Shown here: positions 1-42,661 of the stretch, piece by piece | How positions within the stretch are numbered: the stretch's first letter is position 1 | Layout of the letters: each line of letters starts with the position of its first letter | Made by a program: the position numbers and the translations under genes | Assembly: GCA_001819395.1 (NCBI GenBank) | Contig: MHMQ01000011.1 | Location: 1 to 42,661, forward strand | Source: Candidatus Niyogibacteria bacterium RIFCSPLOWO2_01_FULL_45_48 | GTDB lineage: Bacteria > Patescibacteriota > Minisyncoccia > HO2-45-28 | Direction of reading: 5' to 3' | Length of the DNA stretch: 42,661 bases | Notes under the pieces: model-generated | What the model was told of the DNA's origin: nothing | The model's input: only the letters and a program-made list of their open reading frames with translations | The model's database searches: none

Positions 1-1
1 G

Positions 2-433
2 CATACTGTCGGGCGCACTTTCATTGACCCGGTGCAGGATTTGAGGAGGGAAGGAGTCAGATTCAAACACTTCGTAATTGAAGAGATTGTCAAAGGAAAA
101 AGGGTTGTTGTCGTTGATGATTCAATTGTTCGCGGAACGACTGTTCCCAGAGTTATCGGTCTTTTGCGCGAAGCCGGAGCCAAAGAAGTCCATGTCAGAA
201 TCAGTTCTCCTCCGTACCGAAATCCGTGTTATTTCGGCATTGATACCTGGCGCATCAAAGGAGAGCTGATTGCGGAAAATTTTGCCGGAGATATCAATAA
301 GATTTGCCAAGAAATCGGCGCGGATTCCCTTGCTTATTTGAGCTTGGAAGGAGCGAAGTCCGTGTGGCGCGGAGCGGAAGGATTATGCGATGCCTGCTTT
401 TCGGGGAATTATCCTATATTTGTTGGAAAATAA
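2..433 (+). CDS. purF: amidophosphoribosyltransferase, C-terminal part (5' end outside the window)
   Basis: Frame open from position 2 (HTVGRTFIDP); PRPP-binding VVVVDDSIVRGTT; SSPP...PCYFGID; CDACFSGNYP. Confidence 0.95.
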   Translation, partial: HTVGRTFIDPVQDLRREGVRFKHFVIEEIVKGKRVVVVDDSIVRGTTVPRVIGLLREAGAKEVHVRISSPPYRNPCYFGIDTWRIKGELIAENFAGDINKICQEIGADSLAYLSLEGAKSVWRGAEGLCDACFSGNYPIFVGK

Positions 434-462
434 AGTCCGCCAAAAGGCGGATTTTTTATTTT
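432..462 (+). terminator. intrinsic terminator
   Basis: AAAGTCCGCC-AAAA-GGCGGATTTT followed by T-run after the purF stop. Confidence 0.8.
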
Positions 463-489
463 TTGAGCGCGTGTTAAAATTATAAAATC

Positions 490-1257
490 ATGAATTTATT
501 TTATTGGATTTTGGGGACGAGTTTTCTTTCAAGCGTAGTTTCGCTTATCGGCCGGTCGGTAGCATTCTTGGGCGAAGAAAAATTAAGAAGTTATATCCAA
601 TATGCCATAAGTTTGGCGGTTGGCGTTTTGCTTGGCGTTGTTTTTCTAGACGTTTTACCCGAAGCGCTTGAGGCGGGAGAAGGTGTTGGTATGGATACGC
701 ACGGCGTGCTTTTGTGGGTTCTGGGCGGTTTTTTGTTTTTCTTTATTCTCGAGAGGCTTTTGCTGGTTTATCATTGCCATGAAGGCCAATGCCCGGTTCA
801 TGTTTTCGGATATTTATCGCTTTTGGGCGATGCCGTTCATAATTTTATAGACGGCGTCATAATCGCTCTTGCTTTTTTTGTTGATATAAAACTGGGTATT
901 TTAACTGCCGTTGCCGTAGTACTTCACGAAATACCGCAGGAGATGAGCGATTTTCTGGTCTTGCTTCATGCCGGATTCAGCAGAGCCCGAGCGATACTTT
1001 ACAATTTTTTAATCGCGCTTACCGCTGTGTTGGGCGCAGTTTTGACTTATGTTTTTTCGGGAGCGATTGAAGGTTTGATTTCTCCCGCTCTTGCGGTTGT
1101 GGCGGGGAATTTTTTGTATATCGCCGCGGTTGATCTTGTTCCCGAGCTTCACGAAGCAGAACACGGACGCAAAAAAACCGCAGTTCTCATGCAGTTTTTT
1201 CTAATATCTTTGGGGATTTTAATTATCTGGCTTGCCGGATTCTTTTTGGAACATTAG
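490..1257 (+). CDS. ZIP family zinc/metal transporter
   Basis: Multiple TM segments; HHCH loop; GDAVHNFIDG and LHEIPQE ZIP signatures. Confidence 0.93.
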   Translation: MNLFYWILGTSFLSSVVSLIGRSVAFLGEEKLRSYIQYAISLAVGVLLGVVFLDVLPEALEAGEGVGMDTHGVLLWVLGGFLFFFILERLLLVYHCHEGQCPVHVFGYLSLLGDAVHNFIDGVIIALAFFVDIKLGILTAVAVVLHEIPQEMSDFLVLLHAGFSRARAILYNFLIALTAVLGAVLTYVFSGAIEGLISPALAVVAGNFLYIAAVDLVPELHEAEHGRKKTAVLMQFFLISLGILIIWLAGFFLEH

Positions 1258-1284
1258 ACAGAATCCAGTTTGGGATTTTGTGGT

Positions 1285-1635
1285 TTAGGAAGAAAGGGCC
1301 GTTTCAACTACTTTTTTAAAAGCGTCCGGGTGTTTTTCGGCAAGCTCGGCAAGCATCTTGCGGTCAAGTTTAATGTCTGCTTTTTTGAGCGCGTGAATAA
1401 GTTTTGAATAACTCAAACCCGCTTCGCGCGACCCAGCGTTTATTTTTATCTGCCAAAGCCTTCTGAATTCCCGTTTTTTCCTTCGCCTGTCTTTAAAAGC
1501 ATGGGACCAAGCGTGCAGTAATCTTTCCCGAGCTTGGCGTTCTTTTGATTTTCCGCTCCACTTATAACCCTTGGCGTGTTTTAAAACCTTGCGCCTCCGC
1601 TTTAATGAAGTTGTTCCTCTTTTTACTCTGGTCAT
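1285..1635 (-). CDS. rplT: 50S ribosomal protein L20
   Basis: MTRVKRG...AKGY...DRRRKKREFRRLWQIKINA...LDRKMLAELA; infC-rpmI-rplT order. Confidence 0.98.
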   Translation of the reverse strand: MTRVKRGTTSLKRRRKVLKHAKGYKWSGKSKERQARERLLHAWSHAFKDRRRKKREFRRLWQIKINAGSREAGLSYSKLIHALKKADIKLDRKMLAELAEKHPDAFKKVVETALSS

Positions 1636-1641
1636 TGGTTT

Positions 1642-1836
1642 TTATTTAAATGGCAAATATCTTCCCAGTTCTTTTTTAGATATTGAAAGTTCGCCGGATC
1701 TTTTCGCGTCCAGCTGAAAACCGCGCGATTTTCTTGCGCGGAAGTGATTTTGGCCCGGGTTTCTTTTCAATACCCTGCCATCCTTGGTAATTTTTAGCCT
1801 TTTTGCGAAGGCTTTGTTTGTTTTGCCTGTTGCCAT
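1642..1836 (-). CDS. rpmI: 50S ribosomal protein L35
   Basis: 64 aa basic protein, KTNKAFAKRLKITKDG...NH, between infC and rplT. Confidence 0.93.
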   Translation of the reverse strand: MATGKTNKAFAKRLKITKDGRVLKRNPGQNHFRARKSRGFQLDAKRSGELSISKKELGRYLPFK

Positions 1837-1843
1837 GTTTGAG

Positions 1844-2356
1844 TTATTTTTTTGCTCTTTCCACCATTATATACGGCCCCCTCGGCCCCCTTTTCGGGCC
1901 CTCGACTATATTATGTTCAACCGTTACGTAATTCAAGACCCGTAAGAGCTTTTCGTTAAGCAGTTTTTGGTCAAGATATTTTGCCCGCCCCCGAAGGGCC
2001 ATTCCTATTTTTATGCGGTCGCCTTTTTCCAGAAAGCCGGAGGCCTTTTTTGCTTTCATTATCAGATCGTGTTCCGATGTTCCGAGGCCGACTCTGACTT
2101 CGCGTGTTTCGGACTGGTGGACTTTTTGCGATTGCTTCATTTTGTGCTCCTCTTCATACCGGTATTTGCCGTAATCCATTATTTTGGCCACCGGCGGGTT
2201 TGCGGTCGGAGCGATCTCGATTAAATCCAGATTTGCCTCTTTGGCTCTGCTTAGCGCTTCCTCCGTCTTAATGACGCCCAGATTTTTGCCGTCTGGGCCT
2301 ATGACTCTCATGTCGCGCGCTGTTATTTGATTATTTATCCTTGCTTTCTTGTTCAG
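1844..2356 (-). CDS. infC: translation initiation factor IF-3, probable non-AUG (CTG) start
   Basis: LDLIEIAPTANPPVAKIMDYGKY; conserved RINNQITARDMRVI lies upstream of the ATG at 2311; frame closed by TGA at 2363-2365; CTG at 2356-2354 is the likely start (start position less certain than the gene call). Confidence 0.93.
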   Translation of the reverse strand: MNKKARINNQITARDMRVIGPDGKNLGVIKTEEALSRAKEANLDLIEIAPTANPPVAKIMDYGKYRYEEEHKMKQSQKVHQSETREVRVGLGTSEHDLIMKAKKASGFLEKGDRIKIGMALRGRAKYLDQKLLNEKLLRVLNYVTVEHNIVEGPKRGPRGPYIMVERAKK

Positions 2357-2433
2357 ATTTGTTCATTATAGCCCACGAGAATCCATAGCGCAACTGCTTG
2401 TTTATGTGGGTCGTTGCGGTATAAATAAGGTAT

Positions 2434-3807
2434 ATGGACTATCTGCCGCCGCCGTGGAAAATAAAAATGGTGGAAAAGGTGAACTTGCTTTCACGTTCAG
2501 GCAGGGAGAGTGCTGTTAAAGAGGCGGGGTTTAATACCTTTCTTCTCAAATCACGCGATGTTTTTATTGATTTACTCACCGATTCCGGAACGTCGGCAAT
2601 GTCGGATAACCAGTGGGCGGGACTCATGCTTGGAGACGAGGCATACGCCGGATCCGAAAATTTTTATAATTTGGAGAAAGCCGTAAAAGACGTTTACGGC
2701 TTTTCTTTTGTTGTTCCGACTCATCAAGGCAGGGCGGCAGAGCATCTGATGGCCCGCGCTTTGGTTCAAAAAGGCCAGCATGTTCTTTCAAATATGTATT
2801 TTACGACTTCCCGCGAACACGTTGAGCGGCGGGGTGGGATATGGCAGGACTGCATTGTGCCGGAAGCCCACGACCCGCAAAAAGACAAACCGTTTAAGGG
2901 AAATTTTGACATTGCGCGTACCGGCCGTCTTATAAAAAAACTAGGCAAAAATAAAATTGCTTTTATCCGGGTTGAAGCCAATTGCAACATGGCCGGAGGT
3001 CAGCCGGTTTCAATGAAAAATCTGGAAGATTTGAAAACTTTAGCCGAACGTCACGAAATCCCGGTCATAATGGATGCTACCCGCGCGCTTGAGAACGCCT
3101 ATTTCATAAAAGCGCGAGAAAAGGGATGGGAAAAAACGCCGGTTAAAAAAATATTAAAAAATATGATGCGTTTTACCGACGGCATTACCGTAAGCTCAAA
3201 AAAAGACAATTTGGTAAATATCGGCGGATTTTTGGCCACGCGTAACAAAAAAATTTTTGAAGAAACAAAAACGCTTGTTGTAGTTTATGAAGGTTTGCAC
3301 ACCTATGGCGGAATGTCGGGACGCGATATGGAAGCCCTAGCGCGGGGTATTCGTGAAATGGTTGAAAACGACGATTATGTTGAACATAGGGTTAAACAAG
3401 TTGAATGGTTCGGCGGGCTTTTGAAAGAGGCGGGCGTTCCGATAGTCGTTCCGGTCGGTGGGCACGCCGTTTATCTTGACGCCAAAAAATTTTTAAGCCA
3501 TCTGCCGCAAAGCCAGTATCCGGCCCAAACTTTATCCGCCTCAATTTACGAAGAGTGCGCGGTTCGATCAATGGAAAGAGGAATAGTTTCGGCCGGACGC
3601 GATCCGAAAACAAGGAAAGAACACGGCTCAAAACTGGAACTGGTCAGGCTTACTGTTCCAAGGCGCGTTTACACCAACGATCATCTCGGTTTTGCCGCCG
3701 AGGGCATAGTCAACCTTTTCAAAAAAAGGCAGACGATACGCGGACTTAAGATGACCTATGAGCCGAAGCAATTAAGATTTTTTCAGGCGAAGTTCAGGAG
3801 GGTTTAA
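2434..3807 (+). CDS. tpl: tyrosine phenol-lyase (PLP-dependent beta-eliminating lyase; tryptophanase less likely)
   Basis: DLLTDSGT, GDEAYAGS, THQGR, NMYFTT, SSKKD (PLP Lys), MERGIVSAGR, YEPKQLRFF; FTT, SAGR and LRFF match TPL rather than TnaA. Confidence 0.88.
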   Translation: MDYLPPPWKIKMVEKVNLLSRSGRESAVKEAGFNTFLLKSRDVFIDLLTDSGTSAMSDNQWAGLMLGDEAYAGSENFYNLEKAVKDVYGFSFVVPTHQGRAAEHLMARALVQKGQHVLSNMYFTTSREHVERRGGIWQDCIVPEAHDPQKDKPFKGNFDIARTGRLIKKLGKNKIAFIRVEANCNMAGGQPVSMKNLEDLKTLAERHEIPVIMDATRALENAYFIKAREKGWEKTPVKKILKNMMRFTDGITVSSKKDNLVNIGGFLATRNKKIFEETKTLVVVYEGLHTYGGMSGRDMEALARGIREMVENDDYVEHRVKQVEWFGGLLKEAGVPIVVPVGGHAVYLDAKKFLSHLPQSQYPAQTLSASIYEECAVRSMERGIVSAGRDPKTRKEHGSKLELVRLTVPRRVYTNDHLGFAAEGIVNLFKKRQTIRGLKMTYEPKQLRFFQAKFRRV

Positions 3808-3884
3808 AAACCCGATAAATTTCTTGCCTGGATAGCGGCGTGTTATGCTGATTGCGGGATCTTTTTGATTTGGAGGATACTGAA

Positions 3885-4529
3885 GTGAAAATGTCAGCCA
3901 AGGCCGCGCGCCGTTTTTTAATTTTTACGACACTATTGGCTGTCGTCTGCGGATTTGATGGCAAAGAAACCGTAAACGCAGACACAAAAACAGAAAAGAA
4001 AGCGGAAATTCGTGAAAATAAAACATACGAAGACAAAGCGTTTTCGGAATACTCTTTGATATTTCAGCAGTTGCTTGAAAAAGACAGGAGCGTTAGCGAG
4101 CTTGCCGAAAAAACCTATCCCAAAATTATAAAAGAATACAAAGATTTTGTTAAAAAATATCCGCAAAGCCGGCTGGTTGACGACGCGAAGTTGAGAATAG
4201 CCGAGTTTTATAACATCTGGGGAACGGCCGGTTCGGGTGATTTACTGAAAAGAAAGTTAAATACCCCCGGAGATTGGAGAAAAAAAGCATCCATGTGGCT
4301 TTTGGATATAGTTGAAAATCATCCTGATTCAAAAGCCGTCTCTTATCCTCGCGGTGAAGAAACGAAGGAGTATACCGCGGCTTACGCGCTTTACTTTTTG
4401 TATGTTTGGGGCAGTCCCAAAGACAAAAAATATCTGGAAACGCTGATTAACAAATATCCAGCATCTGAAGCATTCGAGTGGGCAAGGGATATTCTTAAGT
4501 CAGCGGAAAAGAATAAAAAGAGCAGATAA
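3885..4529 (+). CDS. exported TPR-like (BamD/YfiO-repeat-like) hypothetical protein
   Basis: GGAGG at 3872-3876 before GTG 3885; hydrophobic N-terminus ending in Cys; repeats FVKKYPQS, IVENHPDS, LINKYPAS. Confidence 0.65.
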   Translation: MKMSAKAARRFLIFTTLLAVVCGFDGKETVNADTKTEKKAEIRENKTYEDKAFSEYSLIFQQLLEKDRSVSELAEKTYPKIIKEYKDFVKKYPQSRLVDDAKLRIAEFYNIWGTAGSGDLLKRKLNTPGDWRKKASMWLLDIVENHPDSKAVSYPRGEETKEYTAAYALYFLYVWGSPKDKKYLETLINKYPASEAFEWARDILKSAEKNKKSR

Positions 4530-4550
4530 AATCCCCCTAAGGGGATTTTT
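4528..4550 (+). terminator. intrinsic terminator
   Basis: AAAATCCCC-CTAA-GGGGATTTTT. Confidence 0.75.
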
Positions 4551-4552
4551 AC

Positions 4553-4580
4553 TTGACAGCGCTGTGGATAAGTTTATGTT
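4553..4580 (+). promoter_or_regulatory. sigma70-type promoter with a DnaA-box match in the spacer
   Basis: TTGACA 4553-4558, 16 nt, TATGTT 4575-4580; TGTGGATAA (reverse complement TTATCCACA) at 4563-4571. Confidence 0.5.
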
Positions 4581-4649
4581 GTGAGTAAAATCGGAAGCGC
4601 ATATCCTTTAATAGATAATAGTTATTAGTTAACAAGCAATAAATAAAAT

Positions 4650-5468
4650 ATGTTTAATAAAAAAATTTTTGTTATCGCGGGGGTTGCTGTTTTTTTGTTC
4701 GCGGCGTTTTTTGTAAGCGCGAACCATTCATGGGGCAACTATCATTGGGGGCGTACGGCCAATTCATTCACTCTTGAATTAGGGAATAATGTTTCTGAAA
4801 AGTGGACGGAGTATTTGAACACAACTGCTACTGATTGGAGTTTGTCGGCTGTTCTTGATACGGTTGTGGCCGCGGGCAAAGCGGGCAATCCGCGAAACTG
4901 TAAGGCAACCAACGGGCGGGTTGAGGTTTGCGGCGCATCTTATGGCTTCAATGGCTGGCTTGGTATCGCCCAAATTTGGATTTCGGGAGAGCACATTATC
5001 AAAGGTGTTACCAAAGTCAACGACACTTATTTTGACACCGCGACCTATGACAAGCCGGAATGGAGGAATTTTGTAATGTGCCAGGAGGTGGGACATACGC
5101 TTGGGCTTGGGCACACGGATGAGGATTTTTACAACGCAAACACGGGAACTTGCATGGATTACACCAACGACCCGGCGCGAGACGACGGAGCTGGAGACAA
5201 TCAGCATCCGAACTCTCATGACCACGAAATGCTTGAGCAGATTTACGCCCATTTAGACAGCGTAAACACGGTCGGTTCTTCTGATGGCGGAAGCGGGTCG
5301 GGAAAAGGCAACGGCAAGGGAAACAAATTTGGTGTCGGTATTGATTTGGACAATCCTTCCGAGTGGGGGCGTGCCATAAAGAAAGACGCGCAAGGCAAGG
5401 ACTCGCTTTTTGTTCGCGATTTAGGAAAAGGCGAGAAGGTTTTCACCTTTGTCATTTGGGCCAGATAA
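4650..5468 (+). CDS. secreted metzincin/matrixin-like metallopeptidase
   Basis: Signal peptide; CQEVGHTLGLGH (HExxHxxGxxH variant); Met-turn TCMDY; Gly/Lys-rich linker. Confidence 0.8.
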   Translation: MFNKKIFVIAGVAVFLFAAFFVSANHSWGNYHWGRTANSFTLELGNNVSEKWTEYLNTTATDWSLSAVLDTVVAAGKAGNPRNCKATNGRVEVCGASYGFNGWLGIAQIWISGEHIIKGVTKVNDTYFDTATYDKPEWRNFVMCQEVGHTLGLGHTDEDFYNANTGTCMDYTNDPARDDGAGDNQHPNSHDHEMLEQIYAHLDSVNTVGSSDGGSGSGKGNGKGNKFGVGIDLDNPSEWGRAIKKDAQGKDSLFVRDLGKGEKVFTFVIWAR

Positions 5469-5485
5469 AAAGTAAATAAGCGTAG

Positions 5486-5525
5486 AACAAAAAATTGCCG
5501 GCATAAAACCGGCAATTTTTTGTTT
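5486..5525. terminator. bidirectional intrinsic terminator
   Basis: AACAAAAAATTGCCGG-CATAAAA-CCGGCAATTTTTTGTT between convergent genes. Confidence 0.85.
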
Positions 5526-5675
5526 GTGGAAACTAATAAATGACGTTAGAACCTCTTTGTTGGAACTCGATAATATGACGTATATACTCAGTATTCAAGA
5601 ATGTGTAAAAACATTTGAATCGGTGGTTGTCTAGGTGAGATACCTGGAATAAGTTAGAACCTGTTGGTTTTCGAG

Positions 5676-6296
5676 CTACTTTTTCTTAACATCGTCCCTT
5701 ATCATTTTCACTATCTCTGGAAATTTAGGTATGTTGAAATGGCCACCCTTACTCTTGTAGATGATTATATGTGGATGTTTCAGTTTTTTGGCATATTTTT
5801 CTGCGTGGGCAACAGACACTACATCGTCATCTTTTGAGAAAAGTAGATACAGGTTTCTCGTATTTTTTTCAATCAAGGATAAGTCTGGTTTGAGTTTAAA
5901 ACCACCGACTAGATCTTCTCCAGGAAGAGAATTATCAAAAGGTGGGCAAACAAGATAAACAGATAACGCTTTTTTACGCAATTTGTTTTCTGAAAGATAT
6001 TTAGCAAGAAAAACTCCCCCAAGAGATGAACCTATGAGAATAAATTTGCCTTTAAGCAATGGAAGATACCTCTCGAAGAAGATTTTCCAATCTCTATATT
6101 TTGCAAAGTCCTGTAAAGGCATTCGTGGCGAAATAATTTCGAATTGTCTGCCAAGACTTTTCTCAAGATAATCACCAGCCCAGTAGGTCTTTTTCTTTGT
6201 AGAGATCTTCTTGTTTCTCAGGTAATCCAAATAGTCCCTCTCATTTTTGAAGGTCATTCCGCCGTGTACTGTCAGTATCTGGATTTTGTTTTTCAT
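5676..6296 (-). CDS. alpha/beta hydrolase, RBBP9/YdeN-like
   Basis: TVHGG oxyanion loop, GSSLGG nucleophile, SKDDDVV acid, GGHFN His; start placed at ATG 6296, 7 nt after TATGAT. Confidence 0.85.
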   Translation of the reverse strand: MKNKIQILTVHGGMTFKNERDYLDYLRNKKISTKKKTYWAGDYLEKSLGRQFEIISPRMPLQDFAKYRDWKIFFERYLPLLKGKFILIGSSLGGVFLAKYLSENKLRKKALSVYLVCPPFDNSLPGEDLVGGFKLKPDLSLIEKNTRNLYLLFSKDDDVVSVAHAEKYAKKLKHPHIIIYKSKGGHFNIPKFPEIVKMIRDDVKKK

Positions 6297-6371
6297 TAGT
6301 AAAATCATACCTATTTTGTCTCGTATTGGCAAAATAGGCAGTTTTTATTCTTCCATATACTTCTATATCAG

Positions 6372-6715
6372 TGGAGGTGGGGAGAATCGCACTCCCGTTT
6401 GAATTGATTTATTAAGAAGTTTCTACAGTTTTAGTTTCGCTTGGTTTCGATTGCGGCTATAAGCGAAACGAAAGTGCCGCAAAAGTCGCTCCTTAAATGT
6501 TGTGCCGAATCGGAGCTCTTCGGCATTGAGCCTCAAAATTTCACACCCGCGCTTTCCTATGAGACATCAGAAAGTCGGATGGCTTAAGCAATTAAGCGTA
6601 AGCGAGTGCTGGTTGATAGTTTGCACTTGGAACTGTTTGGAAAATTTTACAAGGACACCAAACATCCTTGAACTGCGCCTCTTAACGCCTCAACTCATCG
6701 AAGCTAGGCACCCCC
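6372..6715 (-). ncRNA. ssrA: tmRNA, one-piece, about 344 nt; tag (A)ANYQPALAYA
   Basis: 5' GGGGGTG pairs with 3' CACCTCC-A including a G3.U70 pair; GCTTCGA D-loop-like motif; T arm GGGAG-TGCGATT-CTCCC; tag ORF GCA AAC TAT CAA CCA GCA CTC GCT TAC GCT TAA at 6624-6592; smpB nearby. Confidence 0.96.
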
Positions 6716-6760
6716 GCGAATTTCGCCTCCGACGCAAAGTCGGAGCTTGCGAAATTCAGC
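6716..6760. repeat. compound inverted repeat abutting the tmRNA 5' end
   Basis: GAATTTCGC-CTCCGAC-GCAAA-GTCGGAG-CTT-GCGAAATTC. Confidence 0.75.
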
Positions 6761-6818
6761 GTCCCGAGATTACTATCGAGGGACTACTTATAATTATATA
6801 CACGAATTTTATGATTTG

Positions 6819-7847
6819 TCAAGATGCCGTTGTGCCTCTGCGGACGGCGTTTTCGGCAATTTCTTTGATTAGGCTTTCATAAGTTATACCCGCCTTTTCG
6901 GAGGCCAGCCCGAATTCTTCATCCGGGGAAAGATCCGGGTTAGGGTTTACTTCAAGAATATAAGGCCTGCGATTTTCACTGATTCTAATATCTATTCTGG
7001 CGTAATCTCTGCATCCGAGCGCGCGAAAAGCTTTTAATGAAATTTTTTCAATGCGGTTTTTCAAAGCCGTTTCAATCTGGGCCGGAAATTTTAACCCGAC
7101 ACCCAAGCCGTTTTTGGCCCACTTGATGCCGTACGAAAGTATTTTCGGATCTTTTGCCGGTATTTTGCTGAAGTCTACCTCGCCAATGCCGAGAACCCTC
7201 GGAGGGTTGTCGATTACGGCAACGGTGAACTCGCGGCCGTCAATAAATTCTTCAACCAAAGCCGGCTGGCTGTATTTTTCGTGGATCATCGTGACTTTTT
7301 CTTCCACTTCTTGAGGCGTTTCAACAACGGAGTCTTTGGTTATACCAAAACTTCCGTCCTCTCTTAAGGGTTTTACTATGAACGGAGGAGTAATGGGTTC
7401 CAGATTTGGTTTTTCTCCCACTTGCACGGTGATCGATGGCGGAATCGGGAGGCCGGAAGTTTTTAAAATCTGCTTGCACCTCATTTTATTCAGCGAAATT
7501 CCCAAGGACAAAGGAGGCGAACCCGTATACGGGAGTTTCATAAGTTCGAGCCATCCAGCAACATACATTTCTGTTAGCGCTTTATGTGGGTGGTTATAAA
7601 GCACTTCGCACAAATTAAAAACAAGGTCCGGCTTCATTTCTTCTATTAACGCGGAAGTTTTTGAGTTAGTCCTTCTCAAACCGAGCGTGCGCACGTTAAA
7701 ACCGGCTTCTCTTAAGGCGTGGCGGACCGCTTTGATGTCTCCGCGTGCGTTAAGGGAAGAATCGGAGTCGGTTTCCGCGGAGTCTTCAGGCGGATTTCCG
7801 CTCGCGGCGTTGTACAAAAGCAGGCAGTTTTTTCCTTCGAGTTTCAT
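6819..7847 (-). CDS. ATP-grasp protein, D-Ala-D-Ala ligase-like (non-canonical subgroup)
   Basis: DLVFNLCE, PYTGS, IVKP.REDGSFGI, VEEFIDGREFTV, DYARIDIR, ILEVNPNP; lacks the N-terminal GGxSxEH of canonical Ddl. Confidence 0.85.
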   Translation of the reverse strand: MKLEGKNCLLLYNAASGNPPEDSAETDSDSSLNARGDIKAVRHALREAGFNVRTLGLRRTNSKTSALIEEMKPDLVFNLCEVLYNHPHKALTEMYVAGWLELMKLPYTGSPPLSLGISLNKMRCKQILKTSGLPIPPSITVQVGEKPNLEPITPPFIVKPLREDGSFGITKDSVVETPQEVEEKVTMIHEKYSQPALVEEFIDGREFTVAVIDNPPRVLGIGEVDFSKIPAKDPKILSYGIKWAKNGLGVGLKFPAQIETALKNRIEKISLKAFRALGCRDYARIDIRISENRRPYILEVNPNPDLSPDEEFGLASEKAGITYESLIKEIAENAVRRGTTAS

Positions 7848-7850
7848 TAT

Positions 7851-8303
7851 TTAATTGTAAGCTGTTTTGAGCTCTCTTTCTATCTTTCTTTTTGATTCAC
7901 GCTTTTTTATTTTTTCGCGTTTGTCGTATTTTTTCTTTCCTTTGGCGATGCCGACCTCCGTTTTAAGCATGCGCCCTTTGATGTATACACGGATTGGCAC
8001 GATTGTTAGGCCCCTTTCCTCGCCTTTTCCCGAAAGATATTTTATCTCGCTTTTTTTCAAAAGAAGTTTTCTTGTTCTCTGCGGTTCGTATTCCTTTGGC
8101 GTGTTTGCCGGCTGATACGGAGGAATTTCCATGCCGACAACAAACGCTTCGCCTCCGCGGATGATGACGCGCGCACCGAGAATTGAGCCAAGTTTGTTTC
8201 GCAGCGCCTTAACCTCAAATCCGCGCAATTCTAACCCGGCCTCAAATTTTTCAAGGATTTCATAATCAAAAAAAACTTTTTTATTTTGCAGCAAATCCGC
8301 CAT
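7851..8303 (-). CDS. smpB: SsrA-binding protein
   Basis: NKKVFFDYEILEKFEAGLELRGFEVKALR, RTRKLLLKK, AKGKKKYDKREKIKKR. Confidence 0.98.
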   Translation of the reverse strand: MADLLQNKKVFFDYEILEKFEAGLELRGFEVKALRNKLGSILGARVIIRGGEAFVVGMEIPPYQPANTPKEYEPQRTRKLLLKKSEIKYLSGKGEERGLTIVPIRVYIKGRMLKTEVGIAKGKKKYDKREKIKKRESKRKIERELKTAYN

Positions 8304-8313
8304 GCGCAAATTA

Positions 8314-8342
8314 TTGCATTTTTTGCCGTCTTGTGCTATTGT
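8314..8342 (+). promoter_or_regulatory. sigma70-type promoter for the 8381 ORF
   Basis: TTGCAT, 17 nt, TATTGT with extended TG. Confidence 0.5.
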
Positions 8343-8380
8343 CAGCGTGGATTGAATTTTTGGAGGAAAGGAGGAGCAAG

Positions 8381-8713
8381 ATGCAGAAATTCGAATTAAA
8401 ATTTAATACTACTTTTGTTGAGTGCGGAAAAACCTACAGGGGGCGGGGCGAATACCACCGTGTGATTAAGGCTAAAGACAGGCATTCGGCGGAACTTGTT
8501 GGTAGGGCAATGGTGGGCGAAGAGATAGATAGTTGTGAATGGATTGCGAATCTGATTGCCGTTGAGGAGACGGATAAGCCGTATACCAGTTATTGGGACA
8601 ACGGTTATACTTTTAATCGGGTTTTGGAAAATATGGGTTGTTTGCCAAACAGAGTTGTTTTTGAAAGAGATGAAACAGGTCGCATTATCGGGCTGTGTTT
8701 TATCCCGATTTAG
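8381..8713 (+). CDS. hypothetical protein (110 aa)
   Basis: Strong SD (AAGGAGGAG) before ATG 8381; promoter upstream; terminator downstream; no family recognised. Confidence 0.7.
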   Translation: MQKFELKFNTTFVECGKTYRGRGEYHRVIKAKDRHSAELVGRAMVGEEIDSCEWIANLIAVEETDKPYTSYWDNGYTFNRVLENMGCLPNRVVFERDETGRIIGLCFIPI

Positions 8714-8740
8714 TAAAATGTTTAGCGTAAACGAATTACG

Positions 8741-8798
8741 AGCCGTCCTCGAGACGGCTTTTATTTAAAAAACAGCCGCGCATTAACGGCTGTTTTTA
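8741..8798. terminator. two back-to-back terminator hairpins between convergent genes
   Basis: AGCCGTC-CTCGA-GACGGCT-TTTATTT and AAAAACAGCCG-CGCATTAA-CGGCTGTTTTT. Confidence 0.8.
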
Positions 8799-8799
8799 T

Positions 8800-9246
8800 C
8801 TAAGCGAGTATCACTGTTATTACTCCTATTACTGTAATTATAAGCCCGAATACTTTTTGGACGGTCATGGTCTCTCCTAAAAAGTACCAAAGGATTATTG
8901 CGCTGACCAGAGCGGGGTATGTCGCGGCTATCGCGTTTGTTACCGATTCTTTTCCGGGGCTTAGGTAATAAGCGATTACCACTACGAGGCCCCCCGAAGA
9001 CCAGAACCAGGCGATGGCCCATCCCGACCAATGCCACGACCACGATTTGGCCGGCGCAAACCCGGTAAAAAGCATGACCAGCGCCACGAAAAATATGTTG
9101 CCCATCGTTGCCCAGATAAAAGGCATGGCCGGGTGGAATTTATCCGGACCCATAACTTGGTTCATTTTTACCGAAAGAGGAGCAAGCGTTCCCCAACTGA
9201 AGCAGACGTAAAGCGACAAAAGCAGGGCAAGAGTGTATCTGGACAC
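8800..9246 (-). CDS. small DMT/EamA-family membrane transporter
   Basis: About five TM helices; AIAATYPALVSAIILWYFLGETMTVQKVFGLII is an EamA C-terminal pattern; GGAG before GTG; TTGACT-16-TATAAT at 9314-9287. Confidence 0.8.
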   Translation of the reverse strand: MSRYTLALLLSLYVCFSWGTLAPLSVKMNQVMGPDKFHPAMPFIWATMGNIFFVALVMLFTGFAPAKSWSWHWSGWAIAWFWSSGGLVVVIAYYLSPGKESVTNAIAATYPALVSAIILWYFLGETMTVQKVFGLIITVIGVITVILA

Positions 9247-9339
9247 GCCGTTTCTCCGCCGAGGAAAATTTTAAAATTCCTAAGTCATTATATTCCTCGG
9301 ATTTTCATAGTCAACGTTTTAATATATTGTATAAATAAG

Positions 9340-10914
9340 ATGATAAGAGGGGGGATTATTAAAGAAATAAAAAAAATTGCGCCGAAGGACGCCAAATTTT
9401 CGGTTTCGCGCCCGGAACGTCCCGCTTTTGGTGACTACTCGTCCAATGTCGCGATGGTGGTCGCAAAAAAATTTGGTAAAAATTCAAGAGAACTTGCCGA
9501 AGATTTTAAAGAGAAGCTCGGAAAGTCAAAACTTTTTGAAAGAATTGACGTGGCTGGCCCGGGCTTTTTGAATTTTTGGATTTCGCCGGAAGTTGTCGGC
9601 GAAGGTTTTTTGGAATTCGCGCGCGCGAAAGGTCTGCCCAAATTCAACATCGGCAAAAATAAAAAAATACAAGTTGAATATGTGTCGGCTAATCCGACTG
9701 GCCCTCTTACTTTGGCCAATGGTAGAGGGGGATTTTTGGGCGACATTTTATCAAGCGTTTTGGCGCTCGTCGGTTTTAAAGTTGAGCGCGAATACTATAT
9801 AAACGATACCGGAAAGCAAATAATAACACTTGGAAAATCAATGCTTGCGTCGGCCGGACTGATTCCCGACGAAGAAACATTTTACAAGGGGGGTTACATA
9901 AAAGATTGGGCTAAAAAAAATAAAGCAAAAATTAAGAAACTCGGAAAAGATCCTCTGAAACTTGGCCAAGAAGCCGCAAAAGATTTTTTGAAGTCAATTA
10001 AAAACACTCTTAAGAGTATAGCCAAAATAAAATTTGACCGCTGGACGTCGGAAGACAAATATATCCACAAAAAAAACTGGATCAAAAAAGCGCAGGCGCT
10101 TTTTGAGAAAAAAAATATGGTTTACGAAAAAGACGGCGCGACCTGGCTTAAGACAACAGATTTCGCCGATGACAAAGACAGGGTTTTGATTACTTCCGAC
10201 GGCTACCCGACGTATTTTTTGGCTGACGCCGGGCATTATTTTGAATCAGTCGTGCGCGGATTCAAGAAAAAAATAAATATTTTGGGGCCCGACCATTACG
10301 GCTATGTGGCAAGGATTCAAGCTGTTGCCGAAATCGTAGGAATGGAGGACTCGGAAATTATTGTTACCCAAACTGTCCGTCTGATGAAAGGTGGAGAAGA
10401 ATTTAAGATGTCAAAACGCAAAGGGACATTTGTGGCATTTGAAGAATTGATTGATGAAATTGGATTGGATGCCGCGCGTTGGTTTTTTTTGGGGCGCTCC
10501 TCCGATACGCATATTGATATTGATTTGGAATTTGCCAAGAAACAATCGGCCGAAAACCCCGTTTATTATGTCCAGTACGCGCACGCGAGAATGTCGGGAA
10601 TTTTGAGAAAAGCGCAAGTGCACAGCGTTAAGCGTTTAGCGTTTGGTGGTTTTAAAAAAGACGAACTTAAATTTATAAAAAAACTTTTGGAGGTTTCCGA
10701 TGTTTTGGAAGACGTCGCGCGCGATTATCAAGCCCATCGCTTAACGGCTTACGTTTACGAACTCGCGCAGGCATTTTCGGCGTTTTATCGCGATGTGAAA
10801 GTGCTTGACTCCGGCTCGGACGAACCCCGCCGGCTTTTCATAATTAAGTCAGCAAAAAACACTCTAGGCTCGCTTTTGAAACTTCTCGGCATCTCGGCTC
10901 CCGAGAGGATGTAA
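9340..10914 (+). CDS. argS: arginine--tRNA ligase
   Basis: FGDYSSNVAM, AGPGFLNF, VEYVSANPTGPL, REYYIND, DDKDRVL, KMSKRKG, NPVYYVQYAHAR, LLGISAPERM; start placed at ATG 9340. Confidence 0.97.
   Translation: MIRGGIIKEIKKIAPKDAKFSVSRPERPAFGDYSSNVAMVVAKKFGKNSRELAEDFKEKLGKSKLFERIDVAGPGFLNFWISPEVVGEGFLEFARAKGLPKFNIGKNKKIQVEYVSANPTGPLTLANGRGGFLGDILSSVLALVGFKVEREYYINDTGKQIITLGKSMLASAGLIPDEETFYKGGYIKDWAKKNKAKIKKLGKDPLKLGQEAAKDFLKSIKNTLKSIAKIKFDRWTSEDKYIHKKNWIKKAQALFEKKNMVYEKDGATWLKTTDFADDKDRVLITSDGYPTYFLADAGHYFESVVRGFKKKINILGPDHYGYVARIQAVAEIVGMEDSEIIVTQTVRLMKGGEEFKMSKRKGTFVAFEELIDEIGLDAARWFFLGRSSDTHIDIDLEFAKKQSAENPVYYVQYAHARMSGILRKAQVHSVKRLAFGGFKKDELKFIKKLLEVSDVLEDVARDYQAHRLTAYVYELAQAFSAFYRDVKVLDSGSDEPRRLFIIKSAKNTLGSLLKLLGISAPERM
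10624..10644 (+). repeat. three tandem heptamers inside argS
   Basis: AGCGTTA AGCGTTT AGCGTTT (21 nt). Confidence 0.7.
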
Positions 10915-10978
10915 TACGATTGACTTTTTGGCACAAAAATGCAAGTTTTAGATTGGGTTTTTGAAAAAGGGGAGCGCA

Positions 10979-11368
10979 ATGTTCTTAAAATGGCTGGTTT
11001 TTGCGCTGGCTTCTTTTGTCGGAATAGGACTTTTTCAGTGGGCGCTTTACACCGGCTTCGAGCTTGCTAAAACAAAAACATTTTTAGGATACATGTTCCC
11101 GAATCTGTTTACTTTTTTTGTTTTCTGGTCGCTGTTGATAAGTTTTATTATGGCTTTACCAAACGGGATAGTTTGGGCGATTTCCAGCATTGCCTTAAAT
11201 GAATGGTTTGGCAAAGCATGGGTTATCCATCTTACTTTCGGCGCAATGAGTTTGCTTGCCGCGGCCACGACCTTCTGGTTTAAGTTTGGAGAACTTCCCA
11301 CAAAAGGGACATTGGTTGGACTTACTCTGGCGATCGTCGGAGCTTTAATAAGCGCTCTTTGGCGATAA
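10979..11368 (+). CDS. small membrane protein, probably DMT superfamily
   Basis: GGGGAG SD; four or five TM segments; FGELPTKGTLVGLTLAIVG resembles the DMT C-terminus. Confidence 0.7.
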   Translation: MFLKWLVFALASFVGIGLFQWALYTGFELAKTKTFLGYMFPNLFTFFVFWSLLISFIMALPNGIVWAISSIALNEWFGKAWVIHLTFGAMSLLAAATTFWFKFGELPTKGTLVGLTLAIVGALISALWR

Positions 11369-11377
11369 AAACTTTCA

Positions 11378-11402
11378 GCCCCCCGATGATTTATCGGGGG
11401 GC
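11378..11402. terminator. GC-rich hairpin between convergent genes
   Basis: GCCCCCCGAT-GATTT-ATCGGGGGGC. Confidence 0.7.
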
Positions 11403-11403
11403 C

Positions 11404-11652
11404 TTAAACTGTCTCGACGACTTTGATGACGAACGCGGAAGCGCGAACAGAACTTCTTTTCGCGATTTCCGGCGTTACAATGCCGCCGATTTTTGTTGCG
11501 GGGGCAGCGGTCGCGATGACCATGCCCCTTTTTTCGTTTTCAACTTCCACTTCCGCTCTCCTCCAGTCGTCCAAATTGCTGCCGGGAATACCGTGTTCTT
11601 TTCTCCAATCGTAGATCTCCCTTGCCCGTTTGTTGATGGCCGACCCGTACAT
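11404..11652 (-). CDS. DUF2934-domain small protein
   Basis: INKRAREIYDWR...GSNLDDWRRAEVEV fits the DUF2934 pattern; AGGAGGTG SD before ATG 11652. Confidence 0.8.
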   Translation of the reverse strand: MYGSAINKRAREIYDWRKEHGIPGSNLDDWRRAEVEVENEKRGMVIATAAPATKIGGIVTPEIAKRSSVRASAFVIKVVETV

Positions 11653-11672
11653 CGGAATCACCTCCTTCTTAC

Positions 11673-11701
11673 ATTATACCAGCAAAACATTGTTTTGTCA
11701 A
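11673..11701 (-). promoter_or_regulatory. consensus sigma70 promoter
   Basis: TTGACA (11701-11696), 17 nt, TATAAT (11678-11673), upstream of the DUF2934 gene. Confidence 0.8.
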
Positions 11702-11754
11702 CATCAACAAAACTTTGTTTTGCCTCCCTCTTTCTATATTATAACCATATATAT

Positions 11755-14700
11755 ATGCAAGACAAAGATAAGAAATCCACAGAGACGGAAATTCTGGAAT
11801 ACTGGCAAAAAAATAAAATTTTTGAGCAAACGCTTGCGAAAACAAAAAAGGGCAAGCCGTTTGTTTTTTACGAAGGTCCGCCTACCGCAAATGGCAAGCC
11901 CGGCATTCATCATGTGGAAGGCCGGTCTTTTAAGGATGTTATATTGCGCTACAAAACAATGCGCGGTTTTCGCGTGCCAAGAGTTGCCGGCTGGGACACG
12001 CACGGGTTGCCGGTTGAAGTTGAGGTTGAAAAAGAGCTCGGTCTGAAAAGCAAAAAAGAAATTGAAGAGTATGGCATTGAGGCGTTCAATAAAAAATGCC
12101 GCGAGTCCGTATGGAAGTATAAAAAGCTGTGGGAAGACATGACTGCCAGAATGGGGTTTTGGATTGATATGGATAAGCCGTACGTCACTTATGAAAACTC
12201 GTATATGGAAAAACTTTGGGGGGTTATTAAAAACTTTTCTGTCAGAAAACTTCTTTATAAAGATTACAAAGTTGTGCCGTGGTGTCCCAGGTGCGGAACG
12301 TCTCTTTCTTCGCACGAACTTGCGCAGGGGTATAAAAAGATAAAAGAAAAATCAATTTATATAAAATTTAAGGCCAAAGACAAAGCTGGCGGAGTCTTTT
12401 ATTTTTTGGTTTGGACCACAACCCCGTGGACTTTGCCGGGAAATGTTGCTTTGGCGGTAAATCCCAAGGCGACATACGTTGTCGCCGAAAAAGACGGCGC
12501 TCGTTTTGTGTTGGTGAAAGAACGAGCCGGGGTTTTGGAAGAAAATTATAAAATTATCAGCGAAAGATCCGGACAAAGCTTTCTCGGGGTTGAATATGAA
12601 CCGCTTTATCGGACTTCCGGCTCCGAGCTTCCGATATTCAATTACAAAGTAATTGGGGCTAATTTCGTTTCAACCGAAGACGGCACGGGCATTGTTCACA
12701 TCGCTCCGGCTTTCGGCGCGGACGACCAGAAAGTCGGCAAAGAAAACGGACTTACAACCCTTATAACGACCGCTGAAAACGGAAAAATGCTAACGCCCGA
12801 TTATTTGTGGAACGGAAAATATTTTCAGGAAGCAAATCAGTTCATCGTTCAAAACCTAAAAGAGCGAAACCTGTTTTTAAAGGAGGAGTCCCACGAACAC
12901 GACTATCCTTTTTGCTGGCGGTGCGATTCGGCTTTGATGTATCTGGCAAAAAATTCCTGGTTTTTAAAAACAACTGCGGTTAAAAAAGAAATGCTCGCCG
13001 AAAACAAGAAAATCGGCTGGCACCCAGAATTCATAAAAGACGGCCGATTTGGCCAGTGGCTGAAAGAAAACGTGGACTGGGCGATATCAAGAGAACGTTA
13101 TTGGGGGGTGCCTTTGCCGGTTTGGATTTGTGAAAAATGCGGACATCAAGAAGTTGTCGGCTCTATAAACGACTTGGATAAACTCGGCCCAAAAAGGACG
13201 ACTAGGGTTTTTGTTGTGCGCCATGGCGAGGCCGAACACAACGTAAAAGGCATAGTTGGGCCGGCGATTCCGGCACGGGATTTTGATAACCACCTTACCA
13301 AAAAAGGAATTAAAGAGGCTGAAAAGACGGCCAGGGCCTTAAAAAAAGAAAAAATAGATTTAATCATTTCCTCTCCGCTTAACCGCACGAGACAAACTTC
13401 GGAGATTCTCGCCAGTACTCTGGGCGTTAAGATGGAAGTCAACGAACAAATTTATGATTATAATATTGGAGATTTTCACGACAGGAGTATTAAAGATTCG
13501 CATATAGAGTTTCCGTTTGAGCGAAGGCTTTGTGAGCCGTTTCCCAACGGCGAGTCGCTTCGCGACGTTAGGGCGAGAATGATGATGGAGTTAAGACGCA
13601 TCGTCAGAAGCAATTCCGGCAAAAATATTTTGATAGTCAGCCACGGCGATCCAATGTGGGTTTTAAATGCCTCACTTGAAGGTTTGGAAGAAAAAAACTA
13701 TCCAAAATCATGGTATCCAAAGACAGGAGAAGCAAAAGAGCTAAAACTCCACAACTGGCCGTACAACAGGGACGGCGAGCTGGATTTGCATAAACCTTAC
13801 GCCGATTTAGTAAATTTGCGGTGTCAAAAATGTGAAGGTAATATGTCGCGTGTAAAAGAAATCGCCGATGTTTGGTTTGACTCCGGAGCAATGCCGTTTG
13901 CTTCCGATGTTCCCGGGTATCCGGCAGATTACATTGTTGAAGCGGTTGACCAAACTCGTGGATGGTTTTACACACTTCTTGCGGTCGCGTCGCTTTTGGG
14001 AAAAAAAGCGCCCTATAAAAACGTAATTTCTTACGGACACGTGTTGGACTCGGAGGGTAAAAAAATGTCCAAACACAAGGGTAATGTAGTTGAACCATCA
14101 CTGCTTTTTGACAAATACGGGGCGGATGCCGTCCGCTGGTATTTTTATACCGTCAATCAGCCGTGGGATGAAAAACTTTTTAAAGAATCGGACATAGCGG
14201 AGGCCTCGCGGAGGTTCCTTAATATTTTCCGGAACTCATTTGTTTACTGGCAGACATATAAAGACAAATCAAAAATCAGCAAGAAAAAACCCAAGCTACT
14301 TATTAATAAATGGCTGAATGCCCGCATGAATCAGGTTGGTTACGAAGCGACCGAAGCTCTTGAAAAATACGACATCGTAAAAGCCGCCAGGGCTATTGAA
14401 AATTTTGTGGCCGAAGATTTATCCAGATGGTACATAAGGCGAATTAGGGATGCGATCAGATTCGGCTCAAAAAAAGAAAAAGAAGAGATATCATCTATTT
14501 TTGGTCTCGCTTTATATGAAGTCGCAAAACTTTCGGCGCCCTTCGTTCCGTTTTTAACAGACAAAATGTTTTTGGATGTAATGGGCAAGGGTAGTATCCA
14601 TCTGGAGAAGTGGACTAAATTTAAAAAACCGTCTAAGGCCGACAAAAAATTGGCTGAAGAGATGAACGAGGCGCGAAGAATTGTTTCGTTAGCACTTGAG

Positions 14701-15123
14701 GCAAGGGCTAAAGCGGGAATTAAAGTACGTCAGCCACTCGCCCTACTTAAGGTAAAATCTAAAAAATTAAATATAAAAAATAAAGAACTTGTCGGGCTGA
14801 TTAAGGGCGAAGTCAATATAAAAGAAATAAAATTTGATCCGAAAATAAAAGATGAAGTTGAATTAGATGTCAACATAACGCCCGAACTTAAAGAAGAAGG
14901 CCAGCTTCGCGAACTTATTCGCCACATTCAGGAGAAAAGAAAAGAAGCAGGCCTCCAGCCGTCAGATAAAACAACTTTTGTCGCTTTAACCGACGACAAA
15001 GGCGAAACCTTTGTAAAGAAGTTTGAGTCGGTCCTCAAAAAAGAAGCGGGGATTAAGGTTATTTCTTTTGGCGAACCCTCAAAACCCAACCGCTTGACTA
15101 TTTCTTTGAAGTTTGGTATATAG
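11755..15123 (+). CDS. ileS: isoleucine--tRNA ligase (type 2) with inserted histidine-phosphatase domain
   Basis: EGPPTANGKPGIHH, GWDTHGLPVE, WTTTPWTLPGN, GTGIVHIAPAFG, DWAISRERYWGVPLP, DVWFDSG, DQTRGWFY, KMSKH; start ATG 11755. Confidence 0.97.
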   Translation: MQDKDKKSTETEILEYWQKNKIFEQTLAKTKKGKPFVFYEGPPTANGKPGIHHVEGRSFKDVILRYKTMRGFRVPRVAGWDTHGLPVEVEVEKELGLKSKKEIEEYGIEAFNKKCRESVWKYKKLWEDMTARMGFWIDMDKPYVTYENSYMEKLWGVIKNFSVRKLLYKDYKVVPWCPRCGTSLSSHELAQGYKKIKEKSIYIKFKAKDKAGGVFYFLVWTTTPWTLPGNVALAVNPKATYVVAEKDGARFVLVKERAGVLEENYKIISERSGQSFLGVEYEPLYRTSGSELPIFNYKVIGANFVSTEDGTGIVHIAPAFGADDQKVGKENGLTTLITTAENGKMLTPDYLWNGKYFQEANQFIVQNLKERNLFLKEESHEHDYPFCWRCDSALMYLAKNSWFLKTTAVKKEMLAENKKIGWHPEFIKDGRFGQWLKENVDWAISRERYWGVPLPVWICEKCGHQEVVGSINDLDKLGPKRTTRVFVVRHGEAEHNVKGIVGPAIPARDFDNHLTKKGIKEAEKTARALKKEKIDLIISSPLNRTRQTSEILASTLGVKMEVNEQIYDYNIGDFHDRSIKDSHIEFPFERRLCEPFPNGESLRDVRARMMMELRRIVRSNSGKNILIVSHGDPMWVLNASLEGLEEKNYPKSWYPKTGEAKELKLHNWPYNRDGELDLHKPYADLVNLRCQKCEGNMSRVKEIADVWFDSGAMPFASDVPGYPADYIVEAVDQTRGWFYTLLAVASLLGKKAPYKNVISYGHVLDSEGKKMSKHKGNVVEPSLLFDKYGADAVRWYFYTVNQPWDEKLFKESDIAEASRRFLNIFRNSFVYWQTYKDKSKISKKKPKLLINKWLNARMNQVGYEATEALEKYDIVKAARAIENFVAEDLSRWYIRRIRDAIRFGSKKEKEEISSIFGLALYEVAKLSAPFVPFLTDKMFLDVMGKGSIHLEKWTKFKKPSKADKKLAEEMNEARRIVSLALEARAKAGIKVRQPLALLKVKSKKLNIKNKELVGLIKGEVNIKEIKFDPKIKDEVELDVNITPELKEEGQLRELIRHIQEKRKEAGLQPSDKTTFVALTDDKGETFVKKFESVLKKEAGIKVISFGEPSKPNRLTISLKFGI
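13190..13750 (+). other. in-frame histidine phosphatase (PGM/CobC-like) domain within IleRS
   Basis: VFVVRHGEA (RHG 13219-13227), LTKKG, IISSPLNRTRQT, GES, ILIVSHG (13639-13647); boundaries approximate. Confidence 0.9.
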
Positions 15124-15173
15124 GAAGAGGAAAACACCCAGCCGATTGTTTTGTTTAACGGGGGAGAAACACA

Positions 15174-15287
15174 ATGCACGTAGATGCTTTAAATCAGGAG
15201 GTTCCGGTTCAATTTTTGTTCCTTGGTCTGGTGGTGATTTTTACGACGATTGCTTTTGTTTATTTCTGGTTTGCGGACAAAAAATAA
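15174..15287 (+). CDS. 37-aa single-pass membrane microprotein (absent from the ORF track)
   Basis: GGGGGAG SD, then MHVDALNQEVPVQFLFLGLVVIFTTIAFVYFWFADKK*; fills the ileS-recO gap. Confidence 0.65.
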   Translation: MHVDALNQEVPVQFLFLGLVVIFTTIAFVYFWFADKK

Positions 15288-15366
15288 CGTCTCAAAATAA
15301 GTTGATGTTAGCTGAAAATTATTCGCGTCGATACGCGAATTTTTTCTTTTGTGTTAAAATTTAATT

Positions 15367-15915
15367 ATGTACAACCTCCACCACACCGAAGGAATAATTT
15401 TGTCGGCAAATGATTTTGGAGAAGCCGACAGGATTTATAATATTTACACCAAAGATTTCGGGAAAGTGTCGGTTCTTGCCAAAGGGGTGCGGCTTGAAAA
15501 ATCAAAATTGCGGCCGCACCTTCTTCCGCTGTCCTTTGCGAGAGTTTCTTTCATTGAAGGCAAAGAATTTATGCGCCTGACCGACGCCGAAGAAATTTTA
15601 TCCCCGCTGCTTGACGAAAAAACTTATTCGGTGTTTTCCGGCGCATGTTCTTTTTTAGAAAGACTGGTTAAGGGTCAAGAAAAAGACGAAGCCGTCTGGG
15701 AACTTTTGCGGAGCCTTTTGTTGAACACCGAGTGTTTAATACATGAGGGGTTTGAAGAAATTTTTCAAGCTCGGCTTTTGTACCGGCTTGGCTATGTTGA
15801 TTCGGAAGATGAAATAATTCGCGGAAACCGTTGGTCTGATTTACCAGATCAAGTACTCAGGGTGGCCGAGTTCAAAAAGATTAGCGCTCAAGGCCTTTCA
15901 GCCAGCCAGCTTTAA
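15367..15915 (+). CDS. recO: DNA repair protein RecO (short form)
   Basis: TEGIILSANDFGEADRIYNIYTKDFGKVSVLAKGVR..KSKL. Confidence 0.92.
   Translation: MYNLHHTEGIILSANDFGEADRIYNIYTKDFGKVSVLAKGVRLEKSKLRPHLLPLSFARVSFIEGKEFMRLTDAEEILSPLLDEKTYSVFSGACSFLERLVKGQEKDEAVWELLRSLLLNTECLIHEGFEEIFQARLLYRLGYVDSEDEIIRGNRWSDLPDQVLRVAEFKKISAQGLSASQL
15721..15739. repeat. short palindromic element inside recO
   Basis: TTGAACAC-CGA-GTGTTTAA; same core as 39823-39843. Confidence 0.7.
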
Positions 15916-15932
15916 AATGCTATAATATTTAA

Positions 15933-17837
15933 ATGAATGACGACGGTCTTGAGCGGCTGAAAAAACGCCTCTACAAAGAGGGTGAGCGGTTTGGGGGCAG
16001 ATTCAGAGAGCCGGAGCTCTCTTATAAACCGGAAAAAGTCGATTCCGGATGGCCCGAGCGTCAGTCTGAAGAAATTTTAGCCGAAGTTCTAAAAGAGCCA
16101 AAACTTTTAAAAATGAAATTTTTATTATGGGCCGGGATTATTTTTGTTTTGGGTGTTATTGTCCTTGCTTCATTTTATCTTTTTGGCGGATTCGGAGCGG
16201 TATCTTCAAGAAATATTGATCTGGTTATATCCGCGCCTCAAGAGGTTGCCGGTGGAGATCTGGTCAGATGGGAAGTGTCGGTTACAAATAAAAATAATGT
16301 TAAGTTCGCTTCGGCAGACCTCGGCTTTAAATATCCGGAAGGTTCGCGTCCGGTGAACGTCATTCCGGGCTCGTTTTTGATCGAAAGGGTTTCTTTGGGT
16401 GAAATTTCGGCGGGAGACACCGTGCGCCGGACTTTTGCCGCCCATGTTTTTGGACCGGAAAATTTTGAAGCCGAAGCCGAGGCGGTCCTCGAATACCGCA
16501 CCGAAGGATCCAACGCGGTTTTTGAAAAAAGCGGCAAAAAAAACATTAAAATAATTCGTTCTCCGGTCGGCGTATCATTTAACGCCGCCGGAGAAATTAA
16601 CGCCGGACGGGAAATCAATTTTGAAGTTAAATACGTTTCAAACTCGTCGGAAACAATAAGAGGCCTCGCTCTCGATCTTACTTACCCTTCCGGATTTATT
16701 TTTAAAAATTCCAGCCTTCAGCCGGCCGAAGGCGAAAACCGCTGGGTTTTGGGCGATCTTGCTCCGGGAAGCGAGAGATCAGTTTCCATATCCGGTGTTT
16801 TTGAGGGGGAAGACATGGAGCAAAAAAACATAACGGCCCAGATCGGAGTTTTGGACGGTAAAAGTTTGTCGGTTTACGGCGCGTCCACCCACTCGTTTAC
16901 TATCAGGCGCATGTTTGTCGATCTCAACGCGCGCATAAACGGACGGGATGATATCACGGCGGTAAAAAGCGGCGATTTGGTGAATGTGAATATTTTTTGG
17001 AAGAACAATCTTCTCCAGTCTGTTCGCGATGTTAATGTGGAGATCGAAGTTTCGGGGGAAGCCTTGGATGAAAAAACAATATCCGTTTTTTCCGGAGCTT
17101 ATCGCGGATTTGAAAAAAAAGTTGTCTGGTCTCCGTCGAGCCTTTCGGATTTGTCTTTGCTTGACCCGGGGGGGTCGGGGCAGTCCAGTTTCAGTTTCAG
17201 AGTGCTCGATGCCGTGTCTTTGTCCAGAGCAAAATTGGTAAATCCGACAATAAAATTGAAAGGCGAAATCAGGCCCGCGTCGAGTCCGGCGGGTTTGGGC
17301 GAATTTGACGTCTCCGGCAAATTCGAGCTTGAACTCAAAATTGAAACATCTTTGCAATTATCAAGCCGGGGGGTTTATTATTCGGCGGTTTTGCCCGGAC
17401 GCGGGCCGCTGCCCCCGCGGGTTGGAGAAGAAACGGTTTATACGGTTATCTGGACTCTGGCCAATGTTTCAAATAATGCAAGCGGTGTCGCGGTCAAGGC
17501 GTCGGTGCCCGCGTACGTTGCTTGGAAAGGCGCCGTGCTTCCTTCGGCCGAAAGCGTGGTTTACGACCCGGCGCGCTTGGAAATAATATGGCGTCCGGGG
17601 GCGATAAAAGCCGGTGTTGGCATAACACAGCCGGCGCGCGAAGTCATGTTCCAGCTAGGCATTATTCCGTCGGTTGACCAGACGGGATCTTCGCCGGTTT
17701 TACTTTTTGATATTTCGGCTTCAGGACGGGACGATTTTACCGGCAATTCCGTAAGCGATGCGGCGTCTTCCCTGACTACGGACATACTTGCCTCGGATAC
17801 TAAAACAAAATCGGGAGACGAAAACGTGGCGCGGTGA
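15933..17837 (+). CDS. membrane-anchored protein with tandem Ig-like/DUF11-like beta domains
   Basis: One TM near the N-terminus; repeated beta-rich units (YPEGS/YPSGF, LGEISAG/LGDLAPG/LSLLDPG). Confidence 0.75.
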   Translation: MNDDGLERLKKRLYKEGERFGGRFREPELSYKPEKVDSGWPERQSEEILAEVLKEPKLLKMKFLLWAGIIFVLGVIVLASFYLFGGFGAVSSRNIDLVISAPQEVAGGDLVRWEVSVTNKNNVKFASADLGFKYPEGSRPVNVIPGSFLIERVSLGEISAGDTVRRTFAAHVFGPENFEAEAEAVLEYRTEGSNAVFEKSGKKNIKIIRSPVGVSFNAAGEINAGREINFEVKYVSNSSETIRGLALDLTYPSGFIFKNSSLQPAEGENRWVLGDLAPGSERSVSISGVFEGEDMEQKNITAQIGVLDGKSLSVYGASTHSFTIRRMFVDLNARINGRDDITAVKSGDLVNVNIFWKNNLLQSVRDVNVEIEVSGEALDEKTISVFSGAYRGFEKKVVWSPSSLSDLSLLDPGGSGQSSFSFRVLDAVSLSRAKLVNPTIKLKGEIRPASSPAGLGEFDVSGKFELELKIETSLQLSSRGVYYSAVLPGRGPLPPRVGEETVYTVIWTLANVSNNASGVAVKASVPAYVAWKGAVLPSAESVVYDPARLEIIWRPGAIKAGVGITQPAREVMFQLGIIPSVDQTGSSPVLLFDISASGRDDFTGNSVSDAASSLTTDILASDTKTKSGDENVAR

Positions 17838-17875
17838 TTGTTGCCAACGGCCGGAGTTGGGCTTAAAATTTCTAA

Positions 17876-19153
17876 ATGACCGAATCAAGTCTCGAAAAAA
17901 TAATCTCTCTTGCAAAAAGGCGCGGGTTTGTGTATCCGGCGTCAGAAATTTACGGGGGGCTTTCCGGTTTTTGGGACTTGGGGCCTTACGGCGCCGAGCT
18001 CGCGCACAACATAAAAGAGCTGTGGTGGAACATGTTTGTAAAAAGCCGGGCTGATGTGTTTGGTGTAGCAACCACAACCATAATGCCGGACGCGGTCTGG
18101 AAGGCAAGCGGGCATCTGGAGGGTTTCGCCGACCCGATGGTTGAATGTGAGGAATGTAAAAAACGTTTTCGTGCCGACCAGATTGAAGGCAAAAAATGTC
18201 CGGAATGCGAAGGAAACCTCGGCTCCCCGCGCCAATTTAATCTTATGTTTAAAACCGAAGGCGGCTACTTGCGTCCCGAAATAGCACAGGGTATGTTTGT
18301 CAATTTTAAAAATGTTTTGGACACAATGCGCGCCGTTCTTCCTTTTGGTTTAGCACAGATAGGGAAGGCCTACAGAAACGAAATAGCGCCTCGCGATTTT
18401 CTTTTTCGCGTTCGCGAATTTGACCTGATGGAATTTGAATATTTTGTGAAAGAGTCGGAGTGGGAGAAACACTTTGAAAGCTGGCGTAAAGAAATGTGGT
18501 TGTGGATTGCGAGCGTGGGAATTGATAAGAACGCGGTTTCGGAGCTTGAAGTGCCTGAAGGCGAGCGGGCGCACTATTCAAAGCGGACGATTGATTTTGA
18601 GTTTGAATATCCTTTCGGAAAAAAAGAGCTTTACGGCTTGGCTTATCGCGCAGACTACGATTTGTCCCGGCATATGAAAGAGTCGGGAGTTGATTTGCGA
18701 TACACCGACCCCGTTTCGGGAGAAAAATTCACACCGCATGTTATTGAGCCGACTTTTGGTTTGGGGCGCACGATTTTGGCCATTTTGACCTCGGCTTACA
18801 CTGAAGACAAGCTGGGAGGAGAGCCAAGAACTTATTTGAAATTAAAGCCGAGCATCGCTCCGGTAAAAGTCGCCGTTTTTCCTCTGGTGAAAAACAAACC
18901 CGCTTTGGTTGAGAGTGCCCGGGAGATTTATAAAAATTTAAAAAAAGAATTTGGCGCCGTTGAATTTGACGACAACGGCAACATCGGCAAACGATATCGC
19001 AGGCAAGACGAAATTGGAACGCCGTGGTGTGTGACGGTTGACTACCAGACATTTGAAGACGACACCGTAACCGTCCGTGATAGAGACACGGGAGAGCAAA
19101 TTCGCCGCAAAATCCAAGAGCTTGGCGGGCGCATAAAAGACATGTTAAGTTAG
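17876..19153 (+). CDS. glyQS: glycine--tRNA ligase, homodimeric (alpha2) type
   Basis: LAKRRGFVYPASEIYGG, VWKASGH, FNLMFKT, QIGKAYRNEI, PHVIEP, IGKRYRRQDEIGTP. Confidence 0.96.
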   Translation: MTESSLEKIISLAKRRGFVYPASEIYGGLSGFWDLGPYGAELAHNIKELWWNMFVKSRADVFGVATTTIMPDAVWKASGHLEGFADPMVECEECKKRFRADQIEGKKCPECEGNLGSPRQFNLMFKTEGGYLRPEIAQGMFVNFKNVLDTMRAVLPFGLAQIGKAYRNEIAPRDFLFRVREFDLMEFEYFVKESEWEKHFESWRKEMWLWIASVGIDKNAVSELEVPEGERAHYSKRTIDFEFEYPFGKKELYGLAYRADYDLSRHMKESGVDLRYTDPVSGEKFTPHVIEPTFGLGRTILAILTSAYTEDKLGGEPRTYLKLKPSIAPVKVAVFPLVKNKPALVESAREIYKNLKKEFGAVEFDDNGNIGKRYRRQDEIGTPWCVTVDYQTFEDDTVTVRDRDTGEQIRRKIQELGGRIKDMLS

Positions 19154-19187
19154 AATAGGTTGTTTTTTGTAAGTTAAGGAGGTGGGC

Positions 19188-19436
19188 ATGTTCTACGTTC
19201 TGACTCCGGTTTGGTTTGTCGTGGCATGGTTATTTTTTGGCTACTTGGCTGCGGCTATTCTGAAATACGATTTAGTAGAGACTTATCCCGAATGGCGCGG
19301 ACCAGATATTGCTTTTTCGCTATTTATCATATTTTTGGGTCCCCTCATGTTCGTTGCCGTGTCTATTATATGTTTGCTGTGTCACAAAAAGCTGGGTATG
19401 CGCCTGAACATCTTCAAAATAATCATTAAACGATAA
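19188..19436 (+). CDS. small two-TM hypothetical membrane protein
   Basis: AAGGAGGT SD before ATG 19188; two hydrophobic segments; terminator downstream. Confidence 0.65.
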   Translation: MFYVLTPVWFVVAWLFFGYLAAAILKYDLVETYPEWRGPDIAFSLFIIFLGPLMFVAVSIICLLCHKKLGMRLNIFKIIIKR

Positions 19437-19456
19437 GTTGTTTAAAAAACCAAGTT

Positions 19457-19492
19457 ACGCCGAACCTTCTAGGTTCGGCGTTTATTTTTTTT
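19457..19492 (+). terminator. intrinsic terminator
   Basis: ACGCCGAACCT-TCT-AGGTTCGGCGT then T-run. Confidence 0.85.
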
Positions 19493-19514
19493 ACGTAAAT
19501 GTTATAATTTTGAT

Positions 19515-20786
19515 ATGAAATTCTACAAAAAGATTTTACCCTCCGGGCTTAAGGTTATAATTTCTCCAATGTCGGGGACGGAGGCGATGACTCTTTTGGT
19601 CTTGGTTGGCACCGGCTCAAAATACGAGACCAAAAACATCAACGGCATCTCTCATTTTTTGGAACATTTGTTTTTTAAGGGCACCAAGCATCGTCCGGAG
19701 CCCGGTGAGGTAAACCGCGCTCTTGACGGGTTAGGCTCCGAACATAACGCCTTTACCTCAAAAGAAGTAACGGGATATTGGGTTAAAGCCGCGGGAAAAC
19801 ATTTTGATGCCGCCTTGGACATAGTTTCGGATATTTTGCTTGAGCCTCTTTTTAAAGCCGATGAAATTGAGCGCGAGCGCGGGGTGATTTTGCAGGAAAT
19901 AAGTATGTATGAAGATATGCCCCAGCGCAGAATAGGCGATTTGTGGGAAACATTGCTGTACGGCGATCAGCCTGCCGGATGGGATATCGCCGGGACCAAA
20001 GCAATAATCAACCGCATAAAACGAGACGAGATTTTGGATTATAAAGAAAAACAGTATGTCGCTTCAAACGCCTTGGTTGTTGTTGCGGGCAATATTGATG
20101 CCAAAAGCACAGAGAAAAAAATTATTAAAGCTTTTTCTTCTTTTAATCACGGAAAAGCTTTTCCGAAAAAACCGATCAAGGAGGTTCAGAAAAATCCAAG
20201 TACACACTTTATGTATAAAGAAACCGATCAGAGCCATCTGATTCTTGGTTTTCGCGGTTATAATATGTTTGACGATCGCAGATATGCTCTGGATCTTTTG
20301 AGCGTGATTTTGGGCGGGAATATGTCCAGTCGATTTTTCATGGAAATAAGGGAAAATCTGGGTTTGGCATATTATGTAAGAGCCTCAGCTCAAAATTATA
20401 CAGATTCCGGCTATTTGGCTGGTTCAGCCGGGGTTCCGCACGAAGAACTGAAAAGAGTTATTGAGTTAATGGTTAAAATATTAAAAGACGTTAAGACCCG
20501 GGGAGTTTCGGAGAGTGAAATTAAATTCGCAAAAGACTACTTAAGAGGGTCAATGGCTCTGTCTTTTGAATCTTCCGATGAAATCGCCACTTTTTTGGGG
20601 GAACAATCTTTGTTTTACAAAAAAATAGAAACACCGGATGAAGTCCTAAGGCATATTGAAAAAGTGACGCGCGGTGATATTATGAAAGCGGTTAAAGAAC
20701 TGGTGCGTCCTGACAAAATGAATTTGGCGGTAATAGGACCGCACCGTGATTCAAAAGATTATATAAATATTCTCAAACGAATTTGA
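19515..20786 (+). CDS. M16 family (pitrilysin/insulinase) zinc peptidase
   Basis: GISHFLEHLFFKGT (HxxEH), NAFTS, ERERGVILQE, SSRFFMEIRENLGLAY. Confidence 0.95.
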   Translation: MKFYKKILPSGLKVIISPMSGTEAMTLLVLVGTGSKYETKNINGISHFLEHLFFKGTKHRPEPGEVNRALDGLGSEHNAFTSKEVTGYWVKAAGKHFDAALDIVSDILLEPLFKADEIERERGVILQEISMYEDMPQRRIGDLWETLLYGDQPAGWDIAGTKAIINRIKRDEILDYKEKQYVASNALVVVAGNIDAKSTEKKIIKAFSSFNHGKAFPKKPIKEVQKNPSTHFMYKETDQSHLILGFRGYNMFDDRRYALDLLSVILGGNMSSRFFMEIRENLGLAYYVRASAQNYTDSGYLAGSAGVPHEELKRVIELMVKILKDVKTRGVSESEIKFAKDYLRGSMALSFESSDEIATFLGEQSLFYKKIETPDEVLRHIEKVTRGDIMKAVKELVRPDKMNLAVIGPHRDSKDYINILKRI

Positions 20787-20788
20787 AT

Positions 20789-21808
20789 ATGCCAAATATT
20801 ACTAAAATAGAAATTTCAACCGGAACTTTTATACGTGCCCTGCTTGTGGTCTTGGGGCTGGTTTTTTTGTACCTGATAAGAGATGTGGTCGCGGTGGTGC
20901 TTCTTTCGGTTGTGATAGCTTCAGCCATTGAGCCCGCGGCCCAGTGGTTTATGCGCTATCGTTTGCCGAGAATTTTGAGCGTGCTTTTGGTCTATATAAT
21001 ATCCTTTGCTATTTTGGCCGCCGCCTTTTCGCTTGTCATACCCCCGCTTTTTTCAGAAATATCCCAGGTTTCATCAAAGTCTCTTTTCCAGACCGCTTCC
21101 GGAGCGCTTTTTGAGTTTGTGCCGGAGCTGCCAATTTCAATATCGCAGACACTCACAAGCCTTCTGGATAAGGCCGGAGTTTATCTGGAACAGCTGGCCG
21201 GAGGATTTTTCCAGGCCACTTCGCTTGTGTTTGGCGGAGCGCTTTCTTTTATTTTGGTTGTGGTAATATCTTTTTACCTTTCGGTGCAGGAAAGAGGAAT
21301 TGAAAACTTTTTAAGAATAGTCACGCCCATTGAATACGAAAGATACATATTGGATTTGTGGTCCAGGGCCCGTAAAAAAATAGGCGGATGGATGCAGGCG
21401 CAGATACTGCTCGGACTTTTAATAGGCGTTATGGTTTATATAGGTCTTACGGTTTTACAGATCAAATTTGCCTTATCGCTTGCGGTTGTCGCCGCCATTT
21501 TCGAGCTTATTCCGGTTTTTGGGCCGGTGCTTGCGGCAATTCCGGCGGTTCTGGTGGCTTTTTTGCAAAAGCCGATACTGGGGCTTGTCATAATAATTTT
21601 TTATTTTGTCGTCCAGCAGTTTGAAAACCATCTCATAGTGCCGGTTGTTTTTAAAAAGGCCGTAGGCGTTCCGCCGATTCTGGTGGTCATCGCTTTGATA
21701 GTCGGCGGAAAACTGGGCGGGTTTCTGGGACTTCTTCTCGCAGTGCCATTGGCAGCCGTGCTGGTTGAGTTTTTGAACGATGTTGTCGAAAGAAAACAAA
21801 TAAAGTAA
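20789..21808 (+). CDS. AI-2E family (PerM/UPF0118) transporter
   Basis: Multi-TM; FELIPVFGP, VQQFENHLIVP, GGFLGLLLAVPLAA. Confidence 0.93.
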   Translation: MPNITKIEISTGTFIRALLVVLGLVFLYLIRDVVAVVLLSVVIASAIEPAAQWFMRYRLPRILSVLLVYIISFAILAAAFSLVIPPLFSEISQVSSKSLFQTASGALFEFVPELPISISQTLTSLLDKAGVYLEQLAGGFFQATSLVFGGALSFILVVVISFYLSVQERGIENFLRIVTPIEYERYILDLWSRARKKIGGWMQAQILLGLLIGVMVYIGLTVLQIKFALSLAVVAAIFELIPVFGPVLAAIPAVLVAFLQKPILGLVIIIFYFVVQQFENHLIVPVVFKKAVGVPPILVVIALIVGGKLGGFLGLLLAVPLAAVLVEFLNDVVERKQIK

Positions 21809-23386
21809 ATGCAGGAAAAATTTTATATCTCTACCGCGATAGCCTATGTGAATTCGCGGCCGCACATCGGATTTGCTTTGGAGCTGGCGCAGGCCGATGC
21901 CATAGCCCGCTGGCAAAGACTTAATGGCAAGGATGTTTTTTTTCTGACCGGAACCGACGAGCATGGCGCAAAAATTACTCGCGCCGCCGAGAAGGCAGGA
22001 AAAAGTCCGCAAGATTTTGCCGGAGAAAACGCGGCGGTTTTTAAAAAACTTGTCGAGGACTTAAATGTTTCATCCGACGATTTTATAAGGACATCCGACG
22101 AGAAAAGGCATTTTCCGGGGGCGGTTAAACTTTGGAAGAAGCTTGAAGAATCCGGAGATATTTACAAGAAAAATTATAGCGGGCTTTATTGCGTTGGGCA
22201 CGAGGCTTTTGTGACCCAAAAAGATCTGGTTGACGGCAAATGCGCCGACCACGACGCAGAGCCCGAAACAATTGAAGAAGAAAATTATTTTTTCAGACTT
22301 TCAAAATACGGCCAGGCCGTTAAAAAAGCCGTCGAATCAGGCGAGTTAAAGATTTTTCCCGAATCCCGCAAAAACGAAACCGTGTCTTTTATTAACGAGG
22401 GCCTTGAAGACATAAGCGTTTCCAGGCCGTCCAAAGATATTTCATGGGGAATACCGGTGCCTGGGGACTCAACGCAAACCATGTATGTCTGGTTTGAGGC
22501 GCTGGCTAATTATATTACCGCGCTTGGTTTCGGCTCATCAAACCAGGATAATTTTGAAAAATTCTGGCCTGCGGACATTCATGTGATAGGCAAAGACATA
22601 TTGAGATTTCACTCGATAATTTGGCCGGCAATGCTTTTGTCGGCCGGACTGCCGCTCCCAAAAAGTGTTTTTGTCCACGGATTTATTCATTCCGGAGGAC
22701 GGAAAATGTCAAAAACCGTAGGCAATGTTATTGATCCGGTTGATTTTGTCGACCGGCACGGATGCGATCCGCTCCGTTACTATCTTTTACGGGACATACC
22801 GACATTCGAGGACGGGGATTTTACCGAAGAAAGATTTGTTGAGGCTTATAACTCGGATTTGGCAAATGGGCTCGGAAATTACATAAGCAGGATTTCTAAG
22901 ATGATCGAACAATATTTCGGCGGTGTTTTGGAACGTCCGTCCGACAACGAACTTTCGGCGGTTCCTATAAAAAAACACTCATCGTTTTTTGCTCCCAACG
23001 GCGAAGGAGCGAAACTTGAGCTTGTAAGCCCGCCGTATTTTATAGATCAGGTTGTTTGGCCGATTTATCGGAGCGCTTTCGCGGATTATAAATTAAAACA
23101 GGTTTTGGACGCTGTGTGGGCGCTTTTGGGGGAACTTGACGCATATGTGCAGACTTACGAACCGTTCAAGTTGATAAAAACCGACACGGAAAAAACGCGG
23201 GCGGTTTTGTGGAATCTGTCTTACGGCGCTTTAAGCATCGCTTGGATGTTGAAACCTTTTATGCCGGACACCGCCGAAAAAATTCTGGATACGTTTGGCG
23301 TTAAATCCGACTCAAAAGAAGAGTGGTTAAAAGTTGGCGTTAAACTTGACGATCCGCTTTTTGCGAGAAAAGAAAATGTTGATTGA
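21809..23386 (+). CDS. metG: methionine--tRNA ligase (no C-terminal Trbp domain)
   Basis: STAIAYVN, FLTGTDEHGAKI, FIRT, WGIPVP, YVWFEAL, IGKDILRFH, KMSKT. Confidence 0.97.
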   Translation: MQEKFYISTAIAYVNSRPHIGFALELAQADAIARWQRLNGKDVFFLTGTDEHGAKITRAAEKAGKSPQDFAGENAAVFKKLVEDLNVSSDDFIRTSDEKRHFPGAVKLWKKLEESGDIYKKNYSGLYCVGHEAFVTQKDLVDGKCADHDAEPETIEEENYFFRLSKYGQAVKKAVESGELKIFPESRKNETVSFINEGLEDISVSRPSKDISWGIPVPGDSTQTMYVWFEALANYITALGFGSSNQDNFEKFWPADIHVIGKDILRFHSIIWPAMLLSAGLPLPKSVFVHGFIHSGGRKMSKTVGNVIDPVDFVDRHGCDPLRYYLLRDIPTFEDGDFTEERFVEAYNSDLANGLGNYISRISKMIEQYFGGVLERPSDNELSAVPIKKHSSFFAPNGEGAKLELVSPPYFIDQVVWPIYRSAFADYKLKQVLDAVWALLGELDAYVQTYEPFKLIKTDTEKTRAVLWNLSYGALSIAWMLKPFMPDTAEKILDTFGVKSDSKEEWLKVGVKLDDPLFARKENVD

Positions 23387-24224
23387 CTCGCACGCGCATT
23401 TGCAATTTAAGGCGTTTGATGCTGATCGCGACGAAGTTATAAAACGAACGCTTGAGGGCGGTGTGTTTTGTATTAATGTCGGGACGCAAAAAGACACTTC
23501 TCGCGCGGCGGTGGAACTTGCCGAAAAACACGAAGGATTTTGGGCGGCTGTCGGGCTGCACCCTATTCATACCGAAGAATCTTTTCACGACGAACAGGAA
23601 ATTTCGGGTTCAGGCGTGTTTAAAAGCCGCGAAGAAGTTTTCGATTCAGATTTTTATGAAAAGTTAGCAAAGCATCCCAAAGTTGTAGCAATAGGCGAAT
23701 GCGGTTTTGATTATTACCGAGCAATGCCCGACTCCCGTAAAAAACAGGAGGATGCTTTTTGCTCGCAGGTTAGGTTGGCTAAAAAAATTGGGAAGCCCAT
23801 CATGCTTCATTGCAGGCCGTCTCAAAATCCAGACAAATCTTATTCTGATGACGCTTATTTGGACATGTTCCGTGTTTTAAAAGAAGAGGGAGGTAATTCT
23901 GTGGGCGGTAACGTGCATTTTTTTGTCGGTTCAACTGATATTGCTAAAAAATTTTTGGAAATTGGATTTTCGTTTTCATTTTCGGGAGTTATCACAATTA
24001 CAAATATGTACGACGAAGTCGTTAAATTTCTGCCTTTGGATAAAATTTTAATTGAAACTGACTCTCCTTATGCGGCGCCAATTCCATATCGCGGAAAACG
24101 AAATGAGCCGCCATATGTTGAAGAAGTTGCTAAGCGTCTCGCAGAACTTCATGGAAAATCGTTTGAAGAAATAGCCGAACTAACCACTCAAAACGCAAAG
24201 AAAGTTTTTAATTTAAAATTTTAA
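23376..24224 (+). CDS. tatD: TatD family metal-dependent DNase
   Basis: MLIDSHAHL, VGLHP, AIGECGFDY, LHCR, ETDSPY, RGKRNEP; follows metG. Confidence 0.95.
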   Translation: MLIDSHAHLQFKAFDADRDEVIKRTLEGGVFCINVGTQKDTSRAAVELAEKHEGFWAAVGLHPIHTEESFHDEQEISGSGVFKSREEVFDSDFYEKLAKHPKVVAIGECGFDYYRAMPDSRKKQEDAFCSQVRLAKKIGKPIMLHCRPSQNPDKSYSDDAYLDMFRVLKEEGGNSVGGNVHFFVGSTDIAKKFLEIGFSFSFSGVITITNMYDEVVKFLPLDKILIETDSPYAAPIPYRGKRNEPPYVEEVAKRLAELHGKSFEEIAELTTQNAKKVFNLKF

Positions 24225-24231
24225 CTCACCA

Positions 24232-24275
24232 AAACTTGCACACATCAATACGATTGTAGCGATGTGTGCAAGTTT
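24232..24275. repeat. perfect 15-bp inverted repeat
   Basis: AAACTTGCACACATC-N14-GATGTGTGCAAGTTT. Confidence 0.85.
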
Positions 24276-24289
24276 GAAAAGTTGAAAAA

Positions 24290-24326
24290 AATTAAAAAGA
24301 AAAAGCTCCGACGAATCGTCGGAGCT
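24290..24326 (-). terminator. terminator for the ALDH gene
   Basis: AGCTCCGACG-AAT-CGTCGGAGCT preceded by an A-run on the + strand (U-run on the - strand). Confidence 0.75.
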
Positions 24327-24338
24327 GGGTTTACGGGG

Positions 24339-24361
24339 TGGTCCAAGTCCGACTTGGACCA
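24339..24361. repeat. short perfect palindromic element
   Basis: TGGTCCAAGT-CCG-ACTTGGACCA. Confidence 0.85.
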
Positions 24362-24364
24362 AAA

Positions 24365-26104
24365 TTACTGTTTGGAAAGATTTATGCCGCCTTGCGTCAG
24401 AACTTCTTGCGCGGCTTTTTTGTACTCGTCGTCAGCATCCTTCGGATAAAATCCGGAAAATGTCTGCTGGGAGCCGAAAAGAGCCAAAGCGTTTTTGCCT
24501 TTTACACCGTTTGGTGAAGACGCCGAGCGCAGACCTCCGAAACATTCCGTATCAACGAGCGCCCCTGTGCATTTCCTGTTCCAGTAAAGATTTCCAGAAG
24601 GGATAACGCGCATCATTCGCTTCAATGTTTCGAGATTTCGACAGAATACGGAGCCCGTAAGCGCGAAGTTTGAAAGTTTGCATTTCCACTCAATCTCATC
24701 AAGGTTGTTGAAAGGCACAACGGTGCTTACGGGACCGAAAAATTCAGTATTCATAACCGTCCGCATATCCTCTTCGTCATCAGATGCTCCTTCGCACATC
24801 AAAAGTGTTGGGGGAAAATCGCTTGCGGAGACTTGGTTAATTTCTTTCTCAAAATACACATCTACTGTACCGACACTCTCAAGAGCTTCTATTTGTTTTA
24901 CAAGTTTTTCCTTATCCGAATAAGTAATCATTGCTCCAACGTTGGCGCCCTGCTTCACATCGCCGTATCGGATTTGTTCCAAACGCTCACACACTGAATC
25001 CAAAAATACTGACAAAACCTTTTCGGCCACAAACGCAATCCTTGCGGAAGAACACTTTTGTCCCGAACGGCCGGTAAATGATTTTACATATTCGTTTGCG
25101 GCATGATGGGGGCCGGCATCTTCGCAGACGACAAAAATGTTTACGCCGCTTGTTTCGGCTGAACCGTAAACAAGCTCTGCCTTGCCGTGCCAGCCGTAGC
25201 GAAGAAGGTCTCTGTGTTTGTGCCTGATTTCTCTGAAAACCTCGCTTGAGCCGGTAAAAGAAAAACCGGAAACATAAGGATTTGAAAGAAATGCGTCAAC
25301 GACCTCCGCTCCGCCGGGAGCGTAATTAATCACGCCGCGCCAATCAATACCCATTCGCTCAAACGCTATTTTAACGCTTTCCCAAACAAGATAACCGCAA
25401 AGCGCCGATTTCGGGGACGGCTTCATAATTACGGCGTTGCCCATCGCAAGCGCTTTGGTCGCCATATCCATCGGAATGGCTCCAGGGAAGTTAAACGGCT
25501 CAACATCAAGAAATACACCGTGCGGATAAAAGCATTTTCCGTTTATATCGCCGGCAAAGCTCGGGTTTGGAATAAGCAAATCGCGGTTAATCTCTTCAAG
25601 ATACATCGCGTTTACAAGAGGAAAATCGGCTTCTTCGTCGGTCTCACCAATGGCTTCCGCGATAGATTGCCCTGTTTCGTACATTTTCGCGGCGCAAAGA
25701 AGCCAGAAGCGTTCTTCGACAACCCGCGAAATTGTCTCAAGAAGTTCTACTCGCTTCGGCCAAGGGTTTTCTTCAAAAAATCTGCGCCCGGCGTTGCGAA
25801 TATTTTCGGAGTGGGAGTTTACCAAATCACAAAGGTGTGGCCAAGTGAATAAGGGAAAGAAACCAACGCACTGCTTTTTTGGCCGTCTTGAGATTTCCGG
25901 CTCATTTGGGTCGCGGGTTTCAAAATACACACCGATTGAGCTGAATTCAGCGCCGCTGAGAATCCACCGAAAATGTTTTCCCAGATAACTTTTCCTGAAC
26001 TGTTCAATGCCGTCAGCAAGTTTTTGCGCCGTTTCCGGGTCGGCAGGATTCGGATAAATTTTGTTGGAAAGCCGGGCTTTAATGCGCTCTCGAACAGAAC
26101 TCAT
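24365..26104 (-). CDS. aldehyde dehydrogenase, L-glutamate gamma-semialdehyde (P5C) dehydrogenase-like, divergent
   Basis: PFNFP, ALAMGNAVIMKPS, FTGS, ETSG, GQKCSS (catalytic Cys), EFFGP, FALTG, GNLYWNRKCTGA.V...FGG. Confidence 0.85.
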   Translation of the reverse strand: MSSVRERIKARLSNKIYPNPADPETAQKLADGIEQFRKSYLGKHFRWILSGAEFSSIGVYFETRDPNEPEISRRPKKQCVGFFPLFTWPHLCDLVNSHSENIRNAGRRFFEENPWPKRVELLETISRVVEERFWLLCAAKMYETGQSIAEAIGETDEEADFPLVNAMYLEEINRDLLIPNPSFAGDINGKCFYPHGVFLDVEPFNFPGAIPMDMATKALAMGNAVIMKPSPKSALCGYLVWESVKIAFERMGIDWRGVINYAPGGAEVVDAFLSNPYVSGFSFTGSSEVFREIRHKHRDLLRYGWHGKAELVYGSAETSGVNIFVVCEDAGPHHAANEYVKSFTGRSGQKCSSARIAFVAEKVLSVFLDSVCERLEQIRYGDVKQGANVGAMITYSDKEKLVKQIEALESVGTVDVYFEKEINQVSASDFPPTLLMCEGASDDEEDMRTVMNTEFFGPVSTVVPFNNLDEIEWKCKLSNFALTGSVFCRNLETLKRMMRVIPSGNLYWNRKCTGALVDTECFGGLRSASSPNGVKGKNALALFGSQQTFSGFYPKDADDEYKKAAQEVLTQGGINLSKQ

Positions 26105-26210
26105 TTCACCACTCCTTTCTTGTTGTTCTTGTTGTCAAAAACCACCCTTATCTTAACGCAATTTTTTTTATTGTCAACGTCTCCAAAAATAGCTAGAATA
26201 AGACGCATAT

Positions 26211-28637
26211 ATGACCGATTATGATTTTAAAAAAATAGAAAAAAAATGGAGCGATAAATGGCTTAAAGACAAGGTTTATGAGCCCTTCGACTTCGCTCAG
26301 GACAAGCCCGATTTGGATAAAGCCAAAAATCCATTTTACAACCTGATGATGTTTCCGTATCCTTCGGCGGAAGGTTTGCATGTGGGGAACGTCTACGCAT
26401 TTGTCGGAGCCGATATTTACGGAAGAAAAAAACGAATGGAGGGCTTTGATGTTTTTGAGCCGATAGGCCTTGACGGCTTTGGGATTCATTCCGAAAACTA
26501 CGCGCTTAAAACAGGAAAACATCCCAAAGAACAGGCAGAAGTCTCGGAAAAAAATTTTTATAAGCAGATGCGGATGATCGGCAACGGATTTTCTTGGGAC
26601 GAAAAGCTGGAGACCTATGACCCGGATTATTACAAATGGACCCAGTGGATTTTTGTCCAGATGTTTAAAAAAGGCCTTGCTTATCGCAAAAAAGCTATGG
26701 TTAATTGGTGTCCGAAATGTCTGACCGTTCTTGCGGATGAGCAAGTGCTTGCGGGAGAGTGTGAAAGATGCGGGACAAAAGTCATTAAAAAAGAGCTTGA
26801 GCAGTGGTTTTTCAAAATAACCGATTACGCCGAGCGGCTGCTTGCCGATTTGGATAAGATAGATTGGTCCGAGCGCGTAAAAATAGCGCAGAGAAACTGG
26901 ATAGGAAAATCAGAAGGCGCTTCTATCCGTTTTCCGCTTGTTGGTGTTTCCGGACAGCCCGACGAAAAACACTACGTAGAAGTTTTTACAACAAGGCCCG
27001 ATACATTATATGGAGCGACATTTATTGTTGTTTCGCCCGAACTTGCAAAGTTTTGGATCGATATTGGCTGGCAAGCGCCGGATAAAGTAAAAAAATATAT
27101 TGCGGATGCTTTAGCAAAGCGAGGACAAAAAGACACAGAAAAAGAAAAAACCGGAATTGACTCCGGAATATTCTCTGTAAATCCGGCAAATAAAGAAAAA
27201 ATTCCGGTCTGGGTTGCCGATTATGTCCTGGCCGGCTATGGCACCGGCGCCATCATGGCCGTGCCCGCGCATGACCAAAGAGATTTGGAGTTTTGGAAGG
27301 CGCACAGAGGGTCGTCAATAAAAGGTTTTAATGTGGTTGTTTATCCGGATGAAAATATTCCGGATATAATAGAAATTAAGGACGCTTACGTTGGTGACGG
27401 AATAATGCATAACTCCGGCCCGTTTAACGGCCTTTTAAACGTAGAAGCCGGAAAAAAAATAACTGACTTCGTCGGCGGGAAAATGGAAGTTAAATACCAT
27501 CTTCGCGACTGGCTTATTTCGCGCCAGCGCTATTGGGGACCGCCTATTCCGATGATTTTTTGCCAAAAGTGCGATTGGCAGCCCGCGTCGGAAAAAGATT
27601 TGCCCGTTTTGCTTCCGGACGTAAAAGATTTCCGCCCCACCGGCACGGATAAATCTCCCCTGGCTACCGTTGAGGGGTTTGTAAAAACAAAATGTCCCAA
27701 GTGTGGGGGCGATGCCGAGAGAGAAACGGATGTTTCGGACACTTTTCTTGATTCCGCTTGGTATTTTTTTAGATACCCTGATGTAAAAAATAAAAAAGAG
27801 CCGTTTAGTAAAAAAACTATTAAAAAATGGCTTCCGATTGATATGTATACTGGAGGAGCGGAGCACGCCGTTTTGCATCTTTTATATACCAGATTTCTGA
27901 CCAAAGTTTTTCGCGATTGGGGCTTGGTTGATTTTGACGAACCGTTTAAAAAATTCCGCGCGCACGGGCTTTTGATTAAAGACGGCGCGAAAATGTCAAA
28001 ATCCAAAGGCAATGTGGTTAATCCTGACGAGTATATTAAAAAATTCGGCGCGGATGTCTTAAGAATGTACCTGATGTTTCTGGGGCCGTTTGAACAAGGC
28101 GGGGATTTTCGCGACGAATCAATCGCGGGCATAGACAGGTTTTTAAATAGGGTTTGGAATTTGAAAGATAAAATTGGCGACGGAAAAAGTATCGGGACGG
28201 AAATCCTTTTACATAAAAGCATCAAAAAGATAGGCGAGGACATAGAAAAATTGCATTATAATACCGCGATATCGCAACTGATGATTTTGTTGAGCGGGAT
28301 TGAAAAAGGATGCGACGAAAAAAGTTTTAAAATATTTTTAAAACTGCTTGCTCCGTTCGCGCCATTTGTCGCGGAGGAATTGTGGGATGATAAAACCAGT
28401 ATCCACAAATCAAAATGGCCCGAATATGACGAGAAAAAAATAAAAGAAGAAACAAAAACAATAATCGTCCAAATAAACGGAAAAATTCGCGATAAATTTG
28501 AGGTCGCAAATGATATTTCTGAAGATAATATTAAGACACAAGCGTTGGCGCGGGATAAAATAAAAGAAATCCTTGTCGGAAAAAAACCAAAAAAAATAAT
28601 AATCGCGCGTGGTCGGCTGGTAAACATCGTTTTGTAG
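26211..28637 (+). CDS. leuS: leucine--tRNA ligase
   Basis: MFPYPSAEGLHVG, YYKWTQW, VFTTRPDT, YGTGAIMAVPAHDQRD, LRDWLISRQRYWG, GGAEHAVLHLLY, KMSKSKGN, VQINGKIR. Confidence 0.98.
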   Translation: MTDYDFKKIEKKWSDKWLKDKVYEPFDFAQDKPDLDKAKNPFYNLMMFPYPSAEGLHVGNVYAFVGADIYGRKKRMEGFDVFEPIGLDGFGIHSENYALKTGKHPKEQAEVSEKNFYKQMRMIGNGFSWDEKLETYDPDYYKWTQWIFVQMFKKGLAYRKKAMVNWCPKCLTVLADEQVLAGECERCGTKVIKKELEQWFFKITDYAERLLADLDKIDWSERVKIAQRNWIGKSEGASIRFPLVGVSGQPDEKHYVEVFTTRPDTLYGATFIVVSPELAKFWIDIGWQAPDKVKKYIADALAKRGQKDTEKEKTGIDSGIFSVNPANKEKIPVWVADYVLAGYGTGAIMAVPAHDQRDLEFWKAHRGSSIKGFNVVVYPDENIPDIIEIKDAYVGDGIMHNSGPFNGLLNVEAGKKITDFVGGKMEVKYHLRDWLISRQRYWGPPIPMIFCQKCDWQPASEKDLPVLLPDVKDFRPTGTDKSPLATVEGFVKTKCPKCGGDAERETDVSDTFLDSAWYFFRYPDVKNKKEPFSKKTIKKWLPIDMYTGGAEHAVLHLLYTRFLTKVFRDWGLVDFDEPFKKFRAHGLLIKDGAKMSKSKGNVVNPDEYIKKFGADVLRMYLMFLGPFEQGGDFRDESIAGIDRFLNRVWNLKDKIGDGKSIGTEILLHKSIKKIGEDIEKLHYNTAISQLMILLSGIEKGCDEKSFKIFLKLLAPFAPFVAEELWDDKTSIHKSKWPEYDEKKIKEETKTIIVQINGKIRDKFEVANDISEDNIKTQALARDKIKEILVGKKPKKIIIARGRLVNIVL
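26281..26309 (+). repeat. 24-nt in-frame REP-like insertion (PFDFAQDK) in the leuS 5' end
   Basis: AGCCC-TTCGACTTCGCTCAGGACA-AGCCC, flanked by 5-bp direct repeats. Confidence 0.65.
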
Positions 28638-28695
28638 TTGTAATTAAAGCAAGTCCGTGATATAAATACTCAAAGTTCTTTGAGTGGAGTTTGAT

Positions 28696-29289
28696 ATGAC
28701 TTATGCCGACTACGCGTCTTTGGTAAGGATTATTTTCGGTCCGCCGTTCGCGCTTATTTTATATTTGACCGTTAAATTTCCCGGAAAATATCCCGCGCTT
28801 GAAGAGCATTGGCCTTTTCTGATTTCACTAATTATGTTTTTGGTTCTTGCTCTAACGGACGCGCTTGACGGCAGGCTGGCCAAAAAATATGGCGAAACTC
28901 GTTTTGGAGCGTTTCTTGATCCGTTGGCCGATAAGATTTTTCTGTGGTCGTATTCCGCTGTTTTTGTTTTTACTGTTGCTTGGAATGCGATTTTGCCTCT
29001 AGTTTTACTTTTTGTGTTGGACGTTTGGTCAACCGTTGACCGTGTTAAGTGGTATGGTCTTCGGGAAAAAGAAATCAGGGCAAATAAAGGCGGTAAACGG
29101 AAAATGTTTTTTCATTTTCTGGCGATAGCTCTTTTTCTGGCCACGCTCGTTTTTTGGCCGGAAAGCGCTAAGTCCGAAGTTGCTTTTTGGGATACATATA
29201 CCGCGCCTGCTGGTTGGATTTTTCTGTGGTCTGCTCTCGGATATTCTTTTTTATCGTGTTGGAATAAACATGAACAGAGGAAAGAGTAG
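28696..29289 (+). CDS. CDP-alcohol phosphatidyltransferase (PgsA-like)
   Basis: TDALDGRLAKKYGETRFGAFLDPLADK signature; GKRK; multi-TM; GGAG SD. Confidence 0.9.
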   Translation: MTYADYASLVRIIFGPPFALILYLTVKFPGKYPALEEHWPFLISLIMFLVLALTDALDGRLAKKYGETRFGAFLDPLADKIFLWSYSAVFVFTVAWNAILPLVLLFVLDVWSTVDRVKWYGLREKEIRANKGGKRKMFFHFLAIALFLATLVFWPESAKSEVAFWDTYTAPAGWIFLWSALGYSFLSCWNKHEQRKE

Positions 29290-29301
29290 ATAGATAGTTT
29301 T

Positions 29302-29337
29302 GGGCCCAGCGAAATTTCGCCGGGCCCTTTTTGTTTT
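29302..29337 (+). terminator. intrinsic terminator
   Basis: GGGCCCAGCGAA-AT-TTCGCCGGGCCC then TTTTTGTTTT. Confidence 0.8.
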
Positions 29338-29350
29338 CACCGATGAGGGG

Positions 29351-29437
29351 TTGACAAACGGGTTATCCCCAGCGTCGCAGCTCGCCCACCTCTTGACAAG
29401 AAAGTTGTCCACAGCTCTTGTAGGAAATTAGTTGACA
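29351..29437 (+). promoter_or_regulatory. imperfect 23-bp direct repeat (TTGACA plus DnaA-box-like 9-mer) upstream of the TrmB gene
   Basis: TTGACAAACGGGTTATCCCCAGC (29351) and TTGACAAGAAAGTTGTCCACAGC (29393); third TTGACA at 29432. Confidence 0.55.
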
Positions 29438-29468
29438 CTTTGTGTGCTTAAAAATAGGCTTAAAATAT

Positions 29469-30215
29469 ATGCTTGAAGTGAAAGATGCGCTGAAAGGTAT
29501 TGGACTGGCTGACAAAGAAATGCAAGTTTATAGCGCTTTGTTGCCCCTTGGTTCGGCTTCAATAAGAATTTTAGCACTACGTACCGGCATAAATCGCGGG
29601 TCGGTTCATGACGCCCTTAATTCCCTTGAACAAAAAGGGCTGGTTTCCGGCGAGCGTAAGGGCTCGCGCCGGCATTTCAGTGTCCGCTCGCCGGAGAATA
29701 TTATTGATACACTTGAGGCCCAGAAGAAAAAGATCGAGCGAAGCGAGGATATGGTGCGCCAGGCCTTGCCCGCGCTTTTGTCTTTCTATTCAAAACAAGG
29801 CGGAAGGCCGTCGGTTGAGTATTTTGACTCCGACGAAGGAATCCGAAAGATACTGGAAGATGTTCTAATAACTGTGGACGCGCTTCCGGAAAAAGAATAC
29901 GCCCTTTATTCTTCAAAATCGGCGCGCTCTTACCTATATAAGCTTTATCCGGACTTTACCAAGGAAAAAATAAAGCGCGGAATTAACACAAAAGTCATCG
30001 CTTTGGGCGAGGGCGGAGATCCGGCCAACCTCAAGATGGCCGAGCGCAAGTGGCTTGACTCGGACGCGCCGGCTTACATTTTGATTTATGGGCCGAAAGT
30101 GGCGATGATTTCGGCGGCGGAAGACGACACGCCCTTCGGTGTTTTAATTAAAGACGACAAAATAGCTCGTACCCAGAGGATTTTATTCGATAATCTGTGG
30201 TCGAGAATAATCTAA
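29469..30215 (+). CDS. TrmB family transcriptional regulator
   Basis: LKGIGLADKEMQVYSALL...TGINRGSVHDALNSLEQKGLV wHTH; C-terminal effector domain (IYGPKVAMIS...FDNLW). Confidence 0.9.
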   Translation: MLEVKDALKGIGLADKEMQVYSALLPLGSASIRILALRTGINRGSVHDALNSLEQKGLVSGERKGSRRHFSVRSPENIIDTLEAQKKKIERSEDMVRQALPALLSFYSKQGGRPSVEYFDSDEGIRKILEDVLITVDALPEKEYALYSSKSARSYLYKLYPDFTKEKIKRGINTKVIALGEGGDPANLKMAERKWLDSDAPAYILIYGPKVAMISAAEDDTPFGVLIKDDKIARTQRILFDNLWSRII

Positions 30216-30235
30216 CTTTTAATTTCTAAATTAAC

Positions 30236-32092
30236 ATGTGCGGGATAGTTGGATATATCGGCAAAAAAAACGCCGCTCAAATAACGCTTGAAGGACTCAA
30301 GCGCCTTGAGTATCGCGGGTATGACTCGGCCGGAATTGCGGCGCTGGATCAAAATGGGGCAGTTTTCATGCGAAGGGAGGTCGGAAAGATTTCGGCGCTC
30401 GAAAAAAAACTTAAAATCTTGCCGCAAAGCCGATTGTCCATAGCTCACACGCGCTGGGCGACTCACGGCGAACCGAGCGTTTCCAATGCCCATCCGCACG
30501 CCGACTGCAAAAACAAAATTTTTCTTGCGCATAACGGCATCATTGAAAATCACGACAAAATCCGCGAGGCGCTTTTGCGCGAAGGCCACGTTTTCCGCTC
30601 CGAAACTGATACCGAAGTTTTGACCCACCTGATTGAAAGATGTCTGGCGTTCGGGGCGCCCGACTTGCAATCGGCCGTAGCGCAGGCCTTAAGGCATGTT
30701 GTCGGAACTTTTGGCATAGCCGTTTTTTCGGCTGACGAACCGGATACTCTCATTGGCGCGAGACGCGGGTCGCCGCTTCTTTTGGGTGTCGGAAAAAACG
30801 AATTTATAGTTGCGTCCGATGCCGCGGCTGTTCTGAAGCGCACAAGAAAAGTGATTTATCTTAACGACAACGAAATGGCGGTTTTAAGCCCCAAATCAAA
30901 AAAGATTTTTAATATTTTACGTACCGGTTCGAAAAGCGGCAAGCCTCTTAAAAAAGAAGTGAAAATGATTGACTGGTCGCTGGAAGACGCCGAAAAGGGC
31001 GAGTTTACTCATTTTATGGAAAAAGAAATTCATGAAATACCTGAGGTGATTGAAAACGCGCTTAGGGGGCGGGCGTTGGCCAAAGAGGGGCGGGCAAAAC
31101 TAGGCGGCCTGGACTCGGTTGAAGAACAGCTTGGCGGAATCGAAAGAGCGGTAATTACCGCTTGCGGAACTTCCTATTACGCCGGACTAATTGGCAAGTA
31201 TCTTTTTGAAAAACTTGCTCATTTACCCACCGAGGTAATATACGCTTCGGAGTTTCGTTACCATCCGCCCATCATCGGCAAGGAAACGGCGGTGTTTGCT
31301 GTTTCGCAATCGGGCGAGACGGCGGATACGCTTGAGGCGGTCAGAGAAGCAAAAAAAACAGGCGCGCTTACATTGGGAATAGTGAACGTGGTCGGCTCGT
31401 CAATTGCCCGTGAAGTTCACGCGGGTATTTATAACCACGCCGGACCTGAAATCGCCGTGGCTTCAACCAAAGCCTTTGTGTCCCAGCTTGCGGTTTTAAC
31501 TCTGGCGGCGGTTCATTTGGGGCGCGTGAGAGGAGCGATAAGCCAAGAATCGGCCGCGGAGCTTTTGAAAGAAATGCTCGCGCTTCCGTCAAAGGCGCGA
31601 AAGATTCTGGCTTTGGGCGGAAAAATAAAAAATCTCGCTAAATCCTATTCAAACCACGACAATTTTTTATATCTCGGACGTAAATATAACTGGCCGGTTT
31701 CTCTTGAGGGGGCCCTTAAACTTAAAGAAATTTCATACGTTCATGCCGAAGGTTATCCGGCGGGAGAGATGAAGCACGGCCCGATCGCTTTGGTGGATTC
31801 GAACTTTCCGGCGATGGTTATCGCGCCCAGAGACAGCGTTTACGAAAAAACTCTTTCCAATCTGCAGGAGCTGAAGGCCCGCAGAGCAAAAATAATAGCG
31901 CTGGCCACCGAAGGAGACATGGAGATCAAAAAATACGCAAATCACGTGATAAATATTCCGCAAACGCCGGAAGAGCTAAGTCCGATTTTGTCGGTGATAC
32001 CTCTTCAGCTTTTCGCCTATCATATGGCGGTTTTGAAAGGTCGGGACGTGGACAAGCCGCGCAATTTGGCAAAATCGGTCACCGTTGAATAA
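30236..32092 (+). CDS. glmS: glutamine--fructose-6-phosphate transaminase
   Basis: MCGIVG, LEYRGYDSAG, HTRWATHG, SQSGETADT, VASTKA, EGALKLKE, KHGPIAL, PRNLAKSVTVE. Confidence 0.99.
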   Translation: MCGIVGYIGKKNAAQITLEGLKRLEYRGYDSAGIAALDQNGAVFMRREVGKISALEKKLKILPQSRLSIAHTRWATHGEPSVSNAHPHADCKNKIFLAHNGIIENHDKIREALLREGHVFRSETDTEVLTHLIERCLAFGAPDLQSAVAQALRHVVGTFGIAVFSADEPDTLIGARRGSPLLLGVGKNEFIVASDAAAVLKRTRKVIYLNDNEMAVLSPKSKKIFNILRTGSKSGKPLKKEVKMIDWSLEDAEKGEFTHFMEKEIHEIPEVIENALRGRALAKEGRAKLGGLDSVEEQLGGIERAVITACGTSYYAGLIGKYLFEKLAHLPTEVIYASEFRYHPPIIGKETAVFAVSQSGETADTLEAVREAKKTGALTLGIVNVVGSSIAREVHAGIYNHAGPEIAVASTKAFVSQLAVLTLAAVHLGRVRGAISQESAAELLKEMLALPSKARKILALGGKIKNLAKSYSNHDNFLYLGRKYNWPVSLEGALKLKEISYVHAEGYPAGEMKHGPIALVDSNFPAMVIAPRDSVYEKTLSNLQELKARRAKIIALATEGDMEIKKYANHVINIPQTPEELSPILSVIPLQLFAYHMAVLKGRDVDKPRNLAKSVTVE

Positions 32093-32102
32093 AAATAATA
32101 AT

Positions 32103-32792
32103 ATGAAATGCGTAATTTTAGCCGCGGGCGAGGGAATAAGAATGAGGCCGCTCACGCTTGAGAAACCCAAGCCGCTTTTAGCAATCAACGGAAAGCCGCT
32201 TATTGAGCACATAATCGGGAATTTACCCAAAGAAATCGACGAACTGATTGTGGTTATCGGTTACAAGGGCGAACAGATAAAAGATTTTTTAGGCGAAAAA
32301 TTCAAGGGTTTAAAAGTTAAATATGTTTGGCAGAAAGAGAAACTGGGTACGGGGCACGCGTTGAAATTGTGCCAGCCGCATTTGGGCGAAGGAAAGTTCA
32401 TGATGCTTTTTGCCGACGATATCCATGGGCGGGAAGGATTGAAGCGCCTTTTAAATCACGATCGCGCCATAATTACGGCAGAAGTAGAAGACCCGCGGCG
32501 CTTCGGAGTCATCTCTGCTGACGCAAAAGGAAAAATAACTGATTTTGAAGAAAAACCGGAAAAACCCAAATCAAAACTTGTTTCAACCGGAGCGATGGCG
32601 CTTGATGGCCGTATTTTTAAATATGAGCCGAGCCTGCACCCGAACGGCGAATATTATCTGACAACCATGATTGAACAGATGCTCAAAGAACACGATGTTT
32701 TTGCCGTGCCGTCATCTTTATGGATTTCAACCGCTGTTCCGGAAGATTTAAAAAAGGCCGAAGAAATTTTAAATTCGCAAAAGTATGTCTAA
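32103..32792 (+). CDS. sugar-phosphate nucleotidyltransferase (GlmU N-terminal/RmlA-like; no acetyltransferase domain)
   Basis: VILAAGEGIRMRPLT..KPKPL, Q.EKLGTGHAL, FEEKP, GEYYLT. Confidence 0.9.
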   Translation: MKCVILAAGEGIRMRPLTLEKPKPLLAINGKPLIEHIIGNLPKEIDELIVVIGYKGEQIKDFLGEKFKGLKVKYVWQKEKLGTGHALKLCQPHLGEGKFMMLFADDIHGREGLKRLLNHDRAIITAEVEDPRRFGVISADAKGKITDFEEKPEKPKSKLVSTGAMALDGRIFKYEPSLHPNGEYYLTTMIEQMLKEHDVFAVPSSLWISTAVPEDLKKAEEILNSQKYV

Positions 32793-33744
32793 AGAAAAAA
32801 GAATTGTTGTCGTTGGAGGGGGCACCGGAACTTATACGGTGCTGTCGGCCTTAAAAGATCATCCTGTTTTTCTTTCGGCAATTGTTTCTATGTCTGATGA
32901 CGGAGGGTCCACGGGGGTTTTGCGCGAAGAGTTCGGTATTTTGCCGACCGGGGACGCTCGTAGGGCGCTGGTTGCTCTTTCGCGTCATCCCGATGAGCTT
33001 TTGGCCAAACTTTTTACTTATCGTTTTCGCGAGGGAGGACTTGATGGGCATAATTTCGGAAATCTTATAATAACCGCGCTTGAACGCATCTGTGGAAATT
33101 TTGAAAAAGCTCTTCAAGAAGCTTCGCGTCTGCTTGCCGTGGAAAAAGGGGAAGTGATCCCGGTCACTCTTTCAAACGTCAGACTCCTGGCCGAACTTGA
33201 AGACGGCTCGGTCATTAAGGGTGAAAGCAACATAGATATTCCCAGACATGACGGCGAACTTGCGGTAAACCGCGTCTGGCTTGAGCCGGAAGCGAAGGCT
33301 AACCCGCGGGCGCTTAAAGCCATACACAATGCCGATTTGATAGTTATTGGTCCGGGGGACCTATATACCAGTATTGTTCCCAACTTTTTAGCCCGAGGGA
33401 TTTCCGAGGCTATGGCGAAGTCAAAAGCCAAGAAAGTATTTATCTGCAACCTTATGACCAAATACGGCGAGACCCACGGCTTCGTAGGCGGGGACTTCTT
33501 AAAAGTGCTTGAGCGCTATCTTGGTGAAGATGTTTTGGATGCCGTAATTATGAACGACCAAAAGCCGTCGGAATCGATTTTGAAACGCTACAGAAAAGAG
33601 AAGGCATTTTTTGTCGATCCGTTTTTTACCATAGAAACAGGGGCAAAAAAAATCAAAGTAATAAAGTCCGATCTGGCGAGGAAAGGCGAGCTTATCCGCC
33701 ATGACCACGAAAAATTGGCGTCAATAATTTTGAAACTGGCATGA
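32785..33744 (+). CDS. yvcK: YvcK/GlmR (UPF0052, CofD-related) UDP-GlcNAc-binding protein
   Basis: VVVGGGTG, DDGGSTG.LR, GHNFGNL, IGPGDLYTSIVPN, NLMTKYGET, RHD. Confidence 0.92.
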   Translation: MSKEKRIVVVGGGTGTYTVLSALKDHPVFLSAIVSMSDDGGSTGVLREEFGILPTGDARRALVALSRHPDELLAKLFTYRFREGGLDGHNFGNLIITALERICGNFEKALQEASRLLAVEKGEVIPVTLSNVRLLAELEDGSVIKGESNIDIPRHDGELAVNRVWLEPEAKANPRALKAIHNADLIVIGPGDLYTSIVPNFLARGISEAMAKSKAKKVFICNLMTKYGETHGFVGGDFLKVLERYLGEDVLDAVIMNDQKPSESILKRYRKEKAFFVDPFFTIETGAKKIKVIKSDLARKGELIRHDHEKLASIILKLA

Positions 33745-34400
33745 TGAAAATCGCTCTTCTGGATTTTGACGACGTTTTGTTTGACACCTCGGCTTTCAGC
33801 GTTGCTTCGCGCAAGGTTTTTATTGATTCCGGCGTGAGCGAAAAAGAACACGACGAGTTTTATCAGCAAATGCGAGAGGATTTTAAAGCGAAAGGCGCGG
33901 CTTATCACCGAAACGAGCATATGGCTCTTTTTACCGAACGATTCCCAAAAGCAGACAGCGGACTTCTGAAAAAAAGTTTGGAAGCTCTTAACGAAACAAT
34001 GCCGGGTTTTGTTTATGACGACACTCCATTATTTCTTGGGGGTCTTTCTAAAAACGGATGGCGCAGGGTCATTTTGACTTTCGGCAATGAAGACTGGCAA
34101 AAACAAAAAATCGGCTTCAGCGGGGTGGATAAAATCGTTGACGAGGTTGTTGTTTCTAAAGACGCTTCAAAAGTCGTCGCGGCCGAAGAGATTTTAAAAA
34201 AACACCCGAAGGCGGAGTCCGTAATTTTTATCGATGACAATCCTTACCGCGCGCTTCATTCGGTTAAAGAAAAATTCCCGCATGTCCGAACCATTCAGCT
34301 TATACGCCCCGAACTCGAGGCGGTTCGCGAACGCCATCTTGGATGCGACCACGATTGCCAAAACTTACTGGACGTAGCTAAAATTTTGGGGTATAATTGA
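33741..34400 (+). CDS. HAD superfamily hydrolase
   Basis: LLDFDDVLFDT (motif I), ILTFG (II), K (III), FIDD (IV). Confidence 0.88.
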   Translation: MMKIALLDFDDVLFDTSAFSVASRKVFIDSGVSEKEHDEFYQQMREDFKAKGAAYHRNEHMALFTERFPKADSGLLKKSLEALNETMPGFVYDDTPLFLGGLSKNGWRRVILTFGNEDWQKQKIGFSGVDKIVDEVVVSKDASKVVAAEEILKKHPKAESVIFIDDNPYRALHSVKEKFPHVRTIQLIRPELEAVRERHLGCDHDCQNLLDVAKILGYN

Positions 34401-34408
34401 GGGTTAAC

Positions 34409-35467
34409 ATGAAACTTTACGAGTTTGAAGGACAGAACCTTTTTAAAAAATACGGAATACCTGTTCCGGAGTCCGTTCTTATTTCAAAGACGGGCCAAAA
34501 AATAAATTTTGATCCCCCGTATATGCTTAAAGCCCAGGTTCTTTCGGGCGATCGAAAAAAGGCGGGCGGAATTATGTCCGCGAATTCTCAATCTTCCGCC
34601 CAAAAAGCGATAGCCGCTCTTTTGAAAAAAGAAGTTAATTTTGAGCCGGTCAAAAAAGTGTTGGCGGCAAAAAAGCTGAATCCGTTAGCGGAATATTATC
34701 TTTCGTTTAGTTACGATACCGGAAGCCAGGGGCCGGTATTTGCCGTATCTCCAAAAGGAGGTTCCGGAATCGCGAACGCGGATGTTTTTCCGATTGACAT
34801 AATTTTTGGTTTAAGGCCGTTTGTTGTCCGTGAGTACTTGGCCAAAGCCGGTTTTATATCAGACGATATTACGAAAGTTGCCGATATCGCACAAAAATTA
34901 TGGCAGCTTTTTTTGGACGAAAATCTGGTTTTATCCGAGATAAATCCGCTGATTAAAACAAAGAAAAAAGAATTTATCGCTGCAGACTCAAAGATAATTA
35001 CCAAGACCAGAAGACGGGTTGAACATTTGGGTGGCGATATCGCGATTCTTGCTTCAGGGGGCGGAGCCTCTGTTTTAAGCATTGATGCGTTGATTGAGGC
35101 CGGAGGAGATCCGGCGAACTACACCGAGTATTCGGGAAATCCTTCAGCAGAGCTGGTTATGGAATTAACCAAGGAGGTACTGGGCCAAAAAAATCTTAAG
35201 GGGTGCTGGGTTGTGGGGGGCACCGCCAATTTTACCGACATTTTTGAAACACTTAGCGGTTTTGTGCGCGGACTTCGCCAGATAAAACCCAAACCGGCCT
35301 ACCCGATTGTGATCAGAAGAGACGGGCCGAGACAAAAAGAAGCCGCGGAAATGCTGAGAGCGGTCGCCAAAAAAGAGGGCTATAACTTTCACGTTTTTGG
35401 CTCGGAAACTTCCATAGCTTCAAGCGCCCGAACAATTGTTGATTTGTCTTATAAAAATAAAAAATAA
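34409..35467 (+). CDS. ATP-citrate lyase / citryl-CoA synthetase beta-type subunit (ATP-grasp plus citrate-binding domain)
   Basis: MKLYEFEG, KAQV.SG.R.KAGG, EINPL; SGGGAS, ANYTEYSGNP, GGTANFTDI, IRRDGP match the ACL citrate-binding domain rather than SucC (GNGAGL, NFLD). Confidence 0.85.
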   Translation: MKLYEFEGQNLFKKYGIPVPESVLISKTGQKINFDPPYMLKAQVLSGDRKKAGGIMSANSQSSAQKAIAALLKKEVNFEPVKKVLAAKKLNPLAEYYLSFSYDTGSQGPVFAVSPKGGSGIANADVFPIDIIFGLRPFVVREYLAKAGFISDDITKVADIAQKLWQLFLDENLVLSEINPLIKTKKKEFIAADSKIITKTRRRVEHLGGDIAILASGGGASVLSIDALIEAGGDPANYTEYSGNPSAELVMELTKEVLGQKNLKGCWVVGGTANFTDIFETLSGFVRGLRQIKPKPAYPIVIRRDGPRQKEAAEMLRAVAKKEGYNFHVFGSETSIASSARTIVDLSYKNKK

Positions 35468-35470
35468 TTT

Positions 35471-36364
35471 ATGGCTATTTTGGTGGACAAAAAAACAAGG
35501 GTGCTGGTTCAGGGCATTACGGGCAATGAAGGTTCCAGAGCCGCAAAAGAGATGCTTTCGTACGGGACTCGGGTTTTGGCCGGAGTTACGCCGTCAAAAG
35601 GCGGCCAGGAGATTCATGGTGTTCCGGTATATGACACGGTTAGAGAAGCAAAAAATCGGCATCCGGAAATAAACGCCTCACTGATTGTTGTGCCCGCTTT
35701 TGCGGTAAAAGATGCGGCAATTGAAGCCATATCCGCCGGCATTCCGCTTATTAATATTTTGACCGAACTTGTGTCCCCCAAAGATTGCTCCGAAATTATA
35801 GCTTGGGCAAAAATTAAAGGAGCCCGCGTTATAGGCCCGGCCTCCGTGGGTGTTATTTCTCCGGGTAAAGGAAAGATTGGTTCAATCGGTTCGGCCGACG
35901 TAGATAAAATTTTTACCTCGGGGCCGGTGGGAGTTATTTCAAAAAGCGGAGGAATGACCTCCGAAATCTCGATCATTTTGAGCCGCGCCGGCATCGGGCA
36001 AAGCACCGCCATAGGCATCGGGGGCGAACAGCTTATTGGTTCCGGTTTTTCCGACCTTCTTATGCTTTTTGAACAAGACCCTCAAACCAAAGCAGTCGTG
36101 CTTTTTGGCGAAGTGGGCGGAGGATACGAGGAGCAAGTCGCAAAACACATAAAGTCAAAAAAAATAACCAAACCGATAGTTGCCGTTATTGCCGGAAAAT
36201 TTACAAACCGTCTGCCGCACGGCACCGTATTGGGTCATGCCGGCGCAATTGTCGGCAAAGGGGCCGGCAGTTATCGGTCAAAGATAAGAGCTTTAAAATC
36301 GGCTGGCGTTATATTGGCGGACGTTTTGGAAGACATACCAGAAGCTGTTAAAAAATTAATATGA
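35471..36364 (+). CDS. CoA-ligase alpha subunit (SucD/CcsB-like)
   Basis: VLVQGITG, VAGVTP-like VLAGVTPSKGG, IGPASVG, SKSGGM, AIGIGG, FGEVGG, GHAGA phospho-His. Confidence 0.9.
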   Translation: MAILVDKKTRVLVQGITGNEGSRAAKEMLSYGTRVLAGVTPSKGGQEIHGVPVYDTVREAKNRHPEINASLIVVPAFAVKDAAIEAISAGIPLINILTELVSPKDCSEIIAWAKIKGARVIGPASVGVISPGKGKIGSIGSADVDKIFTSGPVGVISKSGGMTSEISIILSRAGIGQSTAIGIGGEQLIGSGFSDLLMLFEQDPQTKAVVLFGEVGGGYEEQVAKHIKSKKITKPIVAVIAGKFTNRLPHGTVLGHAGAIVGKGAGSYRSKIRALKSAGVILADVLEDIPEAVKKLI

Positions 36365-37077
36365 AGTGGAAAACAAAAATCAGTTTTGATAAAGACGGCG
36401 AGCACTATATCCGCGGGAAAAGCCTTATTGGGCTTATTGAAAAATATTCTTTTGTTTGGGCGCTTTTTTTGGTTATTCTCGGACAAGAACCGAGCGACAA
36501 AGAGGAAAAACTAATGAACGCGATTTTGGTAAGCGCGATTGACCACGGTATTTCGACGCCATCGGCATACGTGCCGAGAATAGTGATTTCTTCCGGAAAC
36601 GACGTAAACGCGGCGATTGCGTCGGGGGCGCTCGCGGTTGGCGAGCGTCATGGGGGCGCGATTGAAAAAGCGATGCGCATGTTTAAAAACGAAAAGGACG
36701 CATCATCCGTCGTTTCCGAAGCGCTGTCAAAAAACGAAATTTTGCCCGGATTCGGCCATAAAATATATAAAGAAAAAGATCCGAGGGCGCAAGCGCTTTT
36801 AAAAAAAGCGAAAGATCTGGGTTTTGATTTAATTTTTGCGGATAAAGCCGTGAAAATTGAGGAAGAGATCCGAAAACAGAAAGGCAAAAAACTTCCGTTA
36901 AATATTGACGGCGCGATTGCCGTACTCTTGTGTGAAATGGGTTTTGATTCAAAAACAGGGAAGGCGTTTTTTATTCTCGCGCGCATGCCCTCAATGATAG
37001 CCAATATAATAGAAGAGATGAACGAAGAAAAAACTTACCGCAGACTAAACGAAGAAGATGTTGAATATGGGGGCTGA
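36361..37077 (+). CDS. citryl-CoA lyase (citrate-synthase fold)
   Basis: WKTKIS, IRG, DHG..TPS, HGGAIE, PGFGHKIY...DPR, LNIDG; 238 aa stand-alone size. Confidence 0.88.
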   Translation: MKWKTKISFDKDGEHYIRGKSLIGLIEKYSFVWALFLVILGQEPSDKEEKLMNAILVSAIDHGISTPSAYVPRIVISSGNDVNAAIASGALAVGERHGGAIEKAMRMFKNEKDASSVVSEALSKNEILPGFGHKIYKEKDPRAQALLKKAKDLGFDLIFADKAVKIEEEIRKQKGKKLPLNIDGAIAVLLCEMGFDSKTGKAFFILARMPSMIANIIEEMNEEKTYRRLNEEDVEYGG

Positions 37078-37130
37078 CCGCGCCTTAAACCAAAAAAACC
37101 AATTATTATATTTTAAAGTTTTGACGGAAA

Positions 37131-37778
37131 GTGGAAAGGATAAAAATTAGTAAAAATAATTTTGGCGGGTCGGTTAGTAGGGCCGTTGAGGTTTTGGTTT
37201 CCGGCGGGGTGGTTGTCGTGCCGACGGATACGGTTTACGGGTTGGCGGCGGATGTGGGTAACGAAAAAGCGGTTCAGAAAGTCTTTGAAATAAAGGGGCG
37301 CTCGGAAGACAAAAAATTGCCTGTTTTTGTTTCGTCTTTTGAAATGCTTGGTCAGAGCCCGGCTTTGACCACAGAACCGAGTTCTGACCGAGAAAGCGAG
37401 CGGGTTTTATATTTTTTGCGTAAAGTATTGCCTGGCAAAATTACTTGTGTATTAAGAGCGAAAGGCGGCAGAACAATTGCTGTGAGGATGCCTAATTATG
37501 ACTTGGTTTTAAAAATTATTGAAAAATTCGGAAGACCCATAACGGGCACTTCGGCGAATGTTGCCGGAAAGCCGGAGCATACTAAAATTGACGAGTTGAT
37601 CGCAGAGTTTAAAAATTTAAAAGTTAAACCGGACTTAATTTTGGATGCAGGAGATTTGTCTCCTTCAAAACCATCAACCGTTCTTGATTGCACAATTTGG
37701 CCTCCTAAAATTTTACGCGAAGGAGCGGTTTCTAAAAAAGAATTGAAAAAACTGATTTTCGGGGATATTCTTAAATAA
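37131..37778 (+). CDS. tsaC: L-threonylcarbamoyladenylate synthase (Sua5/YrdC)
   Basis: VPTDTVYGL, IKGR, PGKIT, AVRMP, TSANVAG, PSTVLD, ILREGA. Confidence 0.93.
   Translation: MERIKISKNNFGGSVSRAVEVLVSGGVVVVPTDTVYGLAADVGNEKAVQKVFEIKGRSEDKKLPVFVSSFEMLGQSPALTTEPSSDRESERVLYFLRKVLPGKITCVLRAKGGRTIAVRMPNYDLVLKIIEKFGRPITGTSANVAGKPEHTKIDELIAEFKNLKVKPDLILDAGDLSPSKPSTVLDCTIWPPKILREGAVSKKELKKLIFGDILK
37347..37392. repeat. tandem palindromic elements inside tsaC
   Basis: GGTCAGAGC-CCG-GCTTTGACC (37350-37370) then CAGAAC-CGA-GTTCTG-ACC (37372-37389). Confidence 0.75.
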
Positions 37779-39001
37779 TGACTGACAAAAAAATGCGGGC
37801 GCTGATTAAGGCCGAAGAACACAGGCAGGCGGGGGTTATTAATCTGATTGCCTCTGAAAATTACGCTTCGCGCGAGGTGCGGGAGGCGACTGGTTCTGTT
37901 TTGACCAACAAGTACTCCGAGGGCTATCCGGGGAGGCGTTATTACGCCGGAAATGAAGTTGTTGATGAAGTTGAACGGCTGACGCAAGAACGCGCGCTTA
38001 AACTTTTTAAACTCAACCCAAAAAAGTGGGGAGTGAATGTTCAGGCGCTTTCGGGTGTGCCCGCCAATTTTTTTGTATACTCGGCATTAGTTCCGCCGGG
38101 AGAAAAAATGGCGGGGCAAGCTCTGGATCAGGGCGGGCACCTTTCGCACGGCTCAAAAGTAAGTCTGACTTCAAAATTCTGGCGCTGGGCTCACTACACG
38201 GTTGACAGAAAAACGGAAATTTTGGATTACGGCAAACTAACGCTACAGATGAAAAAAGAAAAGCCAAAATTGATTGTGGCGGGATATTCGGCATATTCGC
38301 GCGAATTAGACTTTAAAAAATTCAGGAAAATTGCGGATTCTTGCGGCGCGATTTTGATGGTTGATATGGCGCACTTTGCGGGTCTTGTCGCCGGAGGCGT
38401 TTATCCTTCACCGTTTCCATACGCGGATGTTGTGACAACGACTACGCATAAAACATTAAGAGGGCCGAGGGGGGCTTTGATTTTTTTTAAAAAAGAATAT
38501 GAAGATGCGATAAATAAAGCCGTTTTTCCCGGAGGGCAGGGCGGGCCACATGATCACCAGACGGCGGCTATCGCGGTCGCGCTTCATGAGGCAACGCAAC
38601 CATCTTTTAAAAAATACGCGCACCAAATCGTAAAAAACGCGAAAGTTCTGGCGGGGGAATTAAAAAAGAAGGGCTGGCGCATTGTTTCTGGGGGAACGGA
38701 TAATCACTTATTTTTGCTTGATGTTTGGGACAAAGGCATTGCGGGGAAAGACGCGGAAAAACTTCTTGAATCGGCCGGAATAATAGTAAATCGCAACGGC
38801 ATTCCTTATGACAGCCGTTCTCCTTTTAACCCTTCGGGAATCCGCATCGGAACTCCGGCCGTAACCACAAGAGGAGTGAAAGAAAAAGAAATGGCGCGTA
38901 TTGCCGAATGGGTTAGTGGGATTTTGAAAAATAATCTGGATCCGAAAAAAGTTAAAAACGAAGTTTCGCGTTTCGTTAAAAAATTCCCATGCCCAAAATA
39001 G
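37778..39001 (+). CDS. glyA: serine hydroxymethyltransferase
   Basis: LIASEN, NKYSEGYPGRRYYAG, GGHLSHG, DMAHFAGLV, TTTTHKTLRGPRG, GGTDNHL, SGIRIGTPA. Confidence 0.98.
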   Translation: MTDKKMRALIKAEEHRQAGVINLIASENYASREVREATGSVLTNKYSEGYPGRRYYAGNEVVDEVERLTQERALKLFKLNPKKWGVNVQALSGVPANFFVYSALVPPGEKMAGQALDQGGHLSHGSKVSLTSKFWRWAHYTVDRKTEILDYGKLTLQMKKEKPKLIVAGYSAYSRELDFKKFRKIADSCGAILMVDMAHFAGLVAGGVYPSPFPYADVVTTTTHKTLRGPRGALIFFKKEYEDAINKAVFPGGQGGPHDHQTAAIAVALHEATQPSFKKYAHQIVKNAKVLAGELKKKGWRIVSGGTDNHLFLLDVWDKGIAGKDAEKLLESAGIIVNRNGIPYDSRSPFNPSGIRIGTPAVTTRGVKEKEMARIAEWVSGILKNNLDPKKVKNEVSRFVKKFPCPK

Positions 39002-39852
39002 TTGACGGCAAAAAGCTGGCCGAAGAAATAAAAGACGAACTTAAAAAAGAGGTTACGGTTGTCGGTAAAAAAATAAAACTTGCAGTTATTTATATTGGCG
39101 ACAATTCGGCATCCGAAAGTTTCATAAAGAGAAAGAGGGCGTTCGGGGCGTCAGTCGGCGTTGATGTTGAAGTGAAAAAACCAAAAAAAGAAATCTGGAA
39201 ATCTAGAGAAAAACTTCGGGCATGGATTTCGCAGATAACGCACGATAAAAAAAATACGGGCGTCATAATCCAGCTGCCTCTGCCTGACGAAATAAAACAA
39301 CGCACGCAATATATTCTTGATTCAATTCCCGTGGCGAAAGACGTTGATGTTTTGTCGTCTGAAGCTGTCGGAAAATTTGCGAACGGCAGATTAGATATAA
39401 CGTCCCCTGTTGTCGGCGCCATAAAACATATTTTTGAAAAAAACGAAATTAAGCTTGAAAGTAAAAACATAGTTATTATCGGAGAAGGAGCTTTGGTCGG
39501 AAAACCGGCATCGCTCTGGCTTTTAGGTGGACGCCTGCCTTTTGCGGTTCTTACTACCGAATCGCCAAACTTTTCGGAAGTTATCGCCGGAGCCGATGTT
39601 ATAATTTCAGGCGCCGGCAAAGCAGGATTCATTAAAAAAGACATGGTTAAAGATGGAGTTATTGCGATTGACGCCGGAACTTCCGGAGAACATGGCCAGC
39701 TTAAGGGCGATTTTGAACCGGCGGTTTCCGGGAAGGCGTCTTTATTTACTCCTGTTCCGGGGGGCGTGGGACCATTGACGGTCGCCATGCTTTTTAAAAA
39801 TTTAGTAATTTTGTCGCAAAAAACTAAACACCGAGTGTCTAGTAAACATTGA
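38989..39852 (+). CDS. folD: methylenetetrahydrofolate dehydrogenase/cyclohydrolase
   Basis: VDGKKLA, IIQLPLP, KDVD, LVGKP, IDAG, GD, TPVPGGVGPLTVAML. Confidence 0.95.
   Translation: MPKIVDGKKLAEEIKDELKKEVTVVGKKIKLAVIYIGDNSASESFIKRKRAFGASVGVDVEVKKPKKEIWKSREKLRAWISQITHDKKNTGVIIQLPLPDEIKQRTQYILDSIPVAKDVDVLSSEAVGKFANGRLDITSPVVGAIKHIFEKNEIKLESKNIVIIGEGALVGKPASLWLLGGRLPFAVLTTESPNFSEVIAGADVIISGAGKAGFIKKDMVKDGVIAIDAGTSGEHGQLKGDFEPAVSGKASLFTPVPGGVGPLTVAMLFKNLVILSQKTKHRVSSKH
39823..39843. repeat. short palindromic element at the folD 3' end
   Basis: ACTAAACAC-CGA-GTGTCTAGT (21 nt). Confidence 0.7.
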
Positions 39853-39857
39853 TAAGT

Positions 39858-40421
39858 ATGGATACAACAATTCTTAATTACTTAAATAGCTTTGCGGGGC
39901 GCTGGATGTTTTTTGATACGGCTGTAATTTTTAAAGCCGAATATCTCGGCTGGTGGATGCTCACGGGCCTTGGCGCATTTTTAATATACCCGGTTTATTT
40001 TGGGCGCAAACGTTTTGTGTCCACTTGGACGTTTCACGTCCAAGTGCAAATGCAAATGGTTTTTGTCGCGCTTGTTTCAGCGTTTTTCTCACGTTTTTTT
40101 ATCACGGATTTGATTCGATTTTTTTACAGCAGGCCGCGCCCGTTTGAAACCATGGATATTTATCAACTTGTCGCTCACGACGGCGGAAGCTCTTTTCCCT
40201 CGGGACACGCCGCTTTTTTCTTCGCTTTGGCCGCGGGAGTTTTCATTTATTATCGCAAGTGGGGAATTTTGTTTTACCTTTTCGCCCTGGCGATGGGCAT
40301 TTCCCGCGTTATCGCGGGCATCCACTGGCCGTCCGACATTTTGGGCGGGGCCGTTATCGGTATTGTCTCGGCGTATCTTGTAAACTATTTTGTTTTGAAA
40401 TATAAAAAATACTCCAGTTAA
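39858..40421 (+). CDS. PAP2 family phosphatase (BcrC-like undecaprenyl-diphosphatase)
   Basis: RPRPF, SFPSGH, SRVIAGIHWPSDILGG. Confidence 0.92.
   Translation: MDTTILNYLNSFAGRWMFFDTAVIFKAEYLGWWMLTGLGAFLIYPVYFGRKRFVSTWTFHVQVQMQMVFVALVSAFFSRFFITDLIRFFYSRPRPFETMDIYQLVAHDGGSSFPSGHAAFFFALAAGVFIYYRKWGILFYLFALAMGISRVIAGIHWPSDILGGAVIGIVSAYLVNYFVLKYKKYSS
40022..40046. repeat. perfect palindromic element inside the PAP2 gene
   Basis: CACTTGGACGT-TTC-ACGTCCAAGTG. Confidence 0.8.
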
Positions 40422-40435
40422 CCGGAGTGTTTTGG

Positions 40436-40618
40436 CTATTTTAAATTTTCTAAAAACTCTTTGCCGTGTCCGCATACGGTAACCAGAAATGGTTTGGCGT
40501 AAATGACATCATGGTCTACATACTTATCGCTATGGTTCCCGCCGGATAATACGAAGTGGCCCTTTTTCAAAACACCCTCTTTCTCCAAGGATTCCATTAA
40601 CTCTTGATCTTTGTCCAA
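40436..40618 (-). pseudogene. pyrE: N-terminal fragment of orotate phosphoribosyltransferase
   Basis: GVLKKGHFVLSGGNHSDKYVD matches the PyrE N-terminus; stops at 60 aa, with no PRPP-binding motif and no room before the convergent PAP2 gene. Confidence 0.7.
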
Positions 40619-40652
40619 GCGCCCCCTACTTAGAAGAACCCATTTGAAGATA

Positions 40653-41327
40653 TTAAAACTCTTTCACTTCCCAATCAAGATGCATTTTGGGGAGCATCAT
40701 GTGGGGATTCCAGTCTTTTTTGAGTTTTTCTAAATCATCGGCAACTTGGTATTTGCCTTTGTCCTGCGAATAATCTTTATCAAGGATTGGCTCAACTTCG
40801 TAAAAAACCATCTGCGCTATTCGGCGGCCGACGACGAGGGGAATGGTGAAATGCTGGGAATTATTCGTCACTTCCATTGTCCAGCGGTTGAAATATCCGA
40901 CGTCTCCCCAGCCGGCGTCTTTGCAGACCTCGATGAAGTTTCTGCCCAAAGATGAGCGCGCGTACATTTTGCCGACACACTTTGTGCGTCCGCCGACGTA
41001 TTCCTGGGTGTGCGCCAGAATAGTCTCGCCCGGGTGAATCATTATTATTTTATCCCCCGGCTTTATGTTGGAAAATTTCATGTTCATTTCTTCCGAAAAT
41101 TTTTCCGTGGTTTTGGCTTCATGTGGCCCCGACCAAATCCGCTTGGTTGAAGCGTCGTCGTATATATTATGTATGGTGTGGCCTCCGTTCGGGTGCGACT
41201 CGCGCCAGAAATATTCGCCGAGAGTCACGTCGTAGCTTGTGGTTTTGAGTTTTTTGGGCTCATATGGGTCAATAATGATATTGCCCTCTTTCATGTGTCT
41301 TAAAATAGCATCGCGGGATAAAAGCAT
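40653..41327 (-). CDS. dcd: dCTP deaminase
   Basis: MLLSRDAI, SYDVTLG, ILAHTQE, ARSSLGR, AGWGDVGY, TME, IAQMVF, GKYQ. Confidence 0.92.
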   Translation of the reverse strand: MLLSRDAILRHMKEGNIIIDPYEPKKLKTTSYDVTLGEYFWRESHPNGGHTIHNIYDDASTKRIWSGPHEAKTTEKFSEEMNMKFSNIKPGDKIIMIHPGETILAHTQEYVGGRTKCVGKMYARSSLGRNFIEVCKDAGWGDVGYFNRWTMEVTNNSQHFTIPLVVGRRIAQMVFYEVEPILDKDYSQDKGKYQVADDLEKLKKDWNPHMMLPKMHLDWEVKEF

Positions 41328-41401
41328 ATTGGGTATATTGTATCACAAAAAAGAATGATGTAATATCAAGGCGGAAAGTGGTTTTGATAAGGAGCGCGGT
41401 A

Positions 41402-42544
41402 ATGCTTAAAGAAGAGGTGAAGCAGGTTCGCGGCCTAATGATGGATTTTGTGCGGGATATTCCAAAAGAAGAAATAGATTCTCTTGAAAAAGAACACGAA
41501 ATGCCGCTGGATCGTATCGGCATGTTGGGCGACCGAGGGATGATGGGCCTTTCCGTTCCGCTTGAATACGGCGGCGCCGGATTTTGCACGACAGAGCTGC
41601 TCACAGTGGGCGAGCCGCTTGCGGAAGCGTGGTCAAGCTTGTATCTGATTTGGCTTGTTCAAAACTCCATTGCCGTTTTACCCGTTCTTTTGTTCGGAAA
41701 TAACGAACAAAAAGAGTTTTGGCTGCCAAGGTTTGCCAACGGAGAACTGGGGTGTTTTTGCCTTACCGAGCCCTCCTGCGGAAGCGACGTTGCTTCATTG
41801 AAAATTTCGGCGAAAGAAACCGAGGACGACTTTATTCTTAACGGCACGAAGCGTTTTATAACCAACGCCATAAATGGCAAAATGGCGACAGTTTTTGCAA
41901 GAACGGGTGCCAAGGGCTCCGGCTCAAAGGGAATAAGCGCATTTATTTTAGACCTTTCAACTCCGGGTATAATTCTGGGTTCAGCCGAGAAAAAAATTGC
42001 TCTTCATGCCTCTCCAATTTGTGATGTTATTTTTAACGAATGTCACATTCCAAAAGGGGCGCTTGTCGGAGAAAAAAACAACGGCTTTAAAATCGCGATG
42101 AGCACTTTGAACGCGGGGCGTCTCGGCGTTGCTATGCAGGCAGTCGGCCTTGCCGAAGAAGCATTAAGGCGCGCCAAAGATTACGGCGACGAAAGAATGG
42201 TCGCTGGAGGCGAAAAAAAGGTTAATGACACAGAGCAGGCGCGAAGAAAGTACGCCTGGATGCGAACGGAAATAGACGCTGTGCGAGCCCTTATTTTTGA
42301 AGCGGCCCGGCTCAAAGACGAAGGTCAGCCATTTGTTCAAAAAGCGTCCGAAGCCAAGCTGAAAGCTGCTAGAGTGGCGCTTGAGGTGACGCGCGAGGCG
42401 GTCGGTATTTTCGGCGGAAATGGTTTTATTGCCGACTATGATATTTTTAGACTGCACGCCGAGGCATTCGGAGTTTGGATCTATGAAGGAACCCAAGAAA
42501 TTCAGGAAATGATTATTTCCAAGGCCGAGTTCGGCGAACTCTAA
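41402..42544 (+). CDS. acyl-CoA dehydrogenase (short-chain/butyryl-CoA type)
   Basis: P.EYGG.G, FCLTEPSCGSD, LNGTKRFITNA, LNAGRLGVA, GGNG, IYEGT; AAGGAG SD before ATG 41402. Confidence 0.93.
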   Translation: MLKEEVKQVRGLMMDFVRDIPKEEIDSLEKEHEMPLDRIGMLGDRGMMGLSVPLEYGGAGFCTTELLTVGEPLAEAWSSLYLIWLVQNSIAVLPVLLFGNNEQKEFWLPRFANGELGCFCLTEPSCGSDVASLKISAKETEDDFILNGTKRFITNAINGKMATVFARTGAKGSGSKGISAFILDLSTPGIILGSAEKKIALHASPICDVIFNECHIPKGALVGEKNNGFKIAMSTLNAGRLGVAMQAVGLAEEALRRAKDYGDERMVAGGEKKVNDTEQARRKYAWMRTEIDAVRALIFEAARLKDEGQPFVQKASEAKLKAARVALEVTREAVGIFGGNGFIADYDIFRLHAEAFGVWIYEGTQEIQEMIISKAEFGEL

Positions 42545-42545
42545 A

Positions 42546-42582
42546 CAAAAACACCCCGGCGGGTTTTCCGTCGGGGTTTTGT
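42546..42582. terminator. bidirectional terminator-like hairpin
   Basis: ACCCCGGCGG-GTTTT-CCGTCGGGGT flanked by A- and T-runs. Confidence 0.75.
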
Positions 42583-42584
42583 CT

Positions 42585-42661
42585 TGGTGCCCGGGGGGAG
42601 AGTTGAACTCCCATGAGGTTGCCCTCGCAGGATTTTGAGTCCTGTGCGTCTGCCGGTTCCG
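42585..42661 (-). tRNA. tRNA-Leu(CAA), 5' end cut by the window edge
   Basis: Anticodon arm CAGGA-CTCAAAA-TCCTG; long variable arm GAGG-GCAA-CCTC; T arm GGGAG-TTCAACT-CTCCC; encoded 3' ACCA. Confidence 0.96.

Follow-up and report, generated by a model that had tools for sequence, protein, structure and literature searches.

The window analyzed here, a stretch of 42,661 nucleotides from Candidatus Niyogibacteria bacterium RIFCSPLOWO2_01_FULL_45_48 (contig MHMQ01000011.1), contains an ileS gene in which a histidine-phosphatase domain is nested within isoleucyl-tRNA synthetase (IleRS), between an upstream argS and a downstream recO-like gene (Table 1). The ileS ORF is uninterrupted from a likely ATG start at 11755 to its stop at 15123. 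Its product scores 816.2 bits against NCBIfam TIGR00392 (cut-off 621.4), the match falling into two stretches with the insert between them, and no other ileS match exceeds the cut-off in this Parcubacteria-type bacterium, whose genome of 0.81 Mb is estimated to be 93% complete. Using Pfam, we determined that two tRNA-synt_1 halves (E 3.8e-103) flank a His_Phos_1 domain and are followed by Anticodon_1 and DUF5915.

Table 1. Features of the ileS locus and of the nested phosphatase (window positions; residue numbers refer to the ileS product).
Feature	Position	Strand	Basis
argS, arginyl-tRNA synthetase, upstream neighbour	9031..10914	+	Pfam Arg_tRNA_synt_N, tRNA-synt_1d, DALR_1
ileS, type-2 IleRS, 1122 aa with nested phosphatase	11755..15123	+	TIGR00392, Pfam, AF2
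Class I signature motif, non-canonical GIHH, residues 50-53	11902..11913	+	motif position; G/AXHH as described in PMC10485003
CPRC, zinc site 1, first Cys pair, before CP1/editing domain	12283..12294	+	alignment
CWRC, zinc site 1, second Cys pair, after CP1/editing domain	12913..12924	+	alignment
CEKC, zinc knuckle 2, first Cys pair (host loop of the insert)	13129..13140	+	C459 in 109/113, C462 in 107/113
Nested branch-1 histidine phosphatase, residues 478-672	13186..13770	+	His_Phos_1; insert-less IleRS alignment; AF2
RHG, Arg489, His490, Gly491	13219..13227	+	R and H in 113/113 fused homologues
Arg544 of SSPLNRTRQT, phosphate pocket	13384..13386	+	113/113
Glu600 of GES, predicted proton donor	13552..13554	+	112/113
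His630 of VSHGDP, second catalytic His	13642..13644	+	113/113
Return into IleRS, DLHKPYAD ... CQKC, zinc knuckle 2, second Cys pair	13783..13833	+	alignment
KMSKS-type loop, here KMSKH	14062..14076	+	motif position
recO-like gene, conserved downstream neighbour of ileS	15367..15915	+	Pfam RecO_N

The host enzyme belongs to the type 2 IleRS, as indicated by the C-terminal DUF5915 (Pfam), by a signature motif and a KMSKS-type loop in agreement with IleRS2 (the latter KMSKH, at residues 770-774), and by best structural matches to IleRS2 and eukaryote-type IleRS. The signature motif corresponds to the G/AXHH variant described for IleRS2 (PMC10485003). KMSKS is present in 102 of 113 homologues and KMSKH was seen in the window's protein only. 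The cysteines of zinc site 1 (C177, C180, C387 and C390) are invariant among 107 fused IleRS. The AF2 model of the full-length protein is confident throughout (pLDDT 92.9, pTM 0.88), with no floppy linker, and its best PDB match in Foldseek is the IleRS2 of Priestia megaterium (8C9D, E 6e-89, target TM 0.82); for the enzyme of Thermus thermophilus (1ILE) the target TM is 0.90. The window's protein thus shares architecture and fold with the type 2 IleRS of P. megaterium (8C8U/8C8V/8C8W/8C9D) and T. thermophilus, including DUF5915, two Cys4 zinc sites and the G/AXHH variant. In contrast, the tip of the second zinc knuckle, a short loop in solved IleRS2 and in insert-less relatives, carries an enzyme domain of 195 aa. 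Its sole-copy status and conserved core residues suggest that the ileS product is a working type 2 IleRS, probably competent in both aminoacylation and editing.

Nucleotides 13129-13833 encode 235 amino acids free of stops, with CEKC first and CQKC last, in frame within the ileS ORF. Translation therefore bears out the sequence-only reading, which had placed an in-frame insert between these two Cys pairs, after SRERYWG (starting at 13087) and before DLHKPYAD, and all motifs it had named were recovered (RHG, LTKKG, SSPLNRTRQT, GES starting at 13549 and VSHG starting at 13636). Its description of an intact histidine phosphatase likewise stands (Pfam His_Phos_1, E 1.3e-34, 120 bits against a cut-off of 21.7), but its length of 185 aa had to be revised: because alignment with insert-less IleRS assigns GHQEVVGSINDL and ELDLHKPYADLVNLRC, both lying between the Cys pairs, to the zinc knuckle proper, the insert comprises about 195 aa. 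In insert-less relatives these two segments are joined by a loop of ~12 residues at the tip of the knuckle, in line with the earlier statement that the zinc-binding CP loop is short in ordinary type 2 IleRS. Downstream of the insert, H679, P681, D684, C690 and C693 are present in 113/113 fused homologues and are found in insert-less IleRS too. As had been noted, intein features are missing: Pfam detects no Hint/intein family in the window's ileS, and the junctions ...DKLGPKRTT... and ...NRDGELDLH... lack the splice-junction residues C/S/T ... HN-C/S/T.

Conservation of the insert is pronounced. R489, H490, S540, R544, R608 and H630 occur in all 113 fused IleRS and E600 in 112 of them; P633 (113/113) and D632 (110/113) belong to an HGDP motif typical of the subfamily. 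From what is known of the family, we take His490 to be the phospho-accepting nucleophile. When His_Phos domains from all contexts are pooled, the core catalytic residues are retained in 70 of 73. Compared with the window's protein, the insert has a median identity of 40% and the CP1 editing domain one of 43%; selection on the two is thus similar.

The same architecture was found in 842 database proteins, and public data contain the identical protein on 10 contigs. Within the class, the fusion is carried by 96 of the 141 genomes sampled. Similar fusions in CPR annotations, mentioned in the sequence-only reading, are thus numerous, and neither of the observations that would have spoken against its proposal, a lack of other fused genomes or unconserved catalytic residues among fused homologues, was made. 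The E-values together with the 842 homologous fused proteins exclude chance. On these grounds, and in view of the missing intein family and splice-junction residues, an artefactual origin, whether from a chimeric assembly or from an intein-like element that is removed from the protein, can be practically dismissed. Since an intact domain is nested in an ordinarily short loop, is widely fused in CPR and retains its catalytic residues, a putative bifunctional synthetase-phosphatase is the natural reading of the sequence.

Both the profile score and the catalytic core (R489, H490, R544, E600 and H630) assign the insert to His_Phos_1 (PF00300). Modeled on its own (AF2, pLDDT 93.0, pTM 0.90), it adopts the alpha/beta fold of the family, with a TM of about 0.8 to PspA (4IJ6/4IJ5), GpgP (4QIH) and PhoE (1H2E), and of 0.80-0.82 to 4IJ5/4IJ6 and 1H2E. 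This fold is common to a group of small branch-1 phosphatases comprising H. thermophilus PspA (4IJ5/4IJ6), M. tuberculosis GpgP (Rv2419c, 4QIH), G. stearothermophilus PhoE (1H2E), CobC (6E4B, 6NRU) and the riboflavin-pathway HFP (9MMH), which are the nearest solved relatives of the insert in sequence and fold and are all small-molecule phosphatases. The insert has in common with them the Arg-His ... Arg ... Glu ... His set and a size of about 190-210 aa (TM 0.75-0.82, rmsd 2.2-3.4 A), although identity is only 21-25%. Unlike these enzymes, which are free-standing and have known small substrates, it is nested in a synthetase and has an HGDP(L/M)W motif of its own.

The insert reaches no characterized NCBIfam equivalog cut-off. 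This holds for the phosphoglycerate mutases (dPGM_arch 79.7 against 225 bits, GpmB 70.5 against 261, pgm_1 40.3 against 81.7) as well as for PspA (77.7 against 350), CobC (77.8 against 162.9) and SixA (49.2 against 74.5). Since its fold is close to those of PspA and CobC, it may nevertheless act like them without belonging to either family. Its best NCBIfam match is the RNase H / acid phosphatase NF005567 (Rv2228c type, E 3e-23), of which it is not a member (82.8 bits against a cut-off of 326). This bifunctional enzyme sets a precedent for joining His_Phos to an enzyme that acts on nucleic acids; there, however, the partner is RNase H and the domains lie end to end, whereas the His_Phos of the window is nested. 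No model in the NCBIfam library reached its cut-off as a His_Phos-bearing IleRS.

His_Phos domains have been captured repeatedly by IleRS, ValRS and AlaRS. Within the phylum they are found in IleRS at the zinc knuckle and at a second site preceding the anticodon-binding domain, in ValRS at the homologous loop and at one further site, and in AlaRS in a hairpin. Three proteins (P0248, P0254 and P0255) carry copies at two separate sites, and tandem arrays hold up to 4 copies whose catalytic sets are complete (P0242). Hosts were synthetases in 17 of 17 long frames checked and in 20 of 25 long representatives; the other contexts seen were 4 His_Phos-only arrays, QueC, a eukaryotic TPP enzyme and a dehydrogenase. 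In some multi-copy proteins individual copies have lost catalytic residues (P0243_d1, P0330_d1, P0275_d2, P0278_d2 and P0235_d2), always alongside another, intact copy. The phylum also contains 2-hydroxyacid-dehydrogenase fusions with His_Phos (L017-L019), which look like serine-pathway enzymes and whose His_Phos domains form a separate clade (SH-aLRT 98 and 93). GNAT and Y1-transposase domains also sit in synthetase loops of this phylum (L008, L020, P0373).

The order argS-ileS-recO in the window is the neighbourhood encountered in non-fused relatives. Of 8 non-fused genomes of this class, 6 have the order argS, a free His_Phos gene encoding 188-213 aa, insert-less ileS and recO. The free gene between argS and ileS was seen in L023-L025, L044, L045 and L047, and recO downstream of ileS in L025, L026, L044, L045 and L047. 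Among free matches to the insert HMM, the proteins of these genes rank best (E 6e-67 to 2e-44), and on the tree they lie nearest to the inserts, so that, judged by sequence, insert and free gene represent the same gene lineage; the phosphatase would therefore have moved into ileS from in front of it, or the reverse. In a quick tree the free syntenic genes nest among the inserts with an SH-aLRT of 80, a weak support, and a single clade of the 29 inserts was not rejected in the AU test (p 0.835).

A relic of the free gene in the 840-bp argS-ileS spacer of the window was considered and rejected: tblastn gave only hits of 12-20 aa (E >= 0.02) and a six-frame HMM search found none (best E 0.71). 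The spacer contains a small minus-strand ORF, and Rfam gave no match there at gathering score or at E <= 1. Four of 5 insert-less genomes of the same class, all estimated to be 100% complete, have no His_Phos_1 whatsoever, which indicates that the job of the domain is accessory. Elsewhere, free paralogues adjoin NUDIX genes (3/18), enolase (2/18), SurE and Tmk (one each), NYN and unrelated genes; these neighbours lean mildly towards nucleotide metabolism, a weak and mixed signal.

Few enzymes have been studied as thoroughly as the aminoacyl-tRNA synthetases, and to our knowledge the editing domain is their only accepted nested catalytic module. Like the insert, the CP1 editing domain of the class Ia synthetases IleRS, ValRS and LeuRS is a whole hydrolase nested in a Rossmann-fold loop, and both evolve at a similar rate; CP1, however, is universal and acts on mischarged tRNA, whereas the phosphatase is lineage-specific, dispensable and variable in position and copy number. 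A curated precedent of a foreign enzyme domain inside IleRS is NF040702 ('ileS_w_GNAT'), which the window's IleRS hits weakly (313 bits against a cut-off of 1999) and from which it differs in inserted fold, chemistry and site. IleRS bearing GNAT occur in the same phylum too, one of them also with His_Phos (L008, P0373). The word 'phosphatase' is absent from the main text of a 2026 survey of 97,678 IleRS architectures (PMC13752280), and no histidine phosphatase in a synthetase was found in the literature, including PMC13114784, PMC13752280 and PMC11580382, whose supplements may list one.

Other enzymes of the genome narrow the possible roles. An iPGM-type enzyme is encoded elsewhere, so that the insert is not needed as the cell's phosphoglycerate mutase, and a tethered glycolytic mutase becomes superfluous; enolase was not found in the 93%-complete genome. 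Removal of PPi is already covered by an H+-PPase (862 bits), and the insert is thus not needed as a pyrophosphatase either; a soluble PPase (PF00719) was not found in the genome. Finally, the CCA-adding enzyme of the genome bears an HD domain, which argues against the insert as the only tRNA-end healing activity. The HD domain of the E. coli CCA enzyme acts as a 2',3'-cyclic phosphodiesterase and as a phosphatase.

The data above establish how the insert is built, conserved, distributed and placed in synteny; its catalytic activity, substrate class and purpose we infer as follows. We favour, tentatively and with slightly less than even confidence, a tethered, autonomous small-molecule phosphatase over a tRNA-end phosphatase. 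The insert is predicted to fold as an independent domain and most likely to act as an autonomous phosphomonoesterase, in which His490 would take the phosphate, Arg489, Arg544 and His630 would hold it, and Glu600 would protonate the leaving group. The substrate would be a small diffusible phosphoester that is not handed over from the IleRS active sites, at best guess a nucleoside monophosphate, such as the AMP set free in charging and editing, or else a small phospho-metabolite of a similar kind, and the fusion would tie the dose and location of the phosphatase to the synthetase. Among the roles proposed earlier, 'tethering a metabolic enzyme' and 'dephosphorylating a nucleotide by-product' come closest.

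The varied site, copy number and host described above fit a domain acting on its own. On the other hand, the near-exclusive synthetase hosts would fit a tRNA-directed job equally well, hydrolysis of AMP would squander a nucleotide that the organism is probably unable to make, and the confident full-length model could mean that the phosphatase has a fixed, functional orientation on IleRS.

An alternative, in part raised earlier, is a tRNA acceptor-end phosphatase that would remove a 2'/3'-phosphate or pyrophosphate blocking A76. Such blocks could arise from RNase damage or from a CCA-pyrophosphorylating toxin, and the synthetase first meeting the tRNA would free it. toxSAS toxins are reported to pyrophosphorylate the tRNA CCA end and to select particular tRNAs (10.1101/2021.04.30.441581, 10.1101/2024.07.05.602228). 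Binding of the acceptor end is common to IleRS, ValRS and AlaRS, the free form lies in synteny with argS and ileS, an accessory rather than essential domain fits repair or defence, and the full-length model appears rigid as well as confident. However, the role is weakened by the presence of the domain at at least four insertion sites in three synthetase families of both classes, by two-site proteins, by arrays of up to 4 copies and by free-standing orthologues; given this variation in site, copy number and context, a geometry tuned to A76 is unlikely.

Moreover, the nearest solved relatives all act on small molecules, and the CCA-adding enzyme already has its HD domain. The charge of the insert was also considered as a sign of tRNA binding and rejected: site-A inserts are basic (median pI 9.35), but their host IleRS are likewise basic (median 9.0, with 105/113 above pI 8), and the charge is thus a lineage trait. 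We consider a tRNA-end role unlikely for the insert, and the wider proposition that synthetase-embedded phosphatases are A76 de-blocking enzymes against RNase damage or toxSAS-type toxins somewhat more doubtful still.

Quite unlikely, too, is an ordinary metabolic phosphatase (phosphoserine, sugar-phosphate or mutase-type) that has no mechanistic link to tRNA charging and landed in synthetase loops through insertion tolerance and guaranteed steady expression. The top structural hits are indeed phosphoserine phosphatases (4IJ5/4IJ6, 6M1X), the phylum has dehydrogenase fusions with His_Phos, its synthetase loops host GNAT and Y1-transposase domains too, and free paralogues occasionally adjoin enolase. 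Yet one domain family has been taken up again and again, with hardly any hosts besides synthetases, the position of the free form between argS and ileS is conserved, the genome already encodes an iPGM-type mutase, and the dehydrogenase-fused domains fall into a separate clade.

A non-catalytic role, as a phospho-ligand sensor or as a structural or binding surface on IleRS, seems improbable. The fold binds phosphate, the model suggests tight packing, and some copies in multi-copy proteins are without catalytic residues; single-copy hosts, however, retain the complete catalytic set in 113/113 cases (Glu600 in 112/113), and degenerate copies were only seen beside an intact one. Least probable among the functional alternatives is a protein phosphatase that would reverse phosphorylation of the synthetase or a partner, for instance by Hip-type kinase toxins, which target synthetases. 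The hosts are synthetases, and SixA, PGAM5 and Sts are members of the superfamily that act on proteins, but the insert remains below the SixA cut-off (49 against 74.5 bits) and its nearest structures are small-molecule enzymes.

Overall, the window reveals a second, unrelated hydrolase within the catalytic core of an essential synthetase, with an active site conserved like that of the editing domain, and this fused state is the majority in a class of Patescibacteria. This suggests that tRNA charging is linked to a phosphate-removing step not described so far or, at the least, that one enzyme family strongly prefers synthetases as hosts. If a blocked tRNA end were the substrate, the domain would represent a novel type of tRNA repair, and epibiotic minimal bacteria would possess built-in tRNA repair or counter-defence on the charging enzyme. 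If instead, as favoured here, the substrate is a small molecule, the fusion would provide a clear natural case of evolution from gene neighbour to nested domain. Natural split forms, a free phosphatase and an insert-less IleRS, are at hand for comparison.

The insert lies in ileS, whose probable start gives a protein of 1122 residues (MQDKDKK...). The stretch from CEKC to CQKC was open throughout on translation, with no stop, and translation and motif search recovered every motif that the sequence-only reading had listed, each in its place. In the Pfam scan, the tRNA-synt_1 match (E 3.8e-103) is split in two, with His_Phos_1 between the pieces (E 1.3e-34; 120 bits versus a cut-off of 21.7) and Anticodon_1, then DUF5915, on the C-terminal side, and the protein exceeded the NCBIfam ileS equivalog model (816 versus 621 bits). 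Between their Cys pairs, insert-less IleRS of relatives read C-x2-C ... (S)xxEL, about 12 residues, D(L/V)HKPxxD ... C-x(1-2)-C, and alignment with them indicated that the insert replaces the tip of this loop. The earlier remark that intein-type ends are missing was borne out by the junction residues and by the absence of an intein signature in Pfam. As the genome (808,436 bases, 39 contigs, estimated 93% complete) has one ileS, the interrupted IleRS presumably works. Among the clustered synthetase genes of the window, only ileS carries the phosphatase.

Features of the window and of loci in other contigs and genomes
Feature	Position	Strand	Remarks
tmRNA gene	6369-6715	-	Rfam 103.6 bits; close to smpB; not reported by ARAGORN
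smpB	7851-8306	-	near tmRNA gene
Synthetase gene cluster	9031-28634		argS, ileS, class II synthetase, metG, leuS
argS	9031-10914		followed by 840-bp spacer
RNA fold	11250-11754		z = -4.84
Longest reading frame of the region	11359-15123		ileS; probable start ATG at 11755
Terminator-like hairpin	11403 to 11377	-	11 bp; argS-ileS spacer
85-aa ORF	11404-11661	-	argS-ileS spacer; DUF2934 match E 2e-4, just under cut-off
Promoter-like site	11701 to 11673	-	argS-ileS spacer; perfect TTGACA-17-TATAAT
IleRS signature motif	11902-11913		GIHH
CEKC to CQKC	13129-13833		
Replacement of loop tip	13186-13770		residues 478-672
KMSKS loop	14062-14076		KMSKH
recO	15367-15915		after ileS
Class II synthetase	17876-19150		tRNA-synt_2b + HGTP_anticodon
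metG	21809-23383		synthetase cluster
leuS	26211-28634		synthetase cluster
Second His_Phos_1 gene of this genome	C15:22021-22593 (L002:1489-2121)		free, 211 aa; after ABC-transporter genes
ValRS hosts	L003-L007, L009, L011, L012, L021		8 in loop homologous to IleRS zinc knuckle, 1 about 20 residues beyond
AlaRS hosts	L013, L014, L022		hairpin between EIWNNVFM and VDTGMG
IleRS with GNAT domain	L008:3838-8190	-	
IleRS with transposase domain	L020:1156-5400	-	
IleRS lacking the zinc-knuckle insert	L023:1-3453	-	genome G389

The fusion is neither an artefact nor rare. The sequence-only reading had allowed for a chimeric assembly or a fusion confined to this genome; instead, the identical protein is recorded on 10 contigs, 842 proteins out of 2563 candidates in a search with residues 459-693 scored E <= 1e-3, and the fusion recurs across the class. 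All 120 matches listed of these 842 have both PF00133 and PF00300, at lengths of about 700-1360 aa, and their named sources include Niyogibacteria (assigned by NCBI to the Parcubacteria group), Harrisonbacteria, Spechtbacteria, Giovannonibacteria, Nealsonbacteria, Brennerbacteria, Pacebacteria and similar groups. At E <= 1e-15, 104 of 141 sampled same-class genomes (this one included) gave a match, which lay inside a long IleRS frame in 96, as counted from the listing with five of these frames cut (669-942 aa), and was a free gene only in 8; the remaining 37 gave none. All four other genomes of the family, two of them of the same genus, have the fusion. In a phylum sample, 225 of 401 genomes gave at least one match at E <= 1e-5 when free and fused forms were pooled, and among the 150 matches listed the zinc-knuckle IleRS form was present in at least 47 genomes besides this one. 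Precomputed Pfam annotations show the architecture, whereas the NCBI name of the fused proteins is just 'class I tRNA ligase family protein'. A full-text literature search found no description of a histidine phosphatase within a synthetase, and the word 'phosphatase' is absent from the main texts, supplements aside, of a 2026 survey of 97,678 IleRS architectures (PMC13752280), a 2026 domain-insertion survey (PMC13114784) and the AARS Online paper (PMC11580382).

Unconserved catalytic residues, another doubt raised beforehand, were not encountered among 113 full-length fused IleRS aligned to the window's protein: R489, H490, S540, R544, R608, H630 and P633 are invariant, and E600 is kept in 112, a set which argues for catalysis. 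Insert identity to the window ranged from 34 to 79%, and since the median (40.0%) is close to that of the CP1 editing region (42.9%; Rossmann core 62.5%, whole host 51.0%), the insert is conserved to about the same degree as the editing domain. As to the host's own motifs, the signature has the non-canonical G/AXHH form, which has been tied to mupirocin hyper-resistance in IleRS2 (PMC10485003); GIHH occurs in 75 of the 113, other G/AXHH forms in 12 and canonical HXGH in 19. KMSKH was found in the window's protein only, and KMSKS in 102.

An AF2 model of the full-length IleRS (107 sequences; mean pLDDT 92.9, pTM 0.88) gave pLDDT 89-98 across insert and junctions, and matched P. megaterium IleRS2 (8C9D, E 6e-89), T. 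thermophilus IleRS (1ILE, target TM 0.90) and yeast IleRS with tRNA (8WND). The insert modelled alone (pLDDT 93.0, pTM 0.90) resembled small metabolite phosphatases, namely PspA (4IJ6/4IJ5; E 1.5e-14, TM 0.80), PhoE (1H2E; TM 0.82), GpgP (4QIH), E. histolytica PSP (6M1X), CobC (6E4B) and a riboflavin-pathway HFP (9MMH), and a PDB sequence search gave a similar list. No NCBIfam equivalog scored above cut-off; the best models (RNase H/acid phosphatase, archaeal dPGM, CobC, PspA) reached 78-83 bits versus cut-offs of 163-350.

The neighbourhood of ileS bears on the origin of the insert. In three insert-less genomes of one same-class family (f14), a free His_Phos gene of 188-213 aa comes after argS and is separated by one or two further genes from ileS, which has no insert and encodes 1006-1034 aa if its frame is complete, and above 1151 aa in L023; at locus L025, ileS is followed by recO. 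In three genomes of another (f156), the free His_Phos gene comes after argS, ileS begins 18-90 bp beyond it, and recO comes last. The free copy thus lies between argS and ileS in 6 of 8 non-fused genomes and elsewhere in 2; no ileS was found within 5 kb of 16 free paralogues of other lineages. Of all free proteins, these syntenic ones match the insert HMM best (f156, E 6e-67 to 1e-60; f14, 4e-49 to 2e-44), and their nearest tree rows, each other aside, are IleRS inserts. The free paralogue of this genome is the one most distant from the insert (E 7e-20). A single clade of the 29 inserts was not rejected by an AU test (p 0.835), on a tree whose backbone is weak. Taken together, these comparisons support the view that inserts and syntenic free genes belong to the same lineage, related by either fusion or fission. 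No relic of a phosphatase gene was found in the argS-ileS spacer of the window. In its N-terminal half, the G389 IleRS has a different insertion, about 187 aa long, which falls between window residues 242 and 248 and matches no Pfam family.

Other hosts were read from 20 long frames with His_Phos hits in the phylum. Seventeen, including every frame above 700 aa, are synthetases: nine ValRS or ValRS-like, three class II AlaRS, and five IleRS, of which three have the domain immediately ahead of the anticodon-binding domain and two have it in two tandem copies but lack the Cys pairs. The remaining three frames are 2-hydroxyacid dehydrogenase fusions of 560-631 aa (L017, L018, L019). In two genomes (G214, G314), ValRS as well as IleRS holds a nested phosphatase. 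When 1.84 billion representatives were searched with a profile, 138,108 His_Phos proteins were found (E <= 1e-3); 25 long proteins among the best 150 comprised 20 class I synthetases (1-4 copies), four His_Phos-only arrays and one QueC fusion. Copies occupy two separate sites in P0248, P0254 and P0255, P0242 carries a cut copy in addition to three complete ones, and degenerate copies were seen only beside intact ones. The best 120 of a word-indexed search for longer proteins were 29 IleRS (nine tandem), three ValRS, 87 double-domain proteins, mostly with cyanobacterial names and about 400-500 aa in length, and one fusion to a TPP enzyme from a eukaryote. The non-synthetase fusions P0350 and P0232 are QueC with His_Phos (579 aa) and a eukaryotic TPP enzyme with two His_Phos (995 aa).

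In the domain tree, the AlaRS, dehydrogenase and pre-anticodon-domain IleRS sets form separate clades (SH-aLRT 99, 98 and 99), ValRS copies are scattered over several places, and the two tandem copies are not sisters, which suggests several captures by hosts, on a backbone too weak for a count. Among IleRS of the phylum, L008 and P0373 combine a GNAT acetyltransferase domain with the histidine phosphatase (for GNAT-bearing IleRS the curated model NF040702 exists), and the 1415-aa IleRS of L020 bears, besides a phosphatase before the anticodon-binding domain, a Y1 transposase domain of IS200-like type, which lies in frame at residues 299-375 (E 6e-10).

We tentatively favour, at somewhat less than even chances, a predicted activity as a tethered small-molecule phosphatase, perhaps acting on nucleotides, because the domain is found at many positions and in synthetases of both classes, as arrays and as a free protein, because its nearest solved relatives all act on small esters, and because free paralogues elsewhere (18 loci) have NUDIX at three, and SurE or Tmk, as neighbours, although enolase (2), NYN/HD-OB (2) and unrelated genes also occur there. 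Several obvious roles are already covered in this genome by an H+-PPase, an iPGM-type mutase and a CCA-adding enzyme bearing an HD domain; no soluble PPase was found in it. Ranked second, and rather unlikely, is an enzyme that would de-block tRNA ends: nearly all hosts are synthetases and the position of the free gene between two synthetase genes is conserved, both of which favour a link to charging, and toxSAS toxins, reported to block tRNA ends (10.1101/2021.04.30.441581; 10.1101/2024.07.05.602228), would be a natural source of such substrates. Basic charge of the inserts was rejected as a sign of RNA binding, charge being a lineage trait.

Four of five complete same-class genomes lacking the insert have no His_Phos_1 whatsoever, and the function is therefore taken to be accessory. 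As a small-molecule phosphatase, the domain would act autonomously on small phosphoesters, perhaps nucleotides, while tethered to the synthetase.

Follow-up and report, generated by a model that had tools for sequence, protein, structure and literature searches.

In textbook bacteria, GlmM and GlmU carry out steps of UDP-GlcNAc synthesis. In B. subtilis, a GlmR (YvcK)-GlmS-YvcJ circuit has been described (PMC7525490 and PMC6171935, as far as their accessible text goes), in which GlmR stimulates GlmS when the product UDP-GlcNAc is low, and in the accessible part of PMC7525490 yvcK is described with the words "seems always associated to yvcJ". The available portions of PMC10128056 and PMC13046274 report a uridyltransferase activity for GlmR, which acts as an accessory uridyltransferase in L. 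monocytogenes and B. subtilis. Bacteria in which GlmU consists of its N-terminal uridylyltransferase part alone, with the acetyltransferase unidentified, are noted alongside NagU in the accessible part of a preprint (bioRxiv 10.64898/2026.06.23.733835), and another source, available in part, treats citryl-CoA synthetase (CCS) and citryl-CoA lyase (CCL) of Aquificae and ATP-citrate lyase, with mis-annotated homologues in CPR (10.1101/2022.10.25.513756).

We analyzed a 42,661-nt window (the whole stretch of DNA under study) from a genome of 808 kb, 93% complete and of Patescibacteria type, and consider it probable that positions 29469-37077 form a UDP-GlcNAc supply unit with GlmR in a minimal genome. 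As in the accessible accounts of the B. subtilis circuit, a YvcK orthologue is tied to GlmS and UDP-GlcNAc, and D38, D39, the Arg, and the Tyr are kept. Unlike that circuit, yvcK lies beside glmS and not in a yvcJ-yvcK-whiA operon, its conserved neighbor is a HAD hydrolase gene, and the glmS ribozyme is absent.

Gene content and boundaries

ORF calls and family profiles confirmed five genes on the forward strand between 29469 and 34400, in the order TrmB-type regulator, glmS, nucleotidyltransferase (NTase), yvcK, and HAD. With their surroundings, the features are as follows.

29302..29327 (+): hairpin and T-run, 3' of a CDP-alcohol phosphatidyltransferase gene; inverted repeat with 13-nt arms, 92% complementary
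29393..29468 (+): conserved block of non-coding DNA, TTGACA box present twice; direct repeats, alignment across the genus
29469..30215 (+): short TrmB-family (TrmBL2-like) wHTH regulator, 248 aa; PF01978, 44.4 bits (cut-off 25.6)
30236..32092 (+): GlmS, glutamine--fructose-6-phosphate aminotransferase; TIGR01135, 793 bits (cut-off 418)
32103..32792 (+; alternative TTG start at 32085, giving 235 aa): stand-alone sugar-1-phosphate nucleotidyltransferase, half-GlmU; PF00483 only
32785..33744 (+): YvcK/GlmR; TIGR01826, 330 bits (cut-off 196)
33741..34400 (+): C1-capped HAD-IA hydrolase; motifs DxD, T, K, and DD present
34397..35467 (+): citryl-CoA synthetase large-subunit-like (ATP-grasp and citrate-binding); PF08442 and PF16114
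35471..36364 (+): citryl-CoA synthetase small-subunit-like (CoA-binding); PF02629 and PF00549, GHAGA phospho-His motif
36361..37077 (+): citryl-CoA lyase; NF004869, 247 bits (cut-off 212), GFGH motif
37131..40421 (+): co-directional housekeeping tail tsaC-glyA-folD-PAP2; family profiles

The first-pass annotation had described five genes that overlap or lie at most 20 nt apart, and this holds: the regulator and glmS are separated by 20 nt, NTase overlaps yvcK by 8 nt, yvcK overlaps the HAD gene by 4 nt, and the glmS-NTase junction is an 8-nt overlap if translation starts at TTG 32085 or a 10-nt gap if it starts at ATG 32103, the latter being likelier because relatives align from residue 4-7 onward. 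That annotation had overlooked that tight packing is the rule in this minimal genome: by the counts of a crude ORF caller, 295 of 554 same-strand junctions genome-wide are 20 nt or less, and the median gap is 15 nt. Spacing is thus little evidence for an operon here, and the argument for a functional unit rests on conservation. Also overlooked was the continuation of the unit into the citryl-CoA synthetase/lyase set, the first ORF of which (34397-35467; likely start ATG 34409) overlaps the HAD gene by 4 nt and carries the gene string past 34400.

The hairpin at 29302..29327 is likely a terminator separating the upstream unit. At the other end, the tsaC-glyA-folD-PAP2 tail belongs to a syntenic backbone that begins at leuS (26211) and recurs in relatives with or without glmS; this tail probably lies outside the amino-sugar function, and a terminator-like hairpin is seen at 40406-40433. 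A whole-window covariance scan gave only tmRNA and tRNA, both elsewhere in the window, and no Rfam family at gathering score, including the glmS ribozyme (RF00234), in the region of interest; 29200-30400 had no Rfam match at E ≤ 1. The absence of a glmS ribozyme proposed earlier is therefore borne out.

Approximately 80 nt 5' of the regulator ATG (29469; a GTG lies upstream at 29442) can be aligned in five of five species of the genus, and sequence farther upstream cannot. This block is likely the promoter and operator of the unit, and the TTGACA at 29432-29437 with a TAGGCT 17 nt downstream would give a near-leaderless start. The product of 29469..30215 is likely a regulator, and its predicted model (pLDDT 84) best matches TrmBL2 (5BPD, E 1.5e-10) and TrmB (3QPH, E 2.6e-7) in Foldseek. 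It has the TrmB-type wHTH but no full-length match with a C-terminal sugar-binding domain, scoring 23.7 bits against the TrmB equivalog NF040851 (cut-off 600) over residues 12-109 only. It shares the wHTH, long helix, PLD-like domain, and Pfam TrmB HTH with the Thermococcales proteins, and in length and architecture it corresponds to TrmBL2, which is not known to have the sugar-binding subdomain of TrmB; unlike them, it is bacterial and adjoins glmS. The sugar-responsive TrmB control suggested at first is not sustained: the HTH is present, but the protein has 248 aa, is closest to TrmBL2, and lacks the C-terminal sugar-binding part. A TrmB-type gene lies directly 5' of glmS in 10 of the 40 glmS loci examined.

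GlmS has every feature that defines the family, with two stretches matched by the SIS profile and M1-C2 (the N-terminal Cys nucleophile) invariant in 27 relatives. YvcK matches B. halodurans YvcK (2HZB/2O2Z) with an E value of 4e-67 over residues 3-316, and its D38 and D39 (catalytic pair) and Y269 and R305 (UDP-GlcNAc binding) align with GlmR D38, D39, Tyr265, and Arg301, where the residue names are those in the accessible parts of PMC13046274 and PMC10128056, the alignment is to the B. halodurans protein, and we assume that residues are numbered alike in B. subtilis and B. halodurans. A RapZ-like N domain (YvcJ) was not found in this genome or in any of the 41 genomes of the class that were searched, and WhiA was not found in this genome, which extends the earlier observation on rapZ/whiA beyond the window. 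Overall, the sequence shows a short TrmBL2-like regulator behind a conserved promoter block, GlmS, a half-GlmU of uridylyltransferase type, a YvcK that keeps the catalytic Asp pair and the UDP-GlcNAc-binding Arg, an intact HAD, and CCS/CCL.

Conservation across relatives

Our phylum sample comprised 301 genomes, 88 of which have both glmS and yvcK. In 27 of these, from 18 families and in both gene orders, the two genes share a strand and are no more than 5 kb apart, and in 11 of the 27 they are within 100 nt of each other; in the class sample, they are linked in 10 of 15 related genomes with both. The GlmR-GlmS gene link put forward in the first-pass annotation thus withstands the neighborhood comparison, and the objection that gene order might not be conserved falls away. 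Counting against a supply unit, the genes are apart in 61 of the 88 genomes, 65 genomes have yvcK without glmS and 53 glmS without yvcK, and the gene order is partly that of the housekeeping backbone (leuS ... tsaC-glyA-folD), with tight spacing the genome norm.

The conserved partner of the HAD gene is yvcK itself, which had been missed earlier: the two lie within 200 nt in 15 of 40 genomes (12 families). D8, D10, G115, Q120, K123, and D166 of the HAD are invariant in 13 homologues, and its predicted model (pLDDT 95) has motifs I-IV and the capped Rossmann-like core of the superfamily, with no specific subfamily cut-off reached (TIGR02253, 34 bits against 170). Further, among 40 retrieved glmS loci, 20 of them chosen because glmS and yvcK are linked, we found NT only in 16, NT with LbH in 6 (including one 607-aa NT-LbH-HAD fusion), LbH only in 4, a GNAT beside yvcK in 4, the HAD family of the yvcK neighbor in 14, and CCS/CCL in 6. 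The half-GlmU here and the LbH-only, GNAT, or bifunctional genes in the clusters of relatives agree with the variant UDP-GlcNAc route that had been suspected.

The trio has the architecture of CCS/CCL, succinyl-CoA ligase models stay below cut-off, and citrate is the predicted substrate. Of 15 genomes that have the citrate-binding half, 6 (5 families) carry it next to glmS/yvcK, and in one (G092) CCS/CCL lie between glmS and yvcK. The trio is, however, absent from all four sibling species, which counts against its place in a supply unit and means that the module works without it. In this 93% complete genome, POR, AckA, Pta, and an AMP-forming acyl-CoA synthetase were not found, and the trio is the only acetyl-CoA route that we found. 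The three-gene architecture and catalytic His motifs are those of Aquificae CCS/CCL and ATP-citrate lyase, as far as the accessible description goes; in contrast to Aquificae, the host has no TCA cycle context and the trio is embedded among amino-sugar genes, a placement that suggests acetyl-CoA supply rather than carbon fixation.

A candidate route to UDP-GlcNAc and competing explanations

In the supply unit that we favor, GlmS would form GlcN-6-P, the only alpha-phosphohexomutase of the genome (contig C27) would shift the phosphate to C1, some acetyltransferase would use acetyl-CoA made from citrate by CCS/CCL, and the half-GlmU would form UDP-GlcNAc. YvcK would sense UDP-GlcNAc and stimulate GlmS at low product, as B. 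subtilis GlmR does, and/or add uridylyltransferase capacity; the HAD would work with YvcK or NTase, most likely driving nucleotidyl transfer forward by hydrolyzing a product or intermediate that is a phosphate or pyrophosphate. In favor of such a unit, the genome makes use of UDP-GlcNAc, as it has murA and nonulosonic-acid genes. As the first-pass annotation had seen locally, neither bacterial GlmM nor a full GlmU reached family cut-off in the whole 93% complete genome, the best GlmU match being the cluster NTase (89 bits against 367). A NagU/UAP1-type search gave no match here, and its control likewise gave none. Counting against the supply unit, no GlcN-phosphate acetyltransferase was identified in this genome; it has a single LbH protein (134 aa, C7), which, like one of the GNATs (C28), is encoded in a nonulosonic-acid cluster, and there are two further, unassigned GNATs.

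It is also conceivable that NTase, YvcK, and HAD are a catalytic three-enzyme unit in which YvcK, with its CofD-type phosphotransferase fold, and the HAD replace a canonical step. In one form, a sugar-6-P would pass through a bisphosphate to the sugar-1-P without GlmM, the HAD acting before the nucleotidyltransferase as the HAD GmhB does in heptose activation; in the other, YvcK would be the uridylyltransferase and the HAD would remove pyrophosphate, in keeping with the GlmR uridyltransferase activity in the available portions of PMC10128056 and PMC13046274. In 8 of the 15 genomes with adjacent yvcK and HAD genes, the pair is kept with glmS absent or elsewhere, four genomes (G110, G058, G312, and G100) have HAD and NT overlapping or fused, LbH without NT lies next to yvcK in three (G273, G024, and G040), and none of 45 retrieved loci has an alpha-phosphohexomutase gene, all of which speak for such a unit. 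So does the invariance of D38 in 27 CPR YvcKs; the variability of D39 (the second catalytic Asp) and N199 among them counts against the supply unit. Further, 29 of 143 glmS-bearing genomes have no alpha-phosphohexomutase, and yvcK is present in 24 of these compared with 66 of the 114 with a mutase (family f57: yvcK 14/14, mutase 0/14), but 10 of the 24 are from one family and not independent. However, no step needs replacing in this genome, because the C27 phosphohexomutase, the cluster NTase, and a membrane pyrophosphatase are present; the HAD model matches only generic HAD/phosphatase structures, and we know of no kinase-like activity for YvcK. We regard this explanation as quite unlikely.

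It is very unlikely that the product of NTase is a different nucleotide sugar, such as UDP-glucose or dTDP-glucose, and that the string is a general glycan-precursor neighborhood, in which case glmS-NT adjacency would say nothing about UDP-GlcNAc. The best solved relatives of NTase are RmlA-type glucose-1-P thymidylyltransferases (E 2e-22), NTase reaches 155 bits with the AglF-type UDP-glucose model and 124 bits with rmlA_long, and every family cut-off is missed; these matches also weigh against the supply unit. However, among NCBIfam models the N-terminal half of Arch_glmU scores highest (TIGR03992, 185 bits against 292), the closest relatives outside the genus also lie beside glmS (G035, 61% identity; G025, 50%), a 399-aa NT+LbH protein encoded close to glmS in G011 shares 40% identity with NTase in its N-half, and NTase is the best GlmU-like sequence of a genome with murA. 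NTase shares the nucleotidyltransferase fold and motifs with bifunctional GlmU (bacterial TIGR01173, about 89-91 bits against 367; archaeal ST0452 type, TIGR03992) but falls below both cut-offs and lacks the left-handed beta-helix (hexapeptide) acetyltransferase half, as noted at first. Like the truncated GlmU variants in the accessible part of bioRxiv 10.64898/2026.06.23.733835, it is the uridylyltransferase part alone; it differs from them in its phylum and in having yvcK, HAD, and CCS/CCL in the cluster.

Under inherited synteny without joint function, the genes would be neighbors only because small genomes are slow to disperse an ancestral run of housekeeping genes (leuS ... glyA-folD). 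The recurrence of the backbone, the place of yvcK beside glyA-folD where glmS is gone (L022, L023, and L025), and the genome-wide tight packing speak for this explanation, but it is highly improbable given both gene orders, clusters away from the backbone (G058, G273, G315, and G110), and the gain, in different lineages, of genes that match in function and of one fusion.

The role of GlmR in Patescibacteria

Within the favored supply unit, the odds that YvcK is a regulator or an enzyme are about even, and the two are not exclusive. As in the accessory GlmR of L. monocytogenes and B. subtilis (accessible parts of PMC10128056 and PMC13046274), YvcK here has the catalytic Asp pair and is encoded together with a canonical uridylyltransferase; unlike there, yvcK in some CPR clusters has an acetyltransferase but no NT as its partner, and in these YvcK would be the main, not an accessory, uridyltransferase. 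A bolder reading, which we put forward tentatively and hold to be unlikely, is that Patescibacteria YvcK is not mainly a regulator and forms with the HAD a conserved pair of enzymes, which a half-GlmU often joins and which carries out a step of UDP-GlcNAc synthesis otherwise assigned to GlmM or GlmU, with acetyl groups from a dedicated citrate-cleaving enzyme. If true, this would be a self-contained "fructose-6-P + citrate to UDP-GlcNAc" route and would explain how a cell wall is built in the glmS-bearing genomes without a phosphohexomutase, a whole family among them. A gene string with GlmR, the HAD, and a citrate-splitting enzyme that recurs across the phylum may help to reveal the real role of GlmR.

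Gene content and packing of the string

The window is one entire contig (C11). The source genome (808 kb in 39 contigs, 93% complete) has the size and style typical of the Candidate Phyla Radiation (CPR; Patescibacteria). The first-pass annotation had described five closely packed genes between positions 29469 and 34400, and open reading frames (ORFs) and family models confirm all five as well as their spacers, which in order are 20 nt, -8 or +10 nt (depending on the start of the nucleotidyltransferase gene), -8 nt, and -4 nt. Directly 3' of the HAD gene lie three genes for a predicted citryl-CoA synthetase (CcsA and CcsB) and citryl-CoA lyase (Ccl), referred to here as the citryl-CoA trio.

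Genes of the string, with window coordinates
29469-30215: TrmB-type helix-turn-helix protein (the regulator)
30236-32092: glmS (TIGR01135, 793 bits; cut-off 418)
32085 or 32103-32792 (two possible starts): nucleotidyltransferase, 235 aa (PF00483 only)
32785-33744: yvcK, encoding YvcK (GlmR) (TIGR01826, 330 bits; cut-off 196)
33741-34400: HAD protein
34397-35467: citryl-CoA synthetase large-subunit-like gene (ATP-grasp and citrate-binding; 4-nt overlap with the HAD gene)
35471-36364: CoA-binding subunit (GHAGA motif retained)
36361-37077: citryl-CoA lyase (NF004869, 247 bits; cut-off 212)

The string runs on past the trio through tsaC, glyA, folD, and a PAP2 gene and reaches a hairpin at 40406-40433; a hairpin with a T-run at 29302-29327, upstream of the regulator, probably closes the preceding unit. 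Immediately 5' of the regulator ATG, a block of ~80 nt with two TTGACA boxes aligns in all five species of the genus (5/5), and the sequence further upstream does not align among them. This block fits a promoter/operator, from which a near-leaderless mRNA would possibly start. Genome-wide, 295 of the 554 junctions between same-strand genes are 20 nt or shorter, with a median of 15 nt, as called by a crude ORF caller; with tight packing the norm, spacing alone is no evidence for an operon. No glmS ribozyme was detected by Rfam in the window at the gathering score or at E<=1 in 29200-30400, in agreement with the first-pass annotation. Elsewhere in the window, we note a tmRNA gene (6369-6715, minus strand; RF00023, 103.6 bits), a dCTP-deaminase-like gene (40653-41327, minus strand) adjoining an acyl-CoA dehydrogenase gene with three Pfam domains (41378-42544, plus strand; no acyl-CoA synthetase was found in the genome), and a partial tRNA at the contig end (42588-42661).

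The first-pass annotation had further proposed an operon-level link between GlmR and GlmS under TrmB control. The link is backed by the recurrent linkage described below, but sugar-responsive TrmB control is not supported in that form, as only the N-terminal winged helix-turn-helix (wHTH) of the regulator matches Pfam TrmB, and the score on the TrmB equivalog model is far too low (23.7 bits; cut-off 600). The predicted structure (pLDDT 84) adds a long helix and a single alpha/beta domain to the wHTH; over its full length it matches TrmBL2 best (E 1.5e-10), with TrmB second (E 2.6e-7), and its C-terminal domain resembles PLD/Nuc folds. TrmBL2 is not known to have the sugar-binding subdomain of TrmB. 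A second TrmB-like paralogue of the regulator is encoded on another contig (C33:36087-36833, minus strand; E 1e-23).

Predicted UDP-GlcNAc pathway genes in the source genome

The nucleotidyltransferase carries no acetyltransferase domain, as first noted, and it scores highest on the N-terminal half of the model for archaeal-type GlmU (185 bits; cut-off 292). Genome-wide, no protein exceeds the cut-off for full GlmU, the top match being this nucleotidyltransferase itself. The sole alpha-phosphohexomutase of the genome is a 463-aa PMM/PGM-type protein on contig C27, which scores below the cut-offs of both the archaeal (321 bits; cut-off 439) and the bacterial (184 bits; cut-off 448) GlmM models. 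The reported absence of rapZ and whiA from the string extends to the genome, in which neither a RapZ/YvcJ domain nor WhiA was found; likewise, a RapZ-like domain was found in none of 41 genomes of the class, 20 of which have yvcK.

Because murA and nonulosonic-acid genes that use UDP-GlcNAc are encoded, the cell needs this precursor. The latter genes, of the pseudaminic/legionaminic-acid type, lie on contigs C28 (L046:1877-2951) and C7 (L005) and include NeuC-like, PseC/LegC-like, and PseH-like GNAT genes and a 134-aa left-handed beta-helix (LbH) protein; two ORFs of 173 and 179 aa together make up a PseI-like synthase, an interruption that may reflect a frameshift or faulty assembly. When the genome was queried for a GlmU-type acetyltransferase with the LbH and GNAT proteins found in relatives' clusters, only weak matches were obtained: its only LbH protein and one GNAT sit in the nonulosonic-acid clusters, and two further GNATs exist. 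This missing acetyltransferase is the main weakness of reading the string as a supply unit for UDP-GlcNAc. A search for NagU/UAP1 gave no match in the source genome and none in the control genomes either. Further, contig C31 (L004:1495-2829) encodes, beside an epimerase/dehydratase, a 444-aa fusion of a nucleotidyltransferase and a GmhB-type HAD-IIIA phosphatase, a second nucleotidyltransferase-HAD pairing, of the heptose-activation type.

The role of GlmR/YvcK is debated, as GlmS activator, UDP-GlcNAc sensor, or uridylyltransferase, and the debate is built on a few Firmicutes and Actinobacteria, in which yvcK sits with yvcJ and whiA. Residues 3-316 of the window YvcK align with Bacillus halodurans YvcK; D38-D39 correspond to the catalytic pair of Bacillus subtilis GlmR, and R305 and Y269 to R301 and Y265 (assuming shared Bacillus numbering), which are reported to be required for UDP-GlcNAc binding (PMC13046274, PMC10128056). 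Twenty-seven CPR YvcK proteins from linked loci all share D38 and the GGGTG loop; the D39 position varies among them (D, N, S, or R), and most but not all retain the arginine of the IRHD motif. B. subtilis GlmR is reported to stimulate GlmS, with UDP-GlcNAc blocking the stimulation (PMC7525490), and a uridylyltransferase activity required in vivo is described for GlmR proteins (PMC10128056, PMC13046274).

Recurrence of the cluster across Patescibacteria

Conservation of the neighbourhood was examined in the class and across the phylum. Four sibling species share the order leuS-(CDP-OH transferase)-regulator-glmS-nucleotidyltransferase-yvcK-(HAD)-tsaC-glyA-folD-PAP2, with the nucleotidyltransferase in 5/5 and the HAD in 4/5 species of the genus; the citryl-CoA trio is absent from all four siblings. 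In the class sample, yvcK occurs in 20/41 genomes and together with full-length glmS in 15/41, the two lying within about 3 kb in 10 of these 15 (5/10 families). In a phylum sample of 301 evenly drawn genomes, yvcK was found in 155 and glmS in 143. Among the 88 with listed positions for both, the genes lie within 5 kb in 27 (18 families), on the same strand every time, within 1.2 kb in 22 and within 100 nt in 11, in the order glmS-yvcK in 23 and yvcK-glmS in 4. They are apart in 61/88; 65 genomes have yvcK without glmS and 53 glmS without yvcK. Some phylum-sample tallies include one unpublished genome (G190), on which no locus-level claim rests. PF00483 is near-universal (291/301), and because only one glmS-positive genome (G300) is without it, YvcK as sole uridylyltransferase cannot be argued from PF00483 absence. 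We note that one genome family, f57 (e.g. G084, G109, G132, and G300), has yvcK in 14/14, glmS in 10/14, and an alpha-phosphohexomutase in 0/14 genomes, with PF00483 matches weak or absent (none in G300 and G314).

We fetched 45 loci and assigned the ORFs in them from Pfam matches and phmmer comparison with the window proteins; with the window included, 40 loci carry glmS. The ORF caller used the first start codon and greedy overlap removal, and three genes (the nucleotidyltransferase in L008, yvcK in L027, and the HAD in L032) were added from search tables. The component counts below are biased because 20 of the 40 glmS loci were picked for glmS-yvcK linkage.

Components of 40 glmS loci
Nucleotidyltransferase-only gene: 16/40
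Bifunctional nucleotidyltransferase+LbH GlmU-like gene: 6/40
LbH-only gene: 4/40
Small GNAT immediately 3' of yvcK: 4/40
Window-type HAD: 14/40
Regulator immediately 5' of glmS: 10/40 (elsewhere in the cluster in 2 more)
Citryl-CoA trio: 6/40

Cluster architectures in individual genomes (NT, nucleotidyltransferase)
G092: leuS-glmS-CcsB-CcsA-(350 aa)-Ccl-yvcK-GlmU-like-tsaC-glyA
G058: HAD-NT-glmS-(83 aa)-HAD2-yvcK-GNAT-CcsB-CcsA-Ccl
G315: regulator-HAD-NT-POR subunits-HAD2-glmS-yvcK-GNAT-CcsB-NUDIX-CcsA-Ccl
G273: HAD-glmS-yvcK-LbH
G024: glmS-LbH-yvcK

No fetched locus (0/45) contains an alpha-phosphohexomutase gene. One of the six bifunctional genes, in G100 (L042:8955-10778), is a 607-aa NT-LbH-HAD fusion directly 3' of yvcK in a regulator-glmS-LbH-yvcK cluster. 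In G021 (L013:7990-9772), the amidotransferase and isomerase halves of glmS fall in separate, overlapping ORFs (295 and 300 aa), owing to either a split gene or a frameshift.

A family profile built from 13 cluster HADs, with invariant D8, D10, G115, Q120, K123, and D166, detects the family in 56/301 genomes of the phylum sample. The HAD gene lies 200 nt or less from yvcK in 15 of the 40 with a listed yvcK position (14 on the same strand; 12 families) and within 7 kb in 7 more; in 8 of the 15 adjacent pairs, glmS was either not found (4) or elsewhere in the genome (4). We conclude that the HAD belongs to yvcK. The HAD model (pLDDT 95) has Foldseek matches only to generic C1-capped HAD-IA proteins (such as 2P11, YfnB, PH1655, and NANP), its sequence matches nothing in the PDB below E 0.27, and its protein-atlas neighbours are generic HAD clusters, mostly of CPR phyla; these matches do not separate phosphatase, pyrophosphatase, and mutase. 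We also considered the HAD as a required cell pyrophosphatase: a search for a soluble family-I PPase gave nothing, but since a membrane H+-PPase is encoded, such a need is not established.

The citryl-CoA large subunit, used as a query, matched 19/301 genomes at E<=1e-20, 15 of them over the citrate-binding half, and in 6 of these 15, drawn from 5 families, the trio is a direct neighbour of glmS, yvcK, or both; one further case, in which glmS sits at a contig end, is not counted. In the source genome, we found no 2-oxoacid:ferredoxin oxidoreductase of the G315 type, acetate kinase, phosphotransacetylase, AMP-forming acyl-CoA synthetase, or paralogue of the trio. The trio is thus the only predicted acetyl-CoA route found there in a survey that covered these routes. 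The amino-sugar cluster of G315 (L032) additionally encodes a NUDIX protein and three subunits of 2-oxoacid:ferredoxin oxidoreductase; oxidoreductase and trio together would amount to two acetyl-CoA-forming systems. CPR and DPANN genomes are reported to carry mis-annotated homologues of these citrate-cleaving enzymes, which in the available text of that source are not tied to amino sugars (10.1101/2022.10.25.513756). Our comparison suggests that in CPR their purpose may be to provide acetyl groups for amino sugars and not to fix carbon.

A probable UDP-GlcNAc supply unit and its alternatives

We regard the string as probably a UDP-GlcNAc supply unit; the identity of its genes, their key residues, and the recurrence of the linkage are what the sequences show. 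GlmS would start the pathway, the C27 mutase would act next, an acetyltransferase would draw acetyl-CoA from the citryl-CoA enzymes, and the half-GlmU would perform the final step. YvcK would adjust flux according to how much UDP-GlcNAc is present, by activating GlmS and/or serving as a second uridylyltransferase, and the HAD, as a hydrolase acting on a phosphate or pyrophosphate product, may help YvcK or the nucleotidyltransferase. We infer every substrate, co-transcription, the role of the regulator, and the acetyl-CoA link.

An unlikely alternative is that nucleotidyltransferase, YvcK, and HAD form a catalytic unit that replaces GlmM or couples uridylyl transfer to PPi removal. The independence of the YvcK-HAD pair from glmS, the nucleotidyltransferase-HAD overlaps and fusion, and the presence of yvcK in 24/29 glmS-positive genomes without a mutase, compared with 66/114 with one, would agree with it; however, 10 of the 24 come from the single family f57, and the source genome has a mutase, the nucleotidyltransferase, and a membrane PPase. 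It is distinctly improbable that the nucleotidyltransferase serves another sugar, as its best solved relatives, RmlA enzymes, might suggest. Mere synteny is a very improbable account of the linkage.

Overall, both the pathway and the GlmR-GlmS link are known; what is new is their genomic form, which extends across the phylum. Compared with the B. subtilis GlmR system, the CPR form has neither YvcJ, WhiA, nor the glmS ribozyme, has a split GlmU and the YvcK-HAD pair, and often includes a citrate-cleaving acetyl-CoA source. In the open-access literature searched, we found no paper joining YvcK/GlmR with Patescibacteria or CPR, and among the papers listed for glmS and Patescibacteria none, judged by title, concerns such a cluster. 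A phylum in which yvcK is separated from yvcJ and whiA, and tied instead to glmS, the HAD, and split GlmU parts, provides independent comparative evidence on the role of GlmR. Clusters with an acetyltransferase but no nucleotidyltransferase, and genomes that have both glmS and yvcK yet lack a mutase, are natural minimal test cases, and the arrangement shows how ultra-small bacteria maintain their supply of cell-wall precursors.
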